Source: an uncultured bacterium (GTDB taxonomy: Bacteria > Bacillota_I > Bacilli_A > RFN20 > CAG-826). From it: DNA of 64,000 bases. Numbering within the stretch: the first letter of the stretch is position 1; the number at the start of each line of letters is the position of its first letter. Shown in pieces: positions 1-64,000 of this stretch. The stretch spans positions 3,996 through 67,995 of the forward strand of contig CASFTG010000003.1 of NCBI GenBank assembly GCA_949297805.1, given 5' to 3'. A model generated the notes under the pieces. That model ran no database searches and had not been told where the DNA came from. It saw nothing but the letters and a program-made list of their open reading frames with translations. The position numbers and the translations under genes were made by a program.

Positions 1-1
1 A

Positions 2-256
2 TCGGCGATGGAAGACCCCGCTTTACTGGAGAGCGACATCTACAAGAATATTGGCCAATACTTAGGCAATCCCGAGGATTTCACCCTCGGCGGCGTTACC
101 GAGTACTACTCCGAAGTATTTGGGCTTGAAATGAACCAAGGTTTGAATGAAGTCTGGCATCAGACCTTCAATACCCAGACCCAAAACAAGAGCATTGCCG
201 ATATCGTCAACGAGCAATATCTCAATTCCTTATCGATCATCTCTGACTATCAATGA
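2..256 (+). CDS. C-terminal end (partial, gene starts upstream of window) of a probable extracellular solute-binding protein of a CUT1 sugar ABC transporter
   Basis: Open frame runs from the window edge to a stop at 254-256. It sits directly upstream of two MalF/MalG-type permeases and an MsmK-like ATPase. Assignment is by operon context only. Confidence 0.4.
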   Translation, partial: SAMEDPALLESDIYKNIGQYLGNPEDFTLGGVTEYYSEVFGLEMNQGLNEVWHQTFNTQTQNKSIADIVNEQYLNSLSIISDYQ

Positions 257-279
257 GGTTTGCCGACTAGGAGAAGGCT

Positions 280-1341
280 ATGAAACACGGAAAGGAAAAG
301 GCTGTTTATTACGGGAAAAGCTATTTAACGGCTCTCCTTTTCCTTCTCCCGTTATTAGCCATGTTCGTTCTCTTCTTCCTCATCCCCTTTATCTCGGGCA
401 TCAACATGTCCTTCTATCACTACAACTTAGCCGATCCCTCAGATACCTACTTTGTCGGTTTTGAGAACTACAAGTATTTCCTCTTTACCAAAGAAATACC
501 GGTCATGATTGATGGCGAGCCGGTCTTGGGGGCGGACGGGGAACCACTGATGGTGGCGAACAACTCTTTCTATTCCTTCTGGTATTCGCTCCTTTACACT
601 TTCCTCTTCGCTTTAGTTATCGTTCCGGTCTCGATTTTCCTCCCGTTGCTATTGGCTTCGTTTTTGAAGAAGAAGCCGTGGGGGTATCGGTTATGGCGTT
701 CGCTGATTTTCATCCCATCGATATTTGCCGTCAGCGCCACCGGGACCGCCTTCGTTTACCTTTTTTCAAACTCGGAGGATGGTTTCATCAACGCGCTGTT
801 TAACACCCACATTGAATGGCTCAACACCCCTTTGACGGCTTGGTTTGTCATCTTGCTTCTTTGCCTATATGGCATCGGGGCCAATTTCATCATCCTTTCG
901 GCCGGGTTAGAAAACGTGCCGAAGTCGCTTTATGAATCCTCGTTGATCGATGGCTGCAACTCCTGGCAAAAGTTCCTCTATGTCACTCTGCCGGGCATTA
1001 AGTACCAATTGTCGGTCTGTCTATTCACGACCTTAATCGGCTATATGAATCTCTATGGGCAAAACCGGGTCCTGACGATGGGTGGGCCGAGCGACTTCAC
1101 CCATCCGGAACGCCCTGGGGTTACCCATACGGTTATTTACGTAATTCAGGATTATCTAACTGGATCAGGCAAATTCTCATTAATGGGAAGAATATCGGCG
1201 GTTTGCATTGTTTTCGGTCTCTTTGTCGCCGCTTTGTCTTCGATTCGTCTCTTTGTTGACCGCGATAAGAAAGGAGGGAATAAACATGCCAAAGAATACC
1301 GTGAGTATTTCGCGAAAAAAGAAACCAATCCGGCTCAATAA
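280..1341 (+). CDS. Sugar ABC transporter permease (MalF/UgpA-type)
   Basis: ATG at 280 preceded by AGGAGAAGG (268-276). The 353-aa protein has multiple hydrophobic helices and an EAA-like loop (SAGLENVPKSLYESSLIDGCNSWQKF). Confidence 0.85.
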   Translation: MKHGKEKAVYYGKSYLTALLFLLPLLAMFVLFFLIPFISGINMSFYHYNLADPSDTYFVGFENYKYFLFTKEIPVMIDGEPVLGADGEPLMVANNSFYSFWYSLLYTFLFALVIVPVSIFLPLLLASFLKKKPWGYRLWRSLIFIPSIFAVSATGTAFVYLFSNSEDGFINALFNTHIEWLNTPLTAWFVILLLCLYGIGANFIILSAGLENVPKSLYESSLIDGCNSWQKFLYVTLPGIKYQLSVCLFTTLIGYMNLYGQNRVLTMGGPSDFTHPERPGVTHTVIYVIQDYLTGSGKFSLMGRISAVCIVFGLFVAALSSIRLFVDRDKKGGNKHAKEYREYFAKKETNPAQ

Positions 1342-2200
1342 GCTGGCGGTGACTATCTTTTTCGCCATCTTTTGCTTCCTCTGGATTTTCCCGGTTCTTT
1401 ATTTGGTCAACGGTTCTTTGAAGTCTTCGTTGGATTGGGCGACTAATCCCCGTTCTTTCTTCCCGGATTTCGGATACACCTTTGAGAATTTCAAGATCCT
1501 TTTCGTCGGCGGAGATCAGAATGGGGCTTATGACTATGGCTTGGATGCCCAACCGATTACGGCCTGGATTTTGAATTCGCTCATCGCTTCCTTGATTCAC
1601 ACCGTCCTATATTTGGTTATCGCTTGCCTGGCTGCTTACGCCTTCACTTTCCTAAAGTTCAAAGGTCGAGACGCTTTGTTTGCCTTGCTATTGGTTTCGA
1701 TGGCGATCCCGGGCGTAATGCTCACCACTCCGCAGTTCGAAAACGTCTTGAAGCTTGGTTTGTCACTCAATATCTGGGCCATTATCTTGCCTGGCTTAGG
1801 CGGCATCAGCGGCGTCTATTTGATTCGCCAGTTTTTCAAAGGCGTTCCGAATAGTTTAGTCGAGTCGGCGAAAATCGATGGGGCGTCGAACTTCCGGGTT
1901 TTCTGCCAAGTTGTTTTGCCGCTTGCCAAAAGCGTTCTCTTCGTCCAAGGGTTGTTCTCCTTCATGAGCGTTTGGAACGATTATGCGTGGGCCCAAATCG
2001 TTTTGGGCTATGGTGATAAGAAGCTTTGGACGCTGCAACTTGGCCTTACGTATTTAGTTGATGTCAACAAGGGGCAATTAGGTTCAACCGGGGTCACGAT
2101 GGCGGCTTCGATTATCTCGATGCTGCCTGTGTTCATCGTCTATTTATTCGCTGAGCGAAACATCGTCGAGGGGGTCGCCCTAACGGGGGTGAAGAACTAA
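1286..2200 (+). CDS. Sugar ABC transporter permease (MalG/UgpE-type)
   Basis: ATG at 1286 with a strong SD AAGGAGGG (1271-1278). It overlaps the tail of the upstream permease. The EAA motif is present (VESAKIDGASNFRVFCQVVLPLA). Confidence 0.85.
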   Translation: MPKNTVSISRKKKPIRLNKLAVTIFFAIFCFLWIFPVLYLVNGSLKSSLDWATNPRSFFPDFGYTFENFKILFVGGDQNGAYDYGLDAQPITAWILNSLIASLIHTVLYLVIACLAAYAFTFLKFKGRDALFALLLVSMAIPGVMLTTPQFENVLKLGLSLNIWAIILPGLGGISGVYLIRQFFKGVPNSLVESAKIDGASNFRVFCQVVLPLAKSVLFVQGLFSFMSVWNDYAWAQIVLGYGDKKLWTLQLGLTYLVDVNKGQLGSTGVTMAASIISMLPVFIVYLFAERNIVEGVALTGVKN

Positions 2201-2214
2201 TGGAGGAAACGAGT

Positions 2215-3744
2215 ATGGCCGAACAACCGATCATTTCTTTAAAGAATGTCTCTAAACGTTATTCCCGTGGCAATCGGGCGGTTAAGGATTTGAATCTTGA
2301 TATCGCTCGCCGTGATTTCTTGGTATTGGTCGGGCCATCGGGATGCGGAAAGTCGACGACTTTGCGGATGATCGCTGGTTTAGAGGAAATCAGTGACGGT
2401 GAACTTTATCTCGATGGCAAGTTCGCGAATTATGTTTCGCCGCAAAAACGGAATCTGGCTATGGTTTTCCAAAACTATGCCCTTTATCCCCAATTAACCG
2501 TCTATGACAATATCGCCTTCTCTTTGAAAATCCGCGGGGTTCCTAAGGAAGAGATTAAGACCAAAGTCTTTGAGGCCGCCAAGGTTTTATCGCTTGGTCC
2601 TTACCTCGACCGTTATCCGAAAGAGCTGTCCGGTGGCCAGATGCAGCGGGTCGCCTTGGGCCGAGCGATCGTTAAGGATTGCCCGGTTTACCTTATGGAT
2701 GAGCCCTTATCGAATCTCGACGCCAAGCTTCGGGTGCAGATGCGGAGCGAGATCGTTCGGCTGATGAAAAGGCTTAACGGGACCTGCGTTTACGTTACCC
2801 ACGACCAGACCGAAGCTATGACGATGGCGACCCGGATCGTGGTTATGAACGAAGGCTACGTCCAACAGATCGGGACTCCGGACGAGGTATATAACCAACC
2901 GGCCAATCTGTTCGTCGCCACTTTCATCGGCAATCCCCCGATGAATGTCGTCGAGGGGCATCTCTGCGACGATTCGCTTGTGGTTGGCGATTGGAAATTA
3001 TCTTTGCCTTCAGAACGCTTCGCGGCAGTCAAAAAAGAATACGAGCGGAATCACAGCCGTTTCCTTGAAGTGCTCAATCTCCAACAGGGACAAGTCTTGC
3101 CTTTACTTCGGGATTTCCTTAAGAAAAGCAAAAAAGGCAAGTTCCTGACTTCGAATGAAGGGATTGAGGCGCTTAATAACCTAAAAGCCAAAATCGAAGA
3201 GGAAGGAGGAATCGCCAAACGTCGTTATCAAGAACTAGGGGAGGATAGCCCTTCGCGCGATGATTTCCTTTCTTTACTTAATGGTTTGGAGACGACGTTG
3301 AACGAGTTCCGGGACGCCGCTTTATCCTCCAGGACTTATCTAAGGAAGGAAGAGACGGTCGCGAAGAAGAAAAAGTTCTTCGACCGGTTCAAGAAGAAAG
3401 AAGAAGGGAAAAGCAAAGAAACCGAACTGACCGAATTCTTAACGGAAGCCATTGGCTTTTACGAGGAAGCGATGACCAATCCATCCGCTTCCGTCCTTGT
3501 GGGTTTCCGGGCCGAAAGCCTGGTGGCGAAAAAAGGTGGGCCCTTAAAAGCCAAGATCGATCTAGTCGAACCATTAGGTTCGAGCAACTATCTTCACTTT
3601 CCGCTTAACGGGAAAGACGTTATCGCCATCACCGGCGTCAAGCAGCGTTACCAGGCTCAATGCGAGGTTGGTTTCGTCTTGCCAGACGAGGACATCTTCA
3701 TCTTCGATCCGATCACGGGTCGCCGCATCGAGAAAAAGGAGTGA
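2215..3744 (+). CDS. msmK: Sugar ABC transporter ATP-binding protein (MsmK/MalK-like) with a ~140-aa charged insertion in the C-terminal regulatory domain
   Basis: Walker A GPSGCGKST, signature LSGGQMQRVALGRA, Walker B VYLMDEPLSNLD, H-loop VTHDQ. SD GGAGG at 2203-2207. An alternative ATG at 2200 overlaps the permease stop. A K/E-rich insertion spans roughly nt 3100-3545 before the conserved MalK C-terminus. Confidence 0.85.
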   Translation: MAEQPIISLKNVSKRYSRGNRAVKDLNLDIARRDFLVLVGPSGCGKSTTLRMIAGLEEISDGELYLDGKFANYVSPQKRNLAMVFQNYALYPQLTVYDNIAFSLKIRGVPKEEIKTKVFEAAKVLSLGPYLDRYPKELSGGQMQRVALGRAIVKDCPVYLMDEPLSNLDAKLRVQMRSEIVRLMKRLNGTCVYVTHDQTEAMTMATRIVVMNEGYVQQIGTPDEVYNQPANLFVATFIGNPPMNVVEGHLCDDSLVVGDWKLSLPSERFAAVKKEYERNHSRFLEVLNLQQGQVLPLLRDFLKKSKKGKFLTSNEGIEALNNLKAKIEEEGGIAKRRYQELGEDSPSRDDFLSLLNGLETTLNEFRDAALSSRTYLRKEETVAKKKKFFDRFKKKEEGKSKETELTEFLTEAIGFYEEAMTNPSASVLVGFRAESLVAKKGGPLKAKIDLVEPLGSSNYLHFPLNGKDVIAITGVKQRYQAQCEVGFVLPDEDIFIFDPITGRRIEKKE

Positions 3745-3746
3745 AT

Positions 3747-6332
3747 ATGAACAAAAAGATCTCGACGTTATTGGCGCTGGGCTTGCTGGCTTTGACCGCC
3801 TGTTCGCCCGCCGCTTCATCCACCACCAGCGTTTCCGAGCCTTCAGGAAGCGAAACGCCGACTAATCCGGAGGAAAGTGAAATGAATGAGGATTTGACCG
3901 GCCTCGATCAATTTGCCGAAGAGGAAAGGGCGACCTACGACAACCATTTCGCCCAAGACGATCGCTTGCCTGGCGTTTCGGCTGTTCAATGTGCCGATCC
4001 GTTCGTCTTGCGCCATGACGGCCGTTATTATCTTTATGCCACCAGCGGCGGTAACCAGTTGCTTTGCTGGGAGTCGGATGACTTGCTCCATTGGGAAAGA
4101 GCGGGCAATAACGGCAATTGCCTCGGTGGGACTTCCTTAGTCAATCCCTGGGCTCCCGAGGTCACCTACATTAACGGCAAGTTCTATTTGATCTCGAGCT
4201 TCGGTGGCCAAAAGCATTCAGTCCTCGTGAGCGATTCTCCGACCGGGCCCTTCGTCGATTACTCCACGAACATTTTCCAAAACTGCATCGATGGCAGCTT
4301 CTTTATCGATTCCGATGAGCAAGTCTATTGCACGATCGCTTCGAGCCTCGGGATTTTCGTTAAGCGGTTTACCGATGATTTGAAGGATTTTAAAAACGAT
4401 CGCTTCGAAGTCACTTATGCTAATACAAAACTGGGCCGATGGAATGAAGGGCCCTACATCACTAAGCGGAGCGGCCGTTATTATCTAACCTGGACCGGGG
4501 TCGATTGTTATGCCCCTTCCTACCGGGTCAATTACAATTACTTCGATGGCGAATCGGTTACCTCGATCGCTAATTCGAATGCCTTCAAGCAAAAAGGCGG
4601 CTCGATCCTTTTATCGACCGACGAATCTTATATGGGGCTCGGCCATTCAGCGAATTTCGTCGGGCCGGACCTCGATAGCCTCTATGTCGGTTATCATGAT
4701 CTCGCCTTGAATTACGGTCCGAATGGCGAAAGCACTTCCAATCGACGTTATTTCAACTTCGCTCGGCTTTCCTTTAATGGATCCCGGGTGGTAAGCGATA
4801 CCGGGAACGACAAGGAAGGGAACTTCGTCCCCCGTCAGCCGGATTTCGCCTCGCGAGGCGGAAGCGGGATGAAGCAAGAAGGAACTTTCCTCTTATCGGA
4901 AGCTTCCCACGGAACCTCCTTTACCGCCGAATGGAACGCGAAGGGCGAGAACGGGAAGTATGTGTTCGGCTATACCGATTCCTCTAATTACGGTTATGTG
5001 ACGGCTTCGAATGCCAACGGGTTAGAAGTTCATGTCGTTAAAGACGGGACTGATGCCGTTGTCGGCGAGGCCGAACTCAACAAAGATTACGACTTCAACG
5101 CGCTTCATACCTATCGGTTAAGTTATGATCAAGGGCAATATAACCTCTATTTTGACGAGATCGAGAAGATTTCCCTGGGCGAAGCGAATCTCCCGGCGGG
5201 GCGATATGGCTATGAAGGGAAAGATTCCGCTTCTATTTCCTATAGCGCTTTCTCCAATTCCGGCCTCGGCTCCTCTGATGCCTTGGAATACCAGAAGAAC
5301 CAATCTTTGGCTAATGCATATGACCGGGAGAACTCGGTATTCGACAATGGGTCGCGCCTCGCTTATTACGAAGAGGAGTTCGGTTCGGAAATTTCCGATA
5401 ACGACATTGGCTATATGAACTTGGAGGAGGGCGATCGGGCATCTTATTTGATGCACGCCGATACCGAATTAACGGCGATTACCCTTAAGGTCCACTCGGA
5501 TATGTCCGGTAAGCAGGTGGGCATCCGGATCAACGATGGGGAGAAAACCGTCGTCACCATCCCGGAAATCGACGGGGAAGGCTTCCACTTTGTTGACCTT
5601 GGCTTGTTCCCGACCGAAGTCGGGCGGAATCGGGTTTCCCTCTATTCGGAATCCGATACCCTGCAATATAGCGAACTAGCCTATGAAGCGGCGACCGACA
5701 CCTCTTCTTATCGCTTCGAATCGGGTCTTCGGGCTTATAACCAATCCTTAACCTGGGTTGATCATGGGCGCGACCGGATTGAATACACTTCCGAAGGCAT
5801 GCATAGCAAAGGGGTCGATAATGACTTCGTGTATATCAAAGACCGAGAGGACCTTGGCGATGTTTCAATCGAGGCTGATGTCGCGGTCAATGAAGAAATC
5901 AGCGATAAATTCGCCCATCGGCGCAACGCCCTTGGCAGTTTGACCATGGATGCGCTGGATATCGATTTGGCTTATGGGGCCGGGATCGCCTTACGGGTCG
6001 ATAACCATGAGTATTACTATGGCGGTCCCAATTTCGAATGCTGCATCGATAACCTCCAAGGCGTCTATTTCGGGATGAATGCCGATAAGGTCTTCGTCAA
6101 AGACGCCAATTACGCTGAAACAGTGGTGGTTTATGAGAAGGAACACTCCTTCCCGTTAGGTGAGAAGCACCATCTGAAGCTTGAGAGTTTAGATGGGGTG
6201 GTCACCGCTTATCTTGACGGGGAGAAACTAATTAGTTTCCGTCCGGAAGGGGCTCCGAGTCGGGGCAAGGTCGGGCTATATTCCTTCTACACAGACTCGA
6301 CTTACGAGAACCTCGTAGTCGAGGGGAAATAA
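3747..6332 (+). CDS. Glycoside hydrolase family 43 lipoprotein with a large C-terminal beta-sandwich extension
   Basis: Lipobox LLALTAC. GH43 N-terminal signature CADPFVLRHDGRYYLYATS and WAPEV...GKFYL blades. AAGGAG lies 7 nt upstream of ATG 3747. Total length 861 aa. Confidence 0.8.
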   Translation: MNKKISTLLALGLLALTACSPAASSTTSVSEPSGSETPTNPEESEMNEDLTGLDQFAEEERATYDNHFAQDDRLPGVSAVQCADPFVLRHDGRYYLYATSGGNQLLCWESDDLLHWERAGNNGNCLGGTSLVNPWAPEVTYINGKFYLISSFGGQKHSVLVSDSPTGPFVDYSTNIFQNCIDGSFFIDSDEQVYCTIASSLGIFVKRFTDDLKDFKNDRFEVTYANTKLGRWNEGPYITKRSGRYYLTWTGVDCYAPSYRVNYNYFDGESVTSIANSNAFKQKGGSILLSTDESYMGLGHSANFVGPDLDSLYVGYHDLALNYGPNGESTSNRRYFNFARLSFNGSRVVSDTGNDKEGNFVPRQPDFASRGGSGMKQEGTFLLSEASHGTSFTAEWNAKGENGKYVFGYTDSSNYGYVTASNANGLEVHVVKDGTDAVVGEAELNKDYDFNALHTYRLSYDQGQYNLYFDEIEKISLGEANLPAGRYGYEGKDSASISYSAFSNSGLGSSDALEYQKNQSLANAYDRENSVFDNGSRLAYYEEEFGSEISDNDIGYMNLEEGDRASYLMHADTELTAITLKVHSDMSGKQVGIRINDGEKTVVTIPEIDGEGFHFVDLGLFPTEVGRNRVSLYSESDTLQYSELAYEAATDTSSYRFESGLRAYNQSLTWVDHGRDRIEYTSEGMHSKGVDNDFVYIKDREDLGDVSIEADVAVNEEISDKFAHRRNALGSLTMDALDIDLAYGAGIALRVDNHEYYYGGPNFECCIDNLQGVYFGMNADKVFVKDANYAETVVVYEKEHSFPLGEKHHLKLESLDGVVTAYLDGEKLISFRPEGAPSRGKVGLYSFYTDSTYENLVVEGK

Positions 6333-6468
6333 GGAAAGGAGGCGAAAGAAGAGAAAAATAAGAAAACGGCTCCCCATCCATTGTTAAGGCCACGGAAAGG
6401 AAGCCTTGTCCATTCTACACTCATCACCCAATTATTTGCGGTTTATCCAACCGCGGAAAGGAAAGAAA

Positions 6469-8763
6469 ATGGTAAAAACCTTTAAAAAGGGTCTGCTGAT
6501 GGCATTAAGTTTCGCCTTCCTTGGCGGCTTAGCCTCCTGCGGACCGACCGATTCGACGAGCAGCACGCCGCCCGAATCGACGCCGCCGACTACCGAAACC
6601 GATTTGCCAAGCCAATCCGAATCTTCTGAGGAAGAAACGTCGGATAGTTCTTCCTCCTCTTCTTCGAAAGAAGAACTGAAGATCGAGTCGGTTTCCATTA
6701 CCAACAAAGATACCGTCAAGAATATCCTCGTCGAAGAAGGGGCGACGGTGACCGCCGAAGCTATGCCTTCTTCGATCCCCCAGGAATTCACTTATGCCTC
6801 AAGCAACGAGGAAATCATCACCGTCGACGCGATGGGGCGGATAACCGCCATCGCCCCTGGCACCGCCACCCTGACCGTCAGTTGTAGTTATGGCGGGGTC
6901 ACTAAATCCGATACGGTCGAGATCACCGTCACCAACACCTTCTTCTCCCATTCCCCCGTCGGGATGGAACTGGCCGACTTCACCCATGAGCTTGATGAGA
7001 CCAACCCCTATGTCGTCTACGGGGGCGGCGGCTTCATGTTCTTTAGAAACTGCTTCGGGACCACTTGGTATGCTGAGACCGATATCACCATCGATGAATT
7101 CGCCGTGGGCGAGCTCTTTGCCAAAGTCGGCTTAATGGGGACCGATTTCCACGATCAAAACGGCCTTTATTACTTCTTCGATTGCCCGCTTGGCGACAAC
7201 AACGTCTTGATCGATAACTGGAAGGCGGTCGGGGTCAATGACCGGATCAACGGCAGCTATGACATTGGCCAATTCAATTGGAATCTCGTCCATACTCTGA
7301 CTGCCGAGGAAATGGGCATCACCGATGGCGAACCCTGCCTCCGTTATGGGGATAAGTTCAATATGGGCTTACTTCGGGATGGCGCCTATTTCCATTTCTA
7401 CTTCAACCATTATTACGTCTACTCGGTGAAGTCGACCTTACTAGATCCGAGCATCCCGACCTATCCTTGCTTCACCGCCAATAACGTTACCGCGACCCTT
7501 TCGAATTACTCCTTCCTGGAGGAGGGCGATCCGAAGCTTGATGAGTTGCTGGCGACCGCCAATGCGGTGACCTCCCCGAAAACCATCACCATCGACAAAG
7601 GGAGTGAAGCCACGATGTCGATCGATGAGGAAGGGTATCGGGTCCGGGCGACTGTCGCCTCGGCGACCACCAACAATTGCGTCGAGACCGGCGTCACTTG
7701 GGATTCCTCCGATAAGACCGTCGCCACCATCGATGACCGCGGCTATATCACTCCGTTAAAGGCCGGCGATACCACCATCACCGCCACCTCCGCCTATCCT
7801 TATAGCGAGGCTAAGGCCACCTTATTGCTCCATGTCATCGAAGGGGCGGTAGCTTCGGAAATCCAAGCCCCGACGACCCTTTCGGTCCACGATACCGAGA
7901 CCAAGGCGCTTAACGCTTCGGTCTTGCCGGTCGGGGCTGACAGCCGTTTAACCTACACCAGCGCCGATCCGAGCATCGCCAAAGTCGATGCCGAGGGCAA
8001 TGTCACCGGCGAAAAGGCCGGGACTACGACCATCACCATCGCCTCGGTTCAGGTTCCTTCGCTTAAGAAGACGGTTGAGGTCACGGTGTCCGAGTCACTT
8101 ATCTCCTATCAGGTTCCGTCTTATTGCCCGAAGGGCGATATCCCCAACCTCGATTATTCCCATATGGACGATGCCGAGGATCCTTATGTCAAGGTTAGCA
8201 TGGCTAAACCCGATGGATTTGAAGGCGGGGCCTACTTCGCTTTGAACCGTTCGGGCACCAAATGGATGACTACCTTCTCGTTTGAGAATGTCTCTTTCTA
8301 TCACGGGGAAGTGTGGGGCAAGCTCTTCATTTCGGCCAATACCGCCGACGGGAAAGCCGGTTCCTTCTTCTTCGTCGATGCTGTCCTCAATGATTCGACG
8401 AAAGGCGGCTGGACCGATATCGGCTGGGCCAACTGGACTGGCACGACCGCTGAACAATATACCGTCGGGGCTAGTTTCAAGGATGGCCAAGGGGTTATTC
8501 CTGCTGGCTGGCGGAATGTTGAGAACGTCCCATCTGGCGGTAGCGCCAAATCCCCGGTTTTTGGCTTGATCCGGGATGGCGTCGACTATTACTTCATGAT
8601 CGATGGGGAAATCGTTTTCCATCGCCAGATGAATAACGTCGCCGCTGACGTCGCCTCGGTTCCCGTCATCGGCGGGTTCCAGGCCGCCATGGAAATCCAT
8701 GACCTCTCCTACACCGACGACGCGGCCACCATCGATGGCTTAGTCGCCGAATTCAACGCCTAA
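6469..8763 (+). CDS. Surface lipoprotein with bacterial Ig-like (Big_2) domains
   Basis: Lipobox LASC followed by an S/T/E-rich linker. There are two or more Big_2-like segments (e.g. ...ITAIAPGTATLTVSCSYGGVTKSDTVEITVT and VTGEKAGTTTITIASVQ). Function unknown. Confidence 0.7.
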   Translation: MVKTFKKGLLMALSFAFLGGLASCGPTDSTSSTPPESTPPTTETDLPSQSESSEEETSDSSSSSSSKEELKIESVSITNKDTVKNILVEEGATVTAEAMPSSIPQEFTYASSNEEIITVDAMGRITAIAPGTATLTVSCSYGGVTKSDTVEITVTNTFFSHSPVGMELADFTHELDETNPYVVYGGGGFMFFRNCFGTTWYAETDITIDEFAVGELFAKVGLMGTDFHDQNGLYYFFDCPLGDNNVLIDNWKAVGVNDRINGSYDIGQFNWNLVHTLTAEEMGITDGEPCLRYGDKFNMGLLRDGAYFHFYFNHYYVYSVKSTLLDPSIPTYPCFTANNVTATLSNYSFLEEGDPKLDELLATANAVTSPKTITIDKGSEATMSIDEEGYRVRATVASATTNNCVETGVTWDSSDKTVATIDDRGYITPLKAGDTTITATSAYPYSEAKATLLLHVIEGAVASEIQAPTTLSVHDTETKALNASVLPVGADSRLTYTSADPSIAKVDAEGNVTGEKAGTTTITIASVQVPSLKKTVEVTVSESLISYQVPSYCPKGDIPNLDYSHMDDAEDPYVKVSMAKPDGFEGGAYFALNRSGTKWMTTFSFENVSFYHGEVWGKLFISANTADGKAGSFFFVDAVLNDSTKGGWTDIGWANWTGTTAEQYTVGASFKDGQGVIPAGWRNVENVPSGGSAKSPVFGLIRDGVDYYFMIDGEIVFHRQMNNVAADVASVPVIGGFQAAMEIHDLSYTDDAATIDGLVAEFNA

Positions 8764-8776
8764 TCATCATCTATTT

Positions 8777-9790
8777 ATGGAAGATACCCGTTTACAGTTT
8801 CCCTCCTTGAAAAAGCGTTCGCTCGCTTTATTGCTGGACGCGGGTATCTTCCTGCTTAGTTTCCTCCTTCTTTATTTCTTGGCCTTCTCCTCCGTTTTCT
8901 CGATTGGTAAGGAAACGGAGCTGCGGGCCGAGGCCTTCCTAGCCGCTGGACTATACGAGCAGAATGAAAGCGGATATGTCATTTATGATTCCGATGAATA
9001 TTCCGGCTATCTAAATAAGGTCAAATCCTATTACTGCGGCTATGCTGGCGAACCTTCTTATTTCGATACCGACTTTTATCTTAACCATGGCGGAGAGCGG
9101 AAGAGCTTAACTCCCCAAGAGTTCAACGAATCGATTCTTGGAGTGGAGGATTCGCCATACTTCACTTTAACCGAAGTCGATGAAGAGGGTTTCGCTCTCT
9201 TAAAAGACGATCTTTATTATCAAGGCGAATTGAAGGATGCGGCCGAGGCGGACCTATTAACCTATTGCTCAGGGTTATTCCGGGACTGTTTCACCGATTT
9301 ATTCAACGATCGTTTCTATGCTGAAGCGGTGGATTCCGCTACCTCGAAAACCCTCGCTCGGCAATCATTATCGTTTTATTTGCCGTTAGTCGCCTTCCAT
9401 TTCCTACTTCCTTTATGCTTGCCTAGAGGCAAAACCATTGGGCGATTGATCACGAATATCATCGTCGTTTCCAAGGATGGGATTTACCAATCGCGCCTAT
9501 TTAACTTGCTTCGCCCCTTGCCTTTGGGCCTCATTGGCTTATCGCTCGTCTTTTCAACCGATTTCTATTTATTCCTCATCCTTCTAACGGTTTATCTAAC
9601 CGCCGACTTCGTTTCTTTCGCCTTAACTAAAGATCACCGCTCTCTTCGTGATTTGGCGTCCGGTTCTTTGCAATTAGACGGTGCCCGGAGTCAGCCCTAT
9701 CACGATTATGACGAGATCGAAAAGGCTCAAGCGGCGGAAGAAGATGCCTTACTGCAAATTAGCGAAGATTATTATCAACACGGAGATTAA
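8777..9790 (+). CDS. Membrane protein, RDD-family-like
   Basis: N-terminal TM (LALLLDAGIFLLSFLLLYFLAF). A later segment GKTIGRLITNIIVVSKDG...RLFNLLRPLPLGLIGLSLVF matches the RDD-family pattern. A large loop lies between them. Confidence 0.5.
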   Translation: MEDTRLQFPSLKKRSLALLLDAGIFLLSFLLLYFLAFSSVFSIGKETELRAEAFLAAGLYEQNESGYVIYDSDEYSGYLNKVKSYYCGYAGEPSYFDTDFYLNHGGERKSLTPQEFNESILGVEDSPYFTLTEVDEEGFALLKDDLYYQGELKDAAEADLLTYCSGLFRDCFTDLFNDRFYAEAVDSATSKTLARQSLSFYLPLVAFHFLLPLCLPRGKTIGRLITNIIVVSKDGIYQSRLFNLLRPLPLGLIGLSLVFSTDFYLFLILLTVYLTADFVSFALTKDHRSLRDLASGSLQLDGARSQPYHDYDEIEKAQAAEEDALLQISEDYYQHGD

Positions 9791-9793
9791 CTT

Positions 9794-11518
9794 ATGCGGA
9801 ACGAACACCCCAAGCCCGATTTAGTCCACGAATCCGGATATTTGTCTTTGAATGGAAAATGGCAATTCGCCCTTGATGACGACGGATCATTCGCGAAAAG
9901 CGACTGGCTGGATATTGGTGTGGCCTTGCCACGGCAGATCGAGGTTCCTTTCGCTCCGGAATGTGCCCTCTCCGGCATCGCTGATCCTTCTTTCCATGAT
10001 CATTGCTATTACAAAACGGCGATTGAGATTAAGAAAAAAACGAATCGGTCCTATCGGCTGACGTTTCTGGCCGTCGACTATGAGACGACCGTTTACGTGA
10101 ATGGGCAGGAAGTTTGCCGCCATATCGGCGGGGCGACCTCTTGGAGCTGTTTGATTGAAGACTATTTACATGATGGTTCGAATGAAATCGCCGTCCACGC
10201 CTATGATCCAGGGCGCCGGAAAGATATCCCTCGGGGAAAACAATATTGGAAAGAAAAATCCGAGATTATCTGGTATACCCGAACCTCTGGCATTTATCGC
10301 AGCGTCTTCCTTGAGGAATTGCCTAAAGACCATATCATCCACTTGGCGATCAATGGTTCGTGGCTTAAAAAACAGGCGATAGTCAAAGCCGAGGTTACCG
10401 ATCCGAGCCATCCGTTGGTCTTGTCGCTAGTCAAAGACGGGAAAACCATTAACCAAGTCCAATTTAACCTTCAGAATAATGGGCAATATATTTGGGATTT
10501 AGCTGAGCCTGAGCTTGATCCGTGGTCGCCGGAGAAGCCGACCCTTTATGAAGTGGTGGCCCGATACCAGGATGACTTGGTCCGTACCCGGGTGGGGTTC
10601 CGCGACATTGAGATTGAAGAGGGTAAGGTCTTGCTTAACGGGCAACCGCTTTTCCAACGGCTAGTCTTGATCCAAGGATATTATCCGGGTGGGAATTTGA
10701 CACCTGAGACCAAAGAGGCATTCTTAAAGGATATCCGTTTGGCCAAAGCGTTAGGGTTCAATGGGGCCAGAATTCATCAAAAGACTATCGATCCCTGGTT
10801 TTATCATTACGCTGATGAAGAGGGGTTCCTATTGTGGGGCGAATCGCCGAGCTGTTTTGAATTTAGTCCTTCGGGATCGAAAGCCCTGTATGAGGAGTGG
10901 ACGGCGATCGTCAAAGAATCATTCGGCCATCCTTCGGTTATCGCTTATACGCCAAACAATGAGTCTTGGGGGATTGACGATATCTCCCGTTCGGCAGAGC
11001 AATTGGCGTTCTCGGAACTGATGTACCATCATCTTAAAGCAATCGATCCGACCCGGATGATCGTTTCAAACGATGGGTGGGAGAACCCGATGACCGATTT
11101 GGTTGGGGTCCATGACTATAGCGATGACAATGAGCCGAATTATTCGCGCTTTATCTCCCGCCTTAAATCGAAGGGGGCGATGGAATCCGATCCCCCGAAT
11201 TTCGACCGGCCGATTTTCGCGCCGGGCCGGGCCGATTTGAGCAAACCGTTCCTATTAACGGAATATGGTGGGATTTCCTATAACGCCTCGGGGCAAAAGG
11301 CGACATGGGGATATGGTAAACAAGAAAGTCAAAATGGCTTCCTTTCCCGTTATCGGAAAACCCAGGAAGCGGTGATCGCTTCGCCATATCTAGTCGGTTA
11401 TTGCTACACCCAGCTTTATGATGTCGAGCAGGAAAACAATGGGCTGTGCACTTTTGACCGAAAGCCTAAAGCGGATGTGGCTCTATTGAAGGACATCAAT
11501 CTTCTTTCCTCTGAATGA
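9794..11518 (+). CDS. Glycoside hydrolase family 2-like (beta-galactosidase/beta-mannosidase-type catalytic core), short form
   Basis: Sugar-binding sandwich (TTVYVNGQEVCRHIGGATSW). TIM-barrel motifs NGARIHQKTIDPWFYHYADEEGFLLWGE, acid/base NESWG and nucleophile LLTEYGG. Only 574 aa, so the C-terminal GH2 domains are missing. Confidence 0.7.
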   Translation: MRNEHPKPDLVHESGYLSLNGKWQFALDDDGSFAKSDWLDIGVALPRQIEVPFAPECALSGIADPSFHDHCYYKTAIEIKKKTNRSYRLTFLAVDYETTVYVNGQEVCRHIGGATSWSCLIEDYLHDGSNEIAVHAYDPGRRKDIPRGKQYWKEKSEIIWYTRTSGIYRSVFLEELPKDHIIHLAINGSWLKKQAIVKAEVTDPSHPLVLSLVKDGKTINQVQFNLQNNGQYIWDLAEPELDPWSPEKPTLYEVVARYQDDLVRTRVGFRDIEIEEGKVLLNGQPLFQRLVLIQGYYPGGNLTPETKEAFLKDIRLAKALGFNGARIHQKTIDPWFYHYADEEGFLLWGESPSCFEFSPSGSKALYEEWTAIVKESFGHPSVIAYTPNNESWGIDDISRSAEQLAFSELMYHHLKAIDPTRMIVSNDGWENPMTDLVGVHDYSDDNEPNYSRFISRLKSKGAMESDPPNFDRPIFAPGRADLSKPFLLTEYGGISYNASGQKATWGYGKQESQNGFLSRYRKTQEAVIASPYLVGYCYTQLYDVEQENNGLCTFDRKPKADVALLKDINLLSSE

Positions 11519-11599
11519 AAGAAACCGATAAAAATCCTTAGTGTTTTTCTTAAAAATCGAAACTATTCGGGAAAACATTGACGGTTGTTGTAAAATAAG

Positions 11600-12361
11600 G
11601 TGGCAATGAAACTCGTATCCATCGTCGCTGACTCGACGAAAAACCTATATTTTGCCTTAATGTCCGACAAATTGGTTTCGCTTTTGACTGGCGATGGATA
11701 TCTAGTGGTGTCGTATTTGTTAAACGGGAGCCGAACTTTATTCGAGGCTTTAACCGAAGGCAACGCCATCGGCATCAAAGAGTGTATTTCTTATCTTGAG
11801 CCAACCGAAAAAGACGTTGATTATGCGTTAAGCAATGGAATCAATCTCTACTTGGTCGGGCGTCGAAGCCGGTTCCCCTCGGTCCGTTCTGTTTATACCG
11901 ATGACGTCAAAGGTGGGCGGTTGGCCGCTGAGTTTTTAGTGGCCAAACAATGCGAGTCGTTCGTTTATGCCGGATTGCCTGGCAGCGAATGCTCGGTTCG
12001 ACGGGAGCAAGGATTTGCCCAATACCTTGAATTTAAGAATCGGGAGTATGAGATGGTACGAGTCGAGGATATCACCTTGTGCTTTTTGAAACGGAAGTTA
12101 GAAAAAGGGCGACTTGGAGTGTTCGTTTATTCCGATGAGGTTTTATTTAATCTGGTGCTGTTATTTAAGCGGTTCCGCATTCCCAAGGGCAAGATTGAGA
12201 TGATCGGTTATGACGGGGTAAGTCGTGATTTTGAATGTATCGGGAATTTCCCTTCGATTTGCTTTTCTTATGATGAGATTGCCCAATCGGTCCGGGATAT
12301 GGTGGAAGGGCGAACCAAGGAACGGGAGATCGTCCATAACGTTAGCCTTTATCGGGTGTAG
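11600..12361 (+). CDS. LacI-family-type periplasmic-binding-fold sugar-binding domain protein lacking the N-terminal HTH
   Basis: The 253 aa resemble the ligand-binding domain of LacI/GalR regulators (…SVYTDDVKGGRLAAEFLVAKQCESFVYAGLPG…REQGFAQYL…). The start is GTG 11600 or ATG 11606. An in-frame stop at 11591-11593 leaves no room for a DNA-binding domain. Confidence 0.5.
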   Translation: MAMKLVSIVADSTKNLYFALMSDKLVSLLTGDGYLVVSYLLNGSRTLFEALTEGNAIGIKECISYLEPTEKDVDYALSNGINLYLVGRRSRFPSVRSVYTDDVKGGRLAAEFLVAKQCESFVYAGLPGSECSVRREQGFAQYLEFKNREYEMVRVEDITLCFLKRKLEKGRLGVFVYSDEVLFNLVLLFKRFRIPKGKIEMIGYDGVSRDFECIGNFPSICFSYDEIAQSVRDMVEGRTKEREIVHNVSLYRV

Positions 12362-12821
12362 TGATACCGAGAGCATCTTAAGGCTGCGTTTCACTATTCT
12401 TTAATCCTTTTGATCGTCTTGATAAAACGGCTTGCCAAAGCCGATAAGGGATTGCCGATTTTTCAAAAATAAAAAGTGGACACCAGCATAATTATATCGC
12501 TCGAACATAGGGTGGTGCCCGCGGCTTTCCGACTTTAATGAAAGCTGATTTGAGATACATCTTCTCATTCCTGTTGACCCATCGGATATGGGGAGTCAAT
12601 GGAGGACAGACGATGTTAAAAGCAAACGGCTCATCTCCCGCGTATGGCTAATTCATTGATACAAAATCTACTCATACCATACCTAGAGCAAACTCCAGCA
12701 TATATCGTATGAATTCTGAAATATATCAGTGTACATCGATACTTTTTGTAAAAACTTCTTGTTGCCTAAATAGGAAGGGATGTTATAAACGAATAATAAT
12801 CACTCAGAAAGGAGCAGATAA

Positions 12822-14699
12822 ATGAAACCGAAAACAACCTTGTTCCCCTTATTGGCGGCCTTCGCTCTAGTTGGCCTTGCCGCCTGCGGGAACACCCCGA
12901 GTTCGTCGAGCTCGACCCCAGTGGCGCAATCGACTCCGGAGTCGACGCCAACCACCGCCCCGACTCCCGATTCCCCTTTGACCCCGATGCTAGAGGAACT
13001 AAAGGCTGGCTTTGCCTTGACCGGTATCATCGATGAGACCCAGGTCTGGACTTATAATGATGGGACCACCAGCAATACCCGGAACGCCCGGATCGTCGAA
13101 AGCGAAGCTATCGAAGGCTATGCCCATATCGAGAAGTATTCCGCTGCCTATGCCCAAGACGGCAATGACCCGGATGAGGTCTTGACCCCGAATAAACTCA
13201 ATCTTTCGTATGAGTATCGGTTTGCCGCCAATCCGGCGGCGGGGCAATTAAGCCAAGTCGAATTAGGGGCTGATAACCAACTCCGATACAACAACATCGT
13301 CGATAGCTCGACCAACGAGACCTTGGTTTGGGATGAGACCTTTGCCAATCCCTTTGCCTTGATGACCGCCGATATGTTCGAGGTTGATCCGAATGATGGT
13401 TCTCGTTATCACATGGATACCGACAATTATCTCTATGAACCGATCCTCCGGAGATTAGCCCACTATATATACGGGGAGCCAAACGACTATATCGTCGAGG
13501 AACTTGACCTTATCGTGAAGGATGGCCATATCGTCACCTATGAAGGGAACTTCGCCGATTATGATTACACTGGCTTCGTCTATACCTCGAAGATCAAATT
13601 CGAAGGGGATGTGGAGGCTTATGGGGCCGATGTCACCGAGGCTCCAAGCGTTGTCGATGGGGCTGAGATACCCGAGCTGAAGGCGGCCCTCGAATCGCTA
13701 AAAGGCCATAACTACACGGTGGTGACGGAAGAGATGAGCACCGATTGGGACGGCAATCCCGTCAGCACCTTCTATAAAGGGCTAAGCGATGGCGGCGACC
13801 ACATCCACCAATTGAATTACGTCGGCGATATCGAAGATAACGTCACGAGCGACCAATACCTCTATACCCAGCTTTCGGAAGAAGACAGCTGGGCCGAAGG
13901 CGGGATCGCCTACGATACCCAGATCGCGACCAACATCAAAGGGACTTGGTATGCCTTTGGTAGTCTAGTCGAGGATATGAAGCTGACCAGAGACCTATTG
14001 CCGAGCTTTGAGATCTCCACCGTCCTCTTTGAAGAAGGGGATGCAGAAGGGACTTATGTCTTAAAGAAGAACCTACCCGATTATTTCGTTGGCATTAGCA
14101 GTGGTCTCTATTCCCTCTTCACTGCGAACGATGCCGGAGCCTTGACCATCGATATCAATGATGATCGGGTTAAGTTCAGTTTGACCGCCGCGAGCAGCTA
14201 TGGCTCGAACGAGGTGACGACCTTCACCGATATTGGGACAACGACGATTGCTAATACCACGGTGGTTACGGATGATACTAACCTCACTAAATGGGAGGAC
14301 TACTTCGTTAACCAAGCGACGGTGGATTCGGTCTTAGCCGTTATCCCGAGCAATGTATTGAACTATGTCCCTTTGCCTAAGCTTCCGGATGGGGGATACG
14401 ACGGCAACCTCACCAGCGTGGGCGTCTATACCGATACCAACGTGGTCCAACTTCAGATTAGGCTGGATCAGTATGGGGATAACGTCGATGCTCAGTATGA
14501 GGATCTGTTGGTTCTTATCACGGCTGGACTCATTGAGAATGGGTTTGCCTTAACGAGCCTTGATCCGTGGTACGGATATACCTTTACGAAGGATGAGACC
14601 ATCAATGGTAAGGAGATGACCCTGACTATCTCGTTAGGGGCTAGCGGCAACTACTTCTTGGTCGACTTCGAACTAGCTGAGAAGACGGCTGAAGCCTAA
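12822..14699 (+). CDS. Lipoprotein, function unknown
   Basis: Signal peptide plus lipobox LAAC, then an S/T/P-rich linker. Total 625 aa. SD AAAGGAG lies upstream. A long 460-bp leader precedes it. Confidence 0.75.
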   Translation: MKPKTTLFPLLAAFALVGLAACGNTPSSSSSTPVAQSTPESTPTTAPTPDSPLTPMLEELKAGFALTGIIDETQVWTYNDGTTSNTRNARIVESEAIEGYAHIEKYSAAYAQDGNDPDEVLTPNKLNLSYEYRFAANPAAGQLSQVELGADNQLRYNNIVDSSTNETLVWDETFANPFALMTADMFEVDPNDGSRYHMDTDNYLYEPILRRLAHYIYGEPNDYIVEELDLIVKDGHIVTYEGNFADYDYTGFVYTSKIKFEGDVEAYGADVTEAPSVVDGAEIPELKAALESLKGHNYTVVTEEMSTDWDGNPVSTFYKGLSDGGDHIHQLNYVGDIEDNVTSDQYLYTQLSEEDSWAEGGIAYDTQIATNIKGTWYAFGSLVEDMKLTRDLLPSFEISTVLFEEGDAEGTYVLKKNLPDYFVGISSGLYSLFTANDAGALTIDINDDRVKFSLTAASSYGSNEVTTFTDIGTTTIANTTVVTDDTNLTKWEDYFVNQATVDSVLAVIPSNVLNYVPLPKLPDGGYDGNLTSVGVYTDTNVVQLQIRLDQYGDNVDAQYEDLLVLITAGLIENGFALTSLDPWYGYTFTKDETINGKEMTLTISLGASGNYFLVDFELAEKTAEA

Positions 14700-14706
14700 T
14701 TGATTA

Positions 14707-14743
14707 ACCACCGGTTGAAAGGGAACAGCCGGTGGTTTTTTTG
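14707..14743 (+). terminator. Rho-independent terminator downstream of the lipoprotein gene
   Basis: Hairpin CCACCGGTTG-aaagggaa-CAGCCGGTGG followed by TTTTTTT. Confidence 0.7.
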
Positions 14744-14848
14744 TATAGGTTTGTACAAAAGAACTGTTCGCTGGGCTTGGTTGCTTACAGTTATGCGATG
14801 AGTCGGTATGTTTGTTTGAAGGTACTCCAATGCCTTCAAGCGTATCTT

Positions 14849-15655
14849 CTAGTGGTTCGAATTCTTTGTTAGGAAATCACGGACCTTTGAATAGTTATCG
14901 ATTTCGATAGTTAATCCGAAGACAAAGGCCAACAAAACGTATATAACGGTAGTGTAGTAACGATACCGGCATTCGGACATCTTTTCGCCATTTTCCGTCC
15001 AATTTTTCCGTTCATTAAGCTTGTTGATCTTATCGATTACTAATGATGGGTGTTCCATGACATTATTCGAATCGAACTCATGTTGGTTGTAGTCCAGGAA
15101 TTTTAATGCCAAGGATTCGAAGTTTCGCTGAATATATTCCATGGTGTTGCAACCGTGGGTGGCCTCGTGATGTACGTTTAAAGGCGCTTTGTAGTCTTTC
15201 GTGAATGAGCGGAAAACTTTTTCTTGTCCGAGTATCGCTGCTTCATCGCCGATTACTTCAAAACAAGGCGAACTAATAAGGAGCAGGCCCTCCGACTCGT
15301 CGTTGAATTGCCCAAACATTGTTGACAAGTCTTCTTTATCATTGTGATCGACATCGAAAAGCAAAAATATTCCACGGAAATTCAATTGATTCAGATGAAA
15401 GAATCTTTCGATACTATCGGTGTTTTTATTGAACTTCGTGACGACATCATGAATTCGGCTCTGAGCGGATTGGGCGATGTAAATCGTTTTACCGGAGTCG
15501 TTGCTTAGTTGTTCGATTTGAAAGTCTTTAATCGAGTCAAAGCTAAATTTAGGAGTAATCCGCATCTTAAAGCCATATCGCTGAAAAACGGCTGATATAA
15601 CATTGACTTCTGCCTTTTCGCCTTCGACGATTAGCAGGTAACGGCTATTACTCAT
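14849..15655 (-). CDS. RloB-like (Toprim-like) protein, partner of the AAA_21 ATPase. Has an unusual C-terminal hydrophobic segment
   Basis: N-terminus YLLIVEGEKAEVN and a later LLFDVDHND match RloB-family hallmarks. Its ATG (15655-15653) overlaps the ATPase stop (ATGAGTAA). A predicted TM lies near the C-terminus (TTVIYVLLAFVFGLTIEI). The gene is AT-rich. Confidence 0.6.
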   Translation of the reverse strand: MSNSRYLLIVEGEKAEVNVISAVFQRYGFKMRITPKFSFDSIKDFQIEQLSNDSGKTIYIAQSAQSRIHDVVTKFNKNTDSIERFFHLNQLNFRGIFLLFDVDHNDKEDLSTMFGQFNDESEGLLLISSPCFEVIGDEAAILGQEKVFRSFTKDYKAPLNVHHEATHGCNTMEYIQRNFESLALKFLDYNQHEFDSNNVMEHPSLVIDKINKLNERKNWTENGEKMSECRYRYYTTVIYVLLAFVFGLTIEIDNYSKVRDFLTKNSNH

Positions 15656-16802
15656 CTGATTTCTTGATAGCCTCGTCGAACATTGAGCCTAGATACATTT
15701 TCTCGATGTTGTTGACTTCCCGAATATTGGGGTAAATGTTAGACAAGCGTAGGAGGGTTGAAAAACCGCGTTCCCATTTGGCGAAGTATATTTGATCGGG
15801 ACGGAGATAACGCATGGCGCTGGTGTTGTGACAGGAGAACACCAACTGGATTTTTTTGTCTCTCGCAACTTCAATGAAAGATTTAATGGTGGAAGGGTGA
15901 AGGGCGATATCGAGTTCGTCGATAAAGAAAACCGATTGTTGGGGCAACGACGTCAATATTGACAACAACAAGGAAGCGTTTCGCATTCCGTTGCTGATAA
16001 ACTGGAACCGTAGTTTCTCTTTGAAACCGTCATTGTCTTCGAGGACGATGTAATACTGATTGCCTAACAGTCCATTTGGCGACTTATTGTCTTTTTCGAT
16101 GGAATAGATTGGAAAATCATTGAACGTTGATAGGATCTTCTTTACGTTGCTAGATTGTTTAACAAGCAAATCGAAGATGTTTTGATTGAGGTAAAATTTA
16201 GAGGTAACGAATCCTCCTTGGTTGATTCGCGAGACATCGGCATGGACGAAGGAGGTTAGGTAAGAGAAAACGGTTTGAATTACTCCGTCGGTAATTTCGC
16301 TGCTGGCTAGTCGGCGAAGGAGCAATACCAATGGCGAATCATTTGGACTTAGGGTTCGCCTTTCCCCGTGGTAAAAGTAGTTTTGGCCTTTGCGCTCAAA
16401 CACGACGTCTTGGCCTTTGGCTAGCCGCTCGTGTGTAATGCCTTGGTTGGTAGAGGTGGCGACGATGTACTCAAATGTTGATTTGTCTAAATCGAATTGA
16501 ATGCTAATGGATCCAATTAAGCAGCTTGGATCCGGATTTTTCCTTGCGGTATATTGGCTAAAGAGCATGTCGTTGACCACGAAAGGGGCGAGTTGCTCGA
16601 CCGGATTGACCAATAGACTGATAAACTGGGCGATGGCGTTAAGGAAAGAGGATTTTCCCGATCCATTGTGACCATAGATGGCGACGGGGTTTACGGCATC
16701 GCCTAATATGTTTTCCCCTTCGTATTGGTAGTTGGCCTTGGTGAAATCCAAGGTTGCAACACCGATGGAGAAGATGTTACGAACAGTAATTTTCTTAAGC
16801 AT
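15648..16802 (-). CDS. AAA_21-type ATPase (RloA/abortive-infection-like ABC-fold ATPase)
   Basis: Walker A GHNGSGKSSFLNAI near the N-terminus and Walker B/D-loop FFIDELDIALHP near the C-terminus. The start is at 16802 (MLKKITVRNIFSI) with SD GAGGAAA 4 nt upstream. The longer frame from 16832 is probably not used. Confidence 0.7.
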   Translation of the reverse strand: MLKKITVRNIFSIGVATLDFTKANYQYEGENILGDAVNPVAIYGHNGSGKSSFLNAIAQFISLLVNPVEQLAPFVVNDMLFSQYTARKNPDPSCLIGSISIQFDLDKSTFEYIVATSTNQGITHERLAKGQDVVFERKGQNYFYHGERRTLSPNDSPLVLLLRRLASSEITDGVIQTVFSYLTSFVHADVSRINQGGFVTSKFYLNQNIFDLLVKQSSNVKKILSTFNDFPIYSIEKDNKSPNGLLGNQYYIVLEDNDGFKEKLRFQFISNGMRNASLLLSILTSLPQQSVFFIDELDIALHPSTIKSFIEVARDKKIQLVFSCHNTSAMRYLRPDQIYFAKWERGFSTLLRLSNIYPNIREVNNIEKMYLGSMFDEAIKKSDE

Positions 16803-17251
16803 AATTTCCTCGGTGTATATTTTATACAGCAAGGAAAATTAATACAAGGTGGCGCATTTCCGATTAGTATTTGCTAAAAATAAATTCTTAAAACTATGAG
16901 TTATGTCTTGACATTTATTGCGGGGGATATTTGTGAGTGTCTAAACTGAAGCGAAAATACGTTGATTTAAAGAGTTAAGTCCGTTTTAGAAGTCACGTCC
17001 TGCCCGACCCCTCGGTGCTATCGGATTAGGCTCGGCGTCAGCCTAACCTCGTCCGGCTTGATGAATCGGTACCTGTATAGGCCAGGTACCTTTTCAATGA
17101 GGAACGTTTTGGCCGAGATGCCTGGGCGGGTCAGGCTGAGTTTATTCCTGGGGTCGGAGCAGTAAAGCGGGACGGATTTTCAAAATAAATCGCCGATACC
17201 ATAATTTAGTCAATCAATGTATAGTTTTGTCGTGCCTAAAGGAAGAAAGCA

Positions 17252-18007
17252 ATGAACGATTATGGTTTAGTCAGCATCATCATGCCTTTGTATAACTATG
17301 GCCGGTTCCTTAATGCCGCCGTCGGGAGCGTCCTCTCTCAAACCTATATCAATTGGGAACTCATCATCGTCGACGATTGCTCGACCGACGATTCCTTTGA
17401 GGTTGCGGAAGAGCTATCCAAGAAAGATGAGAGGATACACGCTTATAGGCTGGAGAGAAATGGGGGAACCTCGGCGGCTAGGAACAAGGGGTTGGATTTA
17501 GCCAAGGGTGAGTTCGTGGCCTTCCTGGATTCAGATGATCAATATGATCCGACCTATTTGGAATCTCAGTTAGATTTGCTTATCAGTAACAACGCCGACA
17601 TCGCGGTTGCTAGTTATCGGCGCAAGGCGGCTCAGTCCACGACTGATTTCATCGTACCGGACGTCATCGACTTCAAGTCGATCCTTAAGGGCAATCCCAT
17701 GGCCCCGCTTGGTACCTTATACCGTTTCTCGAAGTTCAGGGATCTGCGGTTCCACTTGGATATGCGGAAGTGCGAGGATTACGTCTTTTTCCTGAACTTG
17801 TTCCAACTAGGGGCGGTCGCTGTTCCTAATAAAGCTGTCCTCGGGACCTTGAATATCCACGAGGATTCCAAATCCAAGAAGAAGCTGAAACTCATCAAAT
17901 GGCAATACCGGTCATACAAAGCCGTTGGCGTCAATTGGTTTATGCGCTGGTATTATCTATTCTGCTGGGGCGTTTACGGGATGAAGAAGTATCGGAACGT
18001 GAAGTAA
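17252..18007 (+). CDS. Glycosyltransferase family 2
   Basis: VSIIMPLYNYGRFLNAAVGSVLSQTY…IIVDDCSTDDS…FLDSDD (DXD). This is a GT-A fold signature. Confidence 0.85.
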   Translation: MNDYGLVSIIMPLYNYGRFLNAAVGSVLSQTYINWELIIVDDCSTDDSFEVAEELSKKDERIHAYRLERNGGTSAARNKGLDLAKGEFVAFLDSDDQYDPTYLESQLDLLISNNADIAVASYRRKAAQSTTDFIVPDVIDFKSILKGNPMAPLGTLYRFSKFRDLRFHLDMRKCEDYVFFLNLFQLGAVAVPNKAVLGTLNIHEDSKSKKKLKLIKWQYRSYKAVGVNWFMRWYYLFCWGVYGMKKYRNVK

Positions 18008-18046
18008 AAAAAGTTTGCGGCGAGTATCTCAAATTACGGATTAACT

Positions 18047-19555
18047 TTAGGGTCGCGAAAATATAGATTTGATTTTAGATACGCTTTGGCGAAGCGTTTG
18101 AATCACAAAAGAATCTTTAAGAATAATCTCTGATATTCCGTAGATGATTATTCCGAGAAAAATTGCCGTGAAGGTTACAACCCACGATAAAAGCGTTGAA
18201 TCTCCAAATGGCATATATGTGCAATACAAAAATACTCCGGCAAACATTAGTAACGAGCTTATCAAAGGCTTGATCATGTGGATATAAATAATCTTAGGAT
18301 TCATATGCCCGCGGGAGAAATAGAGCAATAGTGGTATTTGGATGATTTCTGCGGACAATTTGCCGATAGCGGCCCCATACGATTTTACGAATGGGATGGT
18401 GCAGCAGCAGATCACGATATTGCCAAAGCTAGAGATAAAGATACACATTGTCTGGGTCCAAACTTTATCCGCCGGTCGGTAATACATATCTCCATAAAGG
18501 CCGTTTAAGGCCGAAAGGACTATCACTGGGGCCATGACGTACACTAAATAGGTAGATTTTTGAAAATCCGGGCCAAAAAAGTCTGGAACGAAATTGCCGG
18601 CTATTGCGATTAAGCCAAAGCAAACCGGTAGGCTAAAAACCCAGAATGTATGGAATATTTTCTCTTTTTCTAATTCGATCTCTTCTTCGTTTCCTGTTTG
18701 CAGGAGATATGAGAATCTGGCTAACACGATTGTGGTCAGGGAACCAACCAACATGCTTAAGATTTGAACGATGCTAACGGCTTGACTGTAATAGCCGCTT
18801 TCATCGCCTTCATAGCCAAACAATCCCAATAACGTCGCATTTAGCGAGGTGAACAAGGTTACAGCAACGGTTGGAACAAAATAGCCAAATGATTTTTTAA
18901 TGACTAATACAAGATCGTTCTTGTTAGGTTTTATCAACGAAACTTCGCCTTTGATTAGACCAAAATATAATATGGCGGCTGAGATAAATTGGCTTCCGCA
19001 GTAAATTGTCATATAAATCGGAAGGTCGTTTTCCGTTTTTACCAGAACAAATATCAATATTGCCGATATGATTCTCACAATCATATTGCGGATGCTGACT
19101 GATACGAAATTTTCCTTGCCTTGAAAATAAAAGACTGGGTCGATGGCGGCAGCAAATATATTCAACGAAAGAATGCCAAACAGCAGCAAGGCTTGCTGAT
19201 CTGACCGGAAAATCGGGAAGATGGTGCAGAGATAGATAGCAACTGTAATAAAACCAAAACCTGATTTTGCAATCATTATGGAGAAAAAGCGTTTGCTTCT
19301 CTCAACTTTATCGGTTTGGGCGGTAGATATGAATTGAATTCCAAAAGTGGCGAATCCGAAAGAAGCAAATAGAACGAAATAGTTAACGATTGAGGAATAA
19401 TAGGATTGGATGCCTAGGTTTTCCGGCCCCAGTACCCGGCTGATGTAGGGGGAAGTGATGAAGGGGACGAGCAACGAAAGAACGCTATAAAGAGCATTGA
19501 AAATGGCGTTGATCTTGAGAGATTTTGTGTGAAGAAATTTGTATAGTCGGCCCAT
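18047..19555 (-). CDS. wzx: Polysaccharide flippase (Wzx / MOP-family oligosaccharide transporter)
   Basis: 502 aa, about 12-14 TM helices, and a typical N-terminus (…ALYSVLSLLVPFITSPYISRVLGPENLGIQSY…). Confidence 0.75.
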   Translation of the reverse strand: MGRLYKFLHTKSLKINAIFNALYSVLSLLVPFITSPYISRVLGPENLGIQSYYSSIVNYFVLFASFGFATFGIQFISTAQTDKVERSKRFFSIMIAKSGFGFITVAIYLCTIFPIFRSDQQALLLFGILSLNIFAAAIDPVFYFQGKENFVSVSIRNMIVRIISAILIFVLVKTENDLPIYMTIYCGSQFISAAILYFGLIKGEVSLIKPNKNDLVLVIKKSFGYFVPTVAVTLFTSLNATLLGLFGYEGDESGYYSQAVSIVQILSMLVGSLTTIVLARFSYLLQTGNEEEIELEKEKIFHTFWVFSLPVCFGLIAIAGNFVPDFFGPDFQKSTYLVYVMAPVIVLSALNGLYGDMYYRPADKVWTQTMCIFISSFGNIVICCCTIPFVKSYGAAIGKLSAEIIQIPLLLYFSRGHMNPKIIYIHMIKPLISSLLMFAGVFLYCTYMPFGDSTLLSWVVTFTAIFLGIIIYGISEIILKDSFVIQTLRQSVSKIKSIFSRP

Positions 19556-19561
19556 CGCTTA

Positions 19562-20716
19562 TTAACGTTTCATGCACGATTGGTATAAACGTTCGAATTC
19601 TCTAGCGTTGCGTTCGGATGAAAACTTATTGGCCATTGTCTCTGGAACGGCTTTAAGCATATTCGCTATTTTGCTCTTATTGTTTAGGATGTTTTTCAGA
19701 ACACGGGAAAAATCCTCGTAGCTGTTCTGAGCATATAAAAACCCGTTTTTCCCATCCTCAATGATTTCCGCTGATCCTGCTTTGTTCGATGCCATCACGC
19801 ACAAGCCCGATAGTAGCCCTTCGACTGTGACTCTCCCAAAGGCTTCATAAGTGGAATTGACTACTTGAATATCTGCTATTTCGTATTCTGGCCTGACGTC
19901 ATTAAGGGCGCCAACAAAAATAATGTTATCTTGTATTTTGTGTTTTTCGGCAATTTCTTCGATAATCTGTTTCTCTTTTTCCGCGCAAAATCCGACGATT
20001 CGAATTTGAAAGTCTTCAGTGAGAATTCTTTCGTTTACGCAGCGGCCAAGCCAGTCACATATTTCCGCCTGGCCTTTATTTTTTTGAACTCTCCCAATAA
20101 GCAGGAATACTAAATTATCATTCGAAAATATTTCGTGATATGAGCCTCGGTAATATTTTATGTCCAACCCATCAAAAATCGTTTGGAGATTTGTTAATCC
20201 TAGTGATTGATATTTTTCGTGGACGGTTTTGGAAATGGGGACGACATAGGCTGCCTTCGCAAGAGCTTTTTTAGCATACTCTTTGTTGATAAAGCACATT
20301 TTCAACCCTTCTTCCAAAAGTTCCTGAATTTGCCAAACTACTGGTATGCCAAGATTTTCTGCCGCGCAACCAAAAGCATAACACCAAGAGGTGTTAATGT
20401 GGACGACGTCGGGCTTAAACTCTTTTATTGCTTTGGTTGCTGCTTCTAAATCAGACGACCTTTTTAAATAAAATCTAAGAATGGGCTTAATTTTGGATTT
20501 GATTTTTAAAAATCCTTTTGGCATAACCCAATCGTGCGATTTCACCAGTTGCCAGTCTAGCTTATTTTCAATGAGTAGTTTGGTTCCATCGCCTTCATAG
20601 GGTACTGTGACTCTTACTTCATGGCCAAATTCTTTAAGGTGTACTGCCAATTTGACCATGCAAAGGAAAGCGCCGGATGAACTATTATTATCTGAAGAGC
20701 AAATTAATATTCTCAT
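19562..20716 (-). CDS. Glycosyltransferase family 4
   Basis: GT-B fold: MRILICSSDNNSSSGAF… N-domain and a C-terminal E-x7-E-type region (…FGRVTVEGLLSGLCVMASNKAGSAEII…). Confidence 0.8.
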   Translation of the reverse strand: MRILICSSDNNSSSGAFLCMVKLAVHLKEFGHEVRVTVPYEGDGTKLLIENKLDWQLVKSHDWVMPKGFLKIKSKIKPILRFYLKRSSDLEAATKAIKEFKPDVVHINTSWCYAFGCAAENLGIPVVWQIQELLEEGLKMCFINKEYAKKALAKAAYVVPISKTVHEKYQSLGLTNLQTIFDGLDIKYYRGSYHEIFSNDNLVFLLIGRVQKNKGQAEICDWLGRCVNERILTEDFQIRIVGFCAEKEKQIIEEIAEKHKIQDNIIFVGALNDVRPEYEIADIQVVNSTYEAFGRVTVEGLLSGLCVMASNKAGSAEIIEDGKNGFLYAQNSYEDFSRVLKNILNNKSKIANMLKAVPETMANKFSSERNAREFERLYQSCMKR

Positions 20717-21062
20717 AGATTGAATCCTATCACAGATTTTCTATTGTTTTCTAACTATCAATATGCTGTGCAAATGCTGCACGCTAAGATAAATACGATT
20801 TTCTAACATAGGGCGGGAAATTGGCCGGTTCTCATCGGCTTCATAGCGAATAATAACATCTTTCTTTCGCTTAATCACTTCAGTCCAACTTTGTACTGCG
20901 TCTAGTATTGGAGTTTCTATGAGTTTTGCCAAGTATTAGGCTTATTAAGGGAGACGCTTAAGTCCGTATTTTCTTTGGATTCAGGCGCTTGTTATGGTTT
21001 TGACTTCGCAATTAAACGCTAGCAGGGTATCGACCGGCGAAATTTGTTTGATTTAAAGGCGC

Positions 21063-21200
21063 AATCAATCAATGTATAGTTTTGTCGTGTCTAGAGGAAG
21101 TAAGCAATGAACGATTACGGGCCCGTTACATCATCTCTTTGCATAACTTTTGCCGGTTCCTTAATAACGCCATCGGCATTAATTGGTTCACGCGGTTGCA
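21063..21200 (+). pseudogene. Decayed duplicate of the promoter-proximal region plus first ~20 codons of the GT2 gene at 17252 (gene fragment)
   Basis: Near-identical string TCAATCAATGTATAGTTTTGTCGTG(C/T)CTA(A/G)AGGAAG(A/T)AAGCAATGAACGATTA(T/C)GG… appears at 17211-17290 and 21063-21150. The downstream similarity (…GCCGGTTCCTTAAT(G/A)(C/A)CGCC(G/A)TCGG) carries indels that break the frame. Confidence 0.65.
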
Positions 21201-21274
21201 TTGTTTGTTCTCTAGGGGCGTTTGCGTCTTTTGGAAGCGCAAGAATGTCTAGCGAAATCACAGGATAGTCATTT

Positions 21275-21886
21275 ATGAATATGCCTAATATTTCTAAAAT
21301 TAAGACCAAAGCCGATTTGAAATCGGTTCTTGCATACGAGGAACCTTTATATGGGAACCGGTCTCCGTATTTGTACCGGCCAGTAATGTCCGAACAAGGA
21401 ATCGCCTGGAAAATTGTTTGTTTGTTGAGATATCACGAATATCATCTTAATAACGGACATAAGCTCAGGGCGACGTTTTATCGATTCCTACGGAAGAGAA
21501 TGGAACTTAAATATGGGGTTACCATTCCAACCAACGTCGTAGGGCCTGGATTATTGATGTTTCATCCGAGAAACATAATGATTAACGCGGCCAAATGCGG
21601 GAGTAATCTATCGATTCAATTCAACACCTCTCTTGTTGCCGGCGGTCATGATGGCTCAATCCCTGTTTTAGGAAATGACGTTACCATCGGCGTCGGATCG
21701 ACTATCCTTGGGGGGGTCAATATAGCCGACGGGATTGCCATTGGCGCCAACTCAATGGTCAACAAGTCTTTTGCAGACAAGAATATTTGCATTGCTGGTT
21801 CGCCGGCGAAAAAGATATCCGACAACGGCTCTTTCTCTTGGGGCGGGTCGGTGATGAACGTTTTAAAATCTAAGAAAAATAAATAG
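21275..21886 (+). CDS. Hexapeptide-repeat acyl/acetyltransferase (serine O-acetyltransferase-like sugar O-acetyltransferase)
   Basis: Left-handed beta-helix repeats (…VGPGLLMFHPRNIMINAAKCGSNLSIQFNTSLVAGGHDGSIPVLGNDVTIGVGSTILGGVNIADGIAIGANSMV…). Confidence 0.75.
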   Translation: MNMPNISKIKTKADLKSVLAYEEPLYGNRSPYLYRPVMSEQGIAWKIVCLLRYHEYHLNNGHKLRATFYRFLRKRMELKYGVTIPTNVVGPGLLMFHPRNIMINAAKCGSNLSIQFNTSLVAGGHDGSIPVLGNDVTIGVGSTILGGVNIADGIAIGANSMVNKSFADKNICIAGSPAKKISDNGSFSWGGSVMNVLKSKKNK

Positions 21887-21898
21887 GAGCGGTTAAAT

Positions 21899-22675
21899 AT
21901 GAAGGTCGTAATTCTTGCTGGCGGCTATGGGACGCGAATCTCCGAAGAATCGCATTTGAAGCCCAAGCCGATGATAGAAATCGGCGAGATGCCCATCATG
22001 GTCCATATAATGAAAATTTATGCGGCCCAAGGCTTCAAAGATTTTGTCATTTGTGCCGGATACAAGCAAAAGGTCATCAAGGAATATTTCGCCAATTATT
22101 ATTTGTATTGCCACGACGTTGTTTTTAACTTAGGTGACAATTCAGTTGAAACCATCAACAAATCGGATGATGACGATTGGAAGGTAACGGTTGTTGATAC
22201 TGGCCTAAACACCCAAACCGGCGGCCGGATTAAACGAATTCAGAAGTTCATCGGCGATGAGCCGTTTATGTTGACCTATGGTGATGCCGTTGGTGACGTT
22301 AATTTAAAGGCCCTATTGAACGAGCATAGGCTGTCTGGCAAAAAAGGGACGATGTCCGTCTATAATTTTGGGCAAGCCAAAGGTATTGTCGATATTGATG
22401 ACAAAGGAAATGTCAAAGCCTTTAGGGAAAAGTCGAATCTAGACGGAGATCTCATTAATATCGGTTTTATGGTCCTCGAACCATATATATTCGATTTGAT
22501 TGATGGCGATGATTGTGTCTTGGAGACCGGCCCCTTGAAGAAAATGGCTGATGCCGGTCAATTGGGTGCTTATGTCCATAAAGGATTTTGGCAATGCATG
22601 GACACTATGCGGGAAAAGAACAAGTTGGAGGAACTTTGGTCCTCAAGCAATCCCCCGTGGAAGATATGGAGGTAA
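21899..22675 (+). CDS. rfbF: Glucose-1-phosphate cytidylyltransferase
   Basis: MKVVILAGGYGTRISEESHLKPKPMIEIGEMPIMVHIMKIYAAQGFKDFVICAGYKQ is a near-canonical RfbF/DdhA N-terminus. Total 258 aa. Confidence 0.9.
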   Translation: MKVVILAGGYGTRISEESHLKPKPMIEIGEMPIMVHIMKIYAAQGFKDFVICAGYKQKVIKEYFANYYLYCHDVVFNLGDNSVETINKSDDDDWKVTVVDTGLNTQTGGRIKRIQKFIGDEPFMLTYGDAVGDVNLKALLNEHRLSGKKGTMSVYNFGQAKGIVDIDDKGNVKAFREKSNLDGDLINIGFMVLEPYIFDLIDGDDCVLETGPLKKMADAGQLGAYVHKGFWQCMDTMREKNKLEELWSSSNPPWKIWR

Positions 22676-22682
22676 TCATTCG

Positions 22683-23792
22683 ATGAGTCTGCTACTGGAT
22701 TTTTACAAAGACAAGACCGTTTTGGTGACTGGACATACTGGTTTTAAAGGTTCTTGGCTATGTGAGGTATTACTGTCGGCCGGGGCAAAAGTTGTTGGAT
22801 ATTCATTAAAGGCGCCGACCGATCCTAATTTGTTTGGATTGCTTAATTTAGAAAACCGGATCAACAGCGTTATAGGCGATATTAGGAACTTCGATAAACT
22901 GAAGCAAACTTTCGATGAGCATCAACCGGATATCGTTTTTCATTTAGCAGCTCAGCCGATCGTTATTGATTCGTATAAAGAGCCACGCTACACCTTCGAT
23001 ACCAATGTTATGGGGACTGTTAATGTCCTTGAATGCATAAGATTGTGCCCTTCCGTCAAATCATTTGTAAACATAACGACTGATAAGGTTTACGAAAATA
23101 ACGATTTGTATGACCACCGGTTTAAAGAAGACGAGAAATTAGACGGATACGACCCTTATTCGAATAGTAAATCCTGTTCAGAACTGGTAACTCATTCCTA
23201 TAAACGGTCTTTCTTCAACTATCCAGGAGCATGTGCGATTAGCACCGCTAGGGCAGGAAACGTGATTGGCGGTGGAGATTTCAGCCCGCATCGAATTCTC
23301 GTCGATGCCGTAAACTCGGCCCTCGATGGGGGGAAATTGGTTGTTAGAAACAAAAACTCAACCCGTCCTTACCAGTTCGTTTTGGAAGCTCTGTTTGTAT
23401 ATTTGCTGATTGCCGCCAAACAGTATCGAGAAGAAAAATACGCTGGATATTACAATGTCGGGCCAGATAAATCTGATGCGATTTCCAATGGTGACTTGGC
23501 AACTATTTTTTGCCAAGCCTGGGGCGAAGACATGGGTTGGATTGACCGCAGTGATCCTAGTGCCCCTCACGAATCGGCTTATTTGGCGCTTGATAACACT
23601 TTGCTAAAGCAGACGTTTAATTGGGCTCCTGCTATGCATGTTCAAGAAGCGGTATTATGGGTTGTCGAATGGGCTAAATGCTATGAGTCTGGTTCTAACA
23701 TCCGAACTTTGGTTGATAAACAAATTTTGACTTATGACAAAATTTTCGAGGATATGTTATGCAAAAATGGAAATTCCAAGAATTATCTTTGA
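22683..23792 (+). CDS. rfbG: CDP-glucose 4,6-dehydratase
   Basis: SDR extended fold. It has TGHTGFKGSWL (Rossmann GxxGxxG) and a YSNSK catalytic motif (YxxxK). Length about 370 aa. Confidence 0.85.
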   Translation: MSLLLDFYKDKTVLVTGHTGFKGSWLCEVLLSAGAKVVGYSLKAPTDPNLFGLLNLENRINSVIGDIRNFDKLKQTFDEHQPDIVFHLAAQPIVIDSYKEPRYTFDTNVMGTVNVLECIRLCPSVKSFVNITTDKVYENNDLYDHRFKEDEKLDGYDPYSNSKSCSELVTHSYKRSFFNYPGACAISTARAGNVIGGGDFSPHRILVDAVNSALDGGKLVVRNKNSTRPYQFVLEALFVYLLIAAKQYREEKYAGYYNVGPDKSDAISNGDLATIFCQAWGEDMGWIDRSDPSAPHESAYLALDNTLLKQTFNWAPAMHVQEAVLWVVEWAKCYESGSNIRTLVDKQILTYDKIFEDMLCKNGNSKNYL

Positions 23793-24325
23793 AGGGTGCC
23801 TATCTGATTGATGCTTTTTTTGCTCCCGATTTACGCGGTGGATTCTGCAAGGATTATTCTGAGGAAATATTTTGCCGGTTTGGCATCAATCACCCTCTTA
23901 AAGAAGTTTTTTATACCTATTCTCATAAAGGAGTGATTCGAGCCCTTCATTTTCAAAGAGTGTATCAGCAGGCTAAACTGGTTCGCTGCGTAAAAGGACA
24001 TGTGTTTGATGTTATCGTTGACCTTAGGCCTGGTTCACCAACATACAAGAAATGGCTTGGGTTTGATTTGACTGAAGAGAGTCATCAAGAGATTTTGGTT
24101 CCGGAGTACTTTGGCCATGGCTATCTAGTCTTGGAGGATTCCATCGTATCTTATAAATGCGCCGAGAAATTCTACTCGGAATATGACGGCGGGATTAAAT
24201 GGGATGACCCAGATATTGGTGTTCATTGGCCATTGGAAAAAATCGGTGGGCCTGATCATCTGATTTTGGCCGAGAAAGACAAGAATCTTCCTTCTTTCAA
24301 GGAGTTCCTTTCTTTGGATTTTTAA
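23759..24325 (+). CDS. RmlC-like cupin sugar-nucleotide 3,5-epimerase (dTDP-4-dehydrorhamnose 3,5-epimerase family)
   Basis: …FFAPDLRGGFCKDYSEE…RALHFQ…AKLVRCVKGHVFDVIVDLRPGSPTYKKW… (RmlC fold). It overlaps the rfbG end by 34 nt. Confidence 0.75.
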   Translation: MQKWKFQELSLKGAYLIDAFFAPDLRGGFCKDYSEEIFCRFGINHPLKEVFYTYSHKGVIRALHFQRVYQQAKLVRCVKGHVFDVIVDLRPGSPTYKKWLGFDLTEESHQEILVPEYFGHGYLVLEDSIVSYKCAEKFYSEYDGGIKWDDPDIGVHWPLEKIGGPDHLILAEKDKNLPSFKEFLSLDF

Positions 24326-24326
24326 C

Positions 24327-25394
24327 ATGCGCGTCCTGGAAGTAATAAATAGTTTGGGCACCGTTGGTGGGTCGGAGAATTTCGCCGTCAACTTCTGCAA
24401 GTATCTGAGTAGGCAAAGCGATATATATGTCTGCATCCTGTATTCGAAAAACGACGAGAGTTTGCTTGGCCGGCTCTTTCAAAGCATTGGTCATGATCGG
24501 GTCTTTATCTTAAACAAGACCGGCAGCTTTGATTTGAAAATCGCCAAGCAGATCAGAACTATAATAAAAACCTACGATATTCAAGTCGTTCATACTGAGA
24601 ACGATGCTTTGATTTCGACCTATCTAGCCGTGTTCCCGTTGTCTAAAAGGCCGAAGATTGTTCATACTCTCCACAATCCGCCCGATAAGGAATGTCAAAG
24701 TAGAATCAAGCGACTGATATACAAGCGTTTATTTAAAAAAGGCGTTGTCCATCCTGTTGCAATAACCAATGATATGGCTAAGGCGACTGAGAAATTTTAT
24801 AAACTTCAAAATGTTCCGTCGATACAAAACGGTGTTGATTTAGAAGTTTATACTGCCGGTCAGGCCTTGAACAAGCGAGGAAAAGATTGCACCATCTTGG
24901 CTCGTTTAACCGACCAAAAGAATTATCCTTTCGTATTGAATGTTTTCAGAAAAGTTCACGATTTGATTCCGCTTGCTAATTTCTTTATTTATGGCGATGG
25001 CGAATTAAAGGAATGGTTGTTAAGTGAGATCGAAGGCCTCGATTATATTCATTATGAAGGTATTACCAATCAATCTTTTGCAGTTTTGCAGGATTCAAAA
25101 ATCTTCTTTTTGGGTTCTAAGTACGAAGGCAATCCTATGTCAATCTGGGAAGCCATGGCTACTGGATGCATTTGTGTTGTTCCAAACATTAATGGATTGG
25201 ACGAGATTATCGGTAGAGATGCCGGATTTGTTTTAGAGGCTGGCAACGTCGATTTGTTTGCTGCGAAAATCGCCGAGATTCTTCAACGTCCTGAATATTT
25301 TATTAATATGCAGGGAAAAGCAATTGCTAAAGCTTCGCAGAATTCGTTTGAAAACGTTTGCAATCTGTATATGCAACAATTTGAGAAAGCATAA
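24327..25394 (+). CDS. Glycosyltransferase family 4
   Basis: GT-B fold, 355 aa, with MRVLEVINSLGTVGGSENFAVNF… and a C-terminal EGNPMSIWEAMATGCICV motif. Confidence 0.8.
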   Translation: MRVLEVINSLGTVGGSENFAVNFCKYLSRQSDIYVCILYSKNDESLLGRLFQSIGHDRVFILNKTGSFDLKIAKQIRTIIKTYDIQVVHTENDALISTYLAVFPLSKRPKIVHTLHNPPDKECQSRIKRLIYKRLFKKGVVHPVAITNDMAKATEKFYKLQNVPSIQNGVDLEVYTAGQALNKRGKDCTILARLTDQKNYPFVLNVFRKVHDLIPLANFFIYGDGELKEWLLSEIEGLDYIHYEGITNQSFAVLQDSKIFFLGSKYEGNPMSIWEAMATGCICVVPNINGLDEIIGRDAGFVLEAGNVDLFAAKIAEILQRPEYFINMQGKAIAKASQNSFENVCNLYMQQFEKA

Positions 25395-25438
25395 CGCTGC
25401 TTGACGGCCTCCCTTCTATAAGAGAAAAAAGGCGAGTT

Positions 25439-28400
25439 TTGATAGGACTTCCCACTGCAACCCTAGCCTTTAGGCTATATAATTTCCTCGCTATGCCAAT
25501 CGACCAACTCAATAATCCAACTTCTAGTGACAAGATCTACCTTGATATCGAATCCTCTAAGTCCATCTGCTACGTTAACTATCGGGCGGAGAAACTGATC
25601 AAGATCCGCCGTTCTTCCAGTAAGTCCAATATCTTTTCCTTTATCAAGCGGATCTCGATCAAGAACTTCACCGATAAGGATGTCTATAACGCCTATCTCC
25701 ATTTCAACTTCCATTCCGAATCCATCGCCATCGATGATGTCCCTCTTTCGTGCTTGCAAGCCCACAAGATAACCACGGTCGATAGCTTTAACCTGATTCT
25801 TGATCCGAAGTATCTTTATGACCTATCGGAGGTCGAAGCCTTAACCGTTTCTATTTCTCTGATTGGCGAAGACAACGAAACCATCGAATCCAAGAACATC
25901 GATATCCGGTTATTGCCCATCGCCCAATCAGCCGGCGAGGACTTCGTTCCCGAATCGATTGCCTCTTTCATCACGCCCAATGACGATGAGGTTCAAGAGT
26001 TGGCTAATAAAGCCGCCTATATCATGGAGGATAAGTATCAGACTTCTTCTTTCGTTGGTTATCAGACTCATGATCCCGAAACCGTCATGCATGAGTTGGA
26101 TGCCTTATACCTAGCCCTCCAACAATCGGGTATCCATTATTCCAATCCCCCGGCCTCTTTCGAAAAGACTTTCCAAAGAGTCCGGATGCCGAAAGATGTC
26201 ATTAACGATAAGACTGCCACCTGCTTAGATTTCTCTTTGCTATTTGCCTCTTTATGTGAAGCGGTAGGGCTAAATCCCTTACTTATCGTTTTGAATGACC
26301 ATGCCTATAACGGGGTCTGGTTAGAGAACCTCCATTATCCGAATGCCATCTTCGATAACCTGACTGTTTTATCTAACGATTGTTCGGATACCGATCGCCG
26401 GATGGTCTTAATCGATTCGACCAATGCGGCCTCGGGATCGGATATCAACTTCCAGGCGTCTTTATCGAAGGCGGCTGCCTTACTTAACGTTGGCAAATTC
26501 GATTACTGCCTTGACGTTAAGACCGCTCGTCTCGACTATATCCTCCCTTTGCCGACCCCTCATACGGTTAATGGCAAGACCGAGGTTAATTATGATGACA
26601 CCATCGGGACTGAATACGATGTCCCGACCGTTGCTCCTTCCTCTGGGTCATTGTCTTTAGAGTCCAAAGGCAATAAGACTAAGTTCGATGTTTGGGAAGA
26701 GAACCTATTGGATTTGGAGATGAGCAATAACCTCATCAACCATAAGATCGGGGCCTCCTCCGTTCAATTAGGTGCGGACGATGTCTTCGATTTCTATTCC
26801 CGAGCTAAAGACATCGATAAGTTAAGCGTTATCCCCGACAATGATCTAAAGGCCGAGGACCTTAAGCATTTCCTCGCCTTCCAATTTTCCATTGAGGATA
26901 AGAAACGGTTCAAAGGGGCCTTTGCTTCAAAAAGGGTCTATGCCTTCAATAAGAAGGGAGAGACCGAGGATACATTGATATCTTTAGCCCGGAAGGCCTC
27001 GACCCAAATCGAGGAAAGCGGGTGTAACCCTCTCTTTTTAACTCTCGGTATGGTCCATTGGTATGACAATAACTTATCCAAGCAGACCATCGCTGCCCCG
27101 ATTATTTTGATCCCGGCCTCCATGCCCAAGCGGCGTTCGGGTCCCTATTTCTCCTTAGAACTCGACTTTGATTCGGCCCAGGTCAATGCCGCGGCCTTTG
27201 AATACTTCCGTCGGGCCTTCGATATGGACTTCTCCGAGCTCGATGGTTTCTTCGACACTGAACGTTCGGTCGATGATTTAAAGAAACTATTCAATACCAT
27301 CCGAGAAAAGATTGCTTCTAAAGGCAACTGGATGGTCGATGATACGACTGTAACTTTATCTTTATTCTCCTTCGCTCACTTCGTCATGTGGAATGACATG
27401 AAGACCCATCGGGATCTATTTATTCAAAATAAAGTCGTGGCTTCGATGGTCCATGGGAAAGAGGAATACGACACCACCCCGAAGGAACTATATGAGAACA
27501 ATCTCGATGATATCATCGCCCCCGATGATTTAGCCGTCCCTTTAAGCGCCGATTCCTCCCAACTATTGGCCATTAAGGCCTCGGATATTGGCCTATCCTT
27601 TGTCCTTGATGGTCCCCCGGGGACCGGCAAGTCCCAGACCATCGCCAACATCATCGTCAACGCGATGTATAAGGGGAAGAAAGTATTGTTCGTCGCGGAA
27701 AAAGAAGTCGCGTTGGATGTCGTCAAGAACCGATTGGATTCTTTGTCCTTGGGTCGTTTCTGCTTACAGATCCATTCGGCCAAAGCCAATAAGAAGGATG
27801 TCTTAGCTCAATTAGGGGAATCCTTAGCCACGGGACAAACTAGATCGGTTGAAGGGTTCAACGATGAGGCTAAGAAGCTAAAGGATGAACGGGATGCCTT
27901 GAACGCGACCTTAAAGGAGATCCACGTAAAGGGCAATTACTTTGTTTCGCCCTATACCGCGTTGATTAAGTACTTAGAGAACGAATCGTCCAAAGGCAAC
28001 TGCGAGGTTTCGTCCGACTATGCCAAGGCCATCGATGAAAAGAAGTATAACGAAGCCATCTCAACCATCGAGGATATTGTCGTTCTCGGCCATAACGTCA
28101 ATGGGTATTATGGCAGCCCCTTCATCTATTATGGCTGCCGGGATTACTCGTTGGATTTAAGAGAACAATTCCAAGAACGGTTGCCATCCTTGATCGCCGC
28201 CTTGGAATCGTTCTCGGCTGCTTATACCTCCTTATCCAAGAAGATCGGCTTTGGGATGAAGTTATCGAAGAACAACGCCAATCGCTTGGTTTATATCCTG
28301 AATCTGATCAAGGCCGATCCGAAGTTGTTCTTCCCCGACTTAATCGAAGGGGGAACGATCCTTAACGAGACAGTTAACATCAAATCCTATTTCGATGGGT

Positions 28401-31276
28401 TATTGGTCTACTTGGCATTGAAGGAAGAAGTCGGCAAATCCTTTGAATATGGAGTATTGGAACTCGATGCCAGCGATCTTAAACGCCATCTAGAAAACTC
28501 CTGGAATTACGGGTTCTTTGCCAAGCGCAAAGCCATCAAGCAAACCAAAAAGGCTTTAAAGCCCTTTGCCAAATCCAAGATAAAAACCGGGGATTTGCAA
28601 CCAATTCTCGATAAACTCATCCTTCTCCGCCAAATGAAGGAGGATTTGGACAATCGGGCGGGGTATTGCACGATTATCTTCCCCGATGAGGATAAGAAGA
28701 CTTTGGTCGAGGCTCAGTTAGACCAGACCAAGATCAATAATAGTTTGGCCCTCTTAGATGCCATCCGCCATCTCGACGTCAGCGAGGATTCCGACTACAA
28801 GAAAGCCAACAAGGTCTTTGCTTCAATTATTCGTTCCCCTGACAAGCCATACGAAGAACGGATCGCCAACTTCCTTAATGGCGAAGCCGATCTAGTCAAA
28901 GCCAATAAAGAGTTGGAGGATATCCATTTTGACATCAATGCTGCGGATGATTCCGATGTCTATTACGCCTATGCCTTGACCCAGATCAAGAACTCCTATC
29001 AAGGGTTAGAGAGACTCGGTGAGTGGTGCAAGCTCTTATCTTGCTTAGATAAATCCGAGGCCGTCTTACCGAAGTCCTTAATCGATAATTACAAAGGCGG
29101 CAAGGTCAGCCTATCGAAGCTCCGTTCCTCCTTCGACTGCGCCCTCTTCTATCGGATCGTCTCCTTATCGCTTAGCGAACTGGGGCTTACTAACTTATCT
29201 TCTGCCGAGACCGAACAACAGATTGAGAAGTACAAGAAGGCTTTAGCTGCTTTCCAGCGGTTAACGGTTGAGGAGACGGCAAGAAGAATTACCGCCTCCT
29301 TCCCTCGGACTGATGTTGAATACGCCGAATCTTCTTTGGCTTATCAATTACGGAAACTCATCAAGACGGCGGGGCGGGGCAAGACCCTCCGTTCCATCAT
29401 CGACCAATATAGTGATGATATCTTTAGGCTATGCCCGATCTTCTTGATGTCGCCGTTATCGGTCGCCCAATATCTTGATCCGAACAAACATCATTTCGAT
29501 ATTGTTATCTTCGATGAGGCCTCGCAGATCCCGACTAGCGAAGCCATCGGGGCGATTGCTAGAGGCAACTCCTGCATCATCGCCGGCGATCAGCAGCAAA
29601 TGCCTCCGACCGACTTCTTCACCTCCTCCTTATCCTTCGCCGATCAGCCTAACGATGATGTCGTCGTCTACAGCGACCTCGAGTCCCTCCTCGATGACGC
29701 GATTGCTTTGAACCTTCCTCGTTATCGTTTGTCTTGGCATTATCGAAGCCATCATGAATCGCTGATTGCCTTTAGCAATAACCGATTCTATGACAATACC
29801 CTTTGCACTTTCCCCTCGCCTTCCAATCAGGAAAGCCAGGTTCACCTCGTTCGGGTCAATGGCCATTATGAGAAAGGACGAGGGGTTAATAGAGAAGAAG
29901 CCAAAGCCATCGTCAATGAGGTTATTAGACGTTGCAAGGACCCTGAACTCAGCAAGCTCTCAATCGGAATCGTCACCTTCAACAAGAAGCAGCAGGATCT
30001 CATCACCGATATGCTCGATTCGAAGTTTTTCTCGTCCACCAGCTTGAATAGAACTCCCGGCGGGGAAGAGATCTTCGTCAAGAACTTAGAGAACGTCCAG
30101 GGGGATGAAAGAGACGTCATCCTCTTCTCCGTTTGCTTCGGCCCGGATAAGAAGACGAAGAAGATGAATCTTAACTTCGGGCCCTTAAGCCGGGAAAAGG
30201 GAGAGAGACGGTTAAACGTCGCCGTATCAAGGGCTAAGGAGGAGATGGTCGTCTTCTGTTCGTGCCGGCCTGAGGACATCCGGGCCTACTCGGCCAAAAA
30301 CAGCGGCGCCGAGTTCCTCCGTTCCTTCCTCATCTATGCCGAATCGGGGGTCCGTTCCTTGGCCAATCAGTCGAGCTGGGATATTAAGCCCGAGGATTTA
30401 TCGATTGCTTCCTTCTTGGCCTCTGATTTGCTTCGTGATGGTTATCAAGTCGATATCAATGTCGGGGCCAGCGAGTTCAAGGTCGACATTGCCATCAAGG
30501 ATCCATTAGATCCTGACCGTTATGCTTTAGGGGTCTTAGTCGATGGGCCTAGTTATGCCTCGCCTTCTTATACCTGCGATGACCGGAATGTGGTGGCCCC
30601 GGGCGTCCTTAATAATCTTTCTTGGCGCTTAATGCGGGTTTGGTCGGTTGAGTACCTTGACCATCCGGGTTTAGTGGTTCGAAAGATTGAGAAGGAATTA
30701 AGCGCCCCTCGCTCCGCCACCGAGGTCAAGGAACAGGCGACCAAACCTGTCTCATTGGTTAAGGCGACTCCGGATAATCCCTATCCCCATAAGAAGGAAT
30801 ATCCGGCAGTTAACTATGCTCATTTAGTTAATATCATTCGCGATTTGCCGGGGGCGATTGCTGGGGTGTTAGCCAATGAATCACCCATCTCCATGACTCT
30901 TCTTAAGAAACGGGTCCGCGATATCTATTCCCTTAAGCGGGTTGACAACAAGATGCTGTATCGTATTCAGACGATCCTTAGACAACTTTCTGCTTATGGC
31001 GAAGAGTTCGATAATGAGATCTATTGGTGGGCCTCTTCCTTAGACCCTGAATCCTACGATGCTTATCGCGTTGGCGGTGACCGGGAGATTGGGGATGTAT
31101 CTAGACAAGAGATATTGTTAGCCAAAGATGACATCGAATTCTTGCAGGGTAAGATCAGCGATGAAGATTTATGCCATGAGATTTTAGAACTGCTCGGATT
31201 CAACGTTTTATCCGAAAGAAGCAAGACTCATATCGTTCGGGCGCTGAATGGGGATATTGGGGAGAAAGCCAATTAG
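25439..31276 (+). CDS. Giant multidomain protein: N-terminal region with a transglutaminase-like Cys/His signature, Upf1-like SF1 helicase (AAA_11/AAA_12), Vsr/DUF559-like endonuclease fold, C-terminal DUF3320-like region. Architecture is of the 'DUF4011 helicase' type
   Basis: Single 1945-aa frame. TGase-like CLDFSLLF…DHAYNGVWLE (~nt 26210-26325). Helicase motifs: I GPPGTGKSQT (27611-27640), II IVIFDEASQI (~29501-29530), then HYRSHHESLIAFSN, VTFNKKQQDLI, VQGDERDVILFS and LNVAVSRAKEEMVVFCS. Endonuclease-like segment VLVDGPSYASP…NLSWRLMRVWSVEY (~30520-30650). Start uncertain: TTG 25439 (weak AAAGG SD) or ATG 25493 (-10-like TATAAT just upstream). Confidence 0.8.
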   Translation: MIGLPTATLAFRLYNFLAMPIDQLNNPTSSDKIYLDIESSKSICYVNYRAEKLIKIRRSSSKSNIFSFIKRISIKNFTDKDVYNAYLHFNFHSESIAIDDVPLSCLQAHKITTVDSFNLILDPKYLYDLSEVEALTVSISLIGEDNETIESKNIDIRLLPIAQSAGEDFVPESIASFITPNDDEVQELANKAAYIMEDKYQTSSFVGYQTHDPETVMHELDALYLALQQSGIHYSNPPASFEKTFQRVRMPKDVINDKTATCLDFSLLFASLCEAVGLNPLLIVLNDHAYNGVWLENLHYPNAIFDNLTVLSNDCSDTDRRMVLIDSTNAASGSDINFQASLSKAAALLNVGKFDYCLDVKTARLDYILPLPTPHTVNGKTEVNYDDTIGTEYDVPTVAPSSGSLSLESKGNKTKFDVWEENLLDLEMSNNLINHKIGASSVQLGADDVFDFYSRAKDIDKLSVIPDNDLKAEDLKHFLAFQFSIEDKKRFKGAFASKRVYAFNKKGETEDTLISLARKASTQIEESGCNPLFLTLGMVHWYDNNLSKQTIAAPIILIPASMPKRRSGPYFSLELDFDSAQVNAAAFEYFRRAFDMDFSELDGFFDTERSVDDLKKLFNTIREKIASKGNWMVDDTTVTLSLFSFAHFVMWNDMKTHRDLFIQNKVVASMVHGKEEYDTTPKELYENNLDDIIAPDDLAVPLSADSSQLLAIKASDIGLSFVLDGPPGTGKSQTIANIIVNAMYKGKKVLFVAEKEVALDVVKNRLDSLSLGRFCLQIHSAKANKKDVLAQLGESLATGQTRSVEGFNDEAKKLKDERDALNATLKEIHVKGNYFVSPYTALIKYLENESSKGNCEVSSDYAKAIDEKKYNEAISTIEDIVVLGHNVNGYYGSPFIYYGCRDYSLDLREQFQERLPSLIAALESFSAAYTSLSKKIGFGMKLSKNNANRLVYILNLIKADPKLFFPDLIEGGTILNETVNIKSYFDGLLVYLALKEEVGKSFEYGVLELDASDLKRHLENSWNYGFFAKRKAIKQTKKALKPFAKSKIKTGDLQPILDKLILLRQMKEDLDNRAGYCTIIFPDEDKKTLVEAQLDQTKINNSLALLDAIRHLDVSEDSDYKKANKVFASIIRSPDKPYEERIANFLNGEADLVKANKELEDIHFDINAADDSDVYYAYALTQIKNSYQGLERLGEWCKLLSCLDKSEAVLPKSLIDNYKGGKVSLSKLRSSFDCALFYRIVSLSLSELGLTNLSSAETEQQIEKYKKALAAFQRLTVEETARRITASFPRTDVEYAESSLAYQLRKLIKTAGRGKTLRSIIDQYSDDIFRLCPIFLMSPLSVAQYLDPNKHHFDIVIFDEASQIPTSEAIGAIARGNSCIIAGDQQQMPPTDFFTSSLSFADQPNDDVVVYSDLESLLDDAIALNLPRYRLSWHYRSHHESLIAFSNNRFYDNTLCTFPSPSNQESQVHLVRVNGHYEKGRGVNREEAKAIVNEVIRRCKDPELSKLSIGIVTFNKKQQDLITDMLDSKFFSSTSLNRTPGGEEIFVKNLENVQGDERDVILFSVCFGPDKKTKKMNLNFGPLSREKGERRLNVAVSRAKEEMVVFCSCRPEDIRAYSAKNSGAEFLRSFLIYAESGVRSLANQSSWDIKPEDLSIASFLASDLLRDGYQVDINVGASEFKVDIAIKDPLDPDRYALGVLVDGPSYASPSYTCDDRNVVAPGVLNNLSWRLMRVWSVEYLDHPGLVVRKIEKELSAPRSATEVKEQATKPVSLVKATPDNPYPHKKEYPAVNYAHLVNIIRDLPGAIAGVLANESPISMTLLKKRVRDIYSLKRVDNKMLYRIQTILRQLSAYGEEFDNEIYWWASSLDPESYDAYRVGGDREIGDVSRQEILLAKDDIEFLQGKISDEDLCHEILELLGFNVLSERSKTHIVRALNGDIGEKAN

Positions 31277-31283
31277 ATTGTGG

Positions 31284-32246
31284 TCAACGCTTAATTTTGC
31301 GAGCAAAAAAGAATCCTAATTTTGAGAAATGAAATGCCGCGCAGAATTTGATGATTTTTGAATCATTAATTGTTTGCTTGAGCATGGTATATTTGGTCAA
31401 ATCCTTATACATTTTATACAATTCGGCGGAAGTATCCTTATTAACGGACGTTTTCTCGTTAACCAAGCTGGTTATGTAGAGATAAAGCATATTCGCTATC
31501 GATCGCGAAAATTGTGCGCTTGTGCCGTTGCTGGTTTTTAAGGCATCTGGATAGCGACTAAAAACGGAATAAAGAACATGAATTAGATCATTTTTATGCT
31601 TTAGAACGCTAGCGGAGCTTACGCTTTGTTCGCTGTTCCCAAGCCGATACATGTAAACGGAAAAGGGAAGATAATAGAATTTTGTGGCATAAAGCAAGGG
31701 GAGACAAACGTATTCTTGGTCTTCGTAGAAGACTTTTTCCGATAAAGTTATACGGTTATTGTCGAAAAGGCTTTTTTTATACGTTATTGAGTGGATTGCC
31801 AAATTCACAGAACTAATATTTTCGATTGGCCCTTCAACTCCATGATTGTGGGTTTTAATGTACTTTGTTTCGTTTGGATAAACTTGACAGAAGTCATTAA
31901 CGATAACGTCGCAATCGGTATTTTTAAGAAACGCTACAAGCTTTGTCAAACCATCGGTATTAACCCAATCGTCTCCGTCCACTATTTTAAAATATTTACC
32001 GCGAGCCAATTTAATTCCGAAATTGATAACCGAACCATGTCCTCCATTGCTTTTGTGAATTGCCTTGAAAAGCCTGGGATTCTTCGTTTCGTATTCCTTT
32101 GCCTTATTCAGGGAATCATCAGGCGACCCGTCATCAATTAACAAAACCTCAATATCCTCGATGCCGATGAATGTTGGCAAGCAGCTATCCATGAACATAG
32201 CGGTTTTATAGGACGGCACGATGATAGATAGTATTGGTTTGTCCAT
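31284..32246 (-). CDS. Glycosyltransferase family 2
   Basis: LSIIVPSYKTAMFMDSCLPTFIGIEDIEVLLIDDGSPDDS…IVDGDD (DXD). AT-rich. Confidence 0.85.
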   Translation of the reverse strand: MDKPILSIIVPSYKTAMFMDSCLPTFIGIEDIEVLLIDDGSPDDSLNKAKEYETKNPRLFKAIHKSNGGHGSVINFGIKLARGKYFKIVDGDDWVNTDGLTKLVAFLKNTDCDVIVNDFCQVYPNETKYIKTHNHGVEGPIENISSVNLAIHSITYKKSLFDNNRITLSEKVFYEDQEYVCLPLLYATKFYYLPFSVYMYRLGNSEQSVSSASVLKHKNDLIHVLYSVFSRYPDALKTSNGTSAQFSRSIANMLYLYITSLVNEKTSVNKDTSAELYKMYKDLTKYTMLKQTINDSKIIKFCAAFHFSKLGFFFARKIKR

Positions 32247-32337
32247 TGCGAATCCTCCTCATAGATTCATGACTCATTTTGAACGCCCGGCTTAAGATTT
32301 GCCAGTTTTCAGAAGCCGATTGATAAAAGATGCCTTT

Positions 32338-33399
32338 TTAATTTTCAAATAGATCCAAGTATTTTTGAGCCATCATACGGCTGGAAAAAGATTCGGAATA
32401 TCTCCGAATATTTTCCAAGTTTGGGGCAATATAATTGGTATAGGCTCTCTCTAAATCATCGCAAAGAGTTGATGCTGATGAAATGTCTACCAAATGGCAG
32501 ATTGGATCGTTAACGAATAGTTGTAAATGTCCAGAGGTATAAGGAGAAACAATGTTGCACCCACCCAAGGCTGCTTCCAAGTAAGTCATTCCTAAGGGCT
32601 CAAGGGAATTCAACGAGACAAAGAATTTGGCGTCTTTGTATATCTTTGAAACTTGGTCATGTGGAATCCCTCCTAAATATTCAATATTGTTATGTACAAA
32701 TTTTCCATTTCCTTCGAAGAAAGGCTGTAGTTCGCCGGCTCCTGCGACGGCCAATTTAAGATCGGGATATCTCTGAATTAATTTTAAGAAGGCGTCGCAA
32801 AGTAATTCGACGTTTTTGTCCCGATATAATCGGCCGACATATAGGAAATCGTATTGGCGTGGTTTGTTGGTTTCGTTCTCTTTCAAAGCGAACTCATCAA
32901 TGTCGGCAAGTCCATTTGGTATCACGGCATCAGCTTTGATGTTATAGATTTTGGAGTTAATGGCTTGGGACAAATAGGAAACAGTGACTGTTTTGTCGAA
33001 ATGTTTTGCCGAATAACGGGCTACCAAATTTACAAAGAAGGAATGAAGCCGTCCATTGGTTGGGCAAGCCATTCCATGGAGAACCGAAACAAATTTAGAT
33101 TTTGGGGAAGCCTTTTTGTACCGCTTTATTCCTATGTTGTATTGCAAAGAGGAAACGACGATGTCCGGTGATTCCCGTTTGATTACTTTGGCGATTTTGC
33201 CAATCTTTCCGATAATATGAAACGTATTATATTTATGTGCCTTTACAACAATATTATTTAATTTTGATGATTTGGCTAGTGAGACCATATTGGCATTGCA
33301 GCCTAATTCATTTAGCCCGTTGGTCAAGCTTTCCGAGATGGTCGCTACACCGCCAGACAGTTTGTCGTTCAGAACGGGGCCTAGTATGAGTACTTTCAT
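32338..33399 (-). CDS. Glycosyltransferase family 4
   Basis: GT-B fold: MKVLILGPVLNDKLSGGVATISE… and EPLGMTYLEAALGGCNIVS. AT-rich. Confidence 0.8.
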   Translation of the reverse strand: MKVLILGPVLNDKLSGGVATISESLTNGLNELGCNANMVSLAKSSKLNNIVVKAHKYNTFHIIGKIGKIAKVIKRESPDIVVSSLQYNIGIKRYKKASPKSKFVSVLHGMACPTNGRLHSFFVNLVARYSAKHFDKTVTVSYLSQAINSKIYNIKADAVIPNGLADIDEFALKENETNKPRQYDFLYVGRLYRDKNVELLCDAFLKLIQRYPDLKLAVAGAGELQPFFEGNGKFVHNNIEYLGGIPHDQVSKIYKDAKFFVSLNSLEPLGMTYLEAALGGCNIVSPYTSGHLQLFVNDPICHLVDISSASTLCDDLERAYTNYIAPNLENIRRYSESFSSRMMAQKYLDLFEN

Positions 33400-33427
33400 T
33401 GTGTTTTACAGCGTTTAATTATGATAA

Positions 33428-34780
33428 GTGATTGTATACAATTCGTTTATAGAGTTAAATTCTTTCCTGTATTGTTCTATGGGTAATAATCAATCATTAG
33501 CTGAGTATAATGGCGTCATTCTCGAGAAACGAAGTTTTATGGGCAAACTTTGGGCTTTCTTTAAAAAATCTTGGTTTTACCGGGCGATTGAATTGGTTTT
33601 AGCCTTCGCTTCCATTTTTGCCTCACCACTTATTTCTTATGCGCTGCCGTCAAATAATGTTCCGTCGATAGTTAATCTGATTTCCGAGAATCAGAAAACT
33701 TATGGCGATTATCCGGTGGGGACGGTAAAACTTCTTCAGTCTGACCTTTATTATTATCGTTTTGATGACCTGCCTATGGCCTCAATGTTGCGTTTATACG
33801 GTGCCAATCCGGATGTCGCCGCCTTTAAAATTTACCAGAACGAGAAATTTAAGATTACCGATACCGAAACCGGTCTTGCGATGTCGTCCTCTTTCGTAAG
33901 CACTACTGTTGTAAAAAGCGACGATACCTATTCGAAGGTTTTCTTCCCTCTAGACGAAGAGGGGGGGAATTCGTGGTCATTAGCCAGTGACTGGACTTTT
34001 TATCCTGAGGGCTTGGAAATTGGAATTCCCGTTAACTTTGCCGATTCTTTGCTCGATAAATTGTCGCTCCCGGCTGGTGATTATGATTCGCTTTTGGGCA
34101 GGGAGATTCGATTAGACGGCAATAAGAGTTTCCCTGATCAGATCTATTCAATTGCCTGCGTCTTTGATGCCTTTGATCCATCTTTTTCTAAACTTCCCGG
34201 ATTCTTGGGGAACTACTGTTTGATTCGTTTTGAAAATCCTTTATACATGCCTGTTGAACTTTATTTCGAATGTTTCGATGACTCCAACGGGGCCTTGAGC
34301 GATTTCCTCAATTCCTTGAACACCTTCTTCCCGGATAGCACGACTAGGCAAGAACACTACCTGTCTTTTCATTATCAAGTTGATGGCGAATATATTGTCG
34401 ATGAAGGCGACGAAACTTTTTTGTCATCGATGTATGCCCTCCGCGATCCGATGAATATGGTCCCCATGATCGTTTTGGGAACCTTCATCGTTTTAGCGCT
34501 GCTTTTCGGATTCCTTTTGGTGTTTTGGCTGGAAATGCGATCTTTGTCTTACGCCGAAAAAGCAATGGCGGCTAAATTTGCTTTCGTTTCATTTGTATTT
34601 GGCTTTATTTTGTCTTGTTTCGCGTGGCTTGTTTTCGGTGGCTTCGAATTCGCTAATGGCTACGTTGTTCCGATATTTACGACGGTGAATTTGGCCGTGA
34701 TTTTTACGGCGCTGATTGTTTTTCTTGCCTTTGCCTTTGTTTCTTATAAGCTTTCGGTTAAGCAAACATCAAATATTTAG
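33428..34780 (+). CDS. Membrane protein of unknown function (N-terminal TM, ~300-aa extracytoplasmic domain, C-terminal 4-TM bundle)
   Basis: The ORF is embedded in the polysaccharide locus and its hydrophobicity pattern was read from the translation. Several alternative start Mets exist (33428 or the MGKLWAFF… Met). No recognisable catalytic motif. Confidence 0.5.
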   Translation: MIVYNSFIELNSFLYCSMGNNQSLAEYNGVILEKRSFMGKLWAFFKKSWFYRAIELVLAFASIFASPLISYALPSNNVPSIVNLISENQKTYGDYPVGTVKLLQSDLYYYRFDDLPMASMLRLYGANPDVAAFKIYQNEKFKITDTETGLAMSSSFVSTTVVKSDDTYSKVFFPLDEEGGNSWSLASDWTFYPEGLEIGIPVNFADSLLDKLSLPAGDYDSLLGREIRLDGNKSFPDQIYSIACVFDAFDPSFSKLPGFLGNYCLIRFENPLYMPVELYFECFDDSNGALSDFLNSLNTFFPDSTTRQEHYLSFHYQVDGEYIVDEGDETFLSSMYALRDPMNMVPMIVLGTFIVLALLFGFLLVFWLEMRSLSYAEKAMAAKFAFVSFVFGFILSCFAWLVFGGFEFANGYVVPIFTTVNLAVIFTALIVFLAFAFVSYKLSVKQTSNI

Positions 34781-36223
34781 GCTTCTTTCCTTCAGGACCC
34801 AAGTTGCTTGTAGACGGTTGCCAATTGTTTTCGGTTCGTAATCTTGCCGTGCCATAGATATTGTTAAAATGATGATCATCTGAACTTCCAGATTAGCAGT
34901 TACGGTAAGCCCAAAGCTGAAGATGATGAACAGAACCAAAGGAAAGTAAAGCCATTTGAATTGTGATTTCGGCTTATTTTTTGGGCGAGCTAGCATCAAG
35001 ATCATCATGTATATATACAAGAATGTACCGATTATTCCTAACTCCCAAACATAGTTGATTATTGCGTTGTGGGCAACGGTTAAGCCATCCGGCCGCGCAT
35101 AGTACATTGACCTTACGCCTTGACCAAATATCATCTTGGCGGGATTGGCGCATAATATTCGCAGATAGTCGGCCCAGATGCTAACTCGGCCAGTCGTAAT
35201 TGTGTCCCAAAATGACTCATCGACCATGTTTGGTGACAAAAACCTGCTTAGGATGGCCGCGACTGGCCCGATTCCTAATATTGCCAATGATACGCTCACC
35301 AGTCCACAGACGGCAAAGACGGTGGCGAAGGCTAGGGTTGGGCGATAATAGGCGGTTTTTATGAATAACATGAATATTAATAAGGCAACGCAAATAAGAT
35401 AGCTTTTCGATTGAGTTAAGGCCGTTAATAACATAATCGCCAACGTTGTGCTAAGTACAATGGTGATTTGCTTTTTGTTTGAGAACTTATAGCCAAAAAA
35501 GACGAATGACGTGATGATTATTGTTATCATTGATAACTCATTGGGGTCAGCACAGAATCCATAGAATCTATCTTTCAAAATAACGAAATCTCCGTCTTTT
35601 GGGGCGACATAGTAGACATCGAACTTCGGCCTTAATGGATCAACCATCAAGAACCCGAGTGCAATAAATAACGAAGCTAAGTGGATTAGTGTCAGGTAGT
35701 TTAAAGTCGCATTTAACGATTTGTTGGAATTTTTGTCAACCACGGCGAATATTGGCAGGGCCGAGTATAAACAAAAAGAAACGGCGGTAACTATGTTTTG
35801 GAGCCCGCTATTAACGATAGTTATTAAGAAGGCGTAGATAACAAAAATAAGATAGATGGCAACTAATTTGAAATTTGATTGTAGCATCGCAACGATATCT
35901 TGTTTTCTGGTATATTGGAATGCCACCCGTGCTAAATAGACTAAAAACAAAGTTGAGGTCAACGTTAGTGGCAATGATTCGGGAGTTATAAGCAGCGGGG
36001 AAGGCACGAATGTGCAAAGAATCAAAATCAGGTTATTTTTTCCTGAAGATAGCAGGATATACAAAACAAACAACGCAAAATTAATTAGAGACAGTACTGG
36101 CTTTTGTAGATAAATGGTCAAACATCCGATGGCAAAGGCTAAGACAATTAACGTCGGCATAACGAATTTTCTGTCCAACGTTTTGTTTATAGGCTTTTTA
36201 ATGTTTGACAATATATTGCCCAT
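34769..36223 (-). CDS. wzy: O-antigen polymerase/ligase-like (Wzy-type) polytopic membrane protein
   Basis: 484 aa and at least 10 TM helices, with a large loop near the C-terminal third typical of the O-antigen ligase/Wzy family. It is co-located with wzx and the glycosyltransferases. Confidence 0.6.
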   Translation of the reverse strand: MGNILSNIKKPINKTLDRKFVMPTLIVLAFAIGCLTIYLQKPVLSLINFALFVLYILLSSGKNNLILILCTFVPSPLLITPESLPLTLTSTLFLVYLARVAFQYTRKQDIVAMLQSNFKLVAIYLIFVIYAFLITIVNSGLQNIVTAVSFCLYSALPIFAVVDKNSNKSLNATLNYLTLIHLASLFIALGFLMVDPLRPKFDVYYVAPKDGDFVILKDRFYGFCADPNELSMITIIITSFVFFGYKFSNKKQITIVLSTTLAIMLLTALTQSKSYLICVALLIFMLFIKTAYYRPTLAFATVFAVCGLVSVSLAILGIGPVAAILSRFLSPNMVDESFWDTITTGRVSIWADYLRILCANPAKMIFGQGVRSMYYARPDGLTVAHNAIINYVWELGIIGTFLYIYMMILMLARPKNKPKSQFKWLYFPLVLFIIFSFGLTVTANLEVQMIIILTISMARQDYEPKTIGNRLQATWVLKERSLNI

Positions 36224-36335
36224 TTGCTCGAGTTTAAGTTTCTAGTATGTAAGCGAAAATCATCGCCTTCGAAATTCTATTTCATTTGGTTTTCTAAATA
36301 AATGATAATTAGCCTTGTCCGAGGGAGGGCTTGAT

Positions 36336-37250
36336 ATGAAAAATGTATTGGTTACCGGCGCCGACGGGTTCGTTGGCAGCGCCTTGGTTAAGTCTTTATT
36401 GGATCACGGGTATTTTGTTTATGGTCTTGATTTGCTAGACACACCTAAAAGGCTGGATTTAAATAGTGTAAATTTCAAATATCTAAAGGCTGATCTTGCT
36501 TTCGATGATGTGTTCGCTAAGTTTTCTCTTCATGATATTGATACTGTTTATCACTTTGCTTGGAGAGGGTCGGCGGGCGACGAGAGGAAAAGCCCCGATA
36601 TTCAACTTCAGAACGCTCTTGTTTCGGCCGATTTTATGAAAAAATGCCAAGCTAATGGAGTAACTCGCTTCATTATGGCTGGCAGCATCATGGAGTTCGA
36701 AACCCATTCGGCAACCTACGACGATAGTTTGAATTCTTCATTGCCCTATATCTATGGAGCAGGAAAGTCAATCGCTCACGAAATTATGAAGCCAATTGCT
36801 AAGTCCATCGGGATTGGTTTGATTTGGACGTACATTACTAACGCTTATGGGGTGGGAGAGAAATCGCCTAGATTCATCAATTCGACGATAATAAAGTTAC
36901 TACGGGGCGAATCGTGTGAATTTACTTCTGGCACCCAGCTTTATGATTTCCTGTACATAGATGATGTAGCTAACGCTTTTAAATTGATTGGAGAGTTTGG
37001 CAAGACAGGTAATTCTTACATGATTGGTTCTGGGCATGCGAAGCCTTTAAGGGAGTTTATTTCGGATATATTTGAAACTATAGACCCTGGGTCGCGCCCG
37101 CAGTTTGGAGGATTGAAATATGCAGGGCCGATGCTGCCAATTGAAGTGTACAGCATTGCTCGTTTGGCCGAAGACTGTGGGTTTAAGCCGAAGGTTTCCT
37201 TTAAGGAAGGCATATTGAGAACTGCCTCTTGGTTAAAGGAGAATATATAA
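36336..37250 (+). CDS. NAD-dependent epimerase/dehydratase family protein (likely sugar-nucleotide 4-reductase/epimerase)
   Basis: VLVTGADGFVGSALVKSL (GxxGxxG) and a YIYGAGKSIAHE-like YxxxK motif. SD GAGGGAGGG precedes ATG 36336. Confidence 0.8.
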   Translation: MKNVLVTGADGFVGSALVKSLLDHGYFVYGLDLLDTPKRLDLNSVNFKYLKADLAFDDVFAKFSLHDIDTVYHFAWRGSAGDERKSPDIQLQNALVSADFMKKCQANGVTRFIMAGSIMEFETHSATYDDSLNSSLPYIYGAGKSIAHEIMKPIAKSIGIGLIWTYITNAYGVGEKSPRFINSTIIKLLRGESCEFTSGTQLYDFLYIDDVANAFKLIGEFGKTGNSYMIGSGHAKPLREFISDIFETIDPGSRPQFGGLKYAGPMLPIEVYSIARLAEDCGFKPKVSFKEGILRTASWLKENI

Positions 37251-37253
37251 AGA

Positions 37254-38306
37254 ATGAAAATTGTATATTTAGCTTCGATTGCAACGAAAAGGCAGCATTT
37301 TGACGGAGAACGCAACAAATCCTTGGATGTCCTTAAGGCTTTGAAAACTAAATATAAGCGCGTTAAATCATTCAATCTTGGCAATCGATATCTTCAGCCT
37401 TTCGTTATGGCCTTGTGGTTTTTGTGGATCATTTTTTGGAAACCGGATTGCGTTTTTATTGCGAAATCTCCTTCTGGCGCTGGCAGAGCTTTGGCTTATC
37501 TTAGGCGGCTAAAGTTTGATATGCGAAAAGTTGTTATCTATTCTTATGGCCTTGGCATTGACGGTGGCTTTCAGCGGTACATTAAAGACACCAGCATATT
37601 TAAAGAGGCCGGATTGATTATTGCGGAAAACACATACTCACGCGAAAGTTTTGAAAAGCACGGATGTGAGAGGCTTGCTACATTCCCGTGCCTGAAACCG
37701 TCGTATACTTTGCCCGCTGATGGGCCTTTTTGCCAAAAGAAAACTTTGAAATCTTTGTTTTTTGCTCGGCTCACGGAAGATAAAGGATTGTTTATTGCCA
37801 TTGAATCGGTTATTGAAGTTAATGAGCGTGCGGGTTTTGAAAAGTTTACTTTGGATATAGCCGGAAAGCCCAAAGACAAGGAGACCGAAGATAAAATCAA
37901 ATCCTTTTCTAATAAATATGGCTACATTCGTTATCTTGGGACTTCATTCACCATTACCGGGAGAGAATCGTATTTACGTCTCATGACTTATGATCTGAAT
38001 ATTTTCCCCAGCTACTACGAGCACGAATGCGCGCCCGGTTCGGTCGTGGACATGTTTATTGCCGGCGTTCCGACATTAAGTTCTGATTTCGATGGAAGTC
38101 ACATCATGTTAGGCGACGATTGCGCTTATTTCGCTCCTCAACGCGATTTAGATGCAAATATTCGGGCTTTGGAAACCATTTATGATCATCAAGAGGAATT
38201 GTATTCAAAGCGAGAATCCTGTCGGAAAAGAGCCCCTATATATTCATATGAGGAATTTCTAAAAGTTTTCGATTCGGCGGTGTCGAAAATAGACAGCAAA
38301 GATTAG
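37254..38306 (+). CDS. Glycosyltransferase (GT-B, family 4-like, divergent)
   Basis: 350 aa. Has a FFARLTEDKGL motif and a C-terminal E…E-like region (…YYEHECAPGSVVDMFIAGVPTL…). Confidence 0.6.
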   Translation: MKIVYLASIATKRQHFDGERNKSLDVLKALKTKYKRVKSFNLGNRYLQPFVMALWFLWIIFWKPDCVFIAKSPSGAGRALAYLRRLKFDMRKVVIYSYGLGIDGGFQRYIKDTSIFKEAGLIIAENTYSRESFEKHGCERLATFPCLKPSYTLPADGPFCQKKTLKSLFFARLTEDKGLFIAIESVIEVNERAGFEKFTLDIAGKPKDKETEDKIKSFSNKYGYIRYLGTSFTITGRESYLRLMTYDLNIFPSYYEHECAPGSVVDMFIAGVPTLSSDFDGSHIMLGDDCAYFAPQRDLDANIRALETIYDHQEELYSKRESCRKRAPIYSYEEFLKVFDSAVSKIDSKD

Positions 38307-38476
38307 AAACCTGATTTTGGCCTCCGTATTATTTGCTGGTCGGCAAAGTGGTAAGGCTTTATTACTCCGATACGGCAATAGAAAACAAGAGCATTTAATG
38401 ATGGCTAAGGTTTTTCGCCCCCATATTCATAAGAAAGTAACTTTATGGTTGATTAATTGACGCGGTAATCACACTT

Positions 38477-39133
38477 GTGTACGATAGCCACGGTTTGCTT
38501 ATGGAAAACAACGAAACCCCATATCAATTTAGAACGAGCCAAAAGATATACCTTCCTTTCAAAAGGTTCTGCGATATCTTCTGTTCTTTGATGGCCATCA
38601 TCTTGCTGAGTTGGTTGCTGATTATTGCCGCGATCATCACCAAATGCACCTCTAAGGGACCGGTCTTGTTCAAACAGAAACGGATCGGCAAGAACGAAAA
38701 ACTCTTCACCGTCTATAAATTCCGTTCGATGCGGATCGACGCCCCCCAAGTCGCCACCAGCGAATTAGCGGTCACCGAGCAAAAGGATTTGACCACCAAA
38801 TGGGGCCGGATCATGCGGAAGACGTCAATCGATGAACTTCCCCAGTTGTTCAATATCCTCTTTGGCCAGATGTCTTTTGTTGGGCCCCGCCCGGGCCAGG
38901 ATAAAGACCACGAGATGGAATTATATGTCGCTAGGCATAATTCCAACCCTTCGGCCTATATGGTCCGTCCCGGCTTATCCGGCATGGCCCAGATTTACAT
39001 GCACCGGGACCATGATCCGATCAAGAAGGCCGAATGGGATTCAAAGTATGTCCGTTCGGTCTCGGCTTGGACCGATATTAAGTTATTTGTCTTATCCTTC
39101 TTCGTCTTGTTCGGTTATGACGCCGGAAGGTAA
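38477..39133 (+). CDS. Initiating sugar-phosphate transferase (bacterial sugar transferase, WbaP/CpsE C-terminal-domain type)
   Basis: …LFKQKRIGKNEKLFTVYKFRSM…DELPQLFNILFGQMSFVGPRP… is the PF02397 signature. Start is GTG 38477 or ATG 38501. Confidence 0.85.
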   Translation: MYDSHGLLMENNETPYQFRTSQKIYLPFKRFCDIFCSLMAIILLSWLLIIAAIITKCTSKGPVLFKQKRIGKNEKLFTVYKFRSMRIDAPQVATSELAVTEQKDLTTKWGRIMRKTSIDELPQLFNILFGQMSFVGPRPGQDKDHEMELYVARHNSNPSAYMVRPGLSGMAQIYMHRDHDPIKKAEWDSKYVRSVSAWTDIKLFVLSFFVLFGYDAGR

Positions 39134-39156
39134 TTCATTATCGAGCCCATTTGTTC

Positions 39157-39162
39157 TATAAT
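39157..39162 (+). promoter_or_regulatory. Candidate sigma70-type -10 box (TATAAT) with TTCATT -35 located 17 nt upstream, for gpmA
   Basis: TTCATT(39134-39139)-N17-TATAAT, followed by SD AAAGGAAG and ATG 39197. Confidence 0.35.
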
Positions 39163-39196
39163 CCCCTCGTCACCAAGAAAGGAAGCAAATATCACT

Positions 39197-39904
39197 ATGG
39201 TCAAATTAGTCTTGCTCCGGCATGGCCAGTCCGAATGGAACCTCAAGAACCTTTTCACCGGCTGGACCGATGTCGAGTTGTCGGAAACCGGCGTTAAGGA
39301 AGCCCATGAGGCCGGCAGAGCCCTCAAAGCGAACGGCTATAGCTTCGACATCGCCTTCTCCTCAGTTCTCAAAAGAGCCAACCACACGATGGATTACGCC
39401 TTGGAGGAAATGGGCGAAACCAATATCCCGAAGTATTATTCCTGGAGATTGAACGAACGCCATTACGGGGCCTTGCAGGGGCTCAACAAAGCCGAATCGG
39501 CCAAGAAGTGGGGCGATGAGCAGGTCCACATCTGGCGTCGTTCGGCCGATGTCCCGCCTCTAGCCTTGACGGAGGATGATGAGCGGTGGCCGGGCAACCA
39601 GGAGACTTATAAGAAACTCATCGAGGCCGGGGAGATGACGATCGAGGATTGCCCCCTCACCGAATGCCTAATCGACACCGCCAAGCGGGTCAAACCCTAT
39701 TGGGATGAGAAAATCGCCCCCGAGATCAAAGAGGGCAAGAAGGTCTTGATCGCCGCCCACGGCAACTCGCTTCGGGCCATCGTCATGATGCTGGAACACC
39801 TCACCCCAGAGCAGATCATCTCGGTCGAGATCCCGACTGGCAAGCCGCTGGTGTATGAACTCGACGAGAAGACCCTCAAGGTCCTTAACAAGTACTATCT
39901 CTAA
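39197..39904 (+). CDS. gpmA: 2,3-bisphosphoglycerate-dependent phosphoglycerate mutase
   Basis: [12 protein letters not shown]…FTGWTDV…ERHYGALQG… are canonical dPGM motifs. Total 235 aa. Confidence 0.92.
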
Positions 39905-39926
39905 TTCGAGTAACCTCCAACATTTG

Positions 39927-39955
39927 GATGGGCATTGTCCCATCCTTTTGTTTTA
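39927..39955 (+). terminator. Rho-independent terminator after gpmA
   Basis: GGATGGG-cattgt-CCCATCC followed by TTTTGTTTT. Confidence 0.7.
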
Positions 39956-39965
39956 AAATAAGCGC

Positions 39966-40883
39966 ATGGATGAGAAGAAAAGGCTGATCGATATCCTGCT
40001 CGATCCCGGCTGGGTCGGCTCGTTGCTTTCCTTTTCTTTCGTCGCCGCCTTCGCCTTGGGGATTTATTTCAATTACGCCTATTACGGCCATATCGCCGTT
40101 TATGTCGCTTTGGCGATACTGGATTTATTCTCTTTCGCCTATTTAGTCTATCTGATCGTCATCTTCTGCATAAGGATATACAAAGGGCATGTCTTTCCTT
40201 GGCTATATGGCCATAAGCTCACTAAGCCATTGGTGACTAACTACGCTTTGCAATCGGCGGTTTCGGCGATCATATCGGTCGCCATCAACGTCGGGTTCGC
40301 CATCTTCAACTTGGTCATCGCCATCCTCAATTCCTCGATATGGTACGGGGCCTTCGCCGCCTATTACTTTGTCTTGATTGCCCTGCGGACGAGCATCGTC
40401 GGCTCGTATTATCGATCGGCGAGGAAGCATTGGTTCGACAAAAAGGCCTTGGAATTATCGAAAAAGAAAATATCGCTGGCCAATGGATGCTTCCTTTTCC
40501 TAATGGAGGCCTCGATGGCTTTCCTCATTGGCCATATGGTCGTCGATACCCCGCCGGTGGTCCAGTCGGTGGCCTTCGCGGTGGTCAACGCCATCTACGC
40601 TTTGTATAAGCTGATCGTCGCCATCGTCAACACGGTGATATCGCGCTTAAGCGGGGATCCGATCGGGAAATCGCTCAAAGACATCTCGTTAGCTGATACC
40701 TGCATGTCGCTTATGAGCTTGACGGTGGTCATGATCTCGACCTTTTCCGCCGATAGCCATACCCTCGTCAAGGCGATCGTCGGCTTCGGGGCTTGCTTAG
40801 TGGTCGGCCTCCTCTGCGTCATGACCATCATCCGGGAAGCGGTGGGGATATACCGCTTCAACCATCAACCTAAGAACGGATGA
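39966..40883 (+). CDS. Polytopic membrane protein, function unknown
   Basis: 305 aa and about 8 TM helices. No recognisable motifs. Confidence 0.6.
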   Translation: MDEKKRLIDILLDPGWVGSLLSFSFVAAFALGIYFNYAYYGHIAVYVALAILDLFSFAYLVYLIVIFCIRIYKGHVFPWLYGHKLTKPLVTNYALQSAVSAIISVAINVGFAIFNLVIAILNSSIWYGAFAAYYFVLIALRTSIVGSYYRSARKHWFDKKALELSKKKISLANGCFLFLMEASMAFLIGHMVVDTPPVVQSVAFAVVNAIYALYKLIVAIVNTVISRLSGDPIGKSLKDISLADTCMSLMSLTVVMISTFSADSHTLVKAIVGFGACLVVGLLCVMTIIREAVGIYRFNHQPKNG

Positions 40884-42082
40884 TCGAGGTGGATGACGAA
40901 GTTATGCTTGATCGGCTCGTCTTTGAAGCCGTTCGATAAGGCTTGCTTAATGGTCGATAGGTCGGCTTTCTTATCCTCATAAGGGACCACCACGTCGAAT
41001 AAGACGTTGATGTGGCTCGGCCCTTTGACCAGGCGGAAGTCATGGATCGACAAGGAAGAGTCGAAATCGCGGAGTATCGCGAGGCACTTGGCTTTGGCTT
41101 TGTCGGTTTCCTCGTCGTTTAAGACCACTGGGTCCATATGGATGGTGATCTCAACCCCAAAACGCTCCCGGACCTCTTCTTCGATGTTATCGATGTGGTC
41201 ATGGATATCGACGATGTCCTCGTGGCTATCGACCTCAGCATGAAGGGAGATGAACATCTTATTCGGCCCATAGGAATGGCAGATGACATCATGGACCCCT
41301 TTGATTTCCGGATGGGCCATGACGGCATCGATGATCTTCTTGGCATAGCCCTTATCGGTCGCTTCGCCGATTAAAGGAGACGAGGTCTCTTTGACCATCT
41401 TGATGCCCGAGACGGCGATGACGACCGATAGGGCAATGCCTAAATAGCCGTCTAAGAAGCCAAGCGGATAGAACAAAGAAATAAGGGCTAAGATGGCGAT
41501 GACGCCAGTTGAGATCGAATCGGTGAAGGAATCGGTCGCGGTGGCTTTTAGACTGGGGGAATCGATGGCTTTGCCTAAGCCTAAGTTCACATAGCCTTGG
41601 AATATCTTTAAGAACACCGAGACGACCATGACGATGACGGCGAAGAGGTCATAGATGGCTTCTTCTTGGTTGATGATCTTCTCAACCGAGGTCATCAATA
41701 ATTCTAAGCCGGCGGCGATGACGAAGACGGCGACCACTAAGCCGGCGATGTATTCGATTCTTTGATGGCCAAAGGGATGGTCGGCGTCAGCCGGTTTCTG
41801 GCTGAGTTTGAACCCGACTAAGGTGATGATTGAGGAGGCGGCGTCGGAGATGTTATTGACCGCATCGCCGATTAAAGCCATTGAGAAGATCCAGTGGTTA
41901 TTGGCGGCTGAGACGAAAGCGGCCGTCAGCTTTAGGGTGATGAGGAGGCAATTGGTGATGATCCCGAAGATGCCGCCTAGGCGTCCATGGGCGTATCGGA
42001 CTTCCTCGTTATCGACTTGATCGTAATGCTTGATGAATAGTTTTCTTAATAGGGTGACCATAACGGGTAAAAGGTATAGCAC
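40865..42082 (-). CDS. Cation diffusion facilitator family divalent-metal efflux transporter
   Basis: 6 TM segments plus a C-terminal cytoplasmic domain with a His-rich dimerisation region (…HDVICHSYGPNKMFISLHAEVDSHEDIVDIHDHIDNIEE…). Confidence 0.85.
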   Translation of the reverse strand: MLYLLPVMVTLLRKLFIKHYDQVDNEEVRYAHGRLGGIFGIITNCLLITLKLTAAFVSAANNHWIFSMALIGDAVNNISDAASSIITLVGFKLSQKPADADHPFGHQRIEYIAGLVVAVFVIAAGLELLMTSVEKIINQEEAIYDLFAVIVMVVSVFLKIFQGYVNLGLGKAIDSPSLKATATDSFTDSISTGVIAILALISLFYPLGFLDGYLGIALSVVIAVSGIKMVKETSSPLIGEATDKGYAKKIIDAVMAHPEIKGVHDVICHSYGPNKMFISLHAEVDSHEDIVDIHDHIDNIEEEVRERFGVEITIHMDPVVLNDEETDKAKAKCLAILRDFDSSLSIHDFRLVKGPSHINVLFDVVVPYEDKKADLSTIKQALSNGFKDEPIKHNFVIHLDHPFLG

Positions 42083-42135
42083 TGTAACGGGAGGATTTCC
42101 ACTAGGCTAAAGAAGATGGGATAATAGGGCCACCC

Positions 42136-43341
42136 ATGGGAAGCAACGTTAAGCATATCGTCGTGGTCGGAGCCGGGTATGTCGGCTTGGCCAATGCTTT
42201 GATCCTCTCTCGCCATAATGAGGTCACCTTGGTCGATATCGATGCCGGAAGGATATCGGTATTAAAGCAAGGCCATTCCCCGATTGAGGAAGAGGATATC
42301 GAGGAGTATCTACCTTCCTCTAATTTGCGTTTCTCTTTGGTTGACCCGGAAGCTTATAAGTCGGCTGATATCGTCTTGATTGCCGTCCCGACTAATTACG
42401 ATCCATCCCTCCATCATTTCGATACTAAGAACGTCGATGGGGTCATCGAGGAGGTTATAGCGGTTAATCCTTTGGCCCGGATCGTCATCAAGTCGACCGT
42501 CCCGGTCGGCTATACCTTCGCCAAGGCTAAGCAATATCCTTCTTCTGAGATCTATTTCTCCCCTGAGTTCTTGCGGGAAGGGAAAGCCTTATACGATAAC
42601 CTCCATCCCTCCCGGATCATCGTTGGGGTCACCAGCCGAGACAATGAACGGTTAGCCTTCGCCGATGAGTTTGTCAATTTGTTAAAGGCGGGCTCGGATG
42701 AAGAAGAGGTCGCTTCCTTCGTCATGGGCTCCTCGGAGGCCGAAGCGGTTAAGCTATTCGCCAATACCTATTTGGCCTTGCGGATCGCTTACTTCAATGA
42801 GCTCGATTCCTATGCCGAGACCCAAGGGCTTAATACGAAAGAGATTATTGAGGGGGTCAGCTACGATCCGCGGATTGGGGATTACTACAACAATCCTTCG
42901 TTCGGCTACGGGGGTTATTGCTTGCCTAAGGATACTAAACAGCTTAAAGCTAACTTCGCTTCTGTCCCCAATAACCTCATCGGGGCCATCATCGAGTCGA
43001 ATAAGACCCGGAAGGATTTCATCGCCGAGCAGATAGCCAAGAAGGTTCAGGGAATTGATGATCCTCTTGTTGGGGCGTACCGCTTAACGATGAAAAGCCA
43101 TTCCGATAACTTCCGGGAGTCCTCGGTCTTGGGGATCATCGAGCGGCTGAAGAGCAAGCATATCCGCCTGGTTATTTACGAACCGTTGCTCAAAGATAAG
43201 GAATTTGAAGGGATAACGGTCATCAATGACCTAAATGAGTTCAAATCCCAATGCGATTTGGTCATTTGCAACCGAATGGATGAGGATTTGCAGGATATTT
43301 CCCATAAAGTCTATACACGGGATTTGTATCTGAGGGATTGA
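42136..43341 (+). CDS. ugd: UDP-glucose 6-dehydrogenase
   Basis: N-terminal Rossmann VVVGAGYVGLANALIL and a catalytic region GYGGYCLPKDTKQL. Total 401 aa. Confidence 0.9.
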   Translation: MGSNVKHIVVVGAGYVGLANALILSRHNEVTLVDIDAGRISVLKQGHSPIEEEDIEEYLPSSNLRFSLVDPEAYKSADIVLIAVPTNYDPSLHHFDTKNVDGVIEEVIAVNPLARIVIKSTVPVGYTFAKAKQYPSSEIYFSPEFLREGKALYDNLHPSRIIVGVTSRDNERLAFADEFVNLLKAGSDEEEVASFVMGSSEAEAVKLFANTYLALRIAYFNELDSYAETQGLNTKEIIEGVSYDPRIGDYYNNPSFGYGGYCLPKDTKQLKANFASVPNNLIGAIIESNKTRKDFIAEQIAKKVQGIDDPLVGAYRLTMKSHSDNFRESSVLGIIERLKSKHIRLVIYEPLLKDKEFEGITVINDLNEFKSQCDLVICNRMDEDLQDISHKVYTRDLYLRD

Positions 43342-43752
43342 TTTCCCGTCTTTGTTTTGCAGGTTTTTTCCGTTATTAGGTTGCGTTTTGCCACAAGCTG
43401 CTACAAATGCTACAAGCTGCTACAGCGTAATCTTATTTGCTTAATTCAGCATGCCGACCTTATTCACGGAGAGCTCAAGCAAGGCTCGATCGCGGTTCCC
43501 AGCCAAGGGGATGTCCTAAGCAACTATTTGGGGACGCCGTCCAAATAATCGCGTTTAAGGCAGAATGGGCGTTGGCCACATAGAAAGCGAATCCTTCGGC
43601 GTGTAGCCGGAATTTCTAGGAATAGAACACCTAGGATTACTGCAACAAAATACCTAGGATTACCGCAACGGAAGACCTGGATTTAGCGAAATGATACATT
43701 TCACCGTCTCATTTTCTAAAGAAGGCGTGAAGGTCCATCGATGGGTTTTTGG

Positions 43753-45081
43753 CTAATTCAGCAAGCCGGCTAGATAGACCGGGAGATACAGGACCGATCC
43801 TTTCTCCTTGATATTCGCGGTGCTGAGGACGATGGCTTGTTTGATACCATAGTCCTGACTATCTAATAGATTGCATAGGGCCACGTGGCGGGCATAGTCC
43901 TTGCCGGATTTGACCTCGATTGGGATGACCTCGCCATTGTGCTCGAGGAGGAAATCGACTTCCCCTCTGGTCTTGTCGTTGTAGTAATAACCGCCCTTAC
44001 CCTTATTCAGCTCTTGGGCGACGAAGTTCTCGAAGATGGCCCCATAGTTGATGCTTTTCTCTTTCTTTAACAGTTTCGTCCGGGTCCCGGTGGAGGAGAG
44101 CATATATGAAAGCAAGCCGACGTCATTGGCGAAGAGCTTAAGCAAGGCCCGGTCATGGTTTCGGGTCAAGGGGATGGTGGGGGAGACGGCGTTGTAGATG
44201 GGGACGGCGATCTCGGCCTCATTCAGCCAGTCGACGTAGTCCCCAAGCCGCCTTTGCCCAGAACGGGATAAGGGCAAGGAGTTTAGGTTATAGCGCTTGT
44301 TCTTCTTATCGATTTCCGAGGCTAAGTTGGCATAGCAGCTGATGATGCCGACTTTGTCTTCGTTCGGGGCATAACGGGCCATGTCTCCAAAATACCCATT
44401 TATGATGTCGTGCTGAAGGCTGCTGACCTCGGCTAAGGAATGATTGGCCATATAAGAGGAGACGGCTTTGGGGGTGCCGCCGATGACGAGGTATTCATAA
44501 AGGTAATTCAAAAGCAGTTGATGGATCGGCTCGTCGATGGGCTGGCGAGTTGCGATGTTCTCCCGGAAGGATTCGAATAAGGAACGGTCAAATCCTTTGG
44601 CCAGGCAATATTCCTCAAAGTTTAAAGGGCCAAGATGAAACTCGGTTAGGTATCCGACGGGATAGGAGGCGATCTTTTGAAGAGCCACCCCCAAAGCCGA
44701 ACCGGACAGGATATAGGAGTAACGGCCATCGATGGCTAGAGCTTTAATCATGGTTAGGATGTCGAAGTCCTGGTAATCCTGGATCTCGTCGATGAAGATG
44801 AGGGTCTCGCCGGGAAGCAGGGGCGCATCGGCGCTAGCCTGCAGCCGTTGGAAAAAGGTTTCTTTTGAATGGCAGCCTTCGAAGATGGCGGCCCGTTCAG
44901 GATCGAGGATCCGGTTGTATTCGATGAAAGACTTAAAGCATTGCTTACCGATTTTCTCGATGGTGTGGGTCTTGCCGGTTTGGCGGGCCCCTTTAAGCAA
45001 GGCTGGCTTGCCTTTATTCTGGGCCCAGGCCCGGAGGTCGTCTTCGATAAGACGGGTCAATTCTTGGCGTTCCATGCCCAT
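43753..45081 (-). CDS. AAA+ ATPase of the DUF4143 (AAA_14-DUF4143, COG1373) family, copy 1
   Basis: P-loop GARQTGKTH and Walker B LIFIDEIQ. The C-terminal DUF4143 block (…GEVDFLLEHNGEVIPIEVKSGKDY…LYLPVYLAGLL) is paralogous to 58620-59990. Confidence 0.8.
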   Translation of the reverse strand: MGMERQELTRLIEDDLRAWAQNKGKPALLKGARQTGKTHTIEKIGKQCFKSFIEYNRILDPERAAIFEGCHSKETFFQRLQASADAPLLPGETLIFIDEIQDYQDFDILTMIKALAIDGRYSYILSGSALGVALQKIASYPVGYLTEFHLGPLNFEEYCLAKGFDRSLFESFRENIATRQPIDEPIHQLLLNYLYEYLVIGGTPKAVSSYMANHSLAEVSSLQHDIINGYFGDMARYAPNEDKVGIISCYANLASEIDKKNKRYNLNSLPLSRSGQRRLGDYVDWLNEAEIAVPIYNAVSPTIPLTRNHDRALLKLFANDVGLLSYMLSSTGTRTKLLKKEKSINYGAIFENFVAQELNKGKGGYYYNDKTRGEVDFLLEHNGEVIPIEVKSGKDYARHVALCNLLDSQDYGIKQAIVLSTANIKEKGSVLYLPVYLAGLLN

Positions 45082-45175
45082 ATATTACATTCAAAAGTTG
45101 GAAAAATGCAAACACCTGTCACTTTTCCAATTGTAAAAATGTCATTTCCGGTCGCTTTTCCAACTAAAATTCCAT

Positions 45176-45500
45176 TCAACCGTAGATTTTGATGTCGGTT
45201 TTCAATATTTCCTTAGTCAACTCGAAACTGGGCAAGACCTCTTCATCCCGGAGGACGTCGACCCGTTTATGGAGCGTTTGCCGTATCCGTTCCATCAATC
45301 CGGTGAGTCCAAACCCTTTTAGGGAAGAGGAGACATAGAGGTCGACGTCGCTGTCGGGCTGGGCGTTCCCTTTGGCATGGCTGCCAAATAGCCAGCAGAA
45401 GTTTATTTGGCTTGGGTACTCCTCATTGAATAGCTTGTTTAAGCGGGCCTTAATCTCCTCGATGGCCCAAAGCCCTTTCTCTTCGGTGGTCTCGCAATGG
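45176..45500 (-). pseudogene. Minimal (MNT/KNTase-type) nucleotidyltransferase domain gene without a canonical in-frame start, possibly frameshifted
   Basis: Reverse-strand frame encodes …EEIKARLNKLFNEEYPSQINFCWLFGSHAKGNAQPDSDVDLYVSS…, which carries the GS…DxD NTase signature. There is no ATG/GTG/TTG in frame after the upstream stop. A short ATG-initiated ORF in a neighbouring frame (45546-45440) suggests an indel. Confidence 0.5.
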
Positions 45501-45768
45501 TTCTTTGGTTTTCTGATGTAGGCTTCTCTTTTGATCGAGCTCCCATAATGGTCTTTGGTTTCATAACGGCGATAGGTTTTTAGAGGAATCTCGATGATGG
45601 CTGAGGCTGCATTTTGGTGAGCCGGTATTTGTTACGAGTTTCTAATAATGTCATTGTTTAATTTCGAAGTTATAGTTTGTGTCCTCTAGAATCAATAAGG
45701 AAAGGACAAATTGGCCTATATCCTTATGATCAAGAGGACAAAAGGTTATCAACCTGCCCTTCCTTCAG

Positions 45769-45832
45769 AGTGTAGTCAGTGTAGTAAGTAGTGTAGTCGC
45801 AGTGTAGTCTTCCTACACTCGGACTACACTCT
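45769..45832. repeat. Short tandem/inverted repeat cluster (GTGTAGTC x4 then inverted GACTACAC)
   Basis: AGTGTAGTC-AGTGTAGTA-AGT-AGTGTAGTC-GC-AGTGTAGTC-TTCC-TACACTCGGACTACACTC. Confidence 0.8.
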
Positions 45833-45989
45833 ATACTAGAAAAACCGCTTATCATCGATGTTTAAGAGCGTTAAAACTACACTGTCATTATTCAGAACGC
45901 CGGATTGTTTGGCCTTGAAACGGGCGGTTAAATTGCCAGCGATGGTTTCGTTGTATAACCAAGGAAGTCGTGGATTGGCGTGCCACATT

Positions 45990-46072
45990 AGTTGCTTTAA
46001 CTTGTCGTTAGTTGCTCTAAGTTGCACTAATCGCCACAAAAGTTGCTCTAATTTGCTCTAACTTGCTTTATT
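45990..46072. repeat. Iteron-like tandem array of ~10-11-bp units (GTTGCTCTAA-like, ~6 copies)
   Basis: TTAGTTGCTTTAAC…TTAGTTGCTCTAAGTTGCACTAATCGCCACAAAAGTTGCTCTAATTTGCTCTAACTTGCTTTA. Confidence 0.8.
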
Positions 46073-46143
46073 TCGTTGGGCTGGCGGTCTGCCTATCCTT
46101 GAAGAAAAGCCTTGCCCGTTACGGCAAGGCCGATTGCGACCAA

Positions 46144-47712
46144 TTACTTAACGTCGTAATTGACGGTCCGGGGCCAATTCGCGGTTACGAGGTAATCCCC
46201 AACGTCGAGATAGGTGACGGCGGTGTCGAAGGTGGTGTAGGACAAGGGGTTGGGGTTGCTGACCGCGATCTGGGCTTCGACTTTCTGATCGTTCCCGGTA
46301 TAGACCCCGAAGGCCCCGGGGCCAGCGGTGCTTTCATAGATGACGAGGACCCCGTCGATTCCAAAGCTATAGGACACGATTGAGTTGGCCTTATAACCGG
46401 ATCGGGTCTTGGTTTTGATTTCTCCGTTTATACATTGAATACCATGGAGGAGCCCATCCTCGCCGGTATACATAAGTGAGTTCTCGGTTCTGGATGGATA
46501 GACTTGCTCGGCTTGGTCTTGGTAGATCCGTTGGCCATCGTGGTCATAGACGGTGATCTTCGAGCCGGTGTAGTAATAGAAGCAATCCATCTTCTCGAGG
46601 TAACTGGCTTGGACGGGCAAGACGGCGATGGGATTGAGCTTATCGTCGAAGATGGTTCGGTTCGCTTGGCTGTAGTAATAGCCACCCGCCATTTCGACGA
46701 AGGAAGCGAAGAAGCTGCTCCCGAGCCCCCAGTCGATGATGTTTCCCTCCTTGTCGAGGATGACCGATTCCTCGGGATCGAGGGCCCGATGGTCGTTGAT
46801 CTTCTGAATGTTGGCCAAAGCGAGGTTTGGGTTGCCGTCGGCATCATTCAGCATCATCTGTTGGTTGCCAATCAAGTAGGGTAACTCGATGGTGGCATAA
46901 TCCCCTTCGAGCATATTCAAGGCATAGGACTCAAGGACGTATTTGACCCCGTTTTGGTAATAGGTGTAATCCCCTTCGTCTTCCGGGACGGCGTAGGATC
47001 GTTGGGCGAGGATGACCCCGCCGGCGATGAGGGTCGAGTCAGCGGTTAAGACGAAGGAGGGGAGGCGGAAGGAGGAGACGATGCCCCCGTCCTTATCGGC
47101 GACCATCCATAGCCCTTCGCCGTTGTAGATCCGGTAATCGGGCAAACCGACGATCTCCCCATCGCTGAATCCGCCTTGTGATTCGTCTTCCCTGGCTTCG
47201 CCGGAATAGGTTTTGGCGGGGGTGGAGGAAGTGTAGGTATATTCGACTTCGTTATTGCTCTGATCGAAGATCCGAAGCTGATTGTCTTCGGTTTCGAAGC
47301 TTGGGTTGACTTGTCCTGAATACCGGACCAATTCATTGCCGAAGCCATCATAGATGATGGTGCCGTTCACATCGCTGAGGGTGAGGAGGAAGCCGCAGAG
47401 GGAATGGGGGTAGACGGCATAGGAGTCGGGGTCTTCGTTATCGGCGATTTCTCGCTTGGCCAAAAGGGAGAAGAAACGGTAATTCTCGCCATCTTGATAA
47501 ACCTCAAGACCCGAGGTTTCGTTCAGTTTGACGAAATTGTCAAACCATAAGGGCCGGCTGACTGTGTTGACTTCAGCGGCTTCATAGGTCACTTGGGGCT
47601 CATCAACATTGGCTTTGATGATGGCGGCGAGGTCATCGCTAAAACCTAGGGGGTTGTTGGAGCAGGCGACTAAGGCGAGGAGGGGAAGAGCGAGGAGGAT
47701 CTTTTGCTTCAT
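46144..47712 (-). CDS. Lipoprotein, function unknown
   Basis: Signal peptide plus lipobox LVACS. Total 522 aa, Y/G/D-rich, possibly beta-propeller-like repeats. Confidence 0.7.
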   Translation of the reverse strand: MKQKILLALPLLALVACSNNPLGFSDDLAAIIKANVDEPQVTYEAAEVNTVSRPLWFDNFVKLNETSGLEVYQDGENYRFFSLLAKREIADNEDPDSYAVYPHSLCGFLLTLSDVNGTIIYDGFGNELVRYSGQVNPSFETEDNQLRIFDQSNNEVEYTYTSSTPAKTYSGEAREDESQGGFSDGEIVGLPDYRIYNGEGLWMVADKDGGIVSSFRLPSFVLTADSTLIAGGVILAQRSYAVPEDEGDYTYYQNGVKYVLESYALNMLEGDYATIELPYLIGNQQMMLNDADGNPNLALANIQKINDHRALDPEESVILDKEGNIIDWGLGSSFFASFVEMAGGYYYSQANRTIFDDKLNPIAVLPVQASYLEKMDCFYYYTGSKITVYDHDGQRIYQDQAEQVYPSRTENSLMYTGEDGLLHGIQCINGEIKTKTRSGYKANSIVSYSFGIDGVLVIYESTAGPGAFGVYTGNDQKVEAQIAVSNPNPLSYTTFDTAVTYLDVGDYLVTANWPRTVNYDVK

Positions 47713-47869
47713 AATGGTTGCCTCTATTGGGGGTTAAGCCCGGTTTAAAGATATTATAACCGAAGCAAGGGTTATCCTCTATTGCCGGTTTCGCTTGCAA
47801 TCGGCGGATTATCCCCCATAATGAGCCGCTGCTTTATAAGCAGCCCCTTCTTGGAGTATCATTCGCTAG

Positions 47870-49402
47870 ATGAAGAAACACCTCGCTTTTTTATTCTTGC
47901 CCCTGCTGGTCTTCGGGCTCGCCAGCTGCAATATCTATGACCTGATCGATAAGAGCAAAGGGCCGGGCTATGTCCCGCCGCTGACGAGTGACGGCCATTA
48001 CACCCTTGAGGACCCGACGCCTTTTAGTTATCGCGACCTCCAGCTCTCGGCTGGGATGGACGCCTTGCCCTCAACCGGGGAATACGATGTCTTGGTCTTG
48101 CCGATCGAGTTAAGCGACTTCCCTTTTGAAGATGGGGCCTTGGAGGATCTTGACGTCGTCTTGAATTCCGAGGACGGGACCGATTATTGGGAATCCCTCT
48201 CCAGCTTCTACTACAAATCGAGCTATGGCCAACTGAAGGTCAACTTCGTCATCGCCGATGTCTATGAATCCGGATTGACCGCAGAGCAGGCCTACGCCCG
48301 TTATGGGACTAATACAGTTGAACCCGACAACGGCATCAGCCTCATCGACGCCGCCTTTAAGAACTATAAAAGCAATGGGGGCAAGGCCGCCAAGTTCGAC
48401 TATGACTCCAATGGCTGGGTCGATGGGATCGTCGCCGTCTATTCCTGCCCCGACTCCCAGTCCTACGAATACCCGTTCTACGATGCGACCAACTTCTACT
48501 GGGCCTATACCTATTGGTCCCAGCAGACCCCGAATTACGTGAGCCCGAGCTTCAACCTCTACTTCTGGCTCTCGATCGACTTCATCTATACCGATGAGGG
48601 CCAATTGGATGCCCATACCCTGATCCATGAGTTCGGCCATATGCTGGGGCTAGACGATTACTATCCCTCCTCGACCTCCAAGGCCCCCTATAACGCCTTC
48701 TTCCCGGTCGGCTGGCTCGACATGATGGATGGGAACATCCTCGATCACGACGCCTTCTCGAAACTGGCCCTTGGCTGGATCAAGCCGACGGTCATCACCG
48801 ACTCCTGCACCGTCGAATTGAAGCCCTTGCAGGATGGGGCCAATGCCATCGTCTTGCCAAGCGGCTCCTGGAACGGGACCGCCTTCGACGAGTATCTGAT
48901 CTTTGAGCTTTACACCCCAACCGGGCTTAATGAGCTCGATAGCCGGGCCCAATACCCCGGCCGGCCGATCGGCTTCCAGACCCCGGGGGTCAAGATCCTC
49001 CACGTCGATGCCAGGGTCATGGAGATAACGATCAAGTCCTCTGGCACAGCCTCAGCCGAATACCTGGAGGGGACGACGCTCAACCCCGTCAGCACCGCCC
49101 AGACCTTCCGTTATTACCAAGTCGGGGCCACCAACTCGCAGAAGGTCAATTCCTATGCCAAGGATTCCTATTCCTTGGTCTCGCTCATCGATGCCTCCTC
49201 CCCTTCGGTCAATCCTTTCTACCGGCAGGGCAATGCCGATGATTATTCCCTATTCCGGGCTGGCGATTCCTTCTCCCTCGAGTCCTATTCCGTCTATTTC
49301 CCCGAGGAGACGACCCTCAATAACGGGGAACCTCTGAACTATTCCGTCTCCATCGATTACTGCGATTATCAAAAGGCGACCCTGACCTTCACCAAACAAT
49401 GA
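47870..49402 (+). CDS. HExxH zinc-metallopeptidase lipoprotein, M6 (immune inhibitor A)-like, paralog 1
   Basis: Lipobox LASC. Active-site block HTLIHEFGHMLGLDDYY (HExxHxxGxxDxY, as in the M6/InhA family). Confidence 0.65.
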   Translation: MKKHLAFLFLPLLVFGLASCNIYDLIDKSKGPGYVPPLTSDGHYTLEDPTPFSYRDLQLSAGMDALPSTGEYDVLVLPIELSDFPFEDGALEDLDVVLNSEDGTDYWESLSSFYYKSSYGQLKVNFVIADVYESGLTAEQAYARYGTNTVEPDNGISLIDAAFKNYKSNGGKAAKFDYDSNGWVDGIVAVYSCPDSQSYEYPFYDATNFYWAYTYWSQQTPNYVSPSFNLYFWLSIDFIYTDEGQLDAHTLIHEFGHMLGLDDYYPSSTSKAPYNAFFPVGWLDMMDGNILDHDAFSKLALGWIKPTVITDSCTVELKPLQDGANAIVLPSGSWNGTAFDEYLIFELYTPTGLNELDSRAQYPGRPIGFQTPGVKILHVDARVMEITIKSSGTASAEYLEGTTLNPVSTAQTFRYYQVGATNSQKVNSYAKDSYSLVSLIDASSPSVNPFYRQGNADDYSLFRAGDSFSLESYSVYFPEETTLNNGEPLNYSVSIDYCDYQKATLTFTKQ

Positions 49403-51003
49403 AAAAGAACCTGTTGATATTAGGGCTGGGCTTAGTTTGCCTCGCCGCCTGCGCCCCCCGGGGCCTCCATCGTTCTTCCTCGACTGAGGAGGACGCCCCA
49501 TCCGAGTCCAGTTCCTCGGACTCCTCTTTGGAGGTGATTAATCCCGACGATCCTTCCTCCTCCTCGTCTTCCCTCTCTTCGGCTGGGGTATCGTCTTCTT
49601 CCTCCTCTTCCGGCAGTTCTTCCTCCCTTGATGAATTGGAACCCCAGGAGGTTTTGAAATATGGCTTCCAGGATCTGAACAATAGCCAGTATGCTGACTC
49701 CTTGCCAACGACCGGCCAATACTCGATCTTGGTCCTGCCGATTGAATTCACCGATTATAAGTTCAGCGAATCCGAACTGGCCGACTTCGATTGGACACTC
49801 AATGCCGAGGAGGGAACGGCTTATTGGGAATCGCTGTCGTCTTATTACTACAAGTCATCCTATGGCCAGTTGGACCTTAGCTTCGTGGTGGCCGACGTCT
49901 ATGAATCGGGATATACCGCCAGGGGGGCGTATAACCAATTTGGCGCGAGTGGCCGCGACAACGGCATCACCCTTATCAACGCCGCCTTTAACGAATACTC
50001 GTCCGCCCATGACGTTCAGCAGTTCGATACCGATGATAACGGCTGGATCGATGGGGTCATCGCCGTCTATTCCTGCCCGGACTATTACTCTGGCAACTTA
50101 AGTTACGATCAAACCAGTTTCTACTGGGCTTATACCTATTGGGCCCAGAATGAGCCGAATATCAATTCCCCGACCGTCAACCTCTATTTCTGGCTCTCGA
50201 TCGACTTCATCTATGAAGGCGGGGATGGCGATGCCCATACTTTGATCCACGAGTTCGGCCATATGCTCGGCCTCGATGACCTTTATAGCGATTCGAGCTA
50301 CGGGACGGCTTATGCCGGGGGCCTTGATATGATGGACCTCAACATCCTCGACCATGGGGCTTATGCCAAAATATTGCTTGGGTGGCTAAAACCCTATGTC
50401 GTAACTGAAGAGGCGACGATCGAGATCACTCCATCGACGGCGACGCCCTCGGCCATCATCGTCCCGTCTAGTTCCTGGAACGGCAATGCCTTCAACGAGT
50501 ATTTGGTCATCGAGCTGTATAGTCCAATCGGCTTAAATGAGCATGATAGCCTCAATAGTTATTCTGATCGTCCGCGCGGCTATTCCAAGCCCGGGGTCAA
50601 AATCAGCCATATCGATGCGAGGGTCATGGAAGTGAGCTATAACCAGTGGGGCCAGCTCGAGGATTCGGTCTATTACTATGGCGATAACTTAGACGGGGCC
50701 GATGATTATACCTACTATTCGGTCGGGGCGACTAATTGCCAGAAGGATTACTATCCGGCCAGCACTCGTTATAACTTCAACACCTTGATCGATGCCTCTT
50801 CCCCAAGCGGAACCCCTTTCACCTATGGGACTTATGCCGATAACTCGACCTTGTTCCAAGCCGGCGACTCCTTCGACATCCAAACCTATCGTTCCTATTT
50901 CGCCAATCGGGGCAAGTTCAATAACGGCGATGAGTTCCCTTTTTCCATCGATATCGTCTCGGTCGATTCGGAATCGGCCATCATCGACATCCACGAGGCT
51001 TAA
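49399..51003 (+). CDS. HExxH zinc-metallopeptidase lipoprotein, M6-like, paralog 2 (with poly-Ser linker)
   Basis: Lipobox LAAC, a Ser-rich linker, HTLIHEFGHMLGLDDLY. Its start overlaps the previous stop (ATGA). Collinear similarity to paralog 1 (…YWESLSSYYYKSSYGQL…VADVYESG…AVYSCPD…FYWAYTYW…LYFWLSIDFIY…). Confidence 0.65.
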   Translation: MKKNLLILGLGLVCLAACAPRGLHRSSSTEEDAPSESSSSDSSLEVINPDDPSSSSSSLSSAGVSSSSSSSGSSSSLDELEPQEVLKYGFQDLNNSQYADSLPTTGQYSILVLPIEFTDYKFSESELADFDWTLNAEEGTAYWESLSSYYYKSSYGQLDLSFVVADVYESGYTARGAYNQFGASGRDNGITLINAAFNEYSSAHDVQQFDTDDNGWIDGVIAVYSCPDYYSGNLSYDQTSFYWAYTYWAQNEPNINSPTVNLYFWLSIDFIYEGGDGDAHTLIHEFGHMLGLDDLYSDSSYGTAYAGGLDMMDLNILDHGAYAKILLGWLKPYVVTEEATIEITPSTATPSAIIVPSSSWNGNAFNEYLVIELYSPIGLNEHDSLNSYSDRPRGYSKPGVKISHIDARVMEVSYNQWGQLEDSVYYYGDNLDGADDYTYYSVGATNCQKDYYPASTRYNFNTLIDASSPSGTPFTYGTYADNSTLFQAGDSFDIQTYRSYFANRGKFNNGDEFPFSIDIVSVDSESAIIDIHEA

Positions 51004-51006
51004 TCC

Positions 51007-52542
51007 ATGAAGAAAACATTATTGCTATTGCCAGCTTTATTGCTCGTCGCCTGCAAGGGCGAAGGGAGCAGCAGTTCTCTTTCGACCCCGGAGACGCCGC
51101 CGATTGAATTGGACGGGTATCAGAAAGCCACCTCGATCAACGACAACCTGACCCTATTTGACGTCTTGTCTTCCCAATCGACGCCGAACTTGCCTTCGAT
51201 TGGCGAATATAACGTCTTGGTCTTGCCAATCGAGATTAAGGGTTATCCCTTCTCTGACGAGGACTTGAAGACGATTGAGATCGCCACCACCGGGGAGGCG
51301 GAGGAGACCAATTATTGGGAGACCTTGCCTTCTTACTATGAGAAGTCGAGCTATGGGCGTCTTGCTATTAACTGCGAAATCGCCCCGGTCATCAACATCG
51401 ATAAGACCCCGGCGGAATTATTGAATACGACCGATGACCCGGCGGCTTATTGCTTGACCGAGGCCTTGAATCAATATCAAGGCGACACGAAAAAGTTCGA
51501 CAGCAATAACGATGGGCTTATCGATGCGACCATCATGATCTATTCCTGTCCCGATGCCGGGCATTCGAAAGAGATAGCCGCCCTCGACCCTTACGCCGAT
51601 TACTTCTGGGCCTATACCTATTTCAATGGCGAGGCCTTGGAATACAAAGATCCCGAGGACCCGGTGGGCTTCTATTACTTCTGGTCCTCGATGGAGTTTT
51701 TTGAGGATGCCGGGGCGGGGCAGATCGATTGCCATACCATCATCCATGAGTTCGGCCATATCTTAGGGGCCGATGATTACTATGATGCCGACTTCCAGAC
51801 CAATGGTTACGACAATCCGGCCGGCGGCTCGATCATGATGGATTGCAACGTCGGGGACATGGATATGGCGACCAAACTCCTTTATGGCTGGAGCGAGCCT
51901 TATGTCGTGACTGATGATTCAAAGATCACCATCCAGCCGGCCGAATCGAGCGGGGACTGCATCCTTATCGCCGATTCGTGGAACGGGACCGGCTTCGATG
52001 AGTTCTTATTGCTCGAGCTTTATACCCCGACCGGCCTTAATGAATTGGATTCGAAAGAAGCCTATCCGGATTTAGGGAATACCTTACCGAGCCAAGCCGG
52101 GGTCAAGCTGTGGCACGTCGATAACCGGCTGGTGTATGGGCCGGGCTTCTTGGATGGGATGAACTTCCAAGACGTCGCCTATCTGACCGATGAGCAGACT
52201 TCTTCCGGAGATTATCCGAAGTATTGTCGGGTCGATGGAAAGATGTATACCAGCGGGTTAGCGATCGCCGCCTCGAACTCCGATTACGCCCGTTGCGTGT
52301 CCCTATTGGGCCAAGACGTCTTCTCCCTGCAACTTGTCCAGGCCGGAGGCGAATACACTTTCAATAAGCAATCGGTCTATACCACCGACTCCGACCTTTT
52401 CCATACGGGGGACTCCTTCTTCTTGTCTTCCAGTTCATTCTTCCAAAACGGGAAACTCAACAATGGGGCGGAGCTGCCGGTTTCGATCCATTTCGATTCG
52501 GTTACCGACCAAGGAGCGACCATCAGCATCAGCTATGAGTAG
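51007..52542 (+). CDS. HExxH zinc-metallopeptidase lipoprotein, M6-like, paralog 3 (more divergent)
   Basis: Lipobox LVAC and HTIIHEFGHILGADDYY. The shared blocks are diverged (YWETLPSYYEKSSYGRL, MIYSCPD, FWAYTYF). Confidence 0.65.
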   Translation: MKKTLLLLPALLLVACKGEGSSSSLSTPETPPIELDGYQKATSINDNLTLFDVLSSQSTPNLPSIGEYNVLVLPIEIKGYPFSDEDLKTIEIATTGEAEETNYWETLPSYYEKSSYGRLAINCEIAPVINIDKTPAELLNTTDDPAAYCLTEALNQYQGDTKKFDSNNDGLIDATIMIYSCPDAGHSKEIAALDPYADYFWAYTYFNGEALEYKDPEDPVGFYYFWSSMEFFEDAGAGQIDCHTIIHEFGHILGADDYYDADFQTNGYDNPAGGSIMMDCNVGDMDMATKLLYGWSEPYVVTDDSKITIQPAESSGDCILIADSWNGTGFDEFLLLELYTPTGLNELDSKEAYPDLGNTLPSQAGVKLWHVDNRLVYGPGFLDGMNFQDVAYLTDEQTSSGDYPKYCRVDGKMYTSGLAIAASNSDYARCVSLLGQDVFSLQLVQAGGEYTFNKQSVYTTDSDLFHTGDSFFLSSSSFFQNGKLNNGAELPVSIHFDSVTDQGATISISYE

Positions 52543-53011
52543 ACGTTCGCGCGATTCCTCGATCTTGCTGGAGAACCGGAAGGCCCGGTTCCTCTATTTT
52601 CTTTCTGACTTCCTGACCGCTGGGTTAGTCTTGACCGGGACCGAGATTAAGTCCTTAAGAGCCCGGAATGCCTCTTTAGCCGATTCCTATGTCTATATTA
52701 AAAACGGCGAAGCTTATATCGCCAATATGCATATCGCCCCTTATAAGGATGGGACGGTGTATAACGTCGATCACCTTCGGGACCGGAAGCTCCTGCTCAC
52801 TAAGCAGGAGATAAGGAAACTCGATGCCCATCTAAAAGGCAGCTCGACTACCTGTGTCCCGACCAAGGTGTTTTTGAAAAACGGCTACGCCAAGGTCGAG
52901 ATCGCTCTAGCTAAGGGCAAACAAGCCCATGATAAGCGGGACGCGATCAAGAAACGGGATGATGAACGCTCGATCAAGGCGGCGGAGAAGGAAGGACGGA
53001 AATATGATTGA
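52535..53011 (+). CDS. smpB: SsrA-binding protein
   Basis: …LLENRKARFLYFLSDFLTAGLVLTGTEIKSLR…YIANMHIAPY…KLLLTKQEIRKL… are canonical SmpB motifs. The ATG overlaps the upstream stop. Confidence 0.9.
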   Translation: MSRRSRDSSILLENRKARFLYFLSDFLTAGLVLTGTEIKSLRARNASLADSYVYIKNGEAYIANMHIAPYKDGTVYNVDHLRDRKLLLTKQEIRKLDAHLKGSSTTCVPTKVFLKNGYAKVEIALAKGKQAHDKRDAIKKRDDERSIKAAEKEGRKYD

Positions 53012-54137
53012 TCTGCGTGGTTACGGGAGCGATTCCGGCAATTTCGACAAGGCTTTGCGGAAATCCTCTCTTTTGCCCAAATGCCCGGTTATTTTGGTTT
53101 CCGGCAGTTCTGGCAAATCCTTGACCATCGCTTATTTAAGCGGCATTTTGCAGGCTTTAGGTAAGAAGGTTGGGGCTTATTATAATTGCTTCGATGACAA
53201 TGAGGACGATATCCGGGTCAACGGGGCAAGAGGGGTCATTGACCGCGACTATCTTTCTTTGGCTAAGAAGTATTCGTTATCGAAAGAGCAAGCGAAGTTC
53301 TTATTGGCTTTATCGGCCTATAAAGATTGCGACTATATCCTCGTTGAAGAACCGATCGGCGGGGTCTCCTCCCCCATCTATAGCGAGCTCCTCGAACCGA
53401 TTCTTACTATCCTGACTTCCGTGGGCTTAGACCATGTGGAGGAATTAGGGACTACTGAAAGCAGCATCGCCTTCGACTGCGCTGCCCTTTCAGTTCAAGA
53501 TTCGACTTTGCTTTCCTTTGAACTCAATGAGCTTAATGAGCCACCGGTCAAAGAATATTGCGCGGACAATAAGGTGAAGTGGGTCAAGGCCAATATTCCC
53601 TTTCATCCTCATTATGAAGGGAAGGAACTGGTGTTCGATATCCATGCTTATCCCGGGATTCGAATCAATACCCCGGTGGCGATCGAGATGCTTGACCTCG
53701 CCTTAGCCATCGAGGCGGTAAATCAACTGGGGCTATCCTTGGATGAGGAGACCTTGCAAAAAGGGATCGGTAAGATCTCTTTGCCTAACCACCACGAGGT
53801 GAAGGGTCGTTACCTCTTCGACTGCGCCTCCTCCCCCGAGATGATCGTTGGCTTGAGCAAGAGTTATCCTTCTTTGGCTTTAGGTGAGCCCTTGTCGGTC
53901 GTTTATGCCGCGAAAAAAGGGAGCAACGTCGCCTCGATCCTCCCCTTATTGGATAATGCCTTCGATAAGGTTTATCTGACCGGAATCCCAGGTGATGATT
54001 CCTTCTGGGATGAGGATGATTTCTTCCTCTTCACCGCCGACCATCCGTTTATTGATGATCTTGCCTCGATTGAGGGGAAGGTCTTGTTCCTTGGGGATAT
54101 AAGGTTCCTGACCTATGCCAAAGAACGAGTTGAATGA
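53004..54137 (+). CDS. Mur-ligase-family protein, folylpolyglutamate synthase (FolC)-like, divergent
   Basis: Degenerate P-loop VILVSGSSGKSLT. Collinear FolC-like blocks (…VEEPIGGVSSPIYSELLEPILTILTSVGLDHVEELGTTESSIAFDCAA…). It overlaps the smpB end by 8 nt. Confidence 0.55.
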   Translation: MIDLRGYGSDSGNFDKALRKSSLLPKCPVILVSGSSGKSLTIAYLSGILQALGKKVGAYYNCFDDNEDDIRVNGARGVIDRDYLSLAKKYSLSKEQAKFLLALSAYKDCDYILVEEPIGGVSSPIYSELLEPILTILTSVGLDHVEELGTTESSIAFDCAALSVQDSTLLSFELNELNEPPVKEYCADNKVKWVKANIPFHPHYEGKELVFDIHAYPGIRINTPVAIEMLDLALAIEAVNQLGLSLDEETLQKGIGKISLPNHHEVKGRYLFDCASSPEMIVGLSKSYPSLALGEPLSVVYAAKKGSNVASILPLLDNAFDKVYLTGIPGDDSFWDEDDFFLFTADHPFIDDLASIEGKVLFLGDIRFLTYAKERVE

Positions 54138-54297
54138 ACCCGAGGTCGACGAGAGCCTTTTGACTCCGGAACAGAAAGAGGAACTTAATTCCCGTCCTTC
54201 CCGGAAGGGGTTCTTCATCTTTTGTGGGGTGCTGGTCCTTCTCATCGTCGTGTGCCTTATCGTCATCTTTGCTTTGGGTGGGCCTACAGGGGATTGA
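54115..54297 (+). CDS. Small single-TM protein (60 aa), hypothetical
   Basis: Acidic N-terminus followed by one TM (FFIFCGVLVLLIVVCLIVIFAL). It overlaps the FolC-like 3' end. Confidence 0.35.
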   Translation: MPKNELNEPEVDESLLTPEQKEELNSRPSRKGFFIFCGVLVLLIVVCLIVIFALGGPTGD

Positions 54298-54420
54298 ACA
54301 TAAAACCTCTTTTCGCTTAGGGCCATCCCCATTAGTCGGAAAAGTTTGGACAATGTCCAAGGAAACGGGGTTGAGGAATGGCTATAGGCGAGTAGACTAT
54401 TGCCGGTTGGAGGGCAGGCT

Positions 54421-54549
54421 ATGGACGAAGAAGCTTATTCGAAGAAAATGAGCGTTGAGGACATGGAAGCCTATTTGTCGCTCGCCCTTTGCTCCGCCGA
54501 TAAGGAAATAAACGAAGCCTTGGCGAAAGCCAGCGAAGAGAACAAGTAA
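54421..54549 (+). CDS. Small protein (42 aa), hypothetical. Not in the ORF track because <60 aa
   Basis: ATG 54421 preceded by GGAGGG SD (54409-54414). Translates as MDEEAYSKKMSVEDMEAYLSLALCSADKEINEALAKASEENK. It is immediately followed by a clean terminator. Confidence 0.45.
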   Translation: MDEEAYSKKMSVEDMEAYLSLALCSADKEINEALAKASEENK

Positions 54550-54571
54550 GACGGCCGGTGGGCCGTTTTTT
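54550..54571 (+). terminator. Rho-independent terminator
   Basis: ACGGCC-ggtg-GGCCGT followed by TTTTTT. Confidence 0.7.
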
Positions 54572-54649
54572 ATTGGTAGGTGGGATTCGCTTCAGGCTTT
54601 TTCGACTAATTGGAAGGGGCCTGATCTTGGCGGCTCAATTCCTTACGAT

Positions 54650-54940
54650 ATGGAAAAGGCGACGTCCCAATTCATGGAAGGAAAGGATATTGCGTATTCC
54701 GACGGCGATTGGTATTGGATTTTCTCTGATGTCCGAAACGAAATTGACAACGGGTCTCCGGTAATATATTTCGGTATATGGATATTACGAGGAAGGGAAA
54801 CTGCTGTGCCATTGGGGTTGGGACGACGGTTATTCGCAGGTGCTTGCCGATAAGCGGACTTTCTACAACGAAGGAGGATATTATGTTCTCATCAACGAGA
54901 CGCCCCATAACCACAAGACATATTTCAAATCTTTTACAGG
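54650..54940 (+). pseudogene. Possible frameshifted gene (two adjacent protein-like frames), hypothetical
   Basis: Frame A 54650-54853 (MEKATSQFMEGKDIAYSDGDWYWIFSDVRNEIDNGSPVIYFGIW…) runs into nonsense. The +1 frame continues protein-like (…YGYYEEGKLLCHWGWDDGYSQVLADKRTFYNEGGYYVLINETPHNHKTYFKSF…) to ~54940. The junction lies in an AT-dinucleotide run (atatatttcggtatatgg). Confidence 0.3.
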
Positions 54941-54949
54941 AGTTTTAAA

Positions 54950-55465
54950 ATGCGGATGCGGAATGGTTCTGGATTGCTAATTTCTTTTTCGGTATTAGCT
55001 TTTTCGCTTATCGGTTGCGGCGACAATGGATTCACTCCTCCTGTTCCGCACGAATTCGTCTATTCCCATGCGGAAGGAGCCACAGAAACTGGATGGGAGG
55101 ATTGCCACGTTACTTTCGAGACTGTTTTCCGCTCAGACCCCTTTTATATCTCAGATTTTCTGCGTGATCGGGAGCGCGAATTGAAGTGCGAATGGCTCGG
55201 TCTATCCGAAAACCAAGCGGGGATAATCCGACGCATGCCGGAAGAGGCGGATTTCCAGAAGTGCCTGATCATCACCTTTCACAATCCTGGGCCGGCGCTC
55301 GATGGGCCTTATCTGATGTCGGATGTCCGTGTTAGGACCATGGCCTTTTGGGGGCCGGACGGCAATGAGCTTCTGATCGAACTCGTTGGCAAAAACGGTG
55401 AGGAGGGCATGTTCATCACCGGGTTAATCGAAGGGGTAGAATTGCATTTCGTGACCGTTCAATAG
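54950..55465 (+). CDS. Lipoprotein, function unknown
   Basis: Signal peptide plus lipobox LIGCG. Total 171 aa. Confidence 0.6.
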   Translation: MRMRNGSGLLISFSVLAFSLIGCGDNGFTPPVPHEFVYSHAEGATETGWEDCHVTFETVFRSDPFYISDFLRDRERELKCEWLGLSENQAGIIRRMPEEADFQKCLIITFHNPGPALDGPYLMSDVRVRTMAFWGPDGNELLIELVGKNGEEGMFITGLIEGVELHFVTVQ

Positions 55466-55567
55466 TCTGCGACAGCATCAAAGTCGGATATTTCATCCTT
55501 CTCTCTTGCTTTGAATCTCTTGGTTTCCTTTGCCGCGCCTTGATTTCGGCGGTGGTATAATTGGCCC

Positions 55568-57208
55568 ATGGAAACCAAACGCTCATTCACCGATAAGGTC
55601 ATTTACCAAATCTATCCCCGTTCTTTCTGCGATTCCAATGGCGATGGGATTGGGGATATCCAAGGGATCATATCGAAACTTGATTACCTTAAGGATTTAG
55701 GCGTCGATTGCCTTTGGCTCTCCCCGATTTATAAGTCCCCTTTGATGGATATGGGGTATGACGTGGCTGATTACTATTCCATCCATCCCGATTATGGGAC
55801 GATGGAGGATTTCGACCGGTTATTGAAGGAAGCCGATAAACGGGGATTGAGGATCATCATGGACTTAGTGGTCAACCACACCTCTGATCAGCATGAATGG
55901 TTCAAGGCCAGCCGCGATCCCTCTTCGCCATATCGGGATTACTACATTTGGCGGAAGGGCAAGAAAGACGGGGTCCCGCCTAATAACTGGACCTCGATGT
56001 TCACCGGGCCCGCCTGGACTTATGATTCCCAAAGCGAGGAATGGTATCTCCATCTGTATTCATCTGAGCAACCCGACCTCAATTTCCATAACGAGAAAGT
56101 GGTGGAAGAGGTCGAGAGAATCCTCCGTTTCTATTTGGACAAAGGGGTGTATGGGTTCCGTTGCGACGTCATTAACCAATGCTATAAGGAATCGCTAGAT
56201 GACGGCAAAGGACTCTCCCCCTCGGGCAGAGGGATGGAGCATTACCTTTGCTCGGAAGGAAACCATAAATTGCTGCGGCGGTTCTACGACGATGTCTTCT
56301 CCCATTACGACTGCGTCGTCATCGGGGAGACTTATGCCATCGATGTTGAGAACGGGCGACGCTACCTGGATAACCACGAGCTCGACATGTTCTTCCAGTT
56401 CGACACCGCCAACTGCGACAACTTCCTTCTTCCTTTATTCAAGAAGAAGTTCAAGCCCCGTTATCTTAGGGATGTCATCTATAAATGGCAGACCGGGGTC
56501 TCCTGGATGGCCAATTATCTCGAGAACCACGATCAGCCCCGTTCGATCAACCATTATGGGGATCCGGTGAAGTTCCCAAAGGCGTCCGCTAAGGCGCTCG
56601 CGGTCCTTAACCTTACTTTGCGGGGAACCCCCTTCATCTACCAAGGGGAGGAGATCGGGATGACCAATCTACCCCTGCAAGACCCAGAGCAAAGCCAAGA
56701 CGTCAGCTGCCGGCAGGTCAATGAGATATTAAAGAAGCTTCCCTTTACTAAGAAGACTCGTTATAAACTGGCCAATCGGGTCAACCGGGACCATGCCCGG
56801 ACCCCGATGCAGTGGAATGATGCCGTCTCGGCTGGTTTCTCCACTAGCGAGAAGACTTGGCTTCCGGTCAATCCCAATTACAAAGCGGTCAACGTCGCTT
56901 CGGAGTCCGCTGACCCGGCTTCGGTGCTGAATTTCTACAAAGCCTTGTTGCAGCTTAGGAAAAAGGACGAGGTTTTCGTTTATGGCGATTTCCGGCCAAT
57001 TATGGTCCATGGGGATTTGATTGCTTACCAACGGGTATATAAGGATGAGCGCCGCTTTATCTTGATCAATCTGACCGGGAAGGAAGTCAAGATCCCCCGT
57101 CATCTGATCCTCGATGGAGCAAAATTGCTGCTGTCGTCGCTGCCGGTCCAGGGGTATCGGATGGGGTTCCTCTCTCCCTTTGAAGCCGATATCTTTGAGA
57201 TAAAGTGA
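55568..57208 (+). CDS. malL: GH13 alpha-glucosidase / oligo-1,6-glucosidase
   Basis: VIYQIYPRSF, DLVVNHTSDQHEW, GFRCDVIN and YLENHDQPR are GH13 conserved regions I-IV. Total 546 aa. TGA stop. Confidence 0.9.
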   Translation: METKRSFTDKVIYQIYPRSFCDSNGDGIGDIQGIISKLDYLKDLGVDCLWLSPIYKSPLMDMGYDVADYYSIHPDYGTMEDFDRLLKEADKRGLRIIMDLVVNHTSDQHEWFKASRDPSSPYRDYYIWRKGKKDGVPPNNWTSMFTGPAWTYDSQSEEWYLHLYSSEQPDLNFHNEKVVEEVERILRFYLDKGVYGFRCDVINQCYKESLDDGKGLSPSGRGMEHYLCSEGNHKLLRRFYDDVFSHYDCVVIGETYAIDVENGRRYLDNHELDMFFQFDTANCDNFLLPLFKKKFKPRYLRDVIYKWQTGVSWMANYLENHDQPRSINHYGDPVKFPKASAKALAVLNLTLRGTPFIYQGEEIGMTNLPLQDPEQSQDVSCRQVNEILKKLPFTKKTRYKLANRVNRDHARTPMQWNDAVSAGFSTSEKTWLPVNPNYKAVNVASESADPASVLNFYKALLQLRKKDEVFVYGDFRPIMVHGDLIAYQRVYKDERRFILINLTGKEVKIPRHLILDGAKLLLSSLPVQGYRMGFLSPFEADIFEIK

Positions 57209-57437
57209 TTAAAAGTGATAAACAGTAATAAATAGTGATAAAAAGTCGCCATTTAGCGTTTTCCTCGTTTACGAATATATATATATTTCGATGGTAACCC
57301 GTCTTCTTTAGGGCTTGAGCCGAATCATCTATCTCCACGCAGTATCCTTATTAAGGCTTCTGCAACTAATGTTTGCGACTTGCTCGTGTCTTATATCCGC
57401 TTTCATTGATTAATATGGTTCCATATGTATAATATCC

Positions 57438-57842
57438 ATGCGGAGCCTGGAAATGTTCGACAAAAGCAAATACATCGATGCATACAATTCAGCGAATTAC
57501 CGGTCAATCAGGATTCGGGTGCGGAAAGACGACCCTTTGGTCAACGAGCAATTGGATGGGGTGAAAGGGAGCCTGAATAGCTATGTAGTTGGCCTGATCC
57601 GGAAGGATGCCTATAAACATCGCAGCCATAACTTCATTAATGACGAAGTTTTAATCGATTTCCCCGTTTGTCCTCCTTTGGAGCGCCTCATTGACCAAGC
57701 CGAGCAAGCCGACTTCGAGAATCGATACGAAATTTATATGAATGTGGTTGACGCCATCGATGTTAGGGCCAAGCGCGAGGTGATGCATCATCGTCTCACG
57801 GAAAGCCAATGGAATAAACTGCTTTTGAGGTACTGCCTCTAA
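57438..57842 (+). CDS. Hypothetical protein (134 aa)
   Basis: ORF only. Charged residues, no motifs. Confidence 0.4.
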   Translation: MRSLEMFDKSKYIDAYNSANYRSIRIRVRKDDPLVNEQLDGVKGSLNSYVVGLIRKDAYKHRSHNFINDEVLIDFPVCPPLERLIDQAEQADFENRYEIYMNVVDAIDVRAKREVMHHRLTESQWNKLLLRYCL

Positions 57843-57893
57843 TCGGGCTTGCAAGGACTGACTTTTTAACCACGGAAAACCTCGGGTTCAGGA

Positions 57894-57993
57894 TTTTGGA
57901 AAAATAGCCAAAAATGGCCTCCGAAGTATTGGAAAAATAGGCAAAATGACCCCTTAGACTATTGGCAAAATAGCCGCATCCTTACTAAATCCG
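57894..57993. repeat. Three tandem ~33-bp degenerate repeats (ATTGGAAAAATAGCCAAAATG-like)
   Basis: TTTTGGAAAAATAGCCAAAAATGGCCTCCGAAGT / ATTGGAAAAATAGGCAAAATGACCCCTTAGACT / ATTGGCAAAATAGCCGCATCCTTACTAAATCCG. Confidence 0.75.
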
Positions 57994-58071
57994 ATAAAAA
58001 GACGGCTAAATATCGGTATTTTCTTTTGCGACCACTTCTTCTAAGTTTTGATGACGCCCTCAATAGAGCGA

Positions 58072-58599
58072 TTATTGGAGTTTTGCCTGATAAAATGCGA
58101 GGGCCGCCAGGGTCTTCCCGTCTTTGATGAGCCCGTCTTTGACCATTGTCTTTAAATCCGTCATCTTGATGAATCGATAATCGAGGCTTTCCCCTTCATC
58201 GAGATGGCGGGTCCCCGGCTTTAAGCCTTGGGCTAAATAGATATGGATTACTTCATCGGTATAAGCACAGGAGGGGTATATATCGCCTAAATGAAGCCAA
58301 GAAGTGGCGGCGTAGCCGGTCTCTTCGGCTAATTCCCTTTTGGCCGTTTCCATCGGGTCTTCCTTGGGGTCGGCTTTGCCGGCCGGGATCTCCAATGTGT
58401 CCTCGCCATAGGGATAACGGAATTGCTTTTCGATCAAAACCCTTTCCTGGTCATCGATAGCGAGAACTGCTGAGGCTTCGCAATGGCGGATCACTTCTCT
58501 AATGGCCTTATGGCCGTTCTCTAATTCGACCTCGTCGACATATAGGTGGAGCAATTTGCCGGAGAAGACGTTCTCTGATTTGATGGTCTTTTCTTTCAT
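58072..58599 (-). CDS. NUDIX hydrolase (ADP-ribose pyrophosphatase-like)
   Basis: Nudix box GKADPKEDPMETAKRELAEETG. It lies 20 nt downstream of the DUF4143 ATPase on the same strand. Confidence 0.85.
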   Translation of the reverse strand: MKEKTIKSENVFSGKLLHLYVDEVELENGHKAIREVIRHCEASAVLAIDDQERVLIEKQFRYPYGEDTLEIPAGKADPKEDPMETAKRELAEETGYAATSWLHLGDIYPSCAYTDEVIHIYLAQGLKPGTRHLDEGESLDYRFIKMTDLKTMVKDGLIKDGKTLAALAFYQAKLQ

Positions 58600-58619
58600 A
58601 TTTTTGATACAAATTTGCC

Positions 58620-59990
58620 TTAGATTAGGCCGGCCATGTAAATAGGCAAGTACAACGTGTCCCCTTCTGTTTTTAAATCTTTGCCATAAATGATGTATTT
58701 CTCCCCAATTCCCCGATTTTTGTATTTTTGCGAAAATATATCTAAGGAAGCATGCCGACTATAACTAGATGACTTTACCTCGATTGGGCATATTTTCCCG
58801 TTTTTTATAATCACAAAATCAATCTCATATTGTTTTTTAATATCTTCTCGGCTCTTTTTGAAGGTGTGATAATAAAGTTTGTGCCCGGAATTGATTAAAG
58901 CTTGTGCCACGGCATTTTCGAAGAACATCCCGTTGTTAGTTGAAAGATGATCAAAAATTAGACTTTTGTATATGTCGCCTGAGGTTTTACTTTCGGAATT
59001 CAATGCCTGAGTTACTAATAAGCCAGTATCCGAAGAATATATTTTAAATTGCTCTGGGATCACGCTTAAGCCCAACGCTATTTCGGGATTACTAATATTC
59101 CGACAGATATTGCCAACAAGCGACTTCTCTATGCCTTCAATCGTGTTTATTAGCGAGATATATTCGGCGCCTTTTTTAATTTGATTATAGCGAAAAGTTC
59201 TGTTTTTGTTGGAAAGATAAGATGGTATGTGTGAATAGACGGCACTGGTGAACGTTTTGTAGTCTCGATCGTATTTCCGCAGGTCGTCCTCGTAGATTTT
59301 ATTGATTGCCCGTTTGGTAGTGTCGACTTTTGAAAAGTTTACTTTATCGTTCAAATATTGATTTACTGCTTCTGGCATGCCACCGACGCACATATACATC
59401 CGGAAAGTCGCCATTATTTTCCGATGAACCGGGTAAGTTAGCGGAGTGCGTTTTTCTAGACAGTCACGTAGGAAAGGGTAGGTGACAAAATCGCCGTTTG
59501 CCCAGAGGAATTCTTCAAAGTCCATCGGATTCATTCGAATATTCATCACCTCGCTTGGATTGGTGAACCTTTTGCCAAGGAGCCTTAATGTGATAAGCGA
59601 ACCGGTCTCAATGTAATCATATCTTCCATCTTCTATTAGGTATTTCATTCCTTCATGAATCCGCGGGAATTTTTGAACTTCATCGAAAATAATTAATGAA
59701 TTTCGCGGATAAAGTTCTGTGTGGTAATATACCGATAGCCGGTTGAAAAGGGTATCTAGGTCGTCGAAACCGTCTTCGAATATTTCTTTGACAGGGTTTC
59801 CTACCTTGTCAAAATCGACGATGATGTAGGAACGATATTCGTTCTTGGCAAATTGTTCGACTATCGTGCTTTTGCCTACCCGGCGAGCCCCTTCTATGAG
59901 TAGCCCATAACTATGACTATAAGACTGCTTCCACTTTAATAAATCTTTGTAGATTTTTCTTTTGAATTGAAATTTAGATCCACGTTCCAT
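58620..59990 (-). CDS. AAA+ ATPase of the DUF4143 family, copy 2
   Basis: P-loop GARRVGKST and Walker B LIIFDEVQ. The C-terminal block YEIDFVIIKNGKICPIEVKSS…LYLPIYMAGLI is paralogous to copy 1. AT-rich. Confidence 0.8.
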   Translation of the reverse strand: MERGSKFQFKRKIYKDLLKWKQSYSHSYGLLIEGARRVGKSTIVEQFAKNEYRSYIIVDFDKVGNPVKEIFEDGFDDLDTLFNRLSVYYHTELYPRNSLIIFDEVQKFPRIHEGMKYLIEDGRYDYIETGSLITLRLLGKRFTNPSEVMNIRMNPMDFEEFLWANGDFVTYPFLRDCLEKRTPLTYPVHRKIMATFRMYMCVGGMPEAVNQYLNDKVNFSKVDTTKRAINKIYEDDLRKYDRDYKTFTSAVYSHIPSYLSNKNRTFRYNQIKKGAEYISLINTIEGIEKSLVGNICRNISNPEIALGLSVIPEQFKIYSSDTGLLVTQALNSESKTSGDIYKSLIFDHLSTNNGMFFENAVAQALINSGHKLYYHTFKKSREDIKKQYEIDFVIIKNGKICPIEVKSSSYSRHASLDIFSQKYKNRGIGEKYIIYGKDLKTEGDTLYLPIYMAGLI

Positions 59991-60315
59991 AAATTCTTCC
60001 GATATAATCGAATATATTTTACTTAATAATGTATAATAATTTCAATAGATTTTTCCTTTTCTCCTAAATCTTTTATAGTGGTTTTCCGGTTATTTCCATA
60101 AATCCTATTTCTAGAAACTAAGGTCATTTCAGCAAATCTTTAACCATTTTTTTGGGTCATTTCCATAAATGTCGCGTTCACAAAAATATAATAAGACCAT
60201 TTTATCGCATCTTTTTCTACTGGATTCCCCTAAATTATTAATGCCCTTTTTCTATTGCTTGCTTTTGGCTTCCCTTTCCCGCGCGTGTATGATTGTCGGT
60301 GCTGGAGGAAGCCAT

Positions 60316-60798
60316 ATGGAAACGCACCGTACCGATAACCTTAACTGGGAAGAATATTTCATGGGCATCGCCGAACTTTCGGCTGCCCGGAGCAAAGACC
60401 CCTCGACCCAAGTCGGGGCCTGCATCGTCGACTCAGCCAACAAAGTCGTCTCCATCGGCTATAACGGCATGCCCCGGGGCGTCGATGATGATTCCATCCC
60501 TTGGGGGCATGGGGAAGGGCTCGACTCCAAATACCTTTACGTCTGCCACGCCGAATTCAACGCCATCCTCAATACCCGCGATGGCTCGGCTTTGAATGGG
60601 TGCCGGATCTACGTCACCTTGTTCCCCTGCAACGAATGCGCCAAAGCCATCGTCCAGGTCGGGATCAAGGAAGTCATCTACAAAGACGACAAGTACCATG
60701 ACCACCTCGAGGAGCAAGCCTCCCGCCGGATCCTCGACATGGCGGGGGTTAAGTATCGCCCCTACGTCGGGCGCGAGGTGAAGTTCGATGTTCATTAA
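60316..60798 (+). CDS. comEB: dCMP deaminase
   Basis: Zinc-binding motifs HAEFNAI and PCNECAKAI. SD GGAGGAA precedes ATG 60316. The longer upstream frame is not supported. Confidence 0.88.
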   Translation: METHRTDNLNWEEYFMGIAELSAARSKDPSTQVGACIVDSANKVVSIGYNGMPRGVDDDSIPWGHGEGLDSKYLYVCHAEFNAILNTRDGSALNGCRIYVTLFPCNECAKAIVQVGIKEVIYKDDKYHDHLEEQASRRILDMAGVKYRPYVGREVKFDVH

Positions 60799-61009
60799 GC
60801 GCAACGCCTTCTACCGGATCGTCGTCATCTCGATCTGCTTCCTTTTAGTCGGCATATCGTTGTTCATCCCGCTGGCGGGCCAAATCGAGGAGAATCCGGT
60901 TCTTTTCTATTCGGTATTAGGGGTGTTCCTATTTTTGTATGTCGCCTGCTGCGTTGGCAATGAGCTATATATCCACTTCCGTTACAAGGGGAAAGACAAG
61001 GATGAGTGA
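60788..61009 (+). CDS. Small two-TM membrane protein (73 aa), hypothetical
   Basis: Two hydrophobic helices. It overlaps the comEB end and the ecfA1 start. Confidence 0.4.
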   Translation: MFIKRNAFYRIVVISICFLLVGISLFIPLAGQIEENPVLFYSVLGVFLFLYVACCVGNELYIHFRYKGKDKDE

Positions 61010-61832
61010 GGTTATCCTTGAGGTTAACGATTTGACCTTTGGCTATACTAGCGACGGTCAAAAAGCCCTCGATGGGCTCTCTTTTTCGGTTAATAAGGGA
61101 AGTCAGGTCGCCATCATCGGCCATAACGGGTCGGGCAAGTCGACTTTAGCCAAAGCCATCATGGGTTTATTGGGATTCGATTATAACGGGACCATCAAGT
61201 TATTTGGCCAAGTGGTCGATAAGAAGAGCAAGCCGGCCCTCCGTTCGCATTTAGGCATTGTCTTTCAGAATCCCGATAACCAATTCGTCGGCAGCACCGT
61301 CGCCGATGACATCGCCTTCGGCTTGGAGAATAAGCAAGTTCCTTCTTCCGAGATGGAAGGTATCATCGAGGAATATGCTGGTTTAGCTGGGATGAAGGAG
61401 TTTCTCGACCGGGAACCGACTTCCTTATCCGGCGGACAGAAGCAACGGGTCGCCATCGCCGGGGTCTTAGCCATGCAGCCCGACCTTGTCATCTTTGATG
61501 AAGCGACCGCCATGCTCGACCCCAAAGGGAAGAAAGAGATCGCCACTTTGATCGAAAAGGTCAAGCAAGCCAAACCTGAACTCACCATCCTTTCCATCAC
61601 CCATGACATCGAAGAGGCCAAGTTAGCCGATGAGGTGCTGGTCCTAAATGAAGGGAAGTTGATCCTTAAAGGGACCCCGGAGGAAGTATTCGCCTCCGAG
61701 ACTATCCTCGCCGATTCCCATCTTGATATCCCCTTTGCTTTGTCTTTATCCCATGAGCTCAATAAGCTCGGGGTTACCATTAAGCCGACGATGGATGAAC
61801 AAAAACTAATGGAGGAAGTCCTATGCCGATAG
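61002..61832 (+). CDS. ecfA1: ECF transporter energy-coupling ATPase A1
   Basis: Walker A GHNGSGKST, Q-loop, signature LSGGQKQRVAIAG, Walker B VIFDEATAMLD. ATG 61002. Confidence 0.9.
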   Translation: MSEVILEVNDLTFGYTSDGQKALDGLSFSVNKGSQVAIIGHNGSGKSTLAKAIMGLLGFDYNGTIKLFGQVVDKKSKPALRSHLGIVFQNPDNQFVGSTVADDIAFGLENKQVPSSEMEGIIEEYAGLAGMKEFLDREPTSLSGGQKQRVAIAGVLAMQPDLVIFDEATAMLDPKGKKEIATLIEKVKQAKPELTILSITHDIEEAKLADEVLVLNEGKLILKGTPEEVFASETILADSHLDIPFALSLSHELNKLGVTIKPTMDEQKLMEEVLCR

Positions 61833-62677
61833 ATTTCTCCTCCGTTTACTACACCTATTCCCCTAAGACTCCGTTGCAATACCAGGCCTTAAAGGACATC
61901 AATCTCCGCATCGATGAAGGGGAGTTCGTGGCTTTGGTCGGCCGGACGGGCTGTGGCAAGTCAACCCTCGTGAGCCATATCAATGCTTTGTTAGTCCCCT
62001 CTTTAGGGGAGGTCAAAGTCGATGAGTTCGTCTCTAGTGCCGATAAGAAGAAGCGGACCAAGAAGATCAGTCCCTTAAGGAAATTGGTGGGGCTGGTGTT
62101 CCAATTCCCCGAGTATCAGCTATTCGAGGAGACGGTGCTTAAAGACGTCAGCTTTGGGCCGAAGAACTTTGGACGGAGCAAGGAAGAGGCGATAGAGGAT
62201 GCGAAAGAGGCCCTGAGTTTAGTGGGGCTTGGCGAATCCTTTTATGACCGTTCGCCTTTTGAACTAAGCGGAGGCGAGAAGCGAAGGGTCGCCATCGCCG
62301 GGATCCTGGCCATCCACCCTAAATACTTAGTGGTCGATGAGCCGACGGCGGGACTCGATCCTTTAGGGGCCAAAGAGATGATGGACCTCTTCGATGAGAT
62401 CCACGCCAAGGGGACGACCATCATCCTCGTCACCCATGATATGTCCTTGGTCTTGAAGCATGCCGATAAGGTGTTCGTCATGAGCGAGGGCCAAATCGCT
62501 AAGACCTGCAGCCCGATTGAATTATTCAAAGAGGATATCACCCAATATTCTTTGCAAATCCCGCCTTTCTTCGAATTCGCTAAGCAATTAAAGGCCAAAG
62601 GAATGGATATTTGCCTTGATAATTGCGTCGATATCCCTTCTTTAGCCAAGGAAATCGCGAGGTGCAAACATGGCTAG
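61823..62677 (+). CDS. ecfA2: ECF transporter energy-coupling ATPase A2
   Basis: GRTGCGKST, LSGGEKRRVAIAG and LVVDEPTAGLD. It overlaps ecfA1 by 10 nt. Confidence 0.9.
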   Translation: MPIDFSSVYYTYSPKTPLQYQALKDINLRIDEGEFVALVGRTGCGKSTLVSHINALLVPSLGEVKVDEFVSSADKKKRTKKISPLRKLVGLVFQFPEYQLFEETVLKDVSFGPKNFGRSKEEAIEDAKEALSLVGLGESFYDRSPFELSGGEKRRVAIAGILAIHPKYLVVDEPTAGLDPLGAKEMMDLFDEIHAKGTTIILVTHDMSLVLKHADKVFVMSEGQIAKTCSPIELFKEDITQYSLQIPPFFEFAKQLKAKGMDICLDNCVDIPSLAKEIARCKHG

Positions 62678-63533
62678 TTTCGCGATTGGGCGTTATGTCC
62701 CTTATGATTCCTTTCTCCATAAGATGGACCCGCGGGCCAAGTTGGCGGCGACGATTTTCTTAATGGTCGCCGTCTTCCTCAATTACCCGACCTGGTCGAT
62801 GCGGGCCCTGATGGGCGGGGTCCTCTTCCTCTTCCTTTGCGTTTTGCTTTATTGCTCAAGGATGAGCCTAAGGTCGATCCTTGGTTCCCTCCGCTCCCTC
62901 TGGTTCATGATCTTGTTTTTGCTGCTCATCTATATTCTCGTCCCGACGGGCAAGGAGCCGACTTTAGGCATCGCCTGGTCAACCGGGAGCTGGACGGTAT
63001 ATTGGGATGCCTTTGCCGAGGCCTTCCGGATTATGATGCGGTTAATCATGATGATCATGCTGACCATGGTCTTAACCGCGACCACCAAACCGCTGGATTT
63101 GACCTATGCTATCGAATGGTATTTGACGCCTTTGAAGATATTCCGTTTCCCAGCCGCCGAAATCGCGATGATTTTATCCATCGCCCTGCGCTTCATCCCG
63201 ACGTTATTGGAAGATGCCGACCGGGTAATGAAAGCCCAAACCTCCCGCGGGGTCGACTTCAAACATGGCCGGCTCCTATCCCGGATCACTGGGATGACTT
63301 CTTTGATCATCCCTTTGTTCGTCTCTTCCTTCGTCCGGAGCGAGGAACTAGCTGATGCGATGGAATGCCGAGGCTATGATCCAGATGCCAAAAGAACCCG
63401 TTATCGGAAACTCCATTTCGGCTTCGGGGCCTGGATGGGGCTAATTGTCTCGGTCTTGGTGATGGCTGGCTATATCACCGTCTCGGCGATGAACCTCGAT
63501 TTCTTTGCTCTTTTGGGAGTGACGGCCTTATGA
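62670..63533 (+). CDS. ecfT: ECF transporter transmembrane (T) component
   Basis: Polytopic membrane protein with the conserved EcfT coupling region (…LRFIPTLLEDADRVMKAQTSRG…). TGA stop overlaps the truA ATG. Confidence 0.88.
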   Translation: MASFAIGRYVPYDSFLHKMDPRAKLAATIFLMVAVFLNYPTWSMRALMGGVLFLFLCVLLYCSRMSLRSILGSLRSLWFMILFLLLIYILVPTGKEPTLGIAWSTGSWTVYWDAFAEAFRIMMRLIMMIMLTMVLTATTKPLDLTYAIEWYLTPLKIFRFPAAEIAMILSIALRFIPTLLEDADRVMKAQTSRGVDFKHGRLLSRITGMTSLIIPLFVSSFVRSEELADAMECRGYDPDAKRTRYRKLHFGFGAWMGLIVSVLVMAGYITVSAMNLDFFALLGVTAL

Positions 63534-64000
63534 AGGTCTTAGGTTATCTTTCCTTTTTAGGGAGAGCCTATTATGGGTTTCAACGGCAGCCGAATAAGGT
63601 GACGGTCCAGGGGACGGTCGAGAATGTCCTTTCTTCTTTACTCGGGCAAGAGACTTTGATCAAGGGGTGTGGCCGGACCGATGCCGGGGTCAATGCTTCT
63701 TCTTATCCTTTCGCTTTTCCGGTTGAGCGAAGAGTGAACTTGACTCGGCTCTGCTCTTTGCTTAATCGGCGGCTGCCTTCCGATATCTCTTGTTCATTTT
63801 TGCTTTATGTCGATGATAGCTTCGATCCCCGGCATAGCAGCGTTAGCAAAACCTATATCTACCGTTTCTCAATTAAGAAGAAACATGCTTTGCGATCGGA
63901 TATGGTGGCATATCTAGGTGACTATGATTTCGATTTGGCGGCTTTTCGGTCGGCTTTGCGGATTTTCGAAGGGGAACATGATTTCTCGAATTTTACGGCC
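63530..64000 (+). CDS. truA: tRNA pseudouridine(38-40) synthase, N-terminal part (partial, gene runs past the window end)
   Basis: …GFQRQPNKVTVQG…GCGRTDAGVNAS… carries the catalytic-Asp motif. The ecfA-ecfA-ecfT-truA synteny is typical of Firmicutes. Confidence 0.85.
   Translation, partial: MKVLGYLSFLGRAYYGFQRQPNKVTVQGTVENVLSSLLGQETLIKGCGRTDAGVNASSYPFAFPVERRVNLTRLCSLLNRRLPSDISCSFLLYVDDSFDPRHSSVSKTYIYRFSIKKKHALRSDMVAYLGDYDFDLAAFRSALRIFEGEHDFSNFTA

Follow-up and report, generated by a model that had tools for sequence, protein, structure and literature searches.

Two overlapping minus-strand genes in the window (the whole stretch of DNA analysed, 64,000 nucleotides) are quite likely to form a defence cassette of the AbiL / PDC-M12 type, bicistronic and with coupled translation, that works by the mechanism proposed below. 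The upstream gene encodes an ABC (Rad50/SMC-type, AAA_21) ATPase of 384 aa resembling AbiLi and PDC-M12A (15648..16802), the putative sensor and probable antitoxin; the downstream gene encodes an RloB-like Toprim-fold protein of 268 aa resembling AbiLii and PDC-M12B (14849..15655), the probable nuclease effector and toxin. Judged by profile matches, the pair belongs to an already known kind of system.

Organization of the locus

The first-pass annotation had described a two-gene ATPase plus RloB-like module here, and both co-directional minus-strand ORFs were found as described (14849-15655, 268 aa, and 15648-16832). The most likely start of the ATPase is the ATG at 16802, because a GAGGA precedes it by 4 nt, M1 is invariant and the homologues are about 382-384 aa long; the TTG at 16832 is merely the mechanical limit of the longest ORF and was discarded. 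At the junction, which reads TCAGATGAGTAATAG, the TAA stop of the ATPase gene and the ATG start of the RloB-like gene share the 8 nt ATGAGTAA (15648..15655, minus strand), so that the overlap claimed earlier is present and translational coupling is predicted. Of 32 genome loci, 29 have the ATPase gene directly upstream of the RloB-like gene, and the same arrangement was seen in 7 loci retrieved through protein look-up. Overlaps of 4-17 nt, 18 of them exactly 8 nt long, are present in 30 of the 34 homologous loci, which suggests that coupling is a property of the family rather than a matter of chance.

The interval 16803..16860 (minus strand) holds, as read by eye, the ribosome-binding site GAGGA (16807-16811) and a possible extended -10 element, TGTATAAAAT, which may together serve the expression of the pair; a consensus scan flagged no minus-strand promoter in this interval. 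The intergenic region upstream of the pair (16803-17251) folds more stably than shuffled sequences (z = -3.5), in agreement with its earlier description as structured. Rfam yielded nothing credible, either in the whole window at gathering thresholds or in 16780-17270 at E <= 10, and a search of the window for tRNA and tmRNA genes was negative. The GC-rich element of the intergenic region is present once in the window and is absent from the fetched loci, and an exact-pattern scan of JGI metagenomes gave 0 matches. Two terminator-like hairpins lie between the convergent lipoprotein and RloB-like genes (14706..14842), one at 14706-14737 with 12 bp and a T-run on the plus strand and the other at 14813-14842; they may terminate the minus-strand transcript.

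Properties of the encoded proteins

The two nucleotide-binding motifs ascribed to the ATPase, Walker A (GHNGSGKSS) and Walker B (FFIDELDIALHP), were both located in its sequence. The Walker A / P-loop codons G44-H-N-G-S-G-K-S-S52 occupy 16647..16673 and those of the Walker B core, F293-I-D295-E296, occupy 15915..15926 (both minus strand), the latter being followed by the D-loop and H302. Among 41 homologues G44, N46, G47, S48, G49 and K50 are invariant, as are F293, D295 and H302, and at least 90% of them share E296; the ATPase also carries the conserved tail YPNIREVNNIEKMYL. The ATPase matched Pfam AAA_21 with 58.9 bits (cut-off 27), the PADLOC AbiLi profile with an E-value of 1.9e-45 (153 bits) and the PDC-M12A profile with 5.3e-23 over profile positions 1-368 of 369. 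Its fold is of the Rad50/SMC/PtuA/AriA-like kind. By these features it is a compact Rad50/SMC-type ABC ATPase with an intact site for ATP binding and hydrolysis. In PHROGs it matched families of unknown function, where the RloB-like protein gave no match, and by sequence search neither protein has a relative in the PDB.

The 268-aa partner contains both of the RloB-like motifs reported for it, LLIVEGEKAE and LLFDVDHND. It matched the PADLOC PDC-M12B profile at 1.7e-9 over positions 6-199 of 251, with its last 68 residues uncovered, and AbiLii at 6.7e-6, a weak match over 47 of the 170 profile positions (29-75). Pfam RloB scored 24.5 bits; a match to an RloB/Toprim-like model thus exists, though under the curated Pfam cut-off of 31.5. 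Among the 41 homologues, 25 matched Pfam RloB and 22 matched AbiLii (E <= 0.01 in both cases), and 31 matched PDC-M12B. By its profile matches and motifs, the protein is classed as a divergent RloB-like protein.

E11 in LLIVEGEKAE (codon 15623..15625, minus strand) is invariant in the 41 homologues together with G12 and E16, and we take it, from the established Toprim motif, to be the Toprim catalytic glutamate. The codons of D101-V-D103-H104 (15344..15355, minus strand) encode the presumed metal-binding DxD motif, a reading that draws on conservation: D101 and H104 are invariant and V102 and D103 are present in at least 90% of the homologues. E120 and E133 are also among the invariants of Toprim type. 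The AlphaFold2 model is a single globular chain (pLDDT 89.5, pTM 0.89), and the protein shows the hallmarks of a Toprim-fold nuclease, with a conserved Glu following strand 1, a DxD motif and the alpha/beta Toprim fold. Foldseek comparison of the protein with the PDB yielded only Rossmann/GTPase-like similarities of a generic kind, at a TM of about 0.25, and these were disregarded.

The first-pass annotation had further regarded the partner as an atypical, membrane-anchored RloB, with a C-terminal hydrophobic helix that hinted at membrane association; in the corresponding model the protein is tail-anchored and acts at or on the membrane. A hydrophobic stretch does exist at residues 235-252 (TTVIYVLLAFVFGLTIEI, 14900..14953, minus strand); its Kyte-Doolittle maximum over 19 residues is 1.91 and its uncharged run is 18 residues, values that by themselves would suit an anchor. 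The model shows no long helix here, and within the subfamily such a stretch is nothing out of the ordinary. The segment belongs to YRYFTTVIYVxIAYxxGLTxEIDNY, the signature of the whole subfamily and its most conserved motif, in which R232, Y233, T236, V237, Y239, V240, A243, L248, T249, I252, D253 and N254 are each conserved in at least 90% of the 41 homologues; conservation at the level of single residues is more suggestive of core packing or of an interface than of a helix facing lipid. Across the homologues the uncharged run has a median of 13 aa, most carry N, E, H or K inside the segment, only 10 of 41 reach a Kyte-Doolittle 19-mer value of 1.6, and on the Hessa scale no 19-mer in any of these proteins has a negative insertion free energy. 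AlphaFold2 places a short strand, a 7-residue helix (239-245) and coil at residues 235-252, with pLDDT 96-97. A conserved helix that is predicted to insert and spans some 19 residues or more, as expected of an integral or tail-anchored protein, is thus lacking from the RloB-like protein, and a membrane anchor is hardly credible. On conservation and the structure model, the segment appears to be a conserved part of the soluble fold, its hydrophobic residues forming a core motif, and the anchor claim is rejected.

Genomic context and distribution

The direct neighbours of the pair are glycan genes, not defence genes. The GC content of the pair is 0.429, compared with 0.517 in the lipoprotein gene and 0.485 in the GT2 gene; the earlier remark that the pair is markedly AT-richer than its flanks therefore holds against the two adjoining genes but not against the window, where 23% of same-size windows have a GC content as low or lower (23rd percentile) and the following 20 kb, a polysaccharide locus, average 0.431. 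A MAG of the same species is about 99% identical up to position 13000 or so and 75-85% identical through the pair, and homology is gone past 16834. The pair lies in a strain-variable region. Two related MAGs carry it at the corresponding position, which indicates that it was not freshly acquired in this lineage.

Paired loci occur in Bacilli, Clostridia, Acholeplasmatales, Erysipelotrichaceae and Spirochaetes. The genes on either side of the pair bear no relation to one another from lineage to lineage, and at some loci the neighbour is an IS21 remnant, a phage-type integrase or a Fic gene. Homologous pairs from different phyla thus have surroundings that are unrelated to each other, rather than belonging to a chromosomal core of conserved synteny, and pairing with overlap in about 30 loci with unrelated flanks suggests a mobile cassette. 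A tblastn search of plasmids and phages returned just distant AAA ATPases (22-31% identity) and no close relatives, nor any match to a Lactococcus plasmid. The idea that the pair is generally associated with glycosyltransferase genes was checked and dropped: tblastn matched the glycosyltransferases of the window in 2 loci only (L001, L019). Three further loci (L037-L039) have Pfam-annotated glycosyltransferases.

Relation to known systems

AbiL and PDC-M12 are the only PADLOC models that match both proteins, where assignment means profile matches and not PADLOC's rules of coverage and synteny. AbiL (AbiLi/AbiLii, Lactococcus lactis plasmid pND861) is a two-gene lactococcal Abi system grouped with PARIS as ABC ATPase + TOPRIM (PMC13064643; PMC11464382). 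As in AbiL, two adjacent, co-directional genes encode the ABC ATPase first and the RloB/Toprim-like protein second; unlike AbiL, which resides on lactococcal plasmids, the present pair is found on the chromosomes of uncultured Bacillota and Spirochaetes from gut and rumen, and its second protein shares with AbiLii only the short, weak match given above. PDC-M12 is a PADLOC candidate for phage defence that was predicted by 'guilt by embedding' (bioRxiv 10.1101/2024.01.29.577857); both of its HMMs matched in adjacent genes, without PADLOC's own thresholds, while the end of the partner extends beyond the PDC-M12B match.

PARIS (AriA/AriB) differs in that the DUF4435 domain of AriB (PF14491) is absent here (none in Pfam at E <= 0.1), and no AriB model was among the PADLOC matches of the pair. 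In the OLD family and Gabija GajA (class 1/2 OLD) the ATPase and Toprim domains are fused, whereas here they are separate polypeptides, and the GajB/UvrD-like helicase of Gabija has no counterpart adjoining the pair. The TOPRIM_OLD(D44):AAA(D29) pair of Clostridium algidicarnis (NetFlax) is similar by description, having an RloB-homologous Toprim toxin (RloB node D44) neutralised by a neighbouring AAA/ABC ATPase; neutralisation of the toxicity has confirmed it as a toxin-antitoxin pair (PMC10440598). The view that such pairs have little experimental characterisation was overstated, given abortive infection by AbiL (1999), the validated AAA:Toprim toxin-antitoxin and the solved mechanisms of PARIS and OLD. 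The identification of the genes as an AAA_21 ATPase + RloB-like pair of defence or abortive-infection type is supported by the profiles; the membrane anchor attached to it is not.

Proposed function

Phage defence by abortive infection or as a toxin-antitoxin is the most likely role of the pair, which by analogy probably works like PARIS. The mechanism is modelled on PARIS, P2 OLD and the validated AAA:Toprim toxin-antitoxin pair. In the uninfected cell an oligomer of the ATPase would bind the nuclease and keep it inactive, coupled translation setting the ratio of the two proteins. A phage-derived signal sensed by the ATPase would then release or activate the nuclease, which would cut nucleic acid in a Mg2+-dependent manner, most likely tRNA or other RNA; translation would halt and the infection would abort. 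AriB and P2 OLD are tRNases (PMC12409363; bioRxiv 10.64898/2026.07.10.737580).

Stabilisation of the strain-variable glycan island by a type II toxin-antitoxin addiction module, rather than anti-phage activity, is an unlikely main role. Such a role would agree with the neutralisation assays on AAA:Toprim pairs and with the lack of positives when a related AAA-neutralised pair was screened against phages (PMC10440598), as well as with tight translational coupling, typical of toxin-antitoxin operons, and with the location of the pair right at the point where homology within the species is lost. One role does not preclude the other, however, PARIS being both (PMC13064643); moreover, the best PADLOC matches are Abi and defence-candidate models, and close relatives were not found on plasmids or phages, where addiction would matter most. 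Far less probable is an RloA/RloB-type accessory of type I restriction-modification or a housekeeping DNA-repair ATPase plus nuclease of RecF/SbcCD-like kind. RloB proteins were first noted within type I R-M operons (PMC10440598), and the ATPase weakly matches SMC_N, RecF and SbcC models, but no hsd, methyltransferase or Mre11/SbcD-like genes occur among the 32 larger ORFs of the window that were scanned, Pfam detected no R-M domains in the 30 of them outside the pair, unlike in RloAB loci, and NCBIfam gave only P-loop matches, all far under their cut-offs. Nor does a housekeeping role fit the patchy spread across phyla and the tiny size of the family (244 clusters at E <= 1e-3 among 1.84 billion representatives).

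Beside the assignment as an AbiL / PDC-M12-type cassette stands the rather improbable reading, a little less likely than the addiction module, that the RloB-like subfamily is a distinct effector class, possibly also exchanged within a 'phage receptor plus defence' variation island. The C-terminal half of the protein, with its YRYFTTVIYV...EIDNY motif, falls outside the AbiLii and Pfam RloB matches, and the strictly conserved module YRYFTTVIYV...GLTxEIDNY is covered by no existing profile match; a distinct class could have another substrate or another mode of docking to the ATPase than AbiLii or AriB. In this lineage the pair might also be exchanged by recombination as a single unit that takes in a variable surface lipoprotein, a variable polysaccharide locus and, embedded there, a helicase-nuclease of Hhe/PDC-S37-like type, and the region, if such exchange is true, would be a combined variation island for phage receptor and defence.

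Significance

No concept is changed by these results. Their main practical value is that the idea of a membrane anchor can be dropped and that the locus can be annotated as AbiL/PDC-M12-like. The compactness of the pair, the confident structure models of both proteins and the conserved catalytic residues make it convenient for biochemistry. If active, it would be a member from Gram-positive bacteria of the gut and rumen of the ABC-ATPase + Toprim defences (OLD, Gabija, PARIS, AbiL, MADS).

Gene organization

The pair consists of two co-directional genes on the minus strand, an ATPase gene at 15648-16802 (384 aa) and the gene of the RloB-like partner at 14849-15655 (268 aa). The longest ORF over the ATPase gene (15648-16832) begins with TTG; the start was set at the ATG at 16802, because homologues are approximately 380-384 aa long, residue 1 aligns with this ATG and GAGGA lies four bases 5' of it. 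At the junction the ATPase reads TCA GAT GAG TAA and the partner ATG AGT AAT AGC. The first-pass annotation had reported an overlap of eight bases, and reading the junction confirmed that the genes have ATGAGTAA in common; its four quoted peptide motifs were likewise all found in the two proteins. Among the loci examined, the overlap was 4-17 nt in 30 of 34 and exactly 8 nt in 18.

The ATPase

The assignment of the ATPase to Pfam AAA_21 stands, with 58.9 bits against a gathering score of 27, accompanied by weaker matches to SMC_N, AAA_15 and AAA_23. The top PADLOC defence models were AbiLi (1.9e-45) and PDC-M12A (5.3e-23) (nearly full length), followed by generic AriA, HEC-01A, mad3 and PtuA. 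In the 41 aligned homologues, Walker A (G44, N46-K50), Walker B (D295/E296), the signature (S270-G272-M273), Q176, H302 and H325 were invariant or nearly so, so that a competent ABC ATPase is expected. The C-terminal tail YPNIREVNNIEKMYL (residues ~356-371, window ~15690-15737) hardly varies among homologues, although their identity elsewhere is only about 50%; it is a candidate for the surface that contacts the RloB-like partner.

The RloB-like partner

RloB was the sole Pfam family found on the 268-aa partner; the expected RloB-like match was thus obtained (E 3.5e-5, profile positions 1-111 of 195), but at 24.5 bits it remained under the gathering score of 31.5. PADLOC matches were PDC-M12B (1.7e-9, profile positions 6-199 of 251) and AbiLii (6.7e-6, profile positions 29-75 of 170). 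RloB was matched at E <= 0.01 by 25 of the 41 partner homologues (best 4.8e-8), PDC-M12B by 31 and AbiLii by 22, and no other family occurred among them apart from three stray Pfam matches in single members. A glutamate together with a DxD pattern is the defining mark of Toprim domains. This pattern is present in the partner: among the positions invariant in the 41 homologues are E11 and G12 (both in LLIVEGEKAE), D101 and H104 (both in FDVDHND, where D103 is kept in at least 90%), E120 and E133. The AlphaFold2 model was confident (pLDDT 89.5, pTM 0.89). PH0156 (2P62) has been reported to be the top HHpred match of AriB, the effector of lactococcal PARIS (PMC11381338), which points to a tie between the partner fold and the AriB/OLD Toprim group; this structural support is moderate, not strong, because Foldseek and sequence searches of the PDB yielded nothing significant for the partner.

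The first-pass annotation had proposed that a C-terminal hydrophobic helix, unusual for the family, anchors the partner in the membrane. Residues 235-252 are indeed hydrophobic and borderline transmembrane-like in this one protein (Kyte-Doolittle 19-mer 1.91, uncharged run of 18). Far from unusual, the stretch defines the subfamily, belonging to its most conserved block (YRYFTTVIYVxIAYxxGLTxEIDNY), in which conservation is at the level of individual residues (R232, Y233, T236, V237, Y239, V240, A243, L248, T249, I252, D253 and N254). The uncharged run is 13 residues in the median homologue, with N, E, H or K in the middle; the Kyte-Doolittle threshold of 1.6 was reached by only 10 of the 41 homologues, and the insertion free energy of the best 19-mer, summed on the Hessa biological hydrophobicity scale, was positive in all 41. 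In the AlphaFold2 model (chain pTM 0.89) the segment forms two strand residues, a helix at 239-245 and coil at 246-254 (pLDDT 96-97), with no long helix. On these grounds the anchor was rejected, and we conclude that residues 235-252 probably belong to the packed core, or to an interface, of a protein that is soluble. The conserved block lies outside the partner regions matched by the Pfam RloB, AbiLii and PDC-M12B profiles.

Classification

Lactococcal AbiL, an abortive-infection system of two genes, has been placed in one group with PARIS, that of an ABC ATPase plus a TOPRIM/OLD nuclease (PMC13064643; PMC11464382). The pair agrees with AbiL in its AbiLi-type ATPase, gene order and adjacency; the AbiLii/RloB match of the partner is weak (AbiLii 6.7e-6; Pfam RloB sub-threshold). 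Both component models of PDC-M12 were matched. Membership in PARIS fails for want of a DUF4435 domain, and membership in OLD/Gabija for want of a fused protein and a GajB helicase. The locus is assigned to an already known kind, namely the AbiL/PDC-M12 branch among the defence systems that combine an ABC ATPase with a Toprim protein.

Occurrence

The partner subfamily is small, with 48 clusters at 90% identity in 5.8 billion proteins; a profile search among 1.84 billion representatives retrieved 244 of them at E <= 1e-3, of which 60 reached <= 1e-30. Genome matches came from uncultured gut, rumen and faecal Bacilli, Acholeplasmatales, Erysipelotrichaceae, Christensenellaceae, other Clostridia, Sphaerochaetaceae and Treponema ruminis. 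An ATPase homologue lay immediately upstream of the partner on the same strand in 29 of 32 genome loci and in seven loci from protein look-up. Conserved synteny, which had been named as evidence against a defence module, was not seen, the surrounding genes being completely different between lineages. Some loci carry beside the pair an IS21 IstB remnant, a Fic gene with a phage-type integrase, or DUF4143/AAA_14 genes; plasmid and phage collections contained no close relatives of the pair. The window itself has two AAA_14 plus DUF4143 ATPase genes (43753-45081 and 58620-59990, both minus strand), and such genes also lie no more than a few kb from the homologous pair in several loci that are unrelated (L001, L007, L010, L011, L021, L035 and L036).

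Genome context

The pair (GC 0.429) is AT-richer than its two immediate neighbours, the upstream lipoprotein gene (0.517) and the GT2 glycosyltransferase gene (0.485), as had been observed at first pass, but it is no compositional outlier: 23% of same-size windows have a GC as low or lower, and the values for the whole window and for 17252-38000 are 0.473 and 0.431. To the left lie a GH2 glycosidase, Big_2 proteins and a 625-aa lipoprotein (12822-14699, plus strand), and to the right a long polysaccharide-biosynthesis locus (GT2, Wzx-type flippase, GT4 genes, dTDP-sugar enzymes, Wzy-like protein). A scan of the 30 other window ORFs revealed no gene for an integrase, a transposase or restriction-modification.

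The intergenic region of 449 nt that precedes the ATPase folds more stably than shuffled controls (z = -3.5), which bears out the structured intergenic region noted earlier, though no Rfam family was matched. Within this region (16803-17251) lies a strongly folding GC-rich element of ~237 bp (16973-17209) with several hairpins (e.g., 17068-17090). The sequences on either side of it (16951-16972 and 17210-17265) recur at 21037-21058 and 21065-21120 with almost nothing between them, so that the element resembles an insertion. The element gave no Rfam match, no further copy in the window or the fetched homologous loci and no exact match in JGI metagenomes. The GT2 ribosome-binding site and first ~75 nt (17210-17325) are duplicated ~3.85 kb downstream at 21065-21176 (identity 93% and 83%); the copies enclose the GT2, flippase and GT4 genes and resemble the trace of a cassette exchange or a duplication in the polysaccharide locus. 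The same locus encodes a 1945-aa protein (25439-31276, plus strand) with DUF4011, an AAA_11/AAA_12 SF1 helicase and an MTES_1575 restriction-endonuclease-like domain, matching PADLOC PDC-S37 (5.8e-295) and Hhe (4.8e-131); its gene has a GC of 0.47-0.50, above that of the surrounding glycan genes (0.40-0.42), and it is a candidate second defence gene ~8.6 kb from the pair.

Between 4966 and ~13000, the window and the same-species MAG locus L003 (CASFQA010000002.1) agree at ~99% identity. From ~13200, a point within the lipoprotein gene, identity drops to 75-85% and remains at this level across the ATPase and partner genes; homology stops at 16834. L003 shares its lipoprotein and pair allele with a third MAG, L001, at 95% identity. 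Upstream of the ATPase both have an IS21 remnant that the window lacks; there, the IstB fragment together with a 150-aa ORF separates the ATPase from the glycan genes (L001 7616-8482, L003 ~7160-7964). Judging from these alignments, the pair is positionally stable in this lineage, yet inside a recombining, strain-variable segment running on into the variable glycan locus. The lipoprotein (11066-12946 in L003) has a lipobox LAAC and a Ser/Thr/Pro-rich linker, matched no PADLOC model and had no Pfam match. It is mosaic within one species, its first ~400 nt being ~99% identical to L003 and the remainder 75-85%, which places the recombination breakpoint inside the gene; the lipoprotein may be a variable surface protein.

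Proposed function

In Clostridium algidicarnis, an RloB-node Toprim protein is toxic and its AAA partner neutralises the toxicity (PMC10440598). In PARIS, AriB is sequestered by an AriA hexamer until a phage protein triggers its release (PMC13064643; PMC11464382; PMC12409363), whereupon it cuts tRNA (PMC12409363); P2 OLD is likewise a tRNase (bioRxiv 10.64898/2026.07.10.737580). For the pair itself, the analysis shows domain content, conservation of the catalytic residues, coupling and distribution. From the published findings above and those on AbiL, we infer complex formation, trigger, substrate and phenotype of the pair, the most likely working model being abortive infection: the ATPase would be sensor and antitoxin at once, the RloB-like partner a Mg2+-dependent nuclease toxin, probably an RNase, and translational coupling would set their stoichiometry. 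Activation would arrest translation and abort the infection. The remaining interest of the pair lies in its rare subfamily, in the conserved C-terminal module and in its location by other variable, phage-related loci.

Follow-up and report, generated by a model that had tools for sequence, protein, structure and literature searches.

The large gene embedded in the polysaccharide locus of the window (by which we mean the whole 64,000-nucleotide stretch of DNA analysed) is a divergent new member of an already named family, ProA, known in PADLOC as PDC-S37. The explanation that we favour, and hold to be probable, is that it encodes a stand-alone protein of ~1900 amino acids, annotated as anti-phage and built around an Upf1-like SF1 helicase core, working by the mechanism proposed below. 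The features of the gene are the following:

25447..25492, + strand: conserved 5' block, made of ACTTCCCACTGCAACCC, the palindrome TAGCCTTTAGGCTA and TATAAT, then 9 nt to the ATG
25493..31276, + strand: ProA-family CDS, 1927 aa plus stop (the mechanical ORF runs from TTG 25439)
25535..25915, + strand: Ig-like beta-sandwich domain (about aa 15-141)
25940..26587, + strand: transglutaminase/papain-like domain (about aa 150-365)
26702..27193, + strand: DUF4011 domain (aa 404-567; Pfam 3e-26, 92.7 bits)
27551..27970, + strand: SF1 Upf1-like domain 1A with Walker A GPPGTGKSQT and K713 (Pfam AAA_11, aa 687-826, 5.2e-18)
27983..29392, + strand: insertion of ~470 aa between helicase motifs I and II (aa 831-1300)
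29471..30265, + strand: helicase motifs II-VI and domain 2A (aa 1327-1591; DEASQ, GDQQQMPPT, VQGDERD, LNVAVSRAK)
30419..30700, + strand: Vsr/DUF559/MTES_1575-like PD-(D/E)xK fold (aa 1643-1736)
30791..31249, + strand: C-terminal winged-helix domains (about aa 1767-1919)

Family assignment

The product passed the NCBIfam equivalog model NF058533.1, 'anti-phage protein ProA', with 1527.7 bits for a cut-off of 1500, and aligned to it in one collinear stretch (aa 45-1904 against profile positions 6-1902 of 1903). It also passed the PADLOC model of PDC-S37, a single-gene defence candidate, at 5.6e-295 (aa 395-1919 against profile positions 7-1531 of 1550). The proposal that this is a single-gene defence system hence agrees with the databases, it being from database names that the anti-phage label of the ProA family comes; in the literature we found neither a source paper for the ProA name nor any test of PDC-S37. 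The architecture, which the same proposal gave as functionally uncharacterised, is no longer without annotation, as Hhe, PDC-S37 and ProA already cover it.

The gene resembles ProA/PDC-S37 in standing alone, with no partner, and in the order of its modules, i.e.: Ig-like, transglutaminase (TGase)-like, DUF4011, SF1 helicase, Vsr-like and winged-helix tail. Its membership is nevertheless marginal, with 28 bits only over the cut-off (1528 vs ~2200 bits in strong members, such as a Klebsiella plasmid protein at 2225 and a B. finegoldii protein at 2197), and its close relatives P0012, P0030 and P0049 score just under it (1465-1489 bits). The Klebsiella plasmid and B. finegoldii proteins align end to end with the 1927-aa protein, but identity to the Klebsiella and Bacteroides members is ~30%.

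With Hhe, the protein shares the C-terminal helicase half and the Vsr-like domain, and DUF4011 is part of the Hhe family description. Yet it failed the Hhe model of NCBIfam (NF042953; 612.4 bits vs a 2000 cut-off), in which the aligned part was aa 1014-1749 only, while PADLOC Hhe aligned to aa 1242-1736 at 4.6e-131; the N-terminal ~1000 residues, with the Ig and TGase modules, went unmatched by Hhe models in these scans. The original prediction had called the protein Nhi-like. The likeness lies in the general idea only, an SF1 helicase and a nuclease-fold domain on one polypeptide, and it does not extend to membership: no PADLOC Nhi model was among the matches at E<=0.1, and the Hhe cut-off was missed as well. 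The window protein is moreover about twice the size of Nhi, has additional Ig/TGase, DUF4011 and winged-helix modules, and carries a degenerate nuclease site. Sequence searches of the PDB gave no ProA or Hhe relative; helicase cores alone matched (IGHMBP2, Upf1 and Sen1).

Start codon and 5' control block

The frame 25439..31276 on the + strand is uninterrupted and counts 1945 codons from its TTG, so that the giant single-frame gene first described from this DNA is real, and all the motifs quoted in that description were found in the translation. The length of 1945 aa stands for the TTG-initiated ORF and not for the product, which most likely has 1927 aa and starts at ATG 25493 (MPIDQLNN). TTG 25439 was rejected as the start on three observations: an identical 1927-aa product has already been deposited publicly (P0121), orthologues have the same initial Met, and upstream extension is blocked by an in-frame TAA in the related locus L081.

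The block that precedes the ATG is nearly identical in L081, L094 (93% aa) and L082/L083 (69% aa), and has been kept despite a coding dS of 1.19 and differing upstream genes. Its palindrome TAGCCTTTAGGCTA (25464-25477), next to which TATAAT lies at 25478-25483, occurs a single time in the window, where 0 occurrences are expected by chance, and is found at equal offset in the L081, L094 and L082/L083 loci. Because the L081 palindrome holds the in-frame TAA, the conservation of the block does not come from coding. There is no Shine-Dalgarno sequence ahead of ATG 25493, and a promoter/terminator scan around the gene gave counts no higher than those of shuffled sequence. We take the block to be, in all probability, a promoter and operator belonging to the gene itself, from which a near-leaderless mRNA would arise.

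Helicase core and N-terminal modules

The SF1 Upf1-like core is complete, as had been predicted: motifs I, II, III, V and VI are present, all ATPase motifs are intact, and both AAA_11 and AAA_12 (aa 1397-1591, 3.3e-20) are significant in Pfam. K713 is invariant in the 224 aligned relatives (224/224), as are D1341, E1342 and Q1369 in 226/226. The insertion at aa 831-1300 has no Pfam match and is the least conserved part of the protein: here identity to the orthologue falls to its minimum (87%) and dN/dS peaks (0.07-0.08).

The folds of the enzymatic cores were confirmed. Of the TGase/papain-like module proposed originally, the fold and the Cys-His-Asp triad were upheld, while Pfam Transglut_core (PF01841) stayed below threshold (E 0.077, 13.7 bits vs a cut-off of 23). 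Cys244 opens a helix at its N-terminus, His270 begins a strand and Asp341 ends a strand, and the C244/H270/D341 triad is ~98% conserved among relatives. The TGase-type fold is shared with 3kd4 (BDI_1141), TglA (9crn), LapG (4fgo) and PNGase/Rad4; a beta-sandwich followed by the catalytic core is also the arrangement of 3kd4 and animal transglutaminases, and a Cys at a helix N-terminus with the His on the next strand that of TGase-like cysteine proteases. The window domain differs from these proteins in being fused to a helicase, and the Foldseek E-values linking them are weak (about 1e-3).

Vsr-like domain and C-terminal tail

The nuclease fold was recovered by Pfam MTES_1575 at aa 1643-1736 (2e-15, 57 bits vs a cut-off of 38.2), together with a Vsr-like fold. 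Two aspartates are present in the window protein and widely kept (D1665 in 212/226 relatives and D1684 in 216/226). In contrast, aligned to canonical ProA and DUF559 nucleases, it has L1682 in place of a Glu and A1689 in place of a His. Both residues are kept in canonical members (GVECDGxxYH), including those of the Klebsiella type such as WP_064360768, and are jointly absent in 170 of the 226 sampled relatives. The canonical Glu aligns to that of the EADG motif in the DUF559 structure 3hrl, whose ExDG Glu the window protein thus lacks. Its Glu-less Vsr-like form resembles RAP domains, which have a PD-(D/E)xK-derived fold and a motif (FVDGPSDFYSS) that resembles LVDGPSYAS in the window protein. 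From these substitutions, the nuclease of the window protein is probably inactive or non-canonical.

This bears on whether the protein could be a canonical helicase-nuclease of Hhe/Nhi type, in which the Vsr-like domain would cut DNA through D1665 and D1684 and the N-terminal module would serve only as sensor or scaffold. The conservation of both aspartates, the strong purifying selection on the domain (dN/dS 0.03) and the main role of a single Asp in the metal binding of Vsr itself are in favor of it; the joint change of Glu and His in three quarters of relatives, the match of the missing Glu to that of 3hrl and the RAP-like form speak against it, and we regard it as improbable. The helicase-plus-nuclease logic put forward for this gene is doubtful here as the Glu and His are missing: with their loss, a simple helicase-nuclease mechanism may not apply to the window protein.

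In the tail, DUF3320 (PF11784) was below threshold in the window protein (E 0.065, 13.7 bits vs 25), and the homologous region matches PF11784 in many relatives. The list of domains first given was essentially right, with the nuclease fold and the helicase significant and Transglut_core and DUF3320 sub-threshold in Pfam.

A fixed resident of the polysaccharide locus

Polysaccharide genes flank the gene on both sides, as described before: on its left are GT2, Wzx, GT4, RmlC and others, on its right GT2, GT4, Wzy, an epimerase, GT4 and Bac_transf. Seven nucleotides (31277-31283) separate it from the convergent GT2 gene, again as described. The GC content of the gene (47.6%) is indeed above that of the flanking sugar genes, glycosyltransferases among them (40-42%), but the remaining window has 49.8%, near the value of the gene, and so it is the sugar genes that are the compositional outliers.

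The view that the gene was inserted into this locus is wrong. Orthologues with 51-93% identity lie at the same site, beside the priming transferase Bac_transf/His_Phos_1, in surroundings of varying sugar genes. In this lineage the gene always has Wzx or other sugar genes on one side and Bac_transf on the other; it shares a strand with Bac_transf and, in relatives, lies 0-105 nt upstream of it. Purifying selection is strong on each of the domains, with a dN/dS of 0.039 overall and 0.01-0.08 per domain. The gene is a long-standing fixed resident of the polysaccharide locus and not a recent insertion. Translational coupling of ProA to Bac_transf was considered and set aside: the overlap called in L081, L082 and L094 is insecure, and a conserved ATG 40-48 nt downstream is equally good.

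Other defence-type genes were observed in the region. The window holds an AbiL-like pair (14849-16832) and two PDC-S01 genes (43753-45081 and 58620-59990), and equivalent places in relatives hold SLFN-ATPase, AAA plus S8 protease and PDC-S01-type genes. The position of the gene within the capsule locus probably reflects a long-lived, recombination-prone region where other defence genes gather too, and is no sign of a part in making sugars.

Distribution and neighbourhoods of relatives

The family is widespread, with at least 566 matches in GTDB species from many phyla, and among named relatives the nearest are MAGs of gut Bacillota. Its neighbourhoods show no conserved or recurrent partner (146 flanking proteins of 40 loci, 160 Pfam families). 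The neighbours of distant relatives include Wadjet JetA/B, retron RTs, Csn2 and GajB-like proteins, but housekeeping neighbours such as ProRS, TrpA and HisG are also many. In this neighbourhood survey, the context of the family is variable and the position is fixed within the lineage of the window. IncF plasmid copies are flanked by IS110/IS5, the B. finegoldii copy adjoins an RT gene and the L088 copy adjoins AIPR/Macro genes. Together with the spread over phyla and the lack of a partner, such copies are what an accessory single-gene system would be expected to show. Phages seldom carry the gene: GenBank has a single unannotated 11-kb 'phage' contig with it, and IMG/VR gave about four matches of full length. 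The Klebsiella ProA gene had no match in 2026 RefSeq E. coli genomes.

Homologues of the 18 sugar-locus and flanking proteins of the window were undetectable in 80 GTDB ProA loci (1.53 Mb). A link to polysaccharides as a trait of the family is ruled out by this result (0/80), and the capsule association is for the same reason a lineage-specific synteny. The same loci weigh against a co-option of the gene by the polysaccharide locus, where it would for example control the expression, recombination or switching of capsule cassettes. Its lineage-wide site upstream of Bac_transf and the swapping of the sugar genes between strains on either side would fit such a role, but a conserved promoter-like block belongs to the gene itself and none of its domains points to sugar chemistry, which makes this reading very improbable.

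We also weighed whether the protein is a vertically inherited housekeeping helicase for genome maintenance, acting for example on R-loops, stalled forks or damaged DNA, whose likeness to defence proteins reflects ancestry only. Within the lineage it behaves like a core gene, given its fixed syntenic position, a dN/dS of 0.04 with saturated dS and a GC content near the backbone. The helicase core is of Upf1/Sen1/IGHMBP2 type, the TGase fold also occurs in the Rad4/XPC damage sensors, and several distant loci lie among housekeeping genes. One study (PMC10250203) moreover reports a large DUF4011 gene among the core flanking genes of all P. aeruginosa isolates. However, the family is patchy over species and phyla, copies are found on IS-flanked plasmid segments, the curated anti-phage equivalog and the PADLOC defence-candidate model are both passed, and the Cys-His-Asp triad conserved here is absent in Rad4/XPC. 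On balance, a housekeeping function is unlikely.

Proposed mechanism

We thus retain the divergent ProA/PDC-S37 protein as the preferred explanation. Its expression would be constitutive or controlled by a repressor at the palindrome. Together with the DUF4011, Vsr-like and winged-helix domains, the helicase would load on the nucleic acid of an invader or on a replication intermediate and translocate with ATP, and this engagement would license an effector step by which phage propagation is stopped. In canonical ProA (e.g. the copies on Klebsiella plasmids), DNA cleavage by the Vsr-like domain plausibly serves as the effector. In the window protein this domain would more likely only bind nucleic acids, as in RAP domains. 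Since its site has lost the Glu and the His, we infer that the near-invariant cysteine-enzyme domain (a protease, transglutaminase or deamidase) may be the likelier catalytic effector or activator.

Given that three quarters of the sampled ProA-like proteins are without this Glu and His, while the cysteine triad is near-universally kept, we tentatively raise a broader possibility that would still go against the odds: most members of the family would not be helicase-nucleases but helicase-guided cysteine enzymes, acting on a phage or host protein after the helicase has engaged the nucleic acid of an invader.

Discussion

The finding is largely explained, since a curated anti-phage name (ProA) and a PADLOC model already exist for the architecture. 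Beyond this, the absence of nuclease residues from most sampled members, with conservation of the cysteine triad, bears on which domain is the effector. The palindrome and TATAAT of the 5' block suggest a regulated, possibly leaderless, expression. Besides a fixed place inside a polysaccharide locus, this block also sets the window gene apart from other ProA genes. Here a defence-family gene is stably embedded in a capsule locus and the sugar genes turn over around it, the reverse of the usual picture, in which it is the defence gene that is mobile. The points on the effector, the control block and the embedding may still be of use to specialists, unless the original ProA publication already covers them. 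If the reading as a helicase-guided cysteine enzyme is true, such a protein would be a fixed, self-promoted component of the capsule locus in the lineage of the window.

Gene start and upstream block

The gene is an uninterrupted frame on the forward strand (25439..31276), 1945 codons long when counted from a TTG, and all the motifs quoted in the original prediction were found in its translation. Its true start is almost certainly the ATG at 25493, giving a 1927-aa product, because exactly this product is present in a public protein collection, the same Met opens the orthologues, and in L081 (a locus whose orthologue is 93% identical) an in-frame TAA closes the extension upstream of the ATG. 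Polysaccharide genes do flank it left and right, and 7 nt lie between it and the convergent GT2 gene; giant ORF, motifs and context were thus confirmed as described.

The 46 nt directly before the ATG (25447-25492) are near-identical in L081 and two other orthologue loci, L094 and L082, even though synonymous divergence is saturated and the genes upstream differ. They contain one composite element:

25464-25483, perfect 14-nt palindrome TAGCCTTTAGGCTA with an abutting TATAAT

The TATAAT lies 9 nt before the ATG at 25493, and no Shine-Dalgarno sequence precedes this codon. The palindrome, which a terminator scan had listed as a hairpin, occurs once in the window and is conserved ahead of ProA orthologues. 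We infer that the block is a putative promoter and operator of the gene's own, yielding a near-leaderless transcript.

A divergent member of the ProA family

The NCBIfam equivalog NF058533.1, "anti-phage protein ProA", spans the protein end to end with 1527.7 bits, narrowly passing the cut-off of 1500, and the PADLOC single-gene candidate PDC-S37 matches aa 395-1919 (5.6e-295). Since Klebsiella IncF plasmid and Bacteroides finegoldii proteins score about 2200 bits on the ProA model, and closer relatives of the window protein 1465-1489, we place the latter on the family's divergent fringe. It is a new, divergent member of an already named family: the defence reading of the original prediction finds partial backing in both models, but it was already covered by them. 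"Nhi-like" has to be dropped, as none of the Nhi models matched the protein, and so does "uncharacterised", the architecture having named families (ProA, PDC-S37, Hhe). Hhe models cover the C-terminal half only and fall far short of their cut-off (612 bits vs 2000). A literature search did not find the primary paper for the name ProA, and its anti-phage function is therefore a label taken from databases.

Many full-length homologues were found. The N-terminal Ig and transglutaminase (TGase) module alone, used as query, retrieved 1828 clusters (50% identity, E<=1e-10), nearly all of them proteins of 1900-2300 aa carrying the module N-terminally.

Domains and active sites

Four Pfam domains were significant; the first line comes from aa 1-400 as modelled by AlphaFold2 with 47 homologues (pLDDT 85.6, pTM 0.82), a model that has two domains:

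about aa 15-141, Ig-like sandwich
aa 404-567, DUF4011
aa 687-826, AAA_11
aa 1397-1591, AAA_12
aa 1643-1736, MTES_1575

Transglut_core and DUF3320 remained below the Pfam threshold in this protein (13.7 bits each, vs cut-offs of 23 and 25). In the model, Cys244 sits at a helix N-terminus, His270 begins the next strand and Asp341 ends a later one, a predicted placement that is the papain/TGase arrangement.

Conservation of active-site residues in 226 full-length relatives aligned to the family HMM; the sample is biased towards the query's kin, so that fractions are indicative only
Walker A Lys K713: 224/224 aligned
Motif II DE (D1341, E1342): 226/226
C244: 207/210 relatives with the module
H270: 206/210 relatives with the module
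D341: 204/210 relatives with the module
Nuclease-fold D1665: 212/226
Nuclease-fold D1684: 216/226
Glu at 1682: 55/226
His at 1689: 51/226

ATPase/helicase motifs are intact, the cysteine-enzyme triad is conserved, winged-helix domains are present and all parts are under constraint. The Vsr-like fold lacks Glu and His: both aspartates are retained, and neither Glu nor His is found in 170 of these 226 relatives. Canonical ProA members carry the two residues in the motif GVECDGxxYH, whose Glu aligns with the ExDG Glu of the DUF559 structure 3hrl. The motif reads GVLVDGPSYA in the window protein, GVECDGATYH in the Klebsiella protein and GIICDGKNYK in that of B. finegoldii. The Glu-less form resembles RAP domains. 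That the domain is a non-canonical nuclease, still active, fits the retained aspartates, yet with Glu and His gone we regard it as quite unlikely.

An old resident among changing sugar genes

Orthologues at 93%, 69%, 67% and 51% identity all lie just upstream of the priming transferase gene Bac_transf, beyond which their loci mostly have His_Phos_1, 305-aa and cation-efflux genes in common. Look-ups seeded from His_Phos_1, with ProA not presupposed, found ProA at the site again. Sugar genes near orthologues vary by strain.

Base composition
ProA gene: GC 47.6%, GC3 59%
Rest of window (backbone): GC 49.8%, GC3 65-76% (four backbone genes just downstream)
Sugar genes: GC 40-42%, GC3 mostly 40-47%, a few genes up to 52%

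Compared with its L081 orthologue, the gene in the window has a dN/dS of 0.039 at a dS of 1.19, with 0.01-0.08 in every single domain. Given this value, the synteny and a GC near that of the backbone, the ProA gene has long resided at this site under constraint, and it is the sugar genes that are mobile and of foreign composition. "Inserted" fits the present layout but is wrong for the history, orthologues occupying the same site while sugar genes change.

Such core-like behaviour in this lineage would suit a housekeeping genome-maintenance helicase, and PMC10250203 reports a DUF4011 gene as core in P. aeruginosa; we nevertheless consider this role unlikely. A job tied to the capsule locus is highly improbable: homologues of the window's 18 sugar-locus and flanking proteins were found in 0 of 80 GTDB loci (1.53 Mb).

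The polysaccharide genes (17252-25394 and 31284-38306; 40-42% GC vs 49.8% in the rest of the window) vary in content, left and right of ProA alike, among close relatives (L081, L084, L085, L094 and L095 compared). Between ProA and Bac_transf the window has six genes and L095 a single Gtf3-type GT; L081 and L094 have no gene there. Three further frames are of note:

22551-23792, + strand, dehydratase (mechanical ORF)
33428-34780, + strand, 450-aa ORF, no Pfam or PADLOC match
39966-40883, + strand, 305-aa ORF, no Pfam or PADLOC match

The dehydratase frame and the preceding NTP_transferase gene share 125 nt, and Pfam matches the dehydratase from residue 56 on; its real start is probably further downstream than 22551. 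The 305-aa protein is conserved, adjoins His_Phos_1 in relatives and is 99% identical in L081.

Neighbourhoods

Other defence-like genes occur in the window:

14849-16832, - strand, AbiL-like overlapping gene pair, left edge of the polysaccharide locus
43753-45081, - strand, PDC-S01 gene, AAA_14 + DUF4143 (PADLOC 6.6e-143)
58620-59990, - strand, PDC-S01 gene, AAA_14 + DUF4143 (PADLOC 4.1e-102)

The pair (GC 42.7%, below backbone) comprises an AAA_21 ATPase of 394 aa (AbiLi 1.9e-45, PDC-M12A 5e-23) and a RloB-like protein of 268 aa (PDC-M12B 1.7e-9, AbiLii 6.7e-6), and looks like a candidate AbiL-type two-gene defence system. The PDC-S01 gene at 43753-45081 lies just past the UDP-glucose dehydrogenase gene; in L081, L094 and L095 this position is taken by SLFN_AlbA_2 + HATPase_c_4 genes, and the slot thus seems variable. 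At equivalent places, relatives have SLFN-type ATPases or an AAA plus S8 protease pair, and together these genes therefore make a mixed capsule and defence neighbourhood.

Across 40 loci of the wider family, the 146 nearest neighbours span 160 Pfam families and include no recurrent partner gene. Defence-type neighbours (Wadjet JetA/B, retron-type RTs, Csn2, GajB-like proteins) occur along with others (ProRS, TrpA, HisG). Some ProA copies are borne by plasmids, conjugative or mobilisable, with IS110 and IS5 as flanking elements; phage carriage is rare.

Several individual loci deserve mention. In L001 (7928-9364) and L091 (8514-9956), whose ProA proteins are about 38-40% identical to the window's, the gene next to ProA on its upstream side, in the same orientation, encodes prolyl-tRNA synthetase; the adjacency is probably shared synteny of one lineage. 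L093 (NZ_OY725931.1, B. finegoldii 'plasmid 29', 45.8 kb) is typed as a plasmid, has rpsA, glutamine synthetase III and trxB around ProA, and looks like a chromosomal fragment; a reverse-transcriptase family gene abuts its ProA gene. Further defence-like genes directly upstream of ProA relatives are an AAA ATPase and Peptidase_S8 pair in L087 (6586-9871), and AIPR (Abi-like) and Macro-domain genes in L088 (6655-9854).

Proposed mode of action

In an anti-phage role, the helicase and nucleic-acid-binding modules would engage invader nucleic acid, using ATP, and in this protein the effector step would more likely be performed or triggered by the cysteine-enzyme domain than consist in DNA cleavage. 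The points to carry forward are the asymmetry between active sites and the stable embedding of the gene in a capsule locus.
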